Of a stretch of DNA of 63,664 nt, positions 1 through 63,664 are shown piece by piece (the first letter of the stretch is position 1; each line of letters opens with the position of its first letter). The translations under genes were made by a program, and so were the position numbers. Origin of the DNA: Nemertoderma westbladi (taxonomy: Eukaryota > Animalia > Xenacoelomorpha). The DNA lies in NCBI GenBank assembly GCA_032718475.1, contig JAUCBJ010003687.1, positions 1 through 63,664 of the forward strand, in the 5' to 3' direction. Under the pieces are notes generated by a model that was not told the origin of the DNA, searched no databases, and saw only the letters and a program-made list of their open reading frames with translations.

Positions 1-5
1 AATAA

Positions 6-815
6 CTTCGATTTACTCGCCCGGGTTTCTCGGCTAACCTCGCAGCGCTGCGTCTAGTTGCATCCCCAGTCGACCTTGCTAGGTTAAATTCCCTGGACCA
101 CCCAGTTGCCGGATGCTGGCTCAGTGCTCTACCCATCTCGTCGTTGGGACTCAAGCTGGATGACAGCCAGTTCCGCATCGCCGTTGCCATGCGGCTGGGA
201 AGTAAGGTAGTCGAGCCGCATACCTGTCGCTGTGGTAGCCTGGTAGCTGCTGATGGTCTCCATGGTATCTGCTGCCAGAGGAGCGCTGGCCGGCATCCCC
301 GCCACGCTATGTTGAACGATATAGTAAGGCGGGCGCTGGTCACCTGCGGGGTGTCCCCCATCCTTGAGCCCCCAGGTCTCTGTCGGAGCGATGGTAAGAG
401 GGTTGACGGGGTTACAGTGATGCCTTGGAACCGCGGCCGCTCATTGGCCTGGGACGCAACCCTAACGGATCCCCTCGCCCCGAGTCATCTCCAGCAGACC
501 CTCATCGCTGGTGGCCGTGCTGCTGAGGAGGCTGAGCGGGTGAAGATTAGGAAGTATAGCGAGTTGGTAGAGCATGGTCGCTGCTACTTCAGTCCCGTGG
601 CCTTTGAGACCTTTGGTCGACCCGGACCCGAGACTGCCAGCTTCCTCCAGGAAGTCAGGGCGCGTCTTCATGCTCGGACCCATGAGCAACGGTCGCACCA
701 GTTTTTGCTGCAACGCTTGGCGGTGGCAATTCTCATGGGAAACGCGGCGTCGGTGGTGGGAACCATGGACACACCCTTCCACTACATCGGACTGTTTGAT
801 GGGGTTGATGGGTGA
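6..815 (+). mobile_element. 5'-truncated CRE-clade non-LTR retrotransposon, C-terminal zinc finger plus restriction-like endonuclease (RLE)
   Basis: The frame is open from 6 to 815. It reads ARL..AGCWLSALPISSLGLKL, a CCHC finger (CRCG..DGLHGICC), RHAMLND, EPPGL..DGKRVDG..PW..G..LAWDAT, AEEAERVKIRKY and PVAFETFG. This is the typical CRE/RLE motif order. Confidence 0.85.
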
Positions 816-1423
816 TGGTGACTGTAACACAAGCGCCTGGCACCGCACCGCGTCAGGAAAAACAACTTATTAATACTCGCAATTGAATAATCTAAATTTA
901 AATTTTCCACTCTATAATCCAATTGATTTTTCTTATGTTTCTCTGTCAATATGCAAATATTCAAATTGATTGTGTTTTATACATATACATATATCTATAC
1001 ATTATTTATTTATTATAGAATTCATTTTTAAATTATAATAAGAAATAAATAGGGAGAAGTGTCAAATTTGTTGTTAGCTATAAAAATAAAACATATTTTT
1101 GTAGCTAAAACTGCCAGGTGGTAGAAATCCAGTAGCTTATTGATGTTTTATTAAGCTTCAAAACTTAGATTACTTTGGATTATATTGTGGATTCGCACTT
1201 TTTCGATTGCAATTATTTTTATACAAGTTAAACTATTGAATTCCAATTGATAGTTGATAGTTAGTCCATGTAGCTGTAATGGATGACGTAGTAAAAATAT
1301 CTTCAGCTGCCATCCCAATCCATCAATACAATCAGCATTAATCAGAATTTAGTTGAAGTATAACTATAATTTACATTTTTTAATTATCTATTTTTTCACA
1401 ATTTTGGGAAATATATATTTCTT

Positions 1424-1792
1424 CTAGAAGCTACTACTACTTTTCAGTAAACTTTGCATGTATATGGAATCATATGATACTTCAACTATTTTCACTTCGC
1501 CATTTATTTTAAAAGATGGATCTGCGACGCTAAACAAGCCCCATTGTTTATTGCAAAGAAGCATTTGAAGTTGGATTTGTGACATGAATTTAGCGCTTAC
1601 GATATTCGATTGTGTAAGATGCGATTTTTGAATGGCATGTTTTGATGTTGGACATTTTACTTCTACCACATGCGTTGGTGTAATGGCATCTGAAATGGCA
1701 TCAAAAAATAAGATTTTGTGGTATTTTATAAAAACACTAGCTACAATATTAAAACAGTACATACCATTGAAAACACTAGCTACCACAAACAT
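1424..1792 (-). pseudogene. Degraded YqaJ/lambda-exonuclease-like (PD-(D/E)xK) fragment, probably transposon-borne
   Basis: Motifs AISDAIT..VVEVKCP, SQIQLQM and GLFSVADP match YqaJ-type motifs (ASPDG..EIKCP..YxQxQxQM). The N-terminus is missing or degenerate. Confidence 0.6.
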
Positions 1793-2550
1793 TTGTTTTT
1801 ATTTTCTTTAAAACATTTTTTTTCACATGTAACTAGCCAAAATATGTCAAGAACATAAACCAATAGCCCAAAACATTATGTTTTGGTATTTTGATATTTT
1901 TGGATGTCAAACCAAAAACAGCTATTATGAAAGGCAGAATAATGGTGACACGGGCAACACTAGTACCAGTAACACTTTACAGTGAACTGACAAAAAAAAC
2001 TAAATAATTTCCATCTAGTGGTAATCTACCCATCCCGCATTTTTCGCTGTAAAAAACAATTAAAAAATAGATTAATGAAACGCCTGGCAGTATTTAGCTA
2101 GCTATATTTAATTTTAGCTACATACAGCTCTACGATACAGGTTTGGGCGAAATAAATATTATTCTATAATATTAACTTGATATGAATAATTTGCCTCCAT
2201 ACCGCTATCCTATAATCGATTCTTAACACAACACAAACACACATCCAAATAAATACTTAGCTACATTTATTATTTGTTTTATTTTAGATACTGCAATATT
2301 ATTATATTATACTTTATATTAGCCAATCAACTGCGCTTGACAACTGTTGCTGTGTTATGGCTGACGTCACTCGTGCAGTTTTCTGAAACGGCCTGATTTT
2401 TCGATGTTGCTAATTTTGCGTTTTAAAATTGCTATAACTCGGCAAATATTAATTTTTTTGAAGTAAAATTGCTCTCTGGGGTTTTTTTCACATGCTCTTT
2501 CACATGAAACCAACGAAAACTCGAAAAAAAAATTCCGAGTCGTCTACCCC

Positions 2551-3193
2551 ATTGGAGCATCCTCGTTAAGTAAGATACAAACTTTTATGGTAGCTAGTGT
2601 TTTAAGTAGGTTTAGCTAGTAATTTCAACACTGGTTCCGATATCCTACTTCCTTCTATAAATATTTTGTAGTAGCTAGTTCTTATTACTATTTGTATAGA
2701 AAATGTTCCAGAAGATGTTAGCTATTCATTTTTAAAAAAATTTATTTATGTTCTAGAACAAATATTTTTTATTCTAGAACACTTGTTAGAAAAAAATATG
2801 GATTCTATTTAAAACGCATGGAATCCTTCTAAAACGTGTTTAAAATTAATAAAAAATTGTGAAAAAAAATATTATGAAAAAAAATTTTGAAAAAAAATTT
2901 TGAAAAAAAATTATGAAAAATTTTTCTATTGATTTTAAACACATTTTAGAACGATTCCATGCGTTTTAAATCGAATCCAGATTTTTTTCTAAAAAATGTT
3001 ATAGAACAATTTTTTTTTAAAATTAATAGCTAACATGTTCTGGAACATTTTCTATACAAATAGTAATAAGAACTACAAAATATTTATAGAAGGAAGTAGG
3101 ATGTCGGAAACAGTGTCGAATTTACTAGCTAAACCTACCTAAAACACTAGCTACCATAAAATTTTATATCTTACTTAATGAGGATGCTTCAAT
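2551..3193. mobile_element. Foldback/MITE-like element, almost entirely palindromic (~300-bp imperfect arms)
   Basis: ATTGGAGCATCCTCGTTAAGTAAGAT...CCTACTTCCTTCTATAAATATTTTGTAG from 2551 is the reverse complement of 3070-3193. Pairing continues to an A-rich centre near 2870. Confidence 0.8.
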
Positions 3194-3962
3194 TACGTCC
3201 ATTGACCAAATTGCAGCAAATGGAAATTTATAGAACTCTCCCCCTCCCCATATCAAAATATCACATTTTGTAAAAAAATCTTGCCCCCAGTCACCGCCCC
3301 CAGTTAACTCGATGGCATGGCCTTGTATATAGTACGCCTTGGTTGTAAGGCAGCATTTTGACTTATTTTTAAAACGGTTCCCATGGTAACCATTATAATG
3401 AAAATTTTAAAATGTGCATACAAAATAGCAGCATTAGGCCTAGCATATTACTGAATTAGGAGTAGACCTACTAACCTACTGTCTGTGGTGTGGTCTGACT
3501 GTCTACAGGTCTAAGTCATGGTGCTGTATAAATTTCTGAGTTTGGAATTAACAAGCCGAATACACATTCGGACTGTATTGTTCAGTAATCAGGTAATCTC
3601 AATCGAAGCTGAAGAATAATACTGTAATAGCAGAATAGGCTAGGCCTATCTGCACTGCCTATAGTTCTGTAGTGTAGTACTGGTACCGGTAATAATCTAA
3701 TTCAGTACACAGTAATTAGAGTTAAACAATACCGGTACTGTATTGTAGCCTACATCAGTACTGCAGTACATGTCAATGTCAGCATGTATCGGTCAATCTC
3801 AATAATTGTCTATTCAATAGTGCTGAAGTGAGTTGAATGTACAATGTAGGGCCTATACCTTACCATACCTGCATACTGCCATATACTACTGTACTATACA
3901 GCTATACAGATATCTGGATATCCAATATCCCCCACCCCCCCATACTGCCATACTAACTACCC

Positions 3963-6248
3963 ATGTCGCTATCCGATGTTGACGACGACGAAGAACAATT
4001 CCATGACGCCCCCGAAGATATTCCAGTGCGTCGTTATTCTACCGACGTACCTGGGCCGTCTACCGGCTATACCAACGAAGTCTACAAACTAATAACCCAA
4101 GTTCCGGACGTGATCGTGAGCTGCAGCGCTGTAACTACAGCTGGGGACGAGCAACCACTCCCACCGCCCCGTCGGAAAACTCGCCAGAGATCGAAACCCC
4201 CTGACCCCCAGAATGTTGGTACAGAAGCGAACCAACCTCTTAGTAGTGTCGGAACCAGCAGCGAAGAAGCTGACATTATTTACTCGTTGGATGAGTTAGA
4301 CGGCCTTGGGTCGGCCCAATTAATCCACTCCAAACCTCTACCTAATCAGCAAATCGAACGCGGCAAGGAAGAGGAGAACCCATCGATAGAACTCAGCCAG
4401 TCCCCAGGGGGGTCCCCTCGTCTCTTCCCCCCACCAAGGAAACCCCCAAGAACGTTCGTCTACAAGACACCGTCGGCGAATGCGGCAGTGGAGAATCTAA
4501 CGGTTGAGTTGGAGGCTGATCTCGCACGATTGGAACCCCCGACGCAGATGCGTAAGAAACGGATGGCGCCGCCGGTACCACCACCGCCTACAGTGGAGGC
4601 GCTGAATAAAACCTCTGAGGTAGAACGCTGGTTGAGTGACTCTGTTAACCCCAAGGATGAGATCATATTGGAGGGAATCAGTCTGAAGAACCTGGACACC
4701 GGCGAGATAACCTCGTTGAATCGAGCCAACGAGCTCCCGCAGTGCTTCAACCCCCTGGACCTACAGATTCTTCAGCGGGATGTGGATGTTCCGACCATCT
4801 ATAGTGGTTCGTCCATCGTATCCACCAACTCTGACTCCGACTCGGTATCCGCTGCTAGCGAGGATTATCCTGATGCTGGGAAGAAGGGCAAAAGTAAAGC
4901 GGGTAAGGTAGGGAGGTCTATATCCCGACATCTGTCCGTCGCCATGGCCAAAGTAAAGAAACGGGATAGTCGCGCGGCCCCAGTGGCTTCAGGACCGCCG
5001 GAGTTCTACGTGGACGATGTCGCTATAAGCGGTGCGTTTAAATTCAAAGCGGCCGCTAAAACTAAAGGGCCTTACGCTTTGCAGGGGGTTCAGTTGCTGC
5101 AGGACCTGAGCGGCGAGCACACTGGGGCCATATGGTGCATCCGTTTCTCAAAGTGCAAACGTTTATTGGCCACCGCCGGCCAGGATCACATCCTACATGT
5201 GTGGGTCCTCACTGGATATCAGTTCAAAGAACTCAAACGGAACGTCGGTGCTTCTCCTTCAATGGAACTCATTAGTAAGGAGACGCTGGAAGGGAATGAT
5301 GGGACGTTGGGTGAGGATTCTCAGGACGATCTGTTGTTTGCGCAGAAACCTTTGATCGCATTGAGTGGACACACCGCGGACATTCTGGACATATCGTGGT
5401 CGCGTAACTCCTTCCTACTCAGCAGTAGTATGGACAAGACGTGTCGTTTGTGGCATCCGTCCCGGAGTGAGTGTCTCGGCTGCTTCCAGCATCCCGACTT
5501 CGTTACGGCTATCGACTTCCACCCCAAGGACGACCGATACTTCCTCAGTGGTTCCCTCGACGGTAGGATTCGGGTCTGGTTCATACCGGATAAAAAGGTC
5601 ACGCTTTGGAACAATGTCTCGGACAATGTGACCAACAAGTTGATAACAGCCGCTTCCTTCTGTATGGATGGTAAGATGGTTGTGATTGGTAGTTACCATG
5701 GCCACTGCGTGTTCTACGATACCGACAGACTCCAGTACCACACGCAGATATCTCTGAGTAAATCGAAAAAGCGCACCGCGGCCTGTAAGATTAGTGGCAT
5801 CTGCCAGGTTCCTGGGGTTCCCCATCAGATCCTTGTTACTTCTAACGACAGCCGTCTCAGAATCTACGACATAGTCGAGAAATCATTGGTATGCAAGTTT
5901 AAAGGCCACGTGAATACATCCAGTCAGATAGCCGCTGCCTTCAACCACGACGGCTCCAGTATATGTTGTGGTTCCGAGGATTGCTTCATCTACCTGTGGA
6001 AGAATGGCACCTCGGATCTCGGCAAGTTTTCCACGAGAAGGGATCGCAATGCCCTCTGGGAGTCCATCAAGGTGCACGACACGGCAGTGACCTGTGTGGC
6101 CTTTGAGTTGTGCCCCGTGCCCAACCATAAGAGCGCACCCAACCCCAAGGGGATGGAGATATTGGTTAGCGGGGATTACACCGGTGGTATTAAAGTACTA
6201 GGGCCAGTCGGCGCTCCTAGTCAAACAGTGGTAACTGATACAAACTAA
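3963..6248 (+). CDS. WDR44: WD repeat-containing protein 44 (Rab11-binding protein, rabphilin-11), intronless CDS, 761 aa
   Basis: N-terminal FFAT motif (DDDEEQFHDAPE), proline-rich middle region, LKNLDTGE motif, QDLSGEHTGAIWCIRFS..LLATAGQD, GHTADILDISWS..FLLSSSMDKT, FQHPDFVTAIDFHPKDDRYFLSGSLDG and ILVTSNDSRLRIYD. All match WDR44. Confidence 0.93.
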   Translation: MSLSDVDDDEEQFHDAPEDIPVRRYSTDVPGPSTGYTNEVYKLITQVPDVIVSCSAVTTAGDEQPLPPPRRKTRQRSKPPDPQNVGTEANQPLSSVGTSSEEADIIYSLDELDGLGSAQLIHSKPLPNQQIERGKEEENPSIELSQSPGGSPRLFPPPRKPPRTFVYKTPSANAAVENLTVELEADLARLEPPTQMRKKRMAPPVPPPPTVEALNKTSEVERWLSDSVNPKDEIILEGISLKNLDTGEITSLNRANELPQCFNPLDLQILQRDVDVPTIYSGSSIVSTNSDSDSVSAASEDYPDAGKKGKSKAGKVGRSISRHLSVAMAKVKKRDSRAAPVASGPPEFYVDDVAISGAFKFKAAAKTKGPYALQGVQLLQDLSGEHTGAIWCIRFSKCKRLLATAGQDHILHVWVLTGYQFKELKRNVGASPSMELISKETLEGNDGTLGEDSQDDLLFAQKPLIALSGHTADILDISWSRNSFLLSSSMDKTCRLWHPSRSECLGCFQHPDFVTAIDFHPKDDRYFLSGSLDGRIRVWFIPDKKVTLWNNVSDNVTNKLITAASFCMDGKMVVIGSYHGHCVFYDTDRLQYHTQISLSKSKKRTAACKISGICQVPGVPHQILVTSNDSRLRIYDIVEKSLVCKFKGHVNTSSQIAAAFNHDGSSICCGSEDCFIYLWKNGTSDLGKFSTRRDRNALWESIKVHDTAVTCVAFELCPVPNHKSAPNPKGMEILVSGDYTGGIKVLGPVGAPSQTVVTDTN

Positions 6249-7454
6249 AGGGTAATCAATTATTTATTGTGGTGTGGACCCTAGTATGATGTCCATCTTA
6301 ATTCCAAATAACCTTTCCAGTATAATAATCTTTATACTTATACAAACTATTATACATACGTTGATACAAACTGTAACTGGAACATACCAGTCGGTAACTA
6401 CAATAATTTACAACATATCTAGCTCTGTTTTGTAATAATTTTGTTTTCTGGGACATTGGGAGTGGCAGGTTTTTGTTATTTATAAACTGTTTTATTGTTC
6501 ACCAAATTAGTTTTCTATCTACTAAGTGTATTACGTGCCGTTTATACAATTTTCAGAAGTCAATTCCTAATCTTGGGATCTAAGGTGAATGAAGACTGAG
6601 TTTTTATAAAACTGAGGCAGGGTAGTTTGTAGCCTAATTAATAATTCGTCGAAACACTGTCGTTTTGATGTATTTCTTACACGTATTTGTATATCAATCG
6701 CTCCTATGAACGATTGAATACTGTTAAACCTGTCAAACATACGAACTAAAATATGTATATTTAAACCTGGGATTATAGGTATAAGGGTTTAAGAATGCCA
6801 GCAGTTAGTTACCAATTCTAGAATGTTAATTTATTGTAATTCGTGACTTAAAATAATTTTGTATTTGGTGCTATGATTTATTTGCAATACAATCCAATAA
6901 TAATAGCGCACATCATTTATATTATTGAATTGTCTTAGTTATTTGTGATTGTGACATAAATAAGAGCACTAATATGCTCCCCATTCCTGTTAACACCCCC
7001 CACGCCCACCCCTCCCTCCCCACCCTCAATGCTGTGTTGCCTCCTGTTACGCACCACGGCCCTTTCATTTCAAACCCAGAATGTCAAATTTTGCAGAATA
7101 TCAAGTTTTAAATATCATTCGACTCAGGAAACTGTTCTGCGTCAGTCTATAAAATTTCTAAACAGTTGAAGAAGGGGAAATGGGTTTTTGAAATTACCAA
7201 AACCGTGTAAATCTCAACCATTTTTATCACATGCGACAATCCACGTCAACGATAGTCCAAATATTATTATAAACATAAATATTAGTGCGCCACCCCCACA
7301 ATATTGGCAACGAACAAAACAATATCATAATTACACAATATTAATCTACACAATATCAATCTCACGGTTACTATTTGTTCTGTATTAAAAATTAAATGAA
7401 TGCAACTTGTGTGTAGTAGTAGGGTGTTCAAGTACCCTCAAGTATACAACATAG

Positions 7455-9874
7455 TTATTTATCCAGTAGAACATTTTTTCCTGAACCTTTATCAACAACT
7501 TGTGTGAAGTATTGAGCAGGTAGGATACCATTGTGATCTCCTGGACACAGAATGACTCCGTTACGTGATTGGCTAAACTTGTATCCATCGGCCATTGCCC
7601 TGGCCAGGTCTATGTATATGTGAACTAATAAGTAAAGTATACATAGCAACAATCTCCGAAAGAAATACAAGTAAAATTAAGAACTTGTATCTCTGAATCT
7701 TTATTGATTCATTATATCCCTGTTCTTATTCTTGGCTCAGCCACTAAAAAGAGAGGACAGGGAATGTCTATATTTATTCCTATAATGTTAAAATTATTAT
7801 TTTCCATTGGGTCAATGGTTTTAAGACCTGTTTCAAAAAGTTAATTTAAAATTAAATTTAAAATTAAAAACGTAACAACTGTCACTCCTGGTGTAATAAA
7901 CTATGGCATACTTATATGGCATACTTATATGGCATACTTTTAGTATTTTTATTCGAACATTCTATATTATTTATTGGGGTGGGCACTACTCCATCCCTTG
8001 TTTTGCTACCAGTAATTCAACTGGTCCTCATTTTATCGACCCCCATGGTATGAGGGGTTGAGTAGACCTTGGCAGGGCTCGAATCTACAAACAATAGATT
8101 GCAGACCCGCCGGCGCTCCACCAACTGAACTACCCCGCCTTTCAATTCCCCTATAAGGCGCGATTTAATTGCGCAATTATTACGCTTTTTGCAGTTGTTA
8201 GTTTTTTGGAAATTGCTGCTATCTACTTTTAGCTGATGTTCTCATTCCACTTATAACGGAGTCATCACCGGGGGTCCCTTTAGCAAAGTGAATATGTTGT
8301 CTTGACATCCTTGATAATCCTACAAAACATTTGAGTAGTAATTAATTAAATGGGAATTGTTCCCAGAATTGTACAATTCTGGGTGAATGATGTGCGTACG
8401 AATGTGAATGTAAAGTACATTATGATGGTAAATGATGAGAGCTACATATTATTTATACCTTTGGTTTTAATGGCCTGCCATGCTTGGTAATTAGTTCCAT
8501 GAACGACCACAGGACACAGGGATGGATCTGTGACGTCATCCAACTCTGCATCCAATCCATCCATTGCTAATGTATGGCCTTGGTTTGCGCATATTTCTAA
8601 TTCAGCTCCTTCTGTTCTCAGATTAAATCTACAGTAGAAAATGCGAAATTAAGAACAAAAATACAAAATTGTTGCATCTGAGGTCACAAAAAGCATCTTA
8701 TGTTCTAAACATACCAACCAGCGTCGTAGCGTGATTTGTAGATCACCTCAGTTTGCTTTATGTATAAATTAATTGTCTTATTATCGATTTACTTATATAG
8801 TCAATTGCTTGTAGCTTGAAATAATTAAAATTGTGGAGATCTACAGAAATAAATGCCATCGATCAATCAAATATTTCAAACCAACCCAGAGCCAAGACAT
8901 CTTGCTAAGTTACTGTGTCCCTGCATGCCTACCCGCACCGCATAGTAAATAAATTAATTAGATTGAGCTAAAATGCAACTGTAAAACATTCAAAGATATT
9001 TTAATTTGATTTTGCGAATAAATGTCAAAAACGAGGAAGCACATCACCGGGGTTTGAACCAGCGATATACGCTTTTCAGCCTTATTGGGCTTCACCTGTA
9101 GCACTAACTAGTCTAACTCTAACTAGCCATTTTCGACCGACACTTCCTTCCTTATTTAATCCACTTCTGTTGCTTTCAATTTCCGCCTAGTTACAGTAAC
9201 ATAGATGCGTCCTACGCGACGCTAGGCTGACGCGTAGAAAAGGAAATAAAGACAAGAGGTGAATACGTCGGCTAGACCTCCTTGGGATTGTCAGCACGCG
9301 TCGCCTTGCATTATGCAGATGTTACCCCACATACGCCACAGTAGGTACCGTCGCCGTTCTATTTGGTGATACGGTATCACTAGGTCAGACAGACCTTGTC
9401 ATTGACTGCACCTCATTGACAGCTTTTTCCACGGTTGTTATAAAATTACGGTAATAATTTCTAAGTTAAATTACCTACTCAATGACGTGATATCGAGGCG
9501 AGTGCAGATAGTAGTACCGTTAGTATAGTTGCTGTGTAAACTAGATTATACGACACGACATTCAGACATGAAGGAAGTAAATAAAGTAACCAACGGTATG
9601 TTCTATTTCTATCTATACTCAATCATTCTCAACCTTCTTACCTTTGCTTGTCATTGTTTGCTACAACCCGCTGAACATCAACTACTGTGAACGTTTTAAA
9701 CTGTTCCAACGCCAGTACTTCATTAACTGACACGTATCCGCCCGGTTTTACGGCGAGATTGCACTGCGCAGCACCGTGTCTGAGGATCCAGGATAAACTC
9801 TTGGACAATCTAATATCAGCTGATTGGGACAAAGGCCCCGAGAAGCGCAAGCGCTGCCCTCTATGACGAGACAT
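7455..9874 (-). CDS. TRPT1: tRNA 2'-phosphotransferase 1 (Tpt1/KptA family); exons 9874-9642, 8628-8459, 8319-8227, 7624-7455; 221 aa
   Basis: Spliced by hand at GT-AG sites to a 666-nt in-frame CDS. It reads [68 protein letters not shown]. The Arg-His-Arg-Arg catalytic residues are present. Confidence 0.93.
7972..8139 (-). mobile_element. tRNA-derived SINE with Meta-domain-like core, in TRPT1 intron 3
   Basis: On the minus strand: tRNA-like head with A box TAGTTCAGTTGG and B box GATTCGAGCCC, then AGGTCTACTCAACCCCTCATACCATGGGGGTCGATAAAATGAGGACCAG. The latter resembles the conserved SINE core GGTCGACTCAGCCTTTCATCC..GGGGTCGATAAAATGAGTACCAG. Confidence 0.65.
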
Positions 9875-10187
9875 GTCAAGTTTAAAAACAATACCGGTAG
9901 CAGGAAAGGCTGTAAACGCAACGCCGACATTCGTTATTACATATTAAGAACAAAAATGAAAGGTAAAAAGTAACCCGTGATCTTGAATCCGTTTATTATT
10001 TTTGTTAAAACAGCCTGCCGCACCTTAACGGAAGAATTATTAACCTTACTGCCGTATGCTGCTATGACAGAAGGATTGGACCGGTAATCTACCTACAAGA
10101 TCTACTGGCACAACTGGCCTAATCATCTAAATACCCTCCTGCCCTCTCTAATAAACAAAACCTTGCTATTCTTTACTACACTTTAAA

Positions 10188-10200
10188 TTTCCCGCCAAAA
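10188..10200. promoter_or_regulatory. Consensus E2F-binding site (TTTCCCGCCAAAA) ~315 bp upstream of the TRPT1 start codon
   Basis: Perfect TTTSSCGC match with the extended TTTTGGCGGGAAA flank, located in the putative TRPT1 promoter. Function is untested. Confidence 0.4.
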
Positions 10201-11039
10201 ACATCCACTTCCAAGTGTTAGTAGGATGATGGGGTTTCGTGTATTGGGTGGGATTTTACTTTATGATTTAAATTAACCAATAATTATAACTATATTTATT
10301 GTACGGTAAATAATATATGCTTTATTTACCGGTTCGTCCCGAGATCTGTTATTTACCTGAGGAAGTTCAATAAGTCAGATGGAGGGGCGAAAAGGTAAAT
10401 AACGTGTTTTATTTATCGTACAATATTTAATTTTATTGTTAAAATCATCATAATTACTGTATTATAATTATTAAAATATATTATTGTTTAATAAGTAATT
10501 TTAACATTACACCAGTCGCACTTATTGTGATTTATTGATACCAATGGAAAGGTATCGCTGCAAGGATTCCAAATTTGTAAATAACTATTAAAGTCTTTGA
10601 GAAATAGCTGAGATATGGGCAATAGGCCTTCAAAATGTGCAGGTATTTGTATCCGTTACAGCTTGCAGGGCAGGCCATTTATTATATTTAATAAATACAC
10701 AATGTTCTGGAACATATTATTTATTTGAAGATTATAAATTACTTGATGTCATTTTACTAGTCGTAGCAACTCATTAAATAAATAAAATGCCCCATAATGA
10801 TAATACAGTAGTATTTATTACAGTACAAAGTTGACTGCTTGAAGAGCAATATCCCCATTTACCTAGGTAAATAATGCAAATCATATTTACCGCTAGCCCA
10901 TTAACTGAGCGGTAAATATTGTAAATTTTAACAATTAATATTATTATTTAATTATTAGTTAACCTAAGAATTATTTTAATTGTTTAGTTATTTTAAATTA
11001 AAGAAATATAAATATTTACCTGGCCGGACGTCATTAATA

Positions 11040-13317
11040 TACCGAAATAATATATATATACATTAAATAATAATAATATACACAATAATAATATACCGAT
11101 ATAATATATATATATACTAAATAATAATAATATACACAATAATAATATACACAATAATAATATACACAATAGTAATATACACAATAATAATATACACAAT
11201 AATAATATACACAATAATAATATACACAATAATAATATACACAATAATAATATACACAATAATAATATATACACAATAATATTATACACAATAATAATAT
11301 ACACAATAATAATATATACACAATAATAATATATACACAATAATATTATACACAATAATAATATACACAATAATAATATATACACAATAATAATATATAC
11401 ACAATAATAATATACACAATAATAATATACACAATACTAATATACACAATAATAATATACACAATAATAATATGCACAATAATAATATACACAATAATAA
11501 TATATACACAATAATAATATACACAATAATAATATACACAATAATAATATACACAATAATAATATACACAATAATAATATACACAATAATAATATACACA
11601 ATAATAATATACACAATAATAATATACACAATAATAATATACACAATAATAATATACACAATAATAATATATACACAATAATAATATATACACAATAATA
11701 ATATACACAATAATAATATACACAATAATAATATACACAATAATAATATACACAATAATAATATACACAATAATAATATACACAATAATAATATACACAA
11801 TAATAATATACACAATAATAATATACACAATAATAATATACACTATAATAATATATACAAAATAATAATATATACACAATAATAATATACACAATAATAA
11901 TATACACAATAATAATATATACACAATAATAATATACACAATAATAATATACACAATAATAATATACACAATAATAATATACACAATAATAATATATACA
12001 AAATAATAATATATACACAATAATAATATACACAATAATAATATACACAATAATAATATATACACAATAATAATATACACAATAATAATATACACAATAA
12101 TAATATACACAATAATAATATACACAATAATAATATACACAATAATAATATATACACAATAATAATATATACACAATAATAATATACACAATAATAATAT
12201 ACACAATAATAATATACACAATAATAATATACACAATAATAATATATACAAAATAATAATATATGCACAATAATAATATATACACAATAATAATATACAC
12301 AATAATAATATACACAATAATAATATATACACAATAATAATATACACAATAATAATATACACAATAATAATATACACAATAATAATATATACACAATAAT
12401 AATATATACACAATAATAATATACACAATAATAATATACACAATAATAATATACACAATAATAATATACACAATAATAATATACGCAATAATAATATATA
12501 CACAATAATAATATATACACAATAATAATATACACAATAATAATATACACAATAATAATATACACAATAATAATATATACACAATAATAATATATACACA
12601 ATAATAATATACACAATAATAATATACACAATAATAATATACACAATAATAATATACACAATAATAATATATACAAAATAATAATATATACACAATAATA
12701 ATATATACACAATAATAATATACACAATAATAATATACACAATAATAATATATACACAATAATAATATACACAATAATAATATACACAATAATAATATAC
12801 ACAATAATAATATACACAATAATAATATACACAATATTAATATACACAATAATAATATACACAATAATAATATATACACAATAATAATATACACAATAAT
12901 AATATACACAATATTAATATACACAATAATAATATACACAATAATAATATACACAATAATAATATACACAATAATAATATACACAATAATAATATACACA
13001 ATAATAATATACACAATAATAATATATACACAATAATAATATACACAATAATAATATATACGAAATAATAATATATACACAATATTAATATATACACAAT
13101 AATAATATACACAATAATAATATACACAATAATAATATACACAATAATAATATACACAATATTAATATACACAATAATAATATACACAATAATAATATAT
13201 ACACAATAATAATATACACAATAATAATATACACAATATTAATATACACAATAATAATATACACAATAATAATATATACACAATAATAATATATACACAA
13301 TAATAATATACAATATA
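11040..13317. repeat. AT-rich minisatellite, 15-bp unit ACAATAATAATATAC with 17-bp (+AT) variants
   Basis: Direct tandem array of ~2.3 kb. It generates the spurious CILLL/VYIII/YYYCV ORFs. Confidence 0.97.
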
Positions 13318-13595
13318 AGCATTCAAAGCTCAGCATGCAATGCATGGTAAGCGGACGGTTGCGAGGCTGTTTTCTCCTCCAAATGGAGGCTTTCTCATGA
13401 ACCTAAAGTAGACGGAGACAAAAGAGATTTCAGTTTGAAACGGATTTTCATTTTGCATATGAATACTTCACAACCGTCAGGTGTTTAATCTTCTTGAAAG
13501 ACAAAATAATACATCGCAGTAAAGTTGAAAGCGTAGCTAATAAGTAATCTCAAGCTTTTTGCCAAATTTGCCATAAACAATCTGATATCTTGCAG

Positions 13596-13662
13596 GGAAT
13601 CAAGTTGTGGCTGAGGTCTACCAGGAATCAACCAATAGAAGCTGTACTGTGTCCCCGCCAAG
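13596..13662 (+). CDS. E2F: E2F transcription factor internal exon (end of the marked-box domain)
   Basis: TTGCAG acceptor, then GIKLWLRSTRNQPIEAVLCPRQ, matching the E2F marked-box end (IxLKSxxGPIxVxLCP). A phase-1 donor (GT at 13663 or 13666) joins the phase-1 acceptor at 39693. Confidence 0.72.
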
Positions 13663-14145
13663 GTTGTACGTACGACCACAAGTACCCAGATACTCGGGCC
13701 CCAATCGCCAGACGTAACGTTAAGTCTGAGAATTCGTCGTTGACGCGAAGTAAGTGCATTACTGCCTATTATTTGCCGGTTATAACAAACATATTATTTT
13801 GGGCGCTAATTTGATACTTGGCTTAATTAGCCTTGCTATACACAGACCTTTTTGGGGAACTGGTTAAACAGTTGATTTAAACTTGTGAAGGGAACTAATT
13901 TATCTTGTGTCAAACACCTACCACAAAGTTATTTAAATCTCAGTTGGTTCAACCCAAACATTTCCAAATTAAAAAGTGTATTTTGATAAAAAATTAATTA
14001 TAGCTGTTTTTATGATGTAATTTCCGGGTAATAATTAACAGGGACTTTTTAATTAAAGTGTAAATCATCGACTTCAATAACAGCTGATTACTGCAACTCA
14101 ACTGCAACACTATTCACTTCCGTTTATTGTTTCGGATACAATAAT

Positions 14146-15200
14146 GGGGGGGGGGGGGGTTACCCACTGTCTTTTTTTCATCAGATTTTTTTGTTTTTCC
14201 GATGTAAAATTTTATGGTAATTCCGAATCTGAAATCAGTTTTTCGATACGTTGTTTTGTTCTTGAGTTATGGCAACTTTTGTAATTGTCATCCAAATTTG
14301 CAAATTTTTAATTTTGGTGCAGCACCACATTTGACACCAATAAAGACCATCAAACACCCAGAAATGTCGAGATATTTTGCGATTTTCGGAATCAGCGCCG
14401 AAAATTACCATGTAGGTATCAAAACCGCAAAAGAAGATCATTTTTGAAAAATTAAAAAAAATTCAACTTTTGGTGCATGTTTGGTCAGTTGTAATCAGGA
14501 GGAAATTTAAAAACACGTTTTTCTTGGTTTATCATTTTTTTCACATAATTCCCTACTAGTTCTGTAATTTTTTACCGATTTTAATTCTGTTGGCGTTTTT
14601 TCGAAGCTCCTGGTGTCGCCAACAAACGATACTACCAGATTTATTTTTTTTTGAATTATATGAAAAGTTACAGCATTTAAAATATCAAAATATGTTAAAA
14701 TACCCGAATTTTGAAAATACTAAAATTTTAGCATATTTTGATATTTTAAATGCTGTAACTTTTGATATAATTGATTACATTTTTTATTTTATTATTATAA
14801 CATTACATTATTTTAATTTGATTTATAAACTGATTACAACTCTGACCAAACATGCACCGAAAGTGAAATTTGTTGAAATTTTTCAAAATTGATCTGCTTT
14901 TGCGGTTTTGATAACTATAGGCCAATTTCGGCGCTGATTCTGAAAATGGCAAAATATGTCGACTTTTATTCGTGTTTGATGATCTTTTTTGTGTCAAATG
15001 TGGTGCTGCACCAAAATTAAAAATTTTCAAATTTTGGATGAAAATTACAAAGATTGTACCATAACTCGAGAACAAAACAACTTATCGAAAAACTGATTTC
15101 AGATTCGGAATCACCTTAAAATTTTACATCGGAAGACACATTAAAATAATCTGATGAAAAAAGACAGGGGGTAAACCCACCCACCCCCCCCCCCCCCCCC
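14146..15200. mobile_element. Non-autonomous TIR DNA element (MITE) with ~350-bp TIRs and poly-G/poly-C termini, possibly Kolobok-like
   Basis: G(n)TTACCCACTGTCTTTTTTTCATCAGATT...CCGATGTAAAATTTT..TTCCGAATCTGAAATCAGTTTTTCGATA mirrors 15085-15200. TTAA follows the right end, and there is an internal inverted repeat at ~14656-14771. Confidence 0.8.
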
Positions 15201-15730
15201 TTAATATAATAATTTATAATTAACACCGTTAATTCCACGAGACGCGATATTTATTAATTAACCGAGATGATATTTGTGTCCATTTTATTCGGAAATGGAT
15301 GTGAATTAAAACTAAAGTAAAATTTTTCTTTAAGAATTTAAGTGCCAAAACATTAAATCTCAATTAATAGACTGAAGAGGTTCTAGTTGATTATAGCGAC
15401 AGTATACAAAGCCCTCGATAACACCTGCTTGTACCGGTACCGACTATTCCTGTTTATGATTAATACCCTGTTTTGAAATACCGTCACTGATACAGATGAT
15501 TAGCTACGTTGTATAGTCCGAGGCGTCCATTAATTAAAGGACGCCTTGGTGAAGCCTACCGTTGCTGTGGTACTGGTTGCAGATAGTCAGTAAAATTAAT
15601 GTAAGGGGTGAGTGACCTTTCCCGGGTGCGTCAGTAACAGGCATAACTCATGCTGAGTCCAATGGACGCTAGCGCAATCCCACCCGCCGTAAAAACAATT
15701 CTCACCCGCCGTTAAATGTTATACAATATA

Positions 15731-17644
15731 CATTTTATACATCCTTCTCTACTGTACCTATAGAGTTACATACTGTATTTCCATTTTATACACCCTTCTC
15801 TACTGTACCTACAGAGTTACATACTGTATCTCTACTGTACCTACAGAGTTACATACTGTATCTCTACTGTACCTACAGAGTTACATACTGTATCTCTACT
15901 GTACCTACAGAGTTACATACTGTATTTCCATTTTATACACCCTTCTCTTCTGTACCTACAGAGTTACATACTGTATTTATACACCCTTCTCTTCTGTACC
16001 TACAGAGTTACATACTGTATTTATACACCCTTCTCTTCTGTACCTACAGAGTTACATACTGTATTTATACACCCTTATCTTCTGTACCTACAGAGTTACA
16101 TACTGTATTTCCACTTCTGTACCTACAGAGTTACATACTGTATTTCCACTTCTGTACCTACAGAGTTACATACTGTATTTCCACTACTGTACCTACAGAG
16201 TTACATACTGTATTTCCACTACTGTACCTACAGAGTTACATACTGTATTTCCACTTCTGTACCTACAGAGTTACATACTGTATTTCCACTACTGTACCTA
16301 CAGAGTTACATACTGTATTTCCATTTTATACACCCTTCTCTACTGGACCTACAGAGTTACATACTGTATTTCCATTTTATACACCCTTCTCTACTGTACC
16401 TACAGAGTTACATACTGTATTTCCACTTCTGTACCTACAGAGTTACATACTGTATTTCCACTTCTGTACCTACAGAGTTACATACTGTATTTCCACTACT
16501 GTACCTACAGAGTTACATACTGTATTTCCACTACTGTACCTACAGAGTTACATACTGTATTTCCACTTCTGTACCTACAGAGTTACATACTGTATTTCCA
16601 CTACTGTACCTACAGAGTTACATACTGTATTTCCACTACTGTACCTACAGAGTTACATACTGTATTTCCACTACTGTACCTACAGAGTTACATACTGTAT
16701 TTCCACTACTGTACCTACAGAGTTACATACTGTATTTCCACTTCTGTACCTACAGAGTTACATACTGTATTTCCACTACTGTACCTACAGAGTTACATAC
16801 TGTATTTCCACTACTGTACCTACAGAGTTACATACTGTATTTCCACTACTGTACCTACAGAGTTACATACTGTATTTCCACTACTGTACCTACAGAGTTA
16901 CATACTGTATTTCCACTACTGTACCTACAGAGTTACATACTGTATTTCCACTACTGTACCTACAGAGTTACATACTGTATTTCCACTACTGTACCTACAG
17001 AGTTACATACTGTATTTCCACTACTATACCTACAGAGTTACATACTGTATTTCCACTACTGTACCTACAGAGTTACATACTGTATTTCCACTACTGTACC
17101 TACAGAGTTACATACTGTATTTCCACTTCTGTACCTACAGAGTTACATACTGTATTTCCACTACTGTACCTACAGAGTTACATACTGTATTTCCACTACT
17201 GTACCTACAGAGTTACATACTGTATTTCCACTACTGTACCTACAGAGTTACATACTGTATTTCCACTACTGTACCTACAGAGTTACATACTGTATTTCCA
17301 CTACTGTACCTACAGAGTTACATACTGTATTTCCACTACTGTACCTACAGAGTTACATACTGTATTTCCACTACTGTACCTACAGAGTTACATACTGTAT
17401 TTCCACTACTATACCTACAGAGTTACATACTGTATTTCCACTACTGTACCTACAGAGTTACATACTGTATTTCCACTACTGTACCTACTGAGTTACATAC
17501 TGTATTTCCACTTCTGTACCTACAGAGTTACATACTGTATTTCCACTACTGTACCTACAGAGTTACATACTGTATTTCCACTACTGTACCTACAGAGTTA
17601 CATTCTGTATTTCCACTACTGTACCTACAGAGTTACATACTGTA
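15731..17644. repeat. 35-bp satellite (CTACTGTACCTACAGAGTTACATACTGTATTTCCA), left part
   Basis: Tandem array, interrupted at 17644 by the LTR element. Confidence 0.97.
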
Positions 17645-18883
17645 TGTAAAAGCTTCTGTGGGATATAACTGGCCCTTTTGCTTTGCAATCCAGTTCCCCC
17701 CCAGGCGCTGGAATACTCTAAAAAGCTCTCTAACTCGAATGATACAAAGCGACCGGCTGATTGGCTGATTTGTTATACGAGGGGCTCTTTACTATGATTC
17801 TATCGGCCAACCAGAGCTATAGCAGCAGAGTATGCAACCAGGGCAACCGAGCGGAGTGACTCATTTTGTGTGTTGGCCAAGGGCTGCAAAAATCCTGATA
17901 GTTCGGCATTTAGATATTCGTGGAACCTGTGGAATCTGGTGTTCTGCCAATGAGAGCGATTCCTCTCTGTGTAAAAAGATACCTGCAACGGTGTTAGAGT
18001 CAGAGAGAGTGTTTTTGTTACTGTTGTGTTGTAGCTATCTAGGCCAGGAACACCGGCACTAGAGTCAACTCGTTTTCATACTTTAGAAGAAACATTAGTA
18101 GGCTTAAATTATAGAGCGTATAACTGTTATCGGTTCATAACAATCAGTGCATATCACGGTCCATATCAGTACATTGTCATATCATATCTTAACCTACCGT
18201 CTTAATGGTTTGCTGTTGTTTGGTTGAATATTATTTGGAGAACATTTATAAAGAACCCAAATTTCCCAATTTTCTTGATACACTACAGGTTAGAGAGACG
18301 GGTTATATATAGCGATTGCGACTTATATTATTGTGGTTTGTAGTGAATTTAATGCTAATTGATAAGCACTACATGAATCCGTTGCTGTTCTCTTTATATA
18401 TGATAAAATTCATTGACGGTCGGCAAATTAGTGAGCAGTATTGTGTGTTACCGGTAGTGTGCATGATTGTGACTGATAACTAAGCATTTCCTAAAGAATG
18501 CGCCTCATACGTGAATCATAAGCCTTACCGACTTACCGTTGTGATTAGTATAAGTCATAGCTCTGTTTAAATAGATAGAGCGCCACGTCCTAAAGGAACT
18601 GCTAATATTTCCCGAAAGTGAATAATATTAGTCAGAAATTAATTATTAACGATCAATCGAATAATACAGTACAGTAAGCTTACACTGCAATAATAATCTA
18701 AGCCCTCAGAATCCAGTCTCCCGGGAATATCCAGCGGGTGAATGGATGCGCACTAGGCTGGCTTCTGCTAATGTTGTGTTTATTGGTATTAAATATTTGT
18801 CATCTTCTAAAGTCTATTTATAAACCAAAAGACATATCAATTTTGGCAGGTTAAACTGCTAAAGGTCTTCAAAAGCGCGTACA
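17645..18883 (+). repeat. 5' LTR (1239 bp)
   Basis: TGTAAAAGC...AAAAGCGCGTACA, near-identical to 28902-30160. Confidence 0.95.
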
Positions 18884-18944
18884 ATAACAGTTATTGACTT
18901 TATTGCAGTAAGCAATAAAGTTGAAAGTACCGGTCAACCGGTAA

Positions 18945-19075
18945 ACCTGAACCGGTACTTCTGTAGGTCAGTAGGCCCAACTGCCAGAACCAGTACTGCT
19001 GTAGGTCCGTAGGTCCAACTGCCAGAACCGGTACTTCTGTAGGTCCGTAGGCCCAACTGTCCTAACCGGTACTTC
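18945..19075 (+). repeat. 36-bp tandem repeats in the element's 5' leader
   Basis: About 3.5 copies of AACCGGTACTTCTGTAGGTCCGTAGGCCCAACTGCCAG-like units. Confidence 0.75.
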
Positions 19076-19269
19076 CAGTATAAGTACATTAGTATTATTC
19101 GATTTGATTATTGCATACCGGTAGGCTGTTTAAGAGATTAGGGACTGTACACCCCTTGTTTCTTTTGGAGCTTACTTATTTCTGTCAGTTTTATTTACAT
19201 GTAAGTTAATATTGAGCTGAAGACGTGTAAGTCTGCTCAGATTGTTCAGATAATTATAGGCCGGACTGT

Positions 19270-19825
19270 TGTCGGATTGTTGTTGGGTTTGGAGAGATTA
19301 CGGCGTGTGTAGAGTTTGTCCGATAGAGTGCCAGTTAGTAAGTTGGGGCAGCCATAGCTGTAAGGTCAATCCCCTCTTAAAGAATAAGTCGTACTACCGT
19401 GTTAGAACGCATACTAACTAACAATTTTGGAATCTGCACATACTGTAGTTTATTTAGGCTTGACAGTATTCTGCCAGCGTTTTGGCCTGTGTTTGTTTGT
19501 GTGGTCTGTTCAGGTACCGTAATAGTTATTACTCAGATATTTTGTAGGCTGGATTGTTGTCTAGCTATTATTAGGTCTGAAGAGATTGCTGCGTGTGTAG
19601 AGTTTGTCTGATAAAGTGCCAGTTAGTAAGTTGGGGCAGCCATAGCTGTAAGGTCAATCCCCTCTTAAAGAATAAGTCGTACTACCGTGTTAGAACGCAT
19701 ACTAACTAACCGTTTCGGAATCTACACGTACAGTAGTTTATTTAGGCTTGGTGGTAGTCTGCCAGCGTTTGGTCTGTATTTTGTTTGAGTATTCTGTACG
19801 GGTAGCGTAATATTTATTATTCAGA
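19270..19825 (+). repeat. ~288-bp tandem duplication in the element's 5' leader
   Basis: GCGTGTGTAGAGTTTGTC...GTTAGAACGCATACTAACTAAC occurs at 19303 and again at 19591. Confidence 0.85.
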
Positions 19826-21117
19826 GTTTATGCGATTATTCGCAACATTCATGTCCCCAAGTTTATTCCTACAGTAATTGTGTTTGTTACACATACCGTT
19901 ATAGTTAAATTAACCCCGGTACTACACGGGCTGCTTGGCGTAGGACAAGACTGGTGACTTTGTGCTTCGGTCACTCCAGCAGATGCCGTGGTTCTTTTAA
20001 CTGTTCAAGTATATTTAACTACTGATTATTTGTTGTACCAGTACTTGTACCTAATTTAGGGTTTAGTGTACAGTGCTTTCCGAAAGTAATTAGTGTGTAG
20101 GCAGTATATTTGTGTTGTAAAGTGGTTAATAGGCACGCTGGATCTGGTAGTCCGCGGTAATTAACTTCTAGGTAGGAACACTCCGTGATACATAACGTAG
20201 TACCTATAGCGATACGGCTATAGGTCGTCAGGCGGTGGTATTTTCCTATCTGGACAGTGCAATATATTTACTACTACTTATTATTTTCAAATACCGTAGT
20301 ACCCTGTCCGTTGTAATAACCAGAAATCTAACCCTTTGTTAGGCTGGTTTGTAGACTTCCTGTAAAATTACCCTAAAAATTCGTGCGTAATATTTTGTTG
20401 TGTTTAATTAGAGAATTAATCTCACCCGTATCGTAAGTAATTTGTAGTATTAAGTAACTTAGGTAAATTAGAATTATCTGTTTTAGTGTCAAATAAATAG
20501 CACTCCACTGAGAGCGTACAGCTTCTGTGTAGTGACTCCCCCAGAAATAATAACATTTATTTCAAATATTGACAAAAACCCATTTTAAACGGGTATATAA
20601 ATATTATAAATCAACTCAAACGATTTATAAATAGTAGGCCTGCCATACAACAACTAGGTCTCAATATCAGTTGGACTACTGCTTAAATAGCGGTAATAAA
20701 GTAAGTTAAAGTAACCAAGTAACCCTAAAATATTCAGAAATTCAATTATTCTAAAATAATTGACATACCGGTATTTACCATAGGCTTATTATATTTATTT
20801 CTATAAATTTATGCTGAAATCATACCGGTATTCTGTAATTAATTCTAATTCATAATTATACTTATATACACTATAAGTGTAAGCTGTATACCGGTATTCA
20901 CGATAGGCCTATTATATATTTATATATATTTGTGCTAAATTTATATACCGGTACTCTGTGACAAAACTAGTTTACAATACTTATATATATTATAAGTGCA
21001 TACCGGTATTCTAATATACTGCAATAAATTACTGGTACTAGGCCAACGGTCATACTGAATTACTAGACTTGCTTTAACTGAAACTATAGCAGTAAGCATT
21101 CAACTGTATAGCTAAAC

Positions 21118-24100
21118 ATGTCTGACACTCAGCAAAACCTGTCAGACAGTCTAATCGATACAACCATCTGTGACACAGATAGGAGTGTGGAGCGATTAAG
21201 AAAGGAGTTCAGCTCACCTCCTACTGAAAGAAAAGTCATCCCTCCAGTAGTGGTATCAGACCCTAAGCTAATCCAACACCGTAGGTCTATCATCGGCACT
21301 CGGGCCCAAGTCAAACGGAACCAGGAAGCAGCTGTCCCACAGCAGCAACAGCCTAGTCAAGAAACTTGTTCCCAGCGATCCGATAGCTCCAGTAGTTCGG
21401 ATACTGTCGAGCTGACCCCCGAACGCGGATTGCAGATGACAGCTAAAGCCTACTCGGACCCCCTTCTCACCCTTCCTGCCGCAGTGCTAACTACTCTATT
21501 GATTGCGGTGGAGGAACATCAAGCCGATTGGGCGAGAAATAAGCGAGCGACCCAAGATAATTATGCGGGATACGCCAGGGAAGAATTGATGTCTATTGTC
21601 GAGTCACAATGGAACTTTCCCGGACCCGGACTCCCGTTAGATCTGTCCGAGGCTACTTGGGAAGATATACACAGGATGGGAGTGGCTAAAGATACGATGG
21701 ATCCAGCTGTTTGGAAGAGGTCGGCAGCAGGATATGTGCAGGGATTCTTCGGCTCCTTAGAGCGATTAGAAGAACAACTGTTTCGACAACCCCAAGGACC
21801 TCAAGAGCAGGAAGAACTGCTATATCAAGTACGTGAAAGAACCCTACGCATTCGACTAATCCTATCAGCTTTTGAGGAAACTTCCAAAAGAAGACAGGAC
21901 ACGTCGCTGCAGGTTGCTGTCAAAACTTGGTTCCAGCGGGTAGGTCTCCAAGTACAAGAAACAGACCAGTGGAAATCCCAGTTGTCTGAGAGACGAACCT
22001 ATGACGAATCAACCGATGTCACCCTTCCTCAAGTGGAAGGCGAAGAGACCGCAGAGAGACCACGAACGAGAGACGCCATAGACATTTATCAGTCCGACTA
22101 TCAGTGATTCCTAGGAGACGAAGAGTTGAGGAGACGGCTGTCTGGACTTTCCCCTAATAGTGAAGGAACCCAGCGTGTGTTAGACTCAATCGATGCTGAA
22201 ATGTTAGCTGCTAACCAAGCTGAATTTGATGAAAAACTCCGCCTCGCTAGAATCCAAGAAGAACAAGTAAAGAAAAAGCGGATAGAGGACAAAAAGGCAG
22301 TAGCAGCGGCGAAAGCGGCAGTGGCAGTGGAAGCGGCAAAGGCAGCAGCGGCAGTGGAAGAGGCAAAGGCAGTAGCATCGGCGAAAGCTGCAGCGACAGT
22401 AGAAGCAGCCAAAGCAGCAGCAGCAATAGCATTGGCAGACGCAGAACAGAGAGCGTCTGAAGAGACCACACAACTGGAGTTGGAAAATCTTCAAGAGACG
22501 TAAGACTGCATAAATAAACAGTTAACTGCTAGTCAAATGCAGATGAGGAGTCGATCTACTCCCAAGCGCCAGGGATACACATCATCGGAGGAAAGCGAAA
22601 CCACCGATCCTGAAGGCGGAGGAAATAGATCTCGTCTAAGCAGGCGTAGAAAAACATCTTACCGTCATAAATTGCCTGATTTGCCCCCAGCTGTTAGAAG
22701 ACAACTAGCTAGCACAGACTTAGGTAGTACAGAACCCACAGAACAAATTATTCAGGTCAAAAGACTCCCTACAATAGTTGATGAGCCTGAAATAATTAGG
22801 CCTGTCGTTCCCAAAGTCACACCTGTGCTAGAGACCCCTGTACTTCCAGAGCTTAACTCTAAGTTCCCTTTACACAGTACTACACTGCCTGTACCCGGTA
22901 GAACAGTCCATGAGAATATTCCTGTCCTGGAAGCTGAGAGAGAAATCAAAGATTTGTCTCCCGTCGTCCCACGTCAGCCCGCTACAATGTTGGCGACTCC
23001 CGCTTCGGCGGTCGAGTGGGTAGAGGAGGGACGGCGGGGGATGAATCTCCTGCTCGGACAGATGCAGGAGACTGTCTACCAACTTAAGGGAACAGTAAGG
23101 GAAGGTAGGGCCGAATTGCAAGAAGTGCAGCAAAGTATCGCGCTAGAACGCGACAAATTAGTCAATATCCAAAAGGGGATACCAATACCCCCTGTAAAAT
23201 TGTGTCAACCTGTTAGGTCTGAAGTATTACATGCGCAAGGTGTGGAGCCTACACGCATCTATACTGCTAGTGAAGTAGAAACTCCTATAGCAAACCCTAT
23301 TAAGGGTGATTATAGACCTGTTATTAATGATATCCCTTATAGACCTGACAATGATCCGAGAAATTTATATACCGATAATTCGATATTAAATAACACGATG
23401 GCCCAAGAAAGCTTTACGCGTCAGATGGCTAGAACAGAAGCCCGCCAAGCGGTCAAAGTGGGAGAGATCGTCAAATTCAATGGAGATGAGATGAAATGGT
23501 TACCTTTCAACGAATATTACAAAGATAGCATACAAAACTCTGTACTATCTAACGGAGAGAAACTTAGGTTCCTCATCAAGTGCTTGGAAGGACCTCCCAG
23601 GTTAATGGCGTTAAAGTTTATTGGACATCCAGAAGGATTAAGACAAGTATGGGATACATTAAACATCAGGTATGGTAACAAGGATAACATAGCTAAGTAT
23701 TTGTATGCAAAATTAGTAGCCCCCCGACACTTCCTTAGTAGCGGGATTATAGAGTTTTCCGATGAGATTCAAGAGATCTGTAGACAATTGGACTGGTTAG
23801 GTAAGTCTCATGAATATCAGAGTTCCATGGTTATTGGAGCCGTAGTCTCTACTTTACCAAAGGGTGGAGTATGTACACGCTGGGACAAGAAAGTGTTGTA
23901 CATGAATGAACAACAACGACGAAGCCCTACCATGGCTGATCTCATGTCCTTCTTAGATGGTGAGGTAAAACTACAACTCATCAAGCAGGCCAGAGAGAAA
24001 ACATCGGAAAATAAGGTAAGTGAGAAACCCGTTTCTAGGAGAAGGATAATACCAGTGTGTTATACTGACGATGGCGAAAGCCAAGCTTCTCAAGAAGAGG

Positions 24101-25740
24101 ACAGCGGGAAAGACACAGCAAAATCTTACTATGACAACAAGACCTATAAAGACGTAAGTAAATACAAGTCTCGAATCAGTGACAGGAGAGAACAGGTAAC
24201 GACAACTCCTCCTACGTCTCCTAAGAGAATTCACGGAAGAAAGCCCGAAGAAAGAACGAGAGTGCATAACGTTACCCAAGGTAAGGTGAGTAACATCAAA
24301 CCAAAATGTGCGCTGTGCGACGGGCCCCACCGTTTGAGTGCGTGTGCTGAATTTCTAAAGAAATCCCCTGTAGACAGACATACAGTCCTGTGGAGTAAGC
24401 GGTTATGCTATAATTGCCTCAGATCAGGACACCAACGGCGAACCTGTTACTCCGACGTAAAGTGTGCAAAGTGTGGCGCGAAACATCACATCTTGTTACA
24501 CAGTGAGTTCGAACGAGACAACCCGAGTCAGGTAAGTGAGCCCGAACTACATGTCCAATTCAGTGATGTAAATGACACTGATCAAGAGTCTGAGATGGAA
24601 GGATTCTATACTGACGAATTCTCCGACGCCAACGAATCCTGTTACCTAATAAATACCTCAGTGTATCGAGCACTTACTTATGAAAAGGACACCGACAATG
24701 AGTTCCCCCCAACTACTTTTGCCAGACAACCATCTTGGAAAGCTCCAACTTCCAACGTAGGAATCAGAGAATTTCCTGTAGTGCAGGTAAGAGTTCATGG
24801 TCCTAACAAAAGTTACATAGTGAACGCCCTCCTTGACTCCAGCAGCACAGGAACATTCATCGATCAAGAACTAGCCGAAGATATTTTTGCTGGACAACCC
24901 AAATTCCGGACTAAATTGAATATGTCAGGAATTATGCAGGTTTGGAAATCTACCCTAACGGCAGACTACTATGTAGGTGTGTTGTCCACCCCCCAGGATA
25001 AATTAGGAGCACAAGGTATAAGGTCGGTAAAAATGGTGGCTATAAAGAACTTCGCTGCTACCCAAGCAGACCTTTATAATTGGGACGAGGATGAGAGCAT
25101 CCAACATCTTAAGATACCTCGATTCCAGACAGATTATCCTGGAGTGCAAATACTCATCGGCCAAAACGCGCATGAGGCGCTCGAGACATTGGAGAAACGG
25201 CCTGCTCAACCGCAGCCACTGCAAACCTATGCGGTAAGAACTAGAGTAGGTTGGTACTTCACTGGCCCTTCCCGTAGAACTCTCAAAGAGAGATTACCTC
25301 AACAACAGGTATACCAAGTAAAGGAATGGGAAGTGGAGAGCAGTGATGTGGACGATCCAACTGAGGGAACACCATACTCCTCAGATAATGACGATATTAA
25401 CTCCAATGTAGATCAATGGAGACATTGCCTTGGGACGATTAATCCAGCCGACATCGCTTCCAGAGGAGCAACTCCTCAAGAACTGATAGATACTCCAGGC
25501 TGGTTAGGTGGATCCGACTTCTTAAGTAAAGAAGAAGAAGAATGGCCTCCTCATCTTACCACGGCGGAGGTTAGACAGGCCAAGGGAGCGGAGAAAGTAA
25601 CACAACAACTCAATCGCCCAGCTAGTCGTTTATGTTTACTGGAAAGAGACCGAAAACTGTCCGGAAACTATGGAAGGCAAGATACTCTTCCTACGACTAC
25701 TTCCCTAATCCGACAAATATCTAGGGACTCCATAACGTGA
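21118..25740 (+). pseudogene. BEL/Pao Gag-protease polyprotein fused to the RNase H C-terminal motif; one frame of ~1540 codons with two in-frame stops (TGA 22105, TAA 22501)
   Basis: ORFs at 21118, 22126 and 22537 share one frame. Motifs: DUF1759-like KFNGDEMKWLPF..LSNGEKLRFL, three knuckles (CALCDGPHRLSAC, CYNCLRSGHQRRTC, CAKCGAKHHILLH), protease NALLDSSSTGTFI..ILIGQ..RTRVGW, then QWRHCLGTINPADIASRG..EWP. Confidence 0.88.
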
Positions 25741-27371
25741 TAGCATGTGGAGTGGGCGTGTGACTATATCATTTTATATTTGTTTTTATTTTATATTTAT
25801 GTATGTATTATTATGTAATTTTATTATAATCGTTTTCTTTAATTTTATTTAGTAGCATGTTATTTTAGTGATTATTTAGTAGATTAGTGCAATATATTAG
25901 TGTTTATTACGTACGTAATTACTTATAATATATATTTAGTGCGACGGCGAGAAATAATTATTTTTTCTCTTTCCTTACTGTCCGTATCATATTATAAATA
26001 CGTGACTACAGTAAGATGAAATGTCCGTACTTCTTAAAGTACAATAAAGCCACTACTATATTCAGGTATTATTGGTAGGCAGAGTATTAGGAATGCAAAG
26101 TTCAGATCCTCGTGTCTCGGCTAAACCAAGCTCTGGGTAGACCTTGGAAACGACTTGCCTCTTCACACTGACATTGCTTCGTGCGATATTGCTCTTCTAC
26201 CTTATATTAAATAATACATATAGTAGCGTGATGTCCATATAACAGTAGCGTAAAACGCAAATAAATCTGTTAAACCTTTTGACCATCTGTAATTCTAGTC
26301 GATTAAGATATCGCGGCACCCACCGATATACTTGAAAGACAAATTCTAGAATCAGTGGTTAACGTCCCCAGACAAGTTCTGGAATAAATCGGTGCCCATC
26401 TTAAATATTAATTTAATATTTAGTAAAATCTGTAAAATTCAGATCCGTTAACAATTCTAGTCGATTAAGATATCGTAGCACTTACCGATACTCTTAAAAG
26501 ACAAATTTCATAGAATTAAGGATCCTATGTCTCCAGACCTGCTCTGGAATCAAATTGTGTCGATTTTAACATCAAATAATAAAATTCATGGGAATAAATT
26601 TAAATTCATATTTTAAATGAATTTCATAAATTGTCGTTTTATGCAATTTATAACATTCCCAAAATTCCATTAATTAATAGATCATGGGAGCGGAGATTCA
26701 TCCTATTGAGTGTATTAGAGTGCGAGAATCTCCAACATATAGTCAATAGCCGATAAAATTAATAAAATCATGTATAAAGAGGATATTGACAATTAAAGAA
26801 TTATTATTAAATAGCATCCCAGATCTGTATGCATGAGAATTACTCTAATTCTACCGCTAGCTTTCCATAATGTCACCATAGCAACACCCACGCTAGAATT
26901 AGAAGCAAGTTAAGAGAACAATAGCAAGCTTGTCACATTGCATAGCATAGAGAATACATAGCACACTGTTAGTATCCAAAGATACACAGTAATAACGTGA
27001 CATTCTGGAAGGCACTGACTAACGGACAAATGGCATGTATGTGTACAATTGGTGACAGTTGTGTGGAATTTGTGCGTTTATAGGTGAATGTTACTGCTAA
27101 AGTATGTTTACAGTAGGTAGTCGCAATTGTAAAAATAGCCCAACTCTCCTATAGAAAGAACCTAAAGTGGATTCAAGCCTTTGGGACGGACAGTGGAGTG
27201 ACTTGTGCCGGTTATCGTTGTCGTGCTGTTGCTACATGTTGGCGTAAACACCGCGACGACGGTACATCAGCGCTGAGAATCCCACTGTCCGGGGGCAAAG
27301 AGAGGTAGGCAGCGACGTCCGTTCGCCTAAACATAAACTCATTTCGATATTAACAAACTCAGATAGCAGAT

Positions 27372-28820
27372 ATGACGGAGTTGATAGAAGATGATCTTGG
27401 TATCAGGGAGCGATATACTCTACCTTTACAAGCATTTGTGGATAGCTTGATACGCGGTGAAACCGATCCAACCATTACGGAGGACGATGGTCGTTATATC
27501 GAACCGCCGATGTCCCAATAGCAACTTACGCGTGAATTGGACTATCGAAAATTCACCGCTCGCTATACGCATCGTAATAGTATGTATATGGACTTCCTAA
27601 CTACCGGCCATCCTATCGATTTACATGATACGGACGATGTAGACACCGAAAGGGAAATGGTTCTATTTAAATATCATACCCAGCGGAGTCGTAACGATAA
27701 ACCGAGAATAGATCACGAAAATTCTATTCGTAACAGACTGGGAAGACGAACCAATATGCCTAGAATCTGAGGAGATTCAGCCTATCGCGCCCGGAACAGC
27801 GACAACGATTACATCCTAGAATGGTATCAAGGTCCACAGTGTCTCACTGCGTACAATTATCGCCATGCCAACTATGTTTCTCGGCAACGTTGTCGGTTAT
27901 GCGCATCGAGAGACCATGATACGCCCATGGACACAAACGTCCGCTGTTCCTATTTCCAAGAACAACCGACTATGGAAATTTATTGCGCATATTGCCGACT
28001 CAATAACTTGCACATTTTTGCGGTTTGCCCTCAATTTATGACTCAATGTCACCATTGTCAACTAAAGGGACACGCCAGTTTCGATTGCCCTTTTAATCAC
28101 GATTTGGAAAGCGTAGATGAAATGATCACACTACGTTACATCCGAGCTTGGGAAGCGAACGCTGATTTACACTGTGATTTGCGCCATCGCTATTATCCCG
28201 GACGCGCTTACGAAGGAGTTTATGCGTTCCATCCTTATCTATTCGCTTCGGTCGAACAGAAATCACGCATATCGAGTTACGAGCTACTGAAGCGCGTCGG
28301 AGAATGTATTTCAACCAAATTCGTACGCAAATTTCTCAGGAGTGTTAATCCTAGCGACCTTCATTCCTATAACTTAATCAATTATATCCGTCAGGATCCG
28401 GACTATGGAGACTTGTTTGTTAACTCACACCCCGAGTTACAGGAAGTGTATCGACGACCTTACGAATACCGAGCACGCGAACGCGAGTTGGAAAGAACCA
28501 TTAAACCCCGGAGGTTTCTGACTGCCTGTGGTCCACCCACGGCTCTCGTTCAGACCACTCGTAAAGGACCCGTAAGAGCGGCTGTCTTAAAACGAGCTCT
28601 CAAAGCCGTTAGACCCCTCTCCTCCGACGTTGATGTCAATCAACCCGGTACTTCGACTGGCGGATACACCGACCATAATCCTACACCCTCTGATGCAATC
28701 ATATTGCACCCTTCACCCAGGAGTTATAGCCCTCCTTGTAAAGTGGCTCGCCCCAAAGAGAAAAAGACTCTGGCCAGCTTTAAAAAACTGCGAAAATGCC
28801 GTCCGCGTAAGAAAGACTAA
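27372..28820 (+). pseudogene. Extra 3' ORF of the LTR element: ~482-codon protein with three CCHC-type zinc fingers and a basic C-terminus; two in-frame stops (TAG 27519, TGA 27768)
   Basis: ATG 27372, ORF 27537 and ORF 27927 are all in one frame. Fingers are CRLCASRDHDTPMDTNVRC, CAYCRLNNLHIFAVC and CHHCQLKGHASFDC; the protein ends KKLRKCRPRKKD. Confidence 0.75.
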
Positions 28821-28901
28821 CTGTTTAGTAGAGTATTTACGTATATTAGAAACTGTGATTTTTGTATATTAATAGACTCAAATCCCATTTTCTGGGAGCG
28901 G

Positions 28902-30160
28902 TGTAAAAGCTTCTGTGGGATATAACTGGCCCTTTTGCTTTGCTTTGCTTTGCTTTGCTTTGCAATCCAGTTCCCCCCCAGGCGCTGGAATACTCTAAAA
29001 AGCTCTCTAACTCGAATGATACAAAGCGACCGGCTGATTGGCTGATTTGTTATACGAGGGGCTCTTTACTATGATTCTATCGGCCAACCAGAGCTATAGC
29101 AGCAGAGTATGCAACCAGGGCAACCGAGCGGAGTGACTCATTTTGTGTGTTGGCCAAGGGCTGCAAAAATCCTGATAGTTCGGCATTTAGATATTCGTGG
29201 AACCTGTGGAATCTGGTGTTCTGCCAATGAGAGCGATTCCTCTCTGTGTAAAAAGATACCTGCAACGGTGTTAGAGTCAGAGAGAGTGTTTTTGTTACTG
29301 TTGTGTTGTAGCTATCTAGGCCAGGAACACCGGCACTAGAGTCAACTCGTTTTCATACTTTAGAAGAAACATTAGTAGGCTTAAATTATAGAGCGTATAA
29401 CTGTTATCGGTTCATAACAATCAGTGCATATCACGGTCCATATCAGTACATTGTCATATCATATCTTAACCTACCGTCTTAATGGTTTGCTGTTGTTTGG
29501 TTGAATATTATTTGGAGAACATTTATAAAGAACCCAAATTTCCCAATTTTCTTGATACACTACAGGTTAGAGAGACGGGTTATATATAGCGATTGCGACT
29601 TATATTATTGTGGTTTGTAGTGAATTTAATGCTATTTGATAAGCATTACATGAATCCGTTGCTGTTCTCTTTATATATGATAAAATTCATTGACGGTCGG
29701 CAAATTAGTGAGCAGTATTGTGTGTTACCGGTAGTGTGCATGATTGTGACTGATAACTAAGCATTTCCTAAAGAATGCGCCTCATACGTGAATCATAAGC
29801 CTTACCGACTTACCGTTGTGATTAGTATAAGTCATAGCTCTGTTTAAATAGATAGAGCGCCACGTCCTAAAGGAACTGCTAATATTTCCCGAAAGTGAAT
29901 AATATTAGTCAGAAATTAATTATTAACGATCAATCGAATAATACAGTATAGTAAGCTTACACTGCAATAATAATCTAAGCCCTCAGAATCCAGTCTCCCG
30001 GGAATATCCAGCGGGTGAATGGACGCGCACTAGGCTGGCTTCTGCTAATGTTGTGTTTATTGGTATTAAATATTTGTCATCTTCTAAAGTCTATTTATAA
30101 ACCAAAAGACATATAAATTTTGGCAGGTTAAACTGCTAAAGGTCTTCAAAAGCGCGTACA
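28902..30160 (+). repeat. 3' LTR (1259 bp)
   Basis: Copy of the 5' LTR with a 20-bp (TTTGC)n expansion and about five substitutions seen by eye. Confidence 0.95.
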
Positions 30161-30779
30161 CTGTATTTCCACTACTGTACCTACAGAGTTACATACTGTA
30201 TTTCCACTACTGTACCTACAGAGTTACATACTGTATTTCCACTACTGTACCTACAGAGTTACATAATGTATTTCCACTACTGTACCTACAGAGTTACATA
30301 CTGTATTTCCATTTTATACATCCTTCTCTACTGTACCTACAGAGTTACATACTGTATTTATACACCCTTCTCTACTGTACCTACAGAGTTACGTACTGTA
30401 TTTATACACCCTTCTCTACTGTACCTACAGAGTTACATACTGTATTTCCACTACTGTACCTACAGAGTTACATACTGTATTTATACACCCTTCTCTACTG
30501 TACCTACAGAGTTACATACTGTATTTCCACTACTGTACCTACAGAGTTACATACTGTATTTATACACCCTTCTCTACTGTACCTACAGAGTTACATACTG
30601 TATTTATACACCCTTCTCTACTGTACCTACAGAGTTACATACTGTATTTCCACTACTGTACCTACAGAGTTACATACTGTATTTATACACCCTTCTCTAC
30701 TGTACCTACAGAGTTACATACTGTATTTATACACCCTTCTCTACTGTACCTACAGAGTTACATACTGTATTTCCATTTT
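30161..30779. repeat. 35-bp satellite, right part (with longer TATACACCCTTCT variants)
   Basis: Same unit as 15731-17644, resuming in register after the TSD. Confidence 0.95.
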
Positions 30780-30850
30780 CGAATAAAATGTATTTTTTCA
30801 AAAGTTTCAAATACAGATGACCGGGAAATTTTTCCAAAAATAAGAAGAAG

Positions 30851-33800
30851 ATTGGTGATTTAGCATTATGAATGGCTTCAAACTAAAAATTGGTGATTTA
30901 GCATTATGAATGGCTTCAAACTAAAAATTGGTGATTTAGCATTATGAATGATTTAGCATTATGAGTGGCTTCAAACTAAAAATTGGTGATTTAGCATTAT
31001 GAATGGCTTCAAACGAAAAATTGGTGATTTAGCATTATGAATGGCTTCAAACTAAAAATTGGTGATTTAGCATTATGAATGATTTAGCATTATGAATGGC
31101 TTCAAACTAAAAATTGGTGATTTAGCATTATGAATGGCTTCAAACTAAAAATTTGTGATTTAGCATTATGAATGATTTAGCATTATGAATGGCTTCAAAC
31201 TAAAAATTGGTGATTTAGCATTATGAATGGCTTCAAACTAAAAATTGGTGATTTAGCATTATGAATGGCTTCAAACTAAAAATTGGTGATTTAGCATTAT
31301 GAATGATTTAGCATTATGAATGGCTTCAAACTAAAAATTGGTGATTTAGCATTATGAATGGCTTCAAACTAAAAATTGGTGATTTAGCATTATGAATGGC
31401 TTCAAACGAAAAATTGGTGATTTAGCATTATGAATGGCTTCAAACTAAAAATTGGTGATTTAGCATTATGAATGATTTAGCATTATGAATGGCTTCAAAC
31501 TAAAAATTGGTGATTTAGCATTATGAATGGCTTCAAACGAAAAATTGGTGATTTAGCATTATGAATGGCTTCAAACTAAAAATTGGTGATTTAGCATTAT
31601 GAATGATTTAGCATTATGAATGGCTTCAAACTAAAAATTGGTGATTTAGCATTAGGAATGGCTTCAAACTAAAAATTTGTGATTTAGCATTATGAATGAT
31701 TTAGCATTATGAATGGCTTCAAACTAAAAATTGGTGATTTAGCATTATGAATGGCTTCAAACTAAAAATTGGTGATTTAGCATTATGAATGGCTTCAAAC
31801 TAAAAATTGGTGATTTAGCATTATGAATGATTTAGCATTATGAATGGCTTCAAACTAAAAATTGGTGATTTAGCATTATGAATGGCTTCAAACTAAAAAT
31901 TGGTGATTTAGCATTATGAATGGCTTCAAACTAAAAATTGGTGATTTAGCATTATGAATGGCTTCAAACTAAAAATTGGTGATTTAGCATTATGAATGGC
32001 TTCAAACGAAAAATTGGTGATTTAGCATTATGAATGGCTTCAAACTAAAAATTGGTGATTTAGCATTATGAATGGCTTCAAACTAAAAATTGGTGATTTA
32101 GCATTATGAATGGCTTCAAACTAAAAATTGGTGATTTAGCATCATGAATGGCTTCAAACGAAAAATTGGTGATTTAGCATTATGAATGGCTTCAAACTAA
32201 AAATTGGTGATTTAGCATTATGAATGGCTTCAAACTAAAAATTGGTGATTTAGCATTATGAATGGCTTCAAACTAAAAATTAGTGATTTAGCATTATGAA
32301 TGGCTTCAAACAAAAATTGGTGATTTAGCATTATGAATGGCTTCAAACTAAAAATTGGTGATTTAGCATTATGAATGGCTTCAAACGAAAAATTGGTGAT
32401 TTAGCATTATGAATGGCTTCAAACTAAAAATTGGTGATTTAGCATTATGAATGATTTAGCAGTATGAATGGCTTCAAACTAAAAATTGGTGATTTAGCAT
32501 TATGAATGGCTTCAAACTAAAAATTGGTGATTTAGCATTATGAATGGCTTCAAACTAAAAATTGGTGATTTAGCATTATGAATGATTTAGCATTATGAAT
32601 GGCTTCAAACTAAAAATTGGTGATTTAGCATTATGAATGGCTTCAAACTAAAAATTGGTGATTTAGCATTATGAATGGCTTCAAACTAAAAATTGGTGAT
32701 TTAGCATTATGAATGGCTTCAAACGAAAAATTGGTGATTTAGCATTATGAATGATTTAGCATTATGAATGGCTTCAAACTAAAAATTGGTGATTTAGCAT
32801 TATGAATGGCTTCAAACTAAAAATTGGTGATTTAGCATTATGAATGGCTTCAAACTAAAAATTGGTGATTTAGCATTATGAATGGCTTCAAACTAAAAAT
32901 TGGTGATTTAGCATTATGAATGGCTTCAAACTAAAAATTGGTGATTTAGCATTATGAATGGCTTCAAACTAAAAATTGGTGATTTAGCATTATGAATGGC
33001 TTCAAACTAAATATTGGTGATTTAGCATTATGAATGGCTTCAAACTAAAAATTGGTGATTTAGCATTATGAATGGCTTCAAACTAAAAATTGGTGATTTA
33101 GCATTATGAATGGCTTCAAACTAAAAATTGGTGATTTAGCATTATGAATGATTTAGCATTATGAATGGCTTCAAACTAAAAATTGGTGATTTAGCATTAT
33201 GAATGGCTTCAAACAAAAAATTGGTGATTTAGCATTATGAATGGCTTCAAACTAAAAATTGGTGATTTAGCATTATGAATGGCTTCAAACGAAAAATTGG
33301 TGATTTAGCATTATGAATGGCTTCAAACTAAAAATTGGTGATTTAGCATTATGAATGGCTTCAAACTAAAAATTTGTGATTTAGCATTATGAATGGCTTC
33401 AAACTAAAAATTGGTGATTTAGCATTATGAATGGCTTCAAACTAAAAATTGGTGATTTAGCATTATGAATGGCTTCAAACTAAAAATTGGTGATTTAGCA
33501 TTATGAATGGCTTCAAACGAAAAATTGGTGATTTAGCATTATGAATGATTTAGCATTATGAATGGCTTCAAACTAAAAATTGGTGATTTAGCATTATGAA
33601 TGGCTTCAAACTAAAAATTGGTGATTTAGCATTATGAATGGCTTCAAACTAAAAATTGGTGATTTAGCATTATGAATGGCTTCAAACTAAAAATTGGTGA
33701 TTTAGCATTATGAATGGCTTCAAACTAAAAATTGGTGATTTGCATTATGAATGGCTTCAAACGAAAAATTGGCGATTTAGCATTATGAATGATTTAGCAT

Positions 33801-36800
33801 TATGAATGGCTTCAAACTAAAAATTGGTGATTTAGCATTATGAATGGCTTCAAACTAAAAATTGGTGATTTAGCATTATGAATGATTTAGCATTATGAAT
33901 GGCTTCAAACTAAAAATTGGTGATTTAGCATTATGAATGGCTTCAAACGAAAAATTGGTGATTTAGCATTATGAATGGCTTCAAACTAAAAATTGGTGAT
34001 TTAGCATTATGAATGGCTTCAAACTAAAAATTGGTGATTTAGCATTATGAATGATTTAGCATTATGAATGGCTTCAAACTAAAAATTGGTGATTTAGCAT
34101 TATGAATGGCTTCAAACTAAAAATTGGTGATTTAGCATTATGAATGGCTTCAAACTAAAAATTGGTGATTTAGCATTATGAATGGCTTCAAACTAAAAAT
34201 TGGTGATTTAGCATTATGAATGGCTTCAAACGAAAAATTGGTGATTTAGCATTATGAATGATTTAGCATTATGAATGGCTTCAAACTAAAAATTGGTGAT
34301 TTAGCATTATGAATGGCTTCAAACTAAAAATTGGTGATTTAGCATTATGAATGATTTAGCATTATGAATGGCTTCAAACTAAAAATTGGTGATTTAGCAT
34401 TATGAATGGCTTCAAACTAAAAATTGGTGATTTAGCATTATGGATGGCTTCAAACGAAAAATTGGTGATTTAGCATTATGAATGGCTTCAAACGAAAAAT
34501 TGGTGATTTAGCATTATGAATGGCTTCAAACTAAAAATTGGTGATTTAGCATTATGAATGGCTTCAAACTAAAAATTGGTGATTTAGCATTATGAATGAT
34601 TTAGCATTATGAATGGCTTCAAACTAAAAATTGGTGATTTAGCATTATGAATGGCTTCAAACTAAAAATTGGTGATTTAGCATTATGAATGGCTTCAAAC
34701 TAAAAATAGGTGATTTAGCATTATGAATGGCTTCAAACTAAAAATTGGTGATTTAGCATTATGAATGGCTTCAAACTAAAAATTGGTGATTTAGCATTAT
34801 GAATGATTTAGCATTATGAATGGCTTCAAACTAAAAATTGGTGATTTAGCATTATGAATGGCTTCAAACTAAAACTTGGTGATTTAGCATTATGAATGGC
34901 TTCAAACGAAAAATTGGTGATTTAACATTATGAATGATTTAGCATTATGAATGGCTTCAAACTAAAAATTGGTGATTTAGCATTATGAATGGCTTCAAAC
35001 TAAAAATTGGTGATTTAGCATTATGAATGGCTTCAAACTAAAAATTGGTGATTTAGCATTATGAATGATTTAGCATTATGAATGGCTTCAAACTAAAAAT
35101 TGGTGATTTAGCATTATGAATGGCTTCAAACTAAAAATTGGTGATTTAGCATTATGAATGGCTTCAAACTAAAAATTGGTGATTTAGCATTATGAATGGC
35201 TTCAAACTAAAAATTGGTGATTTAGCATTATGAATGGCTTCAAACTAAAAATTGGTGATTTAGCATTATGAATGGCTTCAAACTAAAAATTGGTGATTTA
35301 GCATTATGAATGATTTAGCATTATGAATGGCTTCAAACTAAAAATTGGTGATTTAGCATTATGAATGGCTTCAAACTAAAAATTGGTGATTTAGCATTAT
35401 GAATGGCTTCAAACTAAAAATTGGTGATTTAGCATTATGAATGGCTTCAAACGAAAAATTGGTGATTTAGCATTATGAATGGCTTCAAACTAAAAATTGG
35501 TGATTTAGCATTATGAATGATTTAGCATTATGAATGGCTTCAAACTAAAAATTGGTGATTTAGCATTATGAATGGCTTCAAACTAAAAATTTGTGATTTA
35601 GCATTATGAATGGCTTCAAACTAAAAATTGGTGATTTAGCATTATGAATGGCTTCAAACTAAAAATTGGTGATTTAGCATTATGAATGGCTTCAAACTAA
35701 AAATTGGTGATTTAGCATTATGAATGGCTTCAAACGAAAAATTGGTGATTTAGCATTATGAATGATTTAGCATTATGAATGGCTTCAAACTAAAAATTGG
35801 TGATTTAGCATTATGAATGGCTTCAAACTAAAAATTGGTGATTTAGCATTATGAATGGCTTCAAACTAAAAATTGGTGATTTAGCATTATGAATGGCTTC
35901 AAACTAAAAATTGGTGATTTAGCATTATGAATGGCTTCAAACTAAAAATTGGTGATTTAGCATTATGAATGGCTTCAAACGAAAAATTGGCGATTTAGCA
36001 TTATGAATGATTTAGCATTATGAATGGCTTCAAACTAAAAATTGGTGATTTAGCATTATGAATGGCTTCAAACTAAAAATTGGTGATTTAGCATTATGAA
36101 TGATTTAGCATTATGAATGGCTTCAAACTAAAAATTGGTGATTTAGCATTATGAATGGCTTCAAACGAAAAATTGGTGATTTAGCATTATGAATGGCTTC
36201 AAACTAAAAATTGGTGATTTAGCATTATGAATGGCTTCAAACTAAAAATTGGTGATTTAGCATTATGAATGATTTAGCATTATGAATGGCTTCAAACTAA
36301 AAATTGGTGATTTAGCATTATGAATGGCTTCAAACTAAAAATTGGTGATTTAGCATTATGAATGGCTTCAAACTAAAAATTGGTGATTTAGCATTATGAA
36401 TGGCTTCAAACTAAAAATTGGTGATTTAGCATTATGAATGGCTTCAAACGAAAAATTGGTGATTTAGCATTATGAATGATTTAGCATTATGAATGGCTTC
36501 AAACTAAAAATTGGTGATTTAGCATTATGAATGGCTTCAAACTAAAAATTGGTGATTTAGCATTATGAATGATTTAGCATTATGAATGGCTTCAAACTAA
36601 AAATTGGTGATTTAGCATTATGAATGGCTTCAAACTAAAAATTGGTGATTTAGCATTATGAATGGCTTCAAACGAAAAATTGGTGATTTAGCATTATGAA
36701 TGGCTTCAAACGAAAAATTGGTGATTTAGCATTATGAATGGCTTCAAACTAAAAATTGGTGATTTAGCATTATGAATGGCTTCAAACTAAAAATTGGTGA

Positions 36801-37541
36801 TTTAGCATTATGAATGATTTAGCATTATGAATGGCTTCAAACTAAAAATTGGTGATTTAGCATTATGAATGGCTTCAAACTAAAAATTGGTGATTTAGCA
36901 TTATGAATGGCTTCAAACTAAAAATAGGTGATTTAGCATTATGAATGGCTTCAAACTAAAAATTGGTGATTTAGCATTATGAATGGCTTCAAACTAAAAA
37001 TTGGTGATTTAGCATTATGAATGATTTAGCATTATGAATGGCTTCAAACTAAAAATTGGTGATTTAGCATTATGAATGGCTTCAAACTAAAACTTGGTGA
37101 TTTAGCATTATGAATGGCTTCAAACGAAAAATTGGTGATTTAGCATTATGAATGATTTAGCATTATGAATGGCTTCAAACTAAAAATTGGTGATTTAGCA
37201 TTATGAATGGCTTCAAACTAAAAATTGGTGATTTAGCATTATGAATGATTTAGCATTATGAATGGCTTCAAACTAAAAATTGGTGATTTAGCATTATGAA
37301 TGGCTTCAAACTAAAAATTGGTGATTTAGCATTATGAATGGCTTCAAACGAAAAATTGGTGATTTAGCATTATGAATGGCTTCAAACTAAAAATTGGTGA
37401 TTTAGCATTATGAATGGCTTCAAACTAAAAATTGGTGATTTAGCATTATGAATGGCTTCAAACTAAAAATTGGTGATTTAGCATTATGAATGGCTTCAAA
37501 CTAAAAATTGGTGATTTAGCATTATGAATGGCTTCAAACTA
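30851..37541. repeat. 38-bp satellite (TGGTGATTTAGCATTATGAATGGCTTCAAACTAAAAAT) with interspersed +17-bp variants
   Basis: Homogeneous tandem array of ~6.7 kb. Confidence 0.98.
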
Positions 37542-37865
37542 TAAATTTCGGAAATGTTTATTTTTAAAATGATAAAGTTTCAGGTGTATAAAACCAGTAT
37601 CGCGGTACAGGTGGTGTATTGCGTGTATAGAATGTAGTATCGTATGAGTGTATATCGTACCCAACTGTATATTCAGCTTAATATAAGTGACACAATTTTT
37701 ATGAGAGTTTTCTACTTACAAAGTTTAATCCGTCCATTTTTTTGGATACCTTATGAAGTACTATTGCTTTACACAGCAACATGGGGTGTTCTACCTAGGC
37801 CTCAATACTATAATAGTATTTTTATAAGACGTCTTCAACTATTCACTGTCTACGTCTACCAACAC

Positions 37866-39627
37866 GGGTAGGTGTAAAACGCAGATCCGGATCCGGATAC
37901 GGATCAGGACCCGGATTTGCGAGTGTAAAAGGCGGATCCGGATCCGGATACGGATCAGGACCCGGATTTGCGAGTGTAAAAGGCGAATCCGGATTTACAT
38001 ACAATCCGTAACTGAGTGTAATATGCGGATTCTGAAATACGCAATCCGTATTGCAGTGTAAAACGCGGATTAATATATTTTGTGAATCCGGAATGGAGTG
38101 TAAAACACGGATTTACGTTAATTACCAAGTTTTGTTGGATCCGGAATGGAGTGTAAAACACGGATTTACGTTAATTACCAAGTTTTATTGGATCCGGAAT
38201 GGAGTGTAAAACACGGATTTAAGTTAATTACCAAGTTTTATTGGATCCGGAATGGAGTGTAAAACACGGCCTTTCGTTAATTACCAAGTTTTGTTGGATC
38301 CAGAATGGAGTGTAAAACACGGATTTACGTTAATTACCAAGTTTTATTGGATCCGGAATGGAGTTTAAAACACGGATTTACGTTAATTACCAAGTTTTGT
38401 TGGAACCGGAATGGAGTGTAAAACATGGATTTTCGTTAATTACCAAGTTTTGTTGGATCCGGAATGGAGTGTAAAACACGGATTTTCGTTAATTACCAAG
38501 TTTTGTTGGATCCGGAATGGAGTGTAAAACACGGATTTACGTTAATTACAAAATTGTAATTACATAATTGTAACTAGATGAGGGTCTGGGTCTTTATTGC
38601 ATATGCGACATGCATTTTACAAATTGTTCATTAAAACTTACTAATTAACTTGAATCCGCGTTTTACACCCCTTCCCGGATCCAATAAAACTTTGTATAAT
38701 TAACTAGAATCCGCGTTTTACACCCATTCCCGGATCCATTAAAACTTGGTAATTAACGTAAATCCGAGTTTTACACTCCATTCCGGATCCAACAAAACTT
38801 GGTAATTAACGAAAATCCGTGTTTTACACTCCATTCCGGATCCAATAAAACTTGGTAATTAACGAAAATCCGTGTTTTACACTCCATCCCGGATCCATTA
38901 AAACTTGGTAATTAACGTAAATCCGTGTTTTACACTCCATTCCGGATCCAACAAAACTTGGTAATTAACGGAAATCCGTGTTTTACACTCCATTCCAGAT
39001 CCAATAAAACTTGGTAATTAACGTAAATCCGTGTTTTACACTCCATTCCGGATCCAATAAAACTTGGTAATTAACGTAAATCCGTGTTTTACACTCCATT
39101 CCGGATCCAACAAAACTTGGTAATTAACGTAAATCCGTGTTTTACACTCCATTCCGGATCCAATAAAAATTGGTAATTAACGTAAATCCGTGTTTTACAC
39201 TCCATTCCGGATCCAATAAAACTTGGCAATTAACGTAAATCCGTGTTTTACACCCCTTTCCGGATCCAATAAAACTTTGTAATTAACTAGAATCCGCGTT
39301 TTACACCCCTTCCCGGATCCATTAAAACATGGTAATTAACTTGAATCCGTATTTTACACCCTATCCCGGATTCAGTAGAAATATGACTCCGCGTTTTACA
39401 CTCCGTTCAGGATTTAGCCTAAAACATGAATCCGCGCTTTACACTCCTTTCCGGATCTGAAAAATAGGCCAATCCGCGTTTTACACTCAGTTACGGATTC
39501 GGTAAATTTAGCAGTGCGCGGATCCGCAGATTACACCCTAAAAATGTAAATTCAGTCGACTTCCATAGAGACAATGTTAAATGATAGAATCCGGATCCTG
39601 ATCCGGATCCGCGTTTTACTCTGACCC
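37866..39627. mobile_element. Foldback-type non-autonomous DNA transposon (Mutator/Phantom-like) with inverted arrays of 53-bp repeats
   Basis: Termini GGGTAGGTGTAAAACGC and GCGTTTTACTCTGACCC, with a 9-bp TSD TACCAACAC (37857-37865 and 39628-39636). The 53-bp unit GGATCCGGAATGGAGTGTAAAACACGGATTTACGTTAATTACCAAGTTTTATT is direct on the left arm and inverted on the right. Confidence 0.88.
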
Positions 39628-39692
39628 TACCAACACCCTCACGTAACACCTGTTTTCTAAGTAACCGTCTTTGAATTTTTCTATATTTCTAG

Positions 39693-40715
39693 ATTCCAGA
39701 ACAATAATGATGGCGAATGCCAAGTTGGATGCTGCTCTTGAAGCCAGTCGCTCTATAGTAGCGGCTGTAAATTACGTGACACCCATGAAAATAGAACCGC
39801 CTACAGTGGCAATCTCATCTGAGCCATGTTTGGACGAGAGAATACTCCAATACAAGCAACCTGATACCACACCCCGATATAGCCAACCACCCAGACCTGA
39901 TACCACACCCAAATATAGCCAACCACCAAGACCTGATACCACACCCCGATATAGCCAACCTCCCAGACCTGATACCACACCCCGATATAGCCAACCACCT
40001 AGACCTGATACCACACCCAAATATAGCCAACCACCAAGACCTGATACCACACCCCGATATAGCCAACCACCTAGACCTGATACCACACCCCGATATAGCC
40101 AACCACCTAGACCTGATACCACACCCAAATATAGCCAACCACCAAGACCTGATACCACACCCCGATATAGCCAACCTCCCAGACCTGATACTACACCCCG
40201 ATATAGCCAACCTCCCAGACCTGATACTACACCCCGATATAGCCAACCTCCCAGACCTGATACCACACCCCGATATAGCCAACCTCCCAGACCTGATACT
40301 ACACCCCGATATAGCCAACCTCCCAGACCTGATACCACACCCCGTTTTAAACACACCCCGTACGCTGAAAGCACCCCCAGATCTAACCAACCGGTTCTCC
40401 ATACTACCACCCCGCAGTATGATCTACTCTTCCGAGATGCAAGCACCCCAGCTTACAAACACCCCACTATTCACGAGAGCACCCCCAGACCGTCTGTTAC
40501 TAATACCGATTCAAACTCGCAACACAACGACCTTTCGCGTTCGAGTGTGCAATCACCCTGTCTGTTCTCGGAGGTCATTAACCCCGAGCCATCGGTCTCC
40601 AGAGTAACAAGACGTGACCTTTGTGCAGCGCTGTTTCAGTGTAGTCCCCTCGGTTCTCAGGAAGACAGCACCAGATCGTCTACTCAGTTGTCGATAAAAC
40701 AAGAGTCGTATTACG
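39693..40715 (+). CDS. E2F: E2F penultimate exon containing ~13.5 copies of a 12-aa repeat (PRPDTTPRYSQP)
   Basis: TTTCTAG acceptor and G|GTGAGT donor, both phase 1. The frame is open and compatible with the flanking E2F exons. Confidence 0.68.
39860..40345 (+). repeat. Coding 36-bp tandem repeat
   Basis: CCTGATACCACACCCCGATATAGCCAACCACCCAGA units; variation is mostly synonymous or R/K. Confidence 0.93.
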
Positions 40716-41061
40716 GTGAGTTTATCATGAATGTGTAAACGTTAGTTACAACGACAGCAGACAACGTTATTCTGAACAAAATTGAAACCTATCCCTCTGC
40801 TTTTGACTATTGTTTATTGTGTTGGTTAGAAGAACCCGCCAATGTAAACTGTTCTTTTCCCTTATCGTTAATAATAATTATCGGCTGTGGTTGTGGTTGT
40901 TGTAGGGAGTCTGTTGTTAGCTGTCTCCATAGCGTTTAAACCTTATTATGGTCAGTAATGATGTTTTGGTTTAGACTATATTGAACAGTACTTTATTTGT
41001 TATTTCAGTACTTTTTACAAATTTCAGAGAGATTGTAATAAAATGTTTGCGTTTGTTTTAG

Positions 41062-41288
41062 GTGACCCATCGCTATCCAAATCAATGATTTCATTGAGTC
41101 CCTCATCTGTGGCCTCGGAACCAACATTATTTAGCACCGCCTCCGATTTGGACTTGGGGTTGAATGACTTTGAGGGGATCCCTCTCTCACCGGTTCTCAC
41201 ACAACAGGATTACCTGTTTACTTTGGATGATGATTCTGAGGGTATCACTGATCTATTTGATGCCTACGATCTATCGTCCATTATTTAA
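41062..41288 (+). CDS. E2F: E2F terminal exon with Rb (pocket protein)-binding transactivation motif, E2F1/2/3-like
   Basis: TTTTAG acceptor, then PLSP..QDYLFTLDDDSEGITDLFDAYDL, matching the E2F C-terminal DYxFxLxxxEGIxDLFD motif. Confidence 0.85.
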
Positions 41289-43840
41289 ACTTAGTGAAAA
41301 ATATAGATGCTTAAAACTTAAAGATCTCAAGGAATTTATAGTTGATGTGCCCAACCGTAATGTTGATTGAGGTGTATCACATAATTTTATAGCTTTTATA
41401 AGTTGTTTTCAAGACAATTATTATTTTACCCAACTATATTACAGTTAATATGTCCATATGCCGCCAGATCCCGAATTACGTAATAACATCGGATATTCCT
41501 TTCAATAATTAATTATTAGTCCAAAATTTTAACATTGCATACCGACTTATTTTTACACTTACTCGCTACGTAACAACTAGGTATGGCGCACTCCATAGTT
41601 TACATGCAGTAATATAAAGTATCTTCTATAACACGTTTTGATATTGGCGAAGTTTACTGTAAATAATTGAAAGTATTATTCACTATTCATTCAACATTCA
41701 TTACTCACTACAGCAAAGTTGGGATATTATAGTTGTCGATTCTGGAACTTAGAAACTTATTTAATCTAACTCCGACACAAATAGCAACACCGAGTTTATA
41801 TTGTAAACCACGCCCGGAATATCACAAAGCATAGGGTCGGTTGTTTAAACTAAAGTAGCTTTTACTTCTAACCGAGCAATTGACTTCGCTAACTGTACAG
41901 TTAGTAAGTTTACTGGGCAGTTATAGCCAAAGTAAGTAAGGGCATTATTGCCGTAGGCCTGACTGAATGGCCGTGATTCTGACAAAAGCTCAGTGCGATT
42001 ATCTGAGATATGCCCGGTTAACAACCGCCATGGTGCCAACTCGCACTGACTTTGGATAACAGGTTACATGACAACTTTAATTAGGGTTTGGGCCGCCACT
42101 CTGGAAATCGGGAAACCTGTCTACTGGGATCTAAAGTCACGGGGGCTAAGACAAATGGGGCGGGTGTGATGGATGTTAGCAGCTAACAGGGATGGACGTG
42201 GTAAAAGGAATCACCACGGTTCGCGTTGATAGTACTAACACCATTCGCTACTCTATTTATACGCTAAAATAAAATTAACTTTATATTGTTTGTTGGTATA
42301 TTCCAATACATGGTGTTCTTACAAAATGACATGAAAAAAAGTAGCTTTTTACTCTGGTACTAAATACTTTCGGCATTATTCTCTCGTTCTATCAAACTAA
42401 CTATTTGGGTGGCTGTTGCCAGATGTGTCGTGTTAGTTTAAATAAACGTTTCTCGGATTTACTTGTCTACAACTACATCCATTAATAATAATGAACAAGA
42501 TTAATTTTTCACAGCGCGTTGGGTGGGTGCGGCATATTGTCATATTGAATTATATAAGCCCTCCACGGAGACTAACATTTTTTACTAATAATGCGTGTAA
42601 AAAACATGAATATAGTAGACTATAGGTTTAGTTGTCTAGTTCTGTGCTATAAATATAATATTTTTATGTCATTATTTCACTTTGAGGTCTCCCGTTGGAA
42701 GTTTATTTAGTGATTGAAACTGACGTGGTTTGGGTTGAATCGGGACTTGGGGTTATTATTAATCACCGTTATCTACCCAGTTTCCAGTTCGTATATAAAA
42801 TTTAAAATGTTAGCCGACTTGTGATAATAATAAGATTGATCCTATTTTTGCAAACAATAGTGTTTTGTTTTTCATTTTTTTCAACGACTACAAGCTTAGG
42901 GTTTTTATTTATTTTTTGAAGTCTCCCTTTTGAGCATCTTTGTCATAACTTACTGTTTTTTTATTATTTTCTTGTATCGGATTTGTGTTGTCTGAAAAAT
43001 TGGCTATAATATATTTGACGTACTTTTTGTAGTTTGATTGGGTTTAACTTATTATACGTATTATTGATCGAACTTCTATTTAATATTTCAGTCATGAATT
43101 TTTGATATCAATTTATTGATGATCATTTTTGTCTTTTTTGTATAATCGTAATAATGGTCCACGCTGTTTCATCAATAACACAGAATTCCCTTTTCAACCG
43201 AATAATTAATTATGCTATTCAAGAAAATTGTAGTTCGTATTGTACAATCTAAGTTCCTTGTAGAAAATAAACGAATTATATTATTATTTGTGAAATTGTG
43301 AAATACAATTTTATTCTCCAACAAAGTTCTCTCTGTAAGAATTTTTTAATGTCTCTATTATCTTTATCAGTTATACTCTACGGACAATAGGAAAACTCTC
43401 CAAATAATAACAGACTATTTTTTTATTTTATTGTCTTTGCTTAGTATTTGTGTTATTGAGTTTATAATTGTCACTTATATGGAATGCAATTTGTATTCAA
43501 TTTAACTAATAATTCACTATATAGTCATTTTACACATTTATTCAGTTTTTAACATTATTAAAATTATGAATATTACATAATTTGTTATATATACATAGTT
43601 AGTAAATAACTGACAGAGCTTGTTGTATTTCACAATGATTAATAGTAGTCGTTAAGTGATTTAATATTTTAAGTAAATGAGACAATATTTTCTCTTTTGT
43701 ACAAAGAAAGAAATACTTCTTTCTATACTGAGGTATATTATAATAGTTGCTATTTACATTTGTATTTGTAAGGTTTAGTTTTTTTACGTTTGTTGTTTTA
43801 AGTATGTATTTCATTAGTTACAATAATAATTTGTAAGGTT

Positions 43841-45749
43841 GATCGTTTTCGAGAAGTAAATTTTCTCACTCGATTGTTTTCGATGTGTCCACATTCTCAC
43901 TCGTTCGTTTTCGAGATGTCCATTTTCACACTCGATCGTTTTCGAGATGTCCACATTTCCACTTGATCGTTTTCGAGATGTCCACATTTCCACTCGATCG
44001 TTTTCAAGATGTCCACTTTCTCACTCGTCATTTTCGAGAAGTCCATTTTCTCACTCGTTCGTTTTCTAGCTATCTATTTTCTCAATTGATCGTTTTCGAG
44101 ATGTCCACATTTCCACTCGATCGTTTCGAGGTGTCCACATTCTCACTCGATCGTTTTCGAGATGTCCACTTTCTTACTCGTCGTTTTCGAGAAGTCCATT
44201 TTCTCACTCGTTCGTTTTCGAGAAGTCCATTTTCTCACTCGATCGTTTTCGACATGTCCATTTTCTCACTCGATCGTTTTCGAGATGTCCACTTTCTCAC
44301 TCGTCGTTTTCGAGATGTTGATTTTGTCACTCGATTGTTTTCGAGATGTCCACATTCTCACTCGTTCGTTTTCGAGATATCCATTTTCTCAATCGATCGT
44401 TTTCGAGATGTCCACATTTCCACTTGATCGTTTTCGAGATGTCCACATTTCCACTCGATCGTTTTCGAGATGTCCACTTTCTCACTCGTCATTTTCGAGA
44501 AGCCAATTTTCTCACTCGTTCGTTTTCTAGCTATCTATTTTCTCAATTGATCGTTTTCGAGATGTCCACATTTCCACTCGATCGTTTCGAGGTGTCCACA
44601 TTCTCACTCGATCGTTTTCGAGATGTCCACTTTCTCACTCGTCGTTTTCGAGATGTTGATTTTGTCACTCGATTGTTTTCGAGATGTCCACATTCTCACT
44701 CGTTCGTTTTCGAGATATCCATTTTCTCAATCGATCGTTTTCGAGATGTCCACATTTCCACTTGATCGTTTTCGAGATGTCCACATTTCCACTCGATCGT
44801 TTTCGAGATGTCCACTTTCTCACTCGTCATTTTCGAGAAGCCAATTTTCTCACTCGTTCGTTTTCTAGCTATCTATTTTCTCAATTGATCGTTTTCGAGA
44901 TGTCCACATTTCCACTCGATCGTTTCGAGGTGTCCACATTCTCACTCGATTGTTTTCGAGATGTCGATTTTGTCACTCGATTGTTTTCGAGATGTCCACA
45001 TTCTCACTCGTTCGTTTTCGAGATATCCATTTTCTCAATCGATCGTTTTCGAGATATCCACATTTCCACTTGATCGTTTTTGAGATGTCCACATTTCCAC
45101 TCGATCGTTTTCGAGATGTCCACTTTCTCACTCGTCATTTTCGAGAAGCCAATTTTCTCACTCGTTCGTTTTCTAGCTATCTATTTTCTCAATTGATCGT
45201 TTTCGAGATGTCCACATTTCCACTCGATCGTTTCGAGGTGTCCACATTCTCACTCGATCGTTTTCGAGATGCCCACTTTCTCACTCGTCATTTTCGAGAA
45301 GTCCATTTTCTCACTCGTTCGTTTTCTAGCTATCTATTTTCTCAATTGATCGTTTTCGAGATGTCCACATTTCCACTCGATCGTTTCGAGGTGTCCACAT
45401 TCTCACTCGATCGTTTTCGAGATGTCCACTTTCTCACTCGTCATTTTCGAGAAGTCCATTTTCTCACTCGTTCGTTTTCGAGATGTCCACATTCTCACTC
45501 GATCGTTTTCGAGATGTCCACTTTCTCACTCGTCGTTTTCGAGAAGTCCATTTTCTCACTCGTTCGTTTTCGAGAAGTCCATTTTCTCACTCGATCGTTT
45601 TCGACATGTCCATTTTCTCACTCGATCGTTTTCGACATGTCCATTTTCTCATTCGATCGTTTTCGAGATGTCCACATTTTCACTCGATCGTTTTCGAGAT
45701 GTCCATTTTCTCACTCGATCGTTTTCGAGATGTCCACATTCTCACTCGA
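43841..45749. repeat. ~31-bp satellite (GATCGTTTTCGAGATGTCCACATTTCCACTC) with higher-order structure
   Basis: Diverged monomers; the same variant order recurs at 338-bp spacing (44346 and 44684). Confidence 0.95.
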
Positions 45750-46241
45750 ATTCTCCGATTAGTTGTGAATAATGCAAATTCGCTGAGTCTCAAACATTAG
45801 TTATGCGCTATTGTTTGTTGTTTTATTTCTTACATAGATTTTTGTATTGCATGTTTTTGCTGCCTTCTATTTTGTATTATGCACTTGAATTTATTGATAT
45901 ATAGTTAGTTTAATTTTTGCTTCACTATTTCTGTAATTGTTTTTTGTCAATAATAATGTTTGTTGTATGTTTTATTGTGCTTTGTTACACTTTTCTTTAT
46001 ATGGTAGACTGACTCCTCCTATAATACTTAAGTATTGTATTCACAAGGACTACCTTATTTAATGTATGGTGAAAGTTTTTGGGGTATCATAATATTTGAA
46101 CACTGATTGTCCTAAAGTCTAAATTAGAAGATAAGTTGGCAATAAGATAGCGAAAGTCGGTACCTGTAACTATTAGGGCTCTTGTCGGTAATAAATTTGT
46201 AATCGCTTCAAAATGGAAAAACGCTGAAAACGCAGTTACCC

Positions 46242-47072
46242 GGAAAACAGTGAAAATATTCATCAGGAAATTTAACCCACTCTAAATTATTGTACTACAC
46301 TGCACTGATACTAATACTGTAATCGGCCTGCTGCATTGCAACTGCATATTGAGATGCTATGGTGGAGTGACAAAAAATTTGAGCCACCATCATGGAATCA
46401 ACAATTGACATGCATTACGATTGTTATGCCGGCACATTACACCCTAGGTAAAAACAGTAAAACATATGGAAAACACAATAAACACTCTGGAAAACAATGA
46501 AAAAAATTATCAGCATTAAAGTTAACCGACTCCCGCTAAAAATAATTTGAAAGAGTCTAATACTACGCAGAAAGCATTGTTGCCTGGCTACCAAGGAACA
46601 TTAACCAATCGGCATGCAGTTCAGCACTATCCTTGTTTTTAACTGGTTGTTATGTTGCGATACTCAGTTGCTCGACAGGAAGAGGGCGGGTTAGGAGGAC
46701 CTTCAAAGATTTATTTATACCGCAACTTCTGCAATTAGCAGATTACATGAGTGTCTTACACTAACAATACACTAATAATACAGCAATACCAGTACTGTGC
46801 CTTGACAGGCTGACAGGTAAACCAAGGATAGTGCTGAGCTGCACGCTGATTGGTTACTATTTATTGCCCAGCAACAATGATGCTCTCTGCATAATATTAG
46901 ACTCTATCACTTTATTTTTTGTAGCATATCGGTTAAATTTCATTTCATGCTGTTTGTGTTTTCATGCAGTGTTTTCCCTATACGTTTTACCGTGTTTTCA
47001 TAGGATGTACTGTACGAGGAGTACATTTAGGAAGGGTTAAATTTCCTGCTGATCAATATTTTCACTGTTTTC
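46242..47072. mobile_element. Old MITE-like element (sub-terminal inverted repeats)
   Basis: GGAAAACAGTGAAAATATTCATCAGGAAATTTAACCC at ~46242 is inverted at ~47030-47072. The true ends are unclear. Confidence 0.55.
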
Positions 47073-50000
47073 CTAGTGTTTTACAATTTTCTAGTGTTTT
47101 CCTAATTTAAAACTATCCAACGTAACTTCATGTTTACGTGACCACCAAGGTTGCCTAGGTAGCCTGACACACAGACATTAAACGGCCCTAATATGCCTAA
47201 AATGTTAACCTTTCGATGATGACTCAACTTCCTACTATTCCCACTTCACATGTAAACTGTTATTATAATATATAGTTGCCGACTTACTTTTGTCAAAATA
47301 AAAACCACGGAACATATGGAGGTTCTAATTAACTCTCTTTCTTGTATACTGTTGATTTGGCTATTCAACCCGGCCCAATGCCCGTGTAATCTTGTCAAAA
47401 GCGCAATAAGATTAACTTCATTCATCATATGGGTAAATACTCAATTTTGTCGTAATTAATATAATAGAATGAACCCTAACTAATTTAATACCGGTATGTA
47501 TTTTGTATTTATTACATTGGCGCCTTCAGCTGTGATTGTGATTGCGTCTCGCTCTAATTAGTCAAGTAATATTGTTATACTATGTGTGTGTTGAGTATGT
47601 AGCACGTTATAAATATATCTTTGGTTTTATCGATTTCTGGTGCATATTATTCAATTTTTCGTTATAAACCAAAATACCTAAATATTTATTCACCATATGA
47701 AATTGAGTGTGGTGTTTACCGGTAGTCGTTTTTGTAAATTTAGTATCTCGTTATGTTTGTAATGTTGTATATATTATATAATATTATAATATCGGTCGTC
47801 TCTTTACATAATATTAATATTATGAGCTTGTTTGCCAATATCCGTAACCGAATGAAATAGTTATGTTGTGGTTATAGGGACTCGTTTAACCTTTGGATTG
47901 AGTTTTTTTGTACAGATATCTACTCACACACAATATTGCGTCCAAAACGAACAGTTTGTTGTAAACCGGGTATTGCAAACCGTAGACACGGCAGAAGTTA
48001 AGGTTAATTAATTAAGTTGTTATGGACACGATGGCTCTTCCCATTGTGGGTGAGGTTGGACGTTGGTCCAGCACACGGCTGTTTGAGATGATGTTCCACA
48101 TGCGGCTATAACCCACACATTTATTAATAATTGCTGACAATAGTGTGGTACTTGCACGTTTTATACGTTATTATGCTGACAATATCTTGGGAGGTCTAAT
48201 TTCCAGACAGTAAATTAAGCACATACTATTGAGACGGTATGATTAGTGGATGGAGTCTTTTAGCAATTTCGTTACGAGCAGGTACAGTATAGACAGTGTA
48301 CTGAAAATATGTTGCTACCAGAGCTACCACATAAAGTTATCCTGTTAGTTGTTAGAGTAGGGCGAGATAAACAAACTTTTACCGCTATTTTAACAGTTGT
48401 CTGTCGGTTTGGTCTGTCGGTCGGTCGGTATCAGCAGTTCTCGAGTCTCCTGTAAGAGGGCGACCACGCCGGTAGGGTAAGCTTCGCTTACTTCTACTGC
48501 GCGGAGGTCGATGTTGACGAATTCCGGTACCTGTACCTGGTGACGCTGGTGTCGTTGATAAGGAGTTCCGCAGCTGCGTAGGGAAAAGACAAACAAACAG
48601 ATAGATAGTCGGGCAAGTAATAATGTTGATATGGTTATTACGTCCTGTAAGGCCAGCTATCACTAACCGTAGTTTCCTATCTCATATACGGAAAATAGAA
48701 GCCTTTTATTGTTGCTTATCTTTTTTTCATCTTCACGAAAGTAAATTATGATAAATAGCCAATCATATCGGCGAATTTAATGTGTTTCTCCTGGTATAGT
48801 TGTGATTGGCCAGTGCTTTTACTCAAGGTTTCACTACAGGAGTATATATAGTACTAAGAAGAAAGGCAATGCTGGTTTGATGTACTGTGCACAATCAATT
48901 AAATCCAGAGGTTAACGTTATTGTCTTGTCAATTGCATTATACTTAACTATTTTTACTAAATATCATTCCTTTTTATTACAAAATTAAATATAACCTTAC
49001 AGCTATATAATATTTGAAGAATATAAAGTAGTTTACATTATACTGTACTAAAACAATTTGTATATCATACGTTATGAACAATACCACGTTTTCATTTTTC
49101 GGTCGAAATTTTATTTGACATTTTTGGAGACCAGGGGGGGAAACTGGACGCACTCCCATCTTGGCGAATTATTATCCCGCCTCAATGTTAAATTCTCAAT
49201 TTAGGGAAAGGAGCAGGTTACAGTGGCACGTTATTTTAATCAAAGTAATAAACTAAACACAATAGAACAGGTTACAGTTTTATTTTTGAGAGTAATCAGC
49301 TGTTATTTGCGTCGAGTTTCCCCTTCGAAAATTCGAATAAAAAGTCGACCGAAAGTGAAATCCTGGTATTCTTCACATGGACGAATTTTTATTGCGTCCA
49401 GTTTCCCCACCCCCCTATCTGCATTTTTTATATGAAATTTTTTTAAATTTTTCCTCATTAAGTGTTTTATAATTCTTGTTTCTATCTTATACCCAGCATA
49501 CATACTAATTCGTTTATTGTTTTGGTTAGATTCAACTCAGCCCTTCTATAAACGGGGTTTGTAGTGAAAACGGGGTTTAAGTGAAAAAGGGATTCTTTAC
49601 ATGCCACATTCTGCACATGGTGAACTGCGAAGTGAAATATAACCTAGTTAACATAATTTAGTTATGCATCAAATACAAGCCACCAAATACCAGCAATACA
49701 TATGTTTGTTTATTGAACTTAAATGGTTTGTTATATTTATCGTAGCCACATAGCCCGTTGTATTTGTTTATCCAGTATATGTCCCTAAATTTTAATTCAT
49801 TCTTGAATTTTCAAATTTGAAAAGTTGCTAACTATATATAATATTCATAAGCTTGCTTCATTGATATGGTTTTACTAGTGCGTATAGACAGACGGTATGG
49901 GTATGTTCCACCAATAACAATCTCCAAGGTACAGATAAAGGTACACACATTTTTGGTGACGGGGCAGGACTGCGCGAACGGGACCTGACAGTGCAGTGAA

Positions 50001-50529
50001 AAAAATGTAGGCGATAAAGTTACGTACAGTAGTAACAGTATATTGCACCAATAGCAATAATGTACCTACAATAAGTAGGCCTACAGTTCAGTTCAGACAG
50101 ATAAGTAATTGTATGTATGTAATGCTATATAAATACTTACGACTTTATATTCTCATGAACATATGCGTGTGCGTGGTTCGTTGTTAATAATATTGATAGG
50201 ACAGCAGTTGCTCTGACCCATAATAGTATTTGGTCGTAGCCTTGCAGCAGCTTGTGTAGTTGCAACTGTCCTCATTCCTACAGAGTGAATCACAGCCATT
50301 GAACTAAGTCTAATTGTTCCTATTTATGGTCGATATCTTGCCCCGATGCGAGAAACTAACTACTATAATTGTTATTGTTTCAACTCGAGAATTCCAAAGA
50401 AATCTGGAATTTGTAATAAACCTTCATTTTTTATATTATTATTTTTTTACAATGAGAGTTTCAACAGTTTTCTTAATTATAAAAAAATATTACAAAATAA
50501 TTTATATACAATAAATTATGTACAAAGTA

Positions 50530-50734
50530 TAATAATGTTATTCGATATAAAAGTATAATGTTATTCGATATAAAAGTATAATGTTATTCGATATAAAAGT
50601 ATAATGTTATTCGATATAAAAGTATAATGTTATTCGATATAAAAGTATAATGTTATTCGATATAAAAGTATAATGTTTTTCGATATAAAAGTATAATGTT
50701 ATTCGATATAAAAGTATAATGTTTTTCGATATAA
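50530..50734. repeat. 23-bp minisatellite (TAATGTTATTCGATATAAAAGTA), ~9 copies
   Basis: Direct tandem repeat. Confidence 0.93.
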
Positions 50735-51705
50735 GAACGGTTTAGAAATAATATCCACTTTTTGTTACTGTTTTCAATTCAGCATGAGCTCTGTCAAACG
50801 TTTTTTAACGAATTAATTATTATTTTATTTGAAAATCATTTGCAAATTCTTTACCTGAATATACATTAGGTTAAATTTACTTTACATTAAATTAAGTTAA
50901 AAAATCATTATTTTATAATTAAAGTAAAAAACAATGACAGACATTATATCAATAAAGCTAGTGATATAAAGTTTTTAGCTGAAAATCAACAAAACAGTGC
51001 AATAAAGTGCTGCTTTTCGCGCTCATTGCTTTCTATCACTAAATTATCTGATAAAAAGTAAATGCTAAGCTCAGTCGGCGCAGGAGCTATGTTATTATAG
51101 CTTCTGGGTTCGAAACTGGGCCGCAGTAGTGTTATTTGTAATTACATTCCTTTAAAAATGTGAAAATCATTAAAAATCAAATTTAAATATAAATGACATA
51201 TAAGGGTATTTGTAGAAAGATGCGCCGAATAACGCATTTCATGAAAAGGTTATTTCAATTAAACCTAAAATTTGTACCGGTTACTATCGGTAACCGGTTA
51301 CTCGTATAATTTGGTAACTCGTATAATTTGGTAACTTTTCAGATAAAATACTGTAGTCGATAAAAAAAACTCGTATTAGTATTAGTAAGAACTAATTTCA
51401 AGTCAACCGAATTACAGATATTCTGCCTCCGCATTGAATTTTACACTAGTGTAAGAAAATAATACCATTAAGCAATTGCGTAACTTTATTTTACTGTTTT
51501 GGTACATATTTAAGTGAGATAAAGTGAATTTGGCAGATATAATATTTTAGTTGTTGAATTTTAACGGATTTGCTATAATTTACGTTCTATTTTTACTTAT
51601 AAAAGACTAAAGGAATTTTATATGAATTATGAAATATGTTAACTATATGACCGAAATTATTTATGGCGACTGTTCTAAGTATCAATGTAATGAATGTTGA
51701 ACTCA

Positions 51706-51988
51706 ATGAATCGCGTAAATGTTCGAACGTTATCGCTAGTTATATCGGCCCTAACATTCCTTCTCGTCGGGGCCGCCATCTTTGAGGCGTTGGAATCTAA
51801 GGAGGAGACGCAGCAGTTGCGAGATTGGAAGCGACGCGAGGCCGCGCTCTTCCGCAAATACAACATATCGGTTAGCGACGCCAAGGAGCTCGCCGTTATA
51901 GTCACGTCGCTGATCCCGCATAACAGCGGAGTGCAGTGGCAGTTCGCCGGAAGTTTCTACTTTGCAACTACCGTAATTACAACTATAG
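51706..51988 (+). CDS. Two-pore-domain potassium channel, TASK subfamily (KCNK3/KCNK9/sup-9-like), coding exon 1
   Basis: [52 protein letters not shown] followed by a G|GTGAGT donor in the first pore loop. Exon 2 (GYG) was not found in the window. Confidence 0.92.
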
Positions 51989-52220
51989 GTGAGTCATTCA
52001 AACTACCGTAATTACAAAAGTTGGTGAGCCTCAAAGCTCTCAAAAAGTTATCTGTTTATCGCGAAGAGCATGTTCGTTCATCCCATTACCATGCAGTATA
52101 TGGTTTCTTCCATTTTCCTGTTCGCAATGATCATCCTAAGCACCCCAAACTGTGTGGGCCCCGTCGTTGGGCCCTTGTATATTGGAGTCTTCTTGATAAA
52201 ACGAACCAAACCATTGTATG

Positions 52221-52298
52221 TTATCGGATCGGATGATCGATCCGATCCGATAATTATGCTTTATGCATAGATCCGATTCGGATCTATGCATAAAGCAT
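52221..52298. repeat. Two adjacent perfect palindromes (14-bp and 21-bp arms)
   Basis: TTATCGGATCGGAT-gatcg-ATCCGATCCGATAA and ATGCTTTATGCATAGATCCGA-t-TCGGATCTATGCATAAAGCAT. Confidence 0.85.
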
Positions 52299-52712
52299 TG
52301 CCCCAGAGGATCCTTGTGTAACGCACAAATAATTATAATTGTTCAGTAGAGCGATAACGTGAAACAGTTATTCATTTATACAATCATAATGCGTTATAAT
52401 CATATTTGTAATAAATGTAATAATTTTAAACCAAAGTTTAGGTATAAGGTAAAGCAGAAACAAACGCCATCATTTCAAGCTATCGGTTTGTTTTATTTTT
52501 TTTTTTAATTTATTCAAATTCAATACGCTTTAATTAGTTTCCAATTCTGCTCAGGAAAATCAAAAGAGCAGTTACTTTGTAGACCTCGGCTGGCTGCTAC
52601 ATGCTACTTTCATGTGCACCTAGTATTATACATAATAATAATAATAATACTAAAACTAAATGTAATTCGTAATTTGAAACAATTCTCTCAACCGAAATCT
52701 TAATACGCTACA

Positions 52713-55700
52713 GCCACAGGTCCGTGTACGGTACTTGCCACAGGTCCGTCTACGGTACTTGCCACAGGTCCCTTGTACGGTACTTGCCACAGGTCCGTCT
52801 ACGGTACTTGCCACAGGTCCGTCTACGGTACTTGCCACAGGTCCTTGTACGGTACTTGCCACAGGTCCGTGTACGGTACTTGCCACAGGTCCGTGTACGG
52901 TACTTGCCACAGGTCCTTGTACGGTACTTGCCACAGGTCCGTGTACGGTACTTGCCACAGGTCCGTGTACGGTACTTGCCACAGGTCCTTGTACGGTACT
53001 TGCCACAGGTCCTTGTACGGTACTTGCCACAGGTCCGTGTACGGTACTTGCCACAGGTCCGTGTACGGTACTTGCACAGGTCCGTGTACGGTACTTGCCA
53101 CAGGTCCGTGTACGGTACTTGCCACAGGTCCGTCTACGGTACTTGCCACAGGTCCGTGTACGGTACTTGCCACAGGTCCGTGTACGGTACTTGCCACAGG
53201 TCCGTGTACGGTACTTGCCACAGGTCCGTGTACGGTACTTGCCACAGGTCCGTGTACGGTACTTGCCACAGGTCCGTGTACGGTACTTGCCACAGGTCCT
53301 TGTACGGTACTTGCCACAGGTCCGTGTACGGTACTTGCCACAGGTCCGTGTACGGTACTTGCCACAGGTCCGTGTACGGTACTTGCCACAGGTCCGTGTA
53401 CGGTACTTGCCACAGGTCCTTGAACGGTACTTGCCACAGGTCCGTGTACGGTACTTGCCACAGGTCCGTGTACGGTATTTGCCACAGGTCCTTGTACGGT
53501 ACTTGCCACAGGTCCTTGAACGGTACTTGCCACAGGTCCGTGTACGGTACTTGCCACAGGTCCGTGTACGGTATTTGCCACAGGTCCTTGTACGGTACTT
53601 GCCACAGGTCCGTGTACGGTACTTGCCACAGGTCCGTGTACGGTACTTGCCACAGGTCCTTGAACGGTACTTGCCACAGGTCCGTGTACGGTACTTGCCA
53701 CAGGTCCGTGTACGGTATTTGCCACAGGTCCTTGTACGGTACTTGCCACAGGTCCGTGTACGGTACTTGCCACAGGTCCGTGTACGGTACTTGCCACAGG
53801 TCCTTGTACGGTACTTGCCACAGGTCCTTGTACGGTACTTGCCACAGGTCCGTGTACGGTACTTGCCACAGGTCCGTGTACGGTACTTGCCACAGGTCCT
53901 TGTACGGTACTTGCCACAGGTCCTTGTACGGTACTTGCCACAGGTCCGTGTACGGTACTTGCCACAGGTCCTTGTACGGTATTTGCCACAGGTCCTTGTA
54001 CGGTACTTGCCACAGGTCCGTGTACGGTACTTGCCACAGGTCCTTGTACGGTACTTGCCACAGGTCCGTGTACGGTACTTGCCACAGGTCCTTGTACGGT
54101 ACTTGCCACAGGTCCGTGTACGGTACTTGCCACAGGTCCGTGTACGGTACTTGCCACAGGTCCTTGTACGGTACTTGCCACAGGTCCTTGTACGGTACTT
54201 GCCACAGGTCCGTGTACGGTACTTGCCACAGGTCCTTGTACGGTACTTGCCACAGGTCCTTGTACGGTACTTGCCACAGGTCCTTGTACGGTACTTGCCA
54301 CAGGTCCTTGTACGGTACTTGCCACAGGTCCGTGTACGGTACTTGCCACAGGTCCTTGTACGGTACTTGCCACAGGTCCGTGTACGGTACTTGCCACAGG
54401 TCCGTGTACGGTACTTGCCACAGGTCCTTGTACGGTACTTGCCACAGGTCCGTGTACGGTACTTGCCACAGGTCCGTGTACGGTATTTGCCACAGGTCCT
54501 TGTACGGTACTTGCCACAGGTCCGTGTACGGTACTTGCCACAGGTCCTTGTACGGTACTTGCCACAGGTCCTTGTACGGTACTTGCCACAGGTCCGTGTA
54601 CGGTACTTGCCACAGGTCCGTGTACGGTACTTGCCACAGGTCCGTGTACGGTACTTGCCACAGGTCCTTGTACGGTACTTGCCACAGGTCCGTGTACGGT
54701 ACTTGCCACAGGTCCTTGTACGGTACTTGCCACAGGTCCGTGTACGGTACTTGCCACAGGTCCGTGTACGGTACTTGCCACAGGTCCGTGTACGGTACTT
54801 GCCACAGGTCCGTGTACGGTACTTGCCACAGGTCCTTGTACGGTACTTGCCACAGGTCCGTGTACGGTACTTGCCACAGGTCCGTGTACGGTACTTGCCA
54901 CAGGTCCGTGTACGGTACTTGCCACAGGTCCTTGTACGGTACTTGCCACAGGTCCGTGTACGGTACTTGCCACAGGTCCGTGTACGGTACTTGCCACAGG
55001 TCCGTGTACGGTACTTGCCACAGGTCCTTGTACGGTACTTGCCACAGGTCCGTGTACGGTACTTGCCACAGGTCCGTCTACGGTACTTGCCACAGGTCCT
55101 TGTACGGTACTTGCCACAGGTCCGTGTACGGTACTTGCCACAGGTCCGTGTACGGTACTTGCCACAGGTCCTTGTACGGTACTTGCCACAGGTCCGTGTA
55201 CGGTACTTGCCACAGGTCCGTGTACGGTACTTGCCACAGGTCCTTGTACGGTACTTGCCACAGGTCCTTGTACGGTACTTGCCACAGGTCCGTGTACGGT
55301 ACTTGCCACAGGTCCGTGTACGGTACTTGCCACAGGTCCGTGTACGGTACTTGCCACAGGTCCGTGTACGGTACTTGCCACAGGTCCGTGTACGGTACTT
55401 GCCACAGGTCCGTGTACGGTACTTGCCACAGGTCCGTGTACGGTACTTGCCACAGGTCCGTGTACGGTACTTGCCACAGGTCCGTGTACGGTACTTGCCA
55501 CAGGTCCGTGTACGGTACTTGCCACAGGTCCGTGTACGGTACTTGCCACAGGTCCTTGTACGGTACTTGCCACAGGTCCGTGTACGGTACTTGCCACAGG
55601 TCCTTGTACGGTACTTGCCACAGGTCCGTGTACGGTACTTGCCACAGGTCCGTGTACGGTACTTGCCACAGGTCCTTGTACGGTACTTGCCACAGGTCCG

Positions 55701-57385
55701 TGTACGGTACTTGCCACAGGTCCGTGTACGGTATTTGCCACAGGTCCTTGTACGGTACTTGCCACAGGTCCTTGTACGGTACTTGCCACAGGTCCGTGTA
55801 CGGTACTTGCCACAGGTCCGTGTACGGTACTTGCCACAGGTCCTTGTACGGTACTTGCCACAGGTCCGTGTACGGTACTTGCCACAGGTCCGTGTACGGT
55901 ACTTGCCACAGGTCCTTGTACGGTACTTGCCACAGGTCCGTGTACGGTACTTGCCACAGGTCCGTGTACGGTACTTGCCACAGGTCCTTGTACGGTACTT
56001 GCCACAGGTCCGTGTACGGTACTTGCCACAGGTCCGTGTACGGTACTTGCCACAGGTCCTTGTACGGTACTTGCCACAGGTCCTTGTACGGTACTTGCCA
56101 CAGGTCCGTGTACGGTACTTGCCACAGGTCCGTGTACGGTACTTGCCACAGGTCCTTGTACGGTACTTGCCACAGGTCCTTGTACGGTACTTGCCACAGG
56201 TCCGTGTACGGTACTTGCCACAGGTCCTTGTACGGTACTTGCCACAGGTCCTTGTACGGTACTTGCCACAGGTCCGTGTACGGTACTTGCCACAGGTCCT
56301 TGTACGGTACTTGCCACAGGTCCGTGTACGGTACTTGCCACAGGTCCTTGTACGGTACTTGCCACAGGTCCGTGTACGGTACTTGCCACAGGTCCGTGTA
56401 CGGTACTTGCCACAGGTCCTTGTACGGTACTTGCCACAGGTCCGTGTACGGTACTTGCCACAGGTCCTTGTACGGTACTTGCCACAGGTCCGTGTACGGT
56501 ACTTGCCACAGGTCCGTGTACGGTACTTGCCACAGGTCCTTGTACGGTACTTGCCACAGGTCCTTGTACGGTACTTGCCACAGGTCCGTGTACGGTACTT
56601 GCCACAGGTCCGTGTACGGTACTTGCCACAGGTCCGTGTACGGTACTTGCCACAGGTCCGTGTACGGTACTTGCCACAGGTCCGTGTACGGTACTTGCCA
56701 CAGGTCCGTGTACGGTACTTGCCACAGGTCCGTGTACGGTACTTGCCACAGGTCCGTGTACGGTACTTGCCACAGGTCCGTGTACGGTACTTGCCACAGG
56801 TCCGTGTACGGTACTTGCCACAGGTCCTTGTACGGTACTTGCCACAGGTCCTTGTACGGTACTTGCCACAGGTCCGTGTACGGTACTTGCCACAGGTCCT
56901 TGTACGGTACTTGCCACAGGTCCTTGTACGGTACTTGCCACAGGTCCTTGTACGGTACTTGCCACAGGTCCTTGTACGGTACTTGCCACAGGTCCTTGTA
57001 CGGTACTTGCCACAGGTCCTTGTACGGTACTTGCCACAGGTCCTTGTACGGTACTTGCCACAGGTCCTTGTACGGTACTTGCCACAGGTCCTTGTACGGT
57101 ACTTGCCACAGGTCCTTGTACGGTACTTGCCACAGGTCCTTGTACGGTACTTGCCACAGGTCCGTGTACGGTACTTGCCACAGGTCCTTGTACGGTACTT
57201 GCCACAGGTCCGTCTACGGTACTTGCCACAGGTCCGTGTACGGTACTTGCCACAGGTCCTTGTACGGTACTTGCCACAGGTCCTTGTACGGTACTTGCCA
57301 CAGGTCCTTGTACGGTACTTGCCACAGGTCCGTGTACGGTACTTGCCACAGGTCCGTGTACGGTACTTGCCACAGGTCCACAGGT
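52713..57385. repeat. 24-bp GC-rich satellite GCCACAGGTCC(G/T)TGTACGGTACTT, ~195 copies
   Basis: Tandem array whose units differ almost only at one G/T site. Confidence 0.98.
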
Positions 57386-57946
57386 CGACCGACCGACCGA
57401 CCGACCGACCGACCGACCGACCGACCGACCGACCGAACGACCGACCGACCGACCGACCGACCGACCGACCGACCGACCGACCGACCGACCGACCGACCGA
57501 CCGACCGACCGACCGACCGACCGACCGACCGACCGACCGACCGACCGACCGACCGACCGACCGACCGACCGACCGACCGACCGACCGACCGACCGACCGA
57601 CCGACCGACCGACCGACCGACCGACCGACCGACCGACCGACCGACCGACCGACCGACCGACCGACCGACCGACCGACCGACCGACCGACCGACCGACCGA
57701 CCGACCGACCGACCGACCGACCGACCGACCGACCGACCGACCGACCGACCGACCGACCGACCGACCGACCGACCGACCGACCGACCGACCGACCGACCGA
57801 CCGACCGACCGACCGACCGACCGACCGACCGACCGACCGACCGACCGACCGACCGACCGACCGACCGACCGACCGACCGACCGACCGACCGACCGACCGA
57901 CCGACCGACCGACCGACCGACCGACCGACCGACCGACCGACCGACC
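57386..57946. repeat. (GACC)n tetranucleotide microsatellite, ~140 units
   Basis: Nearly perfect run directly abutting the 24-bp array. Confidence 0.98.
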
Positions 57947-58689
57947 TCGGTTTGTTCTATGCCTCAAGTGGGCGCGCAATGTCCCAATAAACACCCAAAG
58001 GCTCGGCTTACCTACCAAAACGATGATCCACAGAAGCTCGATTTTATAAGACACATAATCAATCAATCACGTTTAAAATATGATTACTGTGCGAGTGAAC
58101 CGCGTAGGTGATGATGTATAATTATATTATTTGTGATAACATCCGGTCTGCAGACGTCCGACCTCCAAACAATAATTAATTATCGAAGGGAGCTACGCCC
58201 CAGGTGTAATCAAATAGAATATGCGTTTACCCCGGGGTAACAAAACATTAATTCACTGTAGTTGTTATGGACAGAAAGAAGCACCAGAAATCATTTCCTA
58301 TTTTGACAATGCTTTTCGGTAGCCATATTTTTTATTTTATTATTCTTTGGCGAGACACGAAAGCAAGCAAGCTTAGCATACGGCTGGCAAAAGTTTAAAT
58401 ATTTTCAGAGGTATATTTTCGTGTAGCTAAGATAAAAGCAGTAAATTAGTTAATTATGTTAATTGCAGCTAAAAACGGCATTTTCAGCGTGTCCTTTCAT
58501 AGAAATTAATTATTTTCTACGATAAGAGTAAATTAATTGTACTTAAAAATTATACAGCTGGAATCCCCATACCCCATTCCATTATAGTTTTTAATTAGTT
58601 CAAGTGATTTGCGTTAAGAAATGTGTTTTTAATTGATCTAAACGTAATTAATTAACTTATTAAATTCCCCTTCTCTCCGCGCTGCTTAC

Positions 58690-58832
58690 ATATCTCCATA
58701 GAAGTCTTCTAGTGATCATTAGCCTGTCCACCTTAAGAATTTGTGCCGGCTTGACGACAAAATTGCGCCGCCACAACTTCCTATCACCCATGACATTTGC
58801 TAGATCATCCACATCTTCGAAGCCAGTTTGCT
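58690..58832 (-). mobile_element. Possible 3' end of an RTE-like non-LTR element
   Basis: The minus strand reads GFEDVDDLANVMGDRKLWRR, resembling the RTE C-terminal L..A.DR..WR motif. Confidence 0.4.
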
Positions 58833-58834
58833 AT

Positions 58835-59645
58835 CTGTGGGTCATCCCATCACTACAGATGGTACAGTCTGCCCTTGATGAGCTCGATGTTTATTGTCCC
58901 TCGAACTATCTCAAAGTAAACCTCTCAAAAACCAAAGCGATGAAATTCCGTCGGGGAGGAAGGCTAGCTCAGTCAGACATACTTTTATATAATGGCTGCC
59001 ATCGGGGTGGTTTTATCTCACATGGAGCGTCGGGTGGTTTTATCTCTAATGGCTGCCATCGGGGTGGTTTTATCTCACATGGAGCGTCGGGTCACTACAA
59101 TCATCTCTACAACCGTCGGGTTGCTTCTTGTCTGCGCTTGGCTACAAAAGTAGACTTTTCACTCGACACTGCTATTAAAGTTTGGGATATGGTCGTGTTT
59201 CCTGCGTAACATGCGACAGTGTTATATTTGAGGACTCACCTTCTTAATAATACCAGCTCTTTAATTTAAAGCACGTTAATAAAACTCGTGGCCTCCATTA
59301 TAAACTCTGGAGCGACATCAGTAAGTTTAGCTACACTTCTCGAATCTTGTCTGCAGTGGATATCCCCGATAGTGCTCCGCGCTCATAGGGTAAACTTTCT
59401 GGAAACCGCCGCCGAATAGCGGCACAATATATCTCGATCGCGTACCACCACAAGGTCTGTGCGAGTCTAAACTGTTGGAGACCTACCGATACCTGTTGTT
59501 GCCGGCTCTTTCTCGACCCTGATCGTATCGCCATTGAACATGCGGCTCATTGTGAGGCTTTGAACACTGTCATCAATGAGGCTGAGCCCAGACCATTCAC
59601 TCTTCGCTGTGCCCTTTACTTCGCTAAATTCACTCGACACTGATT
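58835..59645 (+). mobile_element. Degraded, 5'-truncated non-LTR retrotransposon (C-terminal end of RT)
   Basis: LQMVQSALDELDVYC..NYLKVNLSKTKAMKFRRGGRL matches the post-YADD RT motifs. It contains an internal duplication (~58990-59092) and downstream stops. Confidence 0.7.
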
Positions 59646-62600
59646 AAACATTAAATTTACTTCAAATATTAATTTTCAATGTAGATATTTAATATAAAAT
59701 TTTATTTAATTTAGTAATAAATTTTAACCCCTAGTGATTGCTAAAAAGTCTCCATCATCATTTAATATAATTATATTGTATAGCTTTGCAGCTATCGAGA
59801 TCAACGAGACTCCACTAAAAGATTCATAGGTTTTTAGGTTGCTCGTTGCTCAACTTATTTGTTTTCATTTCTTGAGGGACTCTTTGTCCTATACATAACA
59901 TGTCCACAACAGGATTTCACAAGGGGCGGGGCCAGAGCTATAAGGGGGGGGGGGGGGGGGGGGGGGGGGGTCATAATTAACAAATCTAATCAAAGTGAAA
60001 GAAATTAAACAATGTTAAAATATGTGACGTTTGATCAAGAAACCGACCTACGGTTACAAAAAATATATTTTTTTTTATTTACAAAGTTTTGAGAAAATCG
60101 ACTTTGAAATTATGAGAGTTTCTAACGTTCCCGCCAATTTTCTGTATTTGGGGGGATTTTTCAAATATAAAATTTTACGATATTTTTCAAAGCAGACATC
60201 TAAAAAATTAGGTACATGTCAGAATTTAGATAAGTGTATGGAACTTTAGCGATAGCGAACATGTTTTATGTTTTATTATTACTGGAGGTCATTGTGTCTG
60301 TCTGTCTGTCAAGAAATAAAACAAATAAATAAATAAAGCATACCACCCAAATTTTTTTGGTAATGGGATTTTACTTGCCGATGATTTCAATTACGATGTC
60401 GGTTTTCACTATTTGCCGAATCTAAACTTTTGTCAGTCTGTCTGTCTGTTATTATGTGCGTCGCCTGCGATAATTATTATAGTATTGCAAGTATTGCAGA
60501 CCCCCAAGTTTACTTTTACACTCATGGTATGCTCAAGTTACAAGTTTTGCAAGACTTTGCCAATGACTAACTTTGTGGTATGCACGAAAAGCTTTCGCAT
60601 GCGTAAACTTATATTATTATATTCTGGCATCTCATACACGCAACTATATCATATTCTCCCACACATAATTATTGGCAAGATACTGAATAGCAATTTGAAA
60701 AAATAGCAATTTGACACCAACAATGTCATTAGTCGCTTATCAGTTTTTGGCGTCGGTTCCCTTTGTCCTTTCAAAACAGCCGAAATCAAAGGTCGGGTTA
60801 CCTACCTAGTTAGTATATGGCACTATAATACGAACATATACCGTCGTATTTACGCTATTTACTGGGATATAATATATCAAAACAAAATACATTACCAAAT
60901 ATATACATTACCTAATATTCTCATGTGATTTTTGGTTGTAAACTTATGGTAATTGGGCCATCGCCAGGATAATTCTATTATGTGGTCCAGTATGATATTT
61001 GTTGTACATATATTTGAACTGGATTCGAACACGCACTCATTATGCCATCCACACTTGGTCTGTGACGGGGTCTTGTGACAGCAGGCATGCGGCCCTTGTC
61101 CTCTATGTAAGTCTGCAGGATCTTACTGCAGGCGACACCATATCCATTACGGGTGCGTTGCGTACACCATAAAGTTACGTAGGGTTCATGCGGCATATGG
61201 TACGATGCTCAATTAACAAATAAGGCATTGCCCTACCTCCTTAACATGTTATTACCAAAACCATGCACCAACCTGCAGACACGACAGGTGAGATTTACCG
61301 GCCACTGCCATTGTAGAACTGATAAGCCTGTCCATAATCTTGTTCTATTTTTTTTACATATCTTCTAATCTATGAGTGGCTGCATTATTCCGTCTTATTT
61401 CGTCGTATTTCATTATTCATTATTCCGTATTTATCGTCGCTGTGAATAAGCAACAATGTGGGGTCACCGAGCAGCAAGCAATCAGATAGTAATAGCGGCG
61501 ACTTATACTTCAGCATTATTTAATGAACTATAAGTTCTTGGATCAAATAATACAGATGGCTCAGGTAGTTTTACCGCCGACCTCCCAACCCGAATATCAC
61601 GAGTTCGAGACCAAGGGTAGTGCAGTTTTCTCCGAACCAGCCTCAGGCTGCTGTAATAGGTATATACCATATACATGTACACCTACATACATGGCTGAAG
61701 AAACTGTTAGATGGCCATCTGGTTACATCCGGTTTTTTTTTCGTGTTTGTTAATAACTTTACCAATTGTTATAGAGGTTAACCTGATATATAATATAAAT
61801 TGCATGAAATGTAATATTAGTAATGATATTTGATGTTTAATTCTTTAGTAATGACCCTATAGCTCTTGACGCCGTCAAAATCCAACCCTCTCCATGGAAA
61901 ATTCAACGAAAATAACAGTTAATTACGAGCAAAAATTAAGCCGCAATCTGTGCTATTGACTCTTGTTTATTGTTTTGGTTAGAATAACATGCCACTGTAA
62001 CCTTTTCCTTCCCTACTAATCTACATTGATAATGCACTGAGATAGGACTTTCGTCAATCCCCCCGTCTCATTTCAAATATGGGTCTAACGTAATTCCAAT
62101 AGAAGTGAACCTAATAATGGCAACAACGATTGTGACGGTGTATGAACCGGTTGCACCTCCTACTGAATGATATACATGACTCTCTAGCAGGCTGTCTGGA
62201 ACATTTAATTGTTATATTTCTCGATCGATCCCACATGCTGTGGGATTCCTGATTAATATATATTATTCACATATGCTGCCGCAGGTTTGCCCAATCTGTG
62301 CAGAACGATTTCATTGTAATTGAGTCCCTGTTAGTAACAATCATTCATTTATATATCCGGCTAACTTAGGCTACCCCAACTATTTGTTAATATTATTTTG
62401 CTTTGCGTTTATTATTACCACAACTCCGGGTCAAAGTGCTAACTAGCATTCATTGTGAGGTGTTACATTGGCATGTTATTCTAACCAAAACAATAAAAGC
62501 ACATATTGTGAATAGCACATATTATATTTCCAATTTTACCCGTGTGTAGGTAGCTGATATTTGGGTCGATTTTCCACTGGAATGGTGTGAATTTTGATTG

Positions 62601-63029
62601 TGTCTAGAGCCCCTGTCTGAATTTCTCATATCACAGCGCAATCAATGGAATACGCAATGACTGCTGTCTAGCGGGGATACCATTACAATGGTATGTTCAT
62701 GTTCAAATAATTAATGTTCCAAGAGTTAAAATTCATCAACAACTCTGTTGTCAAGGGAAAAGGAAGTGACTTAATGAAGCTTATCAGAACATCGTGCGCT
62801 AACTACCAACCTACTCATACAAAAGCACTCCAGTTGACAGGAAATTATCCAGACTTTCTCCTTTTATTTTAAGTATGTTAATTGATTCCAGATGTAAGCC
62901 TCGGACTCTCTTACACTAATTTGTCTGCAACAGGATAGGGCCAATTCAAAAGAAGGCGTCCGAGCTCAGAGGCCGATGTGTGTCTTACGTCAACACAGCC
63001 CCTAGCTTAGCTACTCCCTTAGCCCTCTC

Positions 63030-63651
63030 ACTTAGCTCCTATCTTAGCCCATCTCATAGCTCCACACTAAGCTCCTATTTATCGTAGCTCCTATCTTAGC
63101 TCCTATATTTGCTCCTATCGTAGCTCCTATCTTAGCACCTATATTTGCTCCTATCGTAGCTCCTATCTTAGCTCCTATATTTGCTCCTATCGTAGCTCCT
63201 ATCTTAGCTCCTATATTTGCTCCTATCGTAGCTCCTATCTTAGCTCCTATATTTGCTCCTATCGTAGCTCCTATCTTAGCTCCTATCTTAGCTCCTATCG
63301 TAGCTCCTATCTTAGCTCCTATATTTGCTCCTATCGTAGCTCCTATCTTAGCACCTATATTTGCTCCTATCGTAGCTCCTATCTTAGCTCCTATATTTGC
63401 TCCTATCGTAGCTCCTATCTTAGCTCCTATATTTGCTCCTATCGTAGCTCCTATCTTAGCTCCTATATTTGCTCCTATCGTAGCTCCTATCTTAGCTCCT
63501 ATCTTAGCTCCTATCGTAGCTCCTATCTTAGCTCCTATATTTGCTCCTATCGTAGCTCCTATCTTAGCTCCTATATTTGCTCCTATCGTAGCTCCTATCT
63601 TAGCTCCTATATTTGCTCCTATCGTAGCTCCTATCGTAGCTCCTATCTTAG
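63030..63651. repeat. 12-bp minisatellite TAGCTCCTATCT with a 36-bp trimer organisation
   Basis: TAGCTCCTATCT-TAGCTCCTATAT-TTGCTCCTATCG repeated in tandem. Confidence 0.93.
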
Positions 63652-63664
63652 CGCACTATCTTAT

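Follow-up and report, generated by a model that had tools for sequence, protein, structure and literature searches.

The window analysed here, a stretch of 63,664 nt, contains a BEL/Pao element at positions 17645-30160 whose two LTRs are 99.6% identical (Table 1). They differ by five substitutions in 1239 nt and a single 20-nt microsatellite indel. Because substitutions are so few and the target-site duplication is intact, the insertion must be young, and in such a young copy the site directly behind the 5′ LTR has served as a primer site recently. The element is surrounded by a 35-nt satellite (15731-17645 and 30160-30775), the unit end of which resembles the start of the LTR, and more satellites occupy 30851-38000 and 52644-58000. 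The window also carries an intronless WDR44-like frame (3957-6248) with 47-48% identity to arthropod and vertebrate proteins alike. The word ACCGGT occurs 13 times in the element, clustered in leader repeats (18929-19117 and 20767-21007), and may mark factor-binding sites. A search of 17600-30200 against Rfam gave zero matches at E values up to 1, and a tRNA gene search of the window found none.

Table 1. Features of the BEL/Pao element and its borders (positions in the window)
Feature	Position	Strand	Remarks
Left target-site duplication, CTGTA	17640..17644	+	Within 35-nt satellite
5′ LTR, 1239 nt, TGTA...TACA	17645..18883	+	
Conserved LTR-family island	18074..18131	+	Putative core promoter and primer
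Candidate self-primer, ATAACTGTTAT, in LTR	18120..18130	+	Second copy at 29397-29407 in 3′ LTR
LTR segment, 10 nt, complementary to 18900-18909	18684..18693	+	Possible second long-range duplex
Putative primer-binding position, ATAACAGTTAT, abutting 5′ LTR, no TGG	18884..18894	+	
Hairpin, 13 bp with G-U pairs, 10-bp core at 18897-18921	18894..18924	+	Directly after the putative primer-binding site
Leader repeats: 38-nt unit x 3.3 (18949-19075), 288-nt unit x 1.9 (19286-19825)	18949..19825	+	
Gag-protease frame, in-frame stops at 22105 and 22501	21118..25740	+	Lacks RT, integrase and most of RNase H
DUF1759 region of gag frame	about 23476-23862	+	PF03564, E 2e-12
Three zinc knuckles in gag frame	about 24307-24500	+	
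C-terminal RNase H stub, BEL/Pao NPAD-x-ASRG motif	25399..25551	+	
Extra 349-aa frame, first third Cys/His-rich, zinc-knuckle-like	27771..28820	+	No Pfam hit
Short purine-rich tract, GGGAGCGG, adjoining 3′ LTR	28894..28901	+	
3′ LTR, 1259 nt, TGTA...TACA	28902..30160	+	11-mer copy at 29397-29407
Right target-site duplication, CTGTA	30161..30165	+	

The gag frame encodes, in this order, DUF1759, three zinc knuckles, a protease motif and an RNase H stub. The stub corresponds to the final 50 residues of an RNase H of the Pao type and shares 37-48% identity over 38-50 aa with seven of eight homologues. Between 25266 and 25399 the protease region joins these last 50 residues in frame; the junction is a clean internal deletion of RT, and integrase is missing as well. 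We are thus dealing with a non-autonomous BEL/Pao element that has gag, protease and an RNase H stub, and since RT and integrase are missing, the copy must be mobilised in trans. In front of the 3′ LTR lies the region of the extra frame (27522-28820), which is broken by one stop at 27768-27770. Atlas features (score of at most 0.86) suggest that the extra frame is zinc-knuckle-like, which we take as a lead only.

The assignment to BEL/Pao, made in the initial annotation, is borne out by the proteins (DUF1759 gag, knuckles, Pao-type RNase H motif). ICTV ascribes to Belpaoviridae an 18-nt site that pairs with a host tRNA (PMC8742986). With the family as described by ICTV the element shares the DUF1759 gag with three zinc knuckles, the protease, the Pao-type RNase H motif, TG..CA LTRs, a 5-bp duplication and the purine tract; it differs in lacking the 18-nt site for the 3′ end of a host tRNA, RT and integrase, and in having the extra frame. 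Among longer proteins, eight gag-protease homologues were found, six of which carry PF05380 and seven PF03564; none was a close gag relative, the best of the eight having 23% identity over 96% of the query. In gag-protease trees (FastTree) the element, a copy without RT and integrase, forms a long branch among BEL/Pao rows, in a loose group of 19 rows (support, 91) that includes three loci of the survey described below (L092, L104 and L112). This placement is weak and does not demonstrate a common origin with the group. That the nearest tree group might be entirely free of tRNA priming was rejected, because L150-L152 in the same loose group carry TGG sites.

The sequence ATAACAGTTAT, which follows the 5′ LTR with a spacer of 0, is exactly reverse-complementary to ATAACTGTTAT in the LTR over 11 nt, with no extension on either side. 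The initial annotation had pointed to this spacer-free complement and to the lack of a TGG-starting primer-binding site (PBS), and both statements hold, the first TGG lying 282 nt downstream of the 5′ LTR. Dinucleotide shuffling of the LTR reproduced the match at offset 0 in 25 of 20,000 trials (67 of 20,000 at offsets 0-3). In the window, ATAACNGTTAT occurs exactly three times, namely at the post-LTR site and in both LTR copies. Reverse complements in the LTR exist for 5 of 10,008 internal 11-mers, which represent three separate sites including the one behind the LTR. The 11-mer is a quasi-palindrome, as had been cautioned. The 10-bp hairpin that was also described (18897-18921) is real and reaches 13 bp by way of G-U pairs; in the folding model it outcompetes the pairing of 18900-18909 with 18684-18693.

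The stretch is present in seven of the eight public runs listed, none of them recorded as RNA, and contigs from four runs were placed on positions 17645-19240. The lack of cover upstream of about 18180 in run X4 was given no weight. The contigs show a large and diverse LTR family: in the two deep runs, 137 (X1) and 146 (X3) of 1596 positions in the LTR region vary at a share of at least 3%. Within 18066-18136, by contrast, no substitution at a share of at least 1% was listed in three contig sets (301, 107 and 9 contigs; the fourth run, X6, yielded none for 18066-18175), and the only variants listed in the conserved island are 1-nt insertions after 18107 and 18116. The invariance of 58 nt has a binomial P of about 0.005, compared to about 0.37 for the 11-mer alone. 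The 11-mer closes the island, whose edge lies one base past it. Summed depth, which is not copy number, is low at 17753-18022, high at 18077-18130 and about 10-fold lower at 18131-18184, the fall near 18175 being partly an edge effect. Of the pieces listed, 11 of 24 end at 18131, with loose ends beyond that differ among themselves, and 4 of the 15 joints listed leave the reference at the same position. The region 18239-18292 is also among the best covered of the family. On the side of the putative PBS, the 40 variant rows listed of 246 include none in 18884-18894. In one diverged contig the site is retained as far as 18895, but the hairpin is not. Covariation was not seen, because neither the LTR 11-mer nor the post-LTR 11-mer has a variant among those listed.

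Self-priming has been reported for the Tf1/sushi group (available portions of PMC7175516, PMC4600332, PMC5341516 and PMC6317226). As far as the accessible text goes, Tf1, Tf2, Tj1 and other members of this group of Ty3/gypsy chromoviruses share with our element an 11-nt site abutting the 5′ LTR, its exact complement in the LTR and the lack of a tRNA site (PMC7175516, PMC4600332, PMC5341516). Our element is not a member of the group, which has a Ty3/gypsy polyprotein with a chromodomain integrase, whereas its proteins are of the BEL/Pao type; it also differs in a predicted loop of about 750 nt between primer and site, a quasi-palindromic primer and a start site that is a prediction. The claim of Tf1-like self-priming in the initial annotation stands as far as the geometry is concerned (11 nt, offset 0, no TGG), but the three-duplex structure is half present at best: the "pretzel" outlined for Tf1 in the available part of bioRxiv 2022.12.06.519325 is not clearly present. 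Its flanking duplex at the LTR end did not score above shuffles (206/300 and 241/300), and the downstream one gave 11/300 for 20 nt, a marginal value that is the best of four tests, and 190/300 for 12 nt.

The cross duplex of the two 11-mers has a predicted energy of −10.1 kcal/mol, compared to −5.0 and −5.5 kcal/mol for the self-dimers. Its predicted probability depends on where the RNA starts: it is about 0 for four starts between 17645 and 18074, peaks at 0.13-0.19 for starts at 18087-18100, and rises to 0.69 at 18110 and 0.94-0.98 at 18115-18120. Folding thus favours an RNA start near 18110-18120. The last three bases of the primer have a predicted pairing probability of 0.15-0.4 in the native fold, where another helix mostly takes them. 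A special fold of the loop was considered and rejected: with shuffled loops the duplex forms equally well or better, its probability lying above the native mean in 71 of 74 cases, and the loop is therefore without special design. A canonical TATA box is absent 25-35 nt upstream of 18120, and a TATAA overlaps the 11-mer itself. The combination of a TATA at 18119 and an initiator at 18146 is weakened as a candidate, since family members do not conserve the Inr-like TCAGT at 18144-18148. Words resembling splice sites are found in the LTR at 18289-18295, 18674-18679 and 18849-18855 (CAG|GTTA twice, GTAAGC once), and judged by such words the LTR may hold introns.

We regard the feature as real and likely functional. 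An LTR element that was recently mobile needs a primer ending at the LTR edge, and the element's own 11-mer is the only full-length partner found; furthermore, this 11-mer closes the conserved island and pairs best as the 5′ end of an RNA. For these reasons Tf1-like self-priming is our favoured and probable reading, and priming by the element's own RNA in one form or another is likely. In the model, the predicted start of the transcript is 18120 or a position slightly upstream, and its first 11 bases would fold back onto the complementary 18884-18894 that abuts the 5′ LTR. Cleavage of the RNase H type behind base 11, which we infer from Tf1, would free a 3′ end at the LTR edge, from which minus-strand DNA would copy the rest of the LTR before jumping to the 3′ repeat. 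An intact relative must supply RT, RNase H and integrase in trans, as they are missing from this copy.

To put the match into context, 124 other BEL/Pao loci were fetched; loci shorter than 5500 nt were passed over, and a candidate LTR pair was obtained for 61. TG..CA ends at both LTRs were present in 46 of the 61, of which 39 have a TGG-type site and 7 do not (4 of the 7 with doubtful boundaries). We take the TGG sites of most surveyed elements to be of the tRNA-Tyr type. None of the 61 other LTR pairs had a contiguous self-match of more than 8 nt, and hence the 11-nt match is no general by-product of LTR composition. Two elements without TGG (L112 and L120) have an 11-nt post-LTR match at offset 0 to the exon-exon joint of a GTAAGT..AG intron in the LTR; spliced matches in the 39 TGG-type elements reach at most 7 nt. 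A third (L104) has a spliced match of 10 nt with a weaker donor. L112 and L120 lie on contigs derived from hosts. Two further BEL/Pao-associated LTR pairs (L092 and L171) lack a TGG site and also show no self-match, be it contiguous or spliced. The chances are about even that part of BEL/Pao does without tRNA priming and is primed by its own LTR RNA instead, with a contiguous, near-palindromic 11-mer at the RNA start in our element and a splice-built one in L112 and L120. Loss of the intron may have turned the spliced form into the contiguous one, or the two may have arisen separately.

The spliced matches bear on a rather unlikely variant, in which the own-RNA primer is not the transcript's first 11 bases and is instead an internal segment cut at its 3′ side, the copy in the 3′ LTR, or the product of splicing that joins the GT at 18126 to one of two acceptors, at 18289 or 18849. 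L112 and L120 match solely across the exon-exon joint, with no more than 7 nt in any of the 39 controls; in our element splicing of 18126 to 18289 would pair 10 of 11 bases at offset 1, position +6 of the GT at 18126 is where the conserved island stops, and an acceptor-like tract ending at 18086 would imply transcription from farther upstream. Yet the match without splicing is the longer one and lies at offset 0, the donor at 18126 (ACT|GTTATC) is far from consensus and unlike the GTAAG at 18674, and RNAs with upstream sequence form no duplex in the folding model. Neither AATAAA nor ATTAAA precedes 18131, which also counts against this variant, and priming from a poly(A) site at 18131 was set aside for the same reason. 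It is improbable that a host RNA is the primer, most plausibly a half molecule of tRNA-Asn with its anticodon loop on the start of the site, the LTR match being incidental or a relic. Half-tRNA priming is known in copia lineages (accessible parts of PMC6317226 and PMC5445492), and Belpaoviridae are tRNA-primed according to ICTV (PMC8742986). The best of 60 stand-in tRNAs, a small non-host set whose positive control failed and which therefore speaks neither for nor against this reading, was the anticodon loop of a bacterial tRNA-Asn(GUU) with 7 nt at offset 1. This compares to 11 nt for the own RNA, leaves the LTR-proximal base unpaired and does not explain why the LTR copy closes the conserved island.

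The quasi-palindromic nature of the 11-mer, the repeat of any palindrome resembling its reverse complement, would fit a protein-binding or RNA dimer-contact site used twice, in promoter and leader, or a palindrome-plus-hairpin signal like that of GalEa, in either case with another primer; we give this little chance of being right. AACNGTT-like words occur 8 times in the element, beside the 13 of ACCGGT, and the TATAA mentioned above overlaps the LTR copy. The fungal copia element GalEa (Conserved Hairpin Site), as described in the accessible part of PMC5445492, has no PBS and carries a palindromic word of 9-10 nt and a hairpin directly behind its 5′ LTR. Its palindrome is, however, an arm of the hairpin and, in that text, has no LTR complement, whereas in our element the hairpin comes after the palindrome and the LTR holds a perfect complement. 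Furthermore, the free central base is complementary between the two copies (T and A), a primer has to end at offset 0 and the element has no other primer site, and the diverged contig described above keeps the site without the hairpin. A chance match of AT-rich words is very improbable: two other internal sites do have reverse complements of 11-13 nt in the LTR, and many elements are screened in a scan of this sort, but the P at offset 0 is about 0.001 and the LTR copy sits in the last 12 bases of the conserved island.

Self-priming has also been predicted for the plant lineages Tcn1 (gypsy) and TAR (copia), with the rule, in the accessible part of the source, that at least 10 nt starting 0-5 nt after the 5′ LTR be complementary to the LTR (PMC6317226). 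Our element passes this rule and differs from Tcn1 and TAR in superfamily and host kingdom. According to PMC8742986, the replication of BEL/Pao elements is poorly understood and primed by tRNA. The main text of a BEL/Pao survey (PMC3118150) has no mention of primer, PBS or tRNA, the Sinbad paper (PMC554778) has none of PBS or tRNA, and the available portions of PMC3601003, PMC3286476, PMC5443660 and PMC8220671 do not address BEL/Pao priming. A search of the literature outside most subscription journals, Repbase reports and supplements found no paper on self-priming in BEL/Pao. A likeness of the 11-mer to the Tf1 primer was not confirmed in print. The nematode element Cer7 is said to have an element-encoded primer, for which our literature search found no source.

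If true, a self-primed BEL/Pao lineage extends to a third superfamily a mechanism proven only in fission-yeast Tf1, and explains how PBS-based annotation would miss such elements. It would also be relevant to the question of whether priming by tRNA is ancestral or late (PMC3601003). Should BEL/Pao indeed use both the contiguous and the spliced form, self-priming would occur in all three LTR-retrotransposon superfamilies and would support a high-copy, non-autonomous family primed in trans.

Finally, no BEL/Pao relatives were found among viral contigs, and the exact 28-nt pattern of the LTR end had zero matches in metagenome contigs. Fifty of the surveyed loci (L075-L124) encode BEL/Pao polyproteins in metagenome-assembled genomes labelled as bacterial or archaeal, which suggests that animal host DNA was left in those assemblies.
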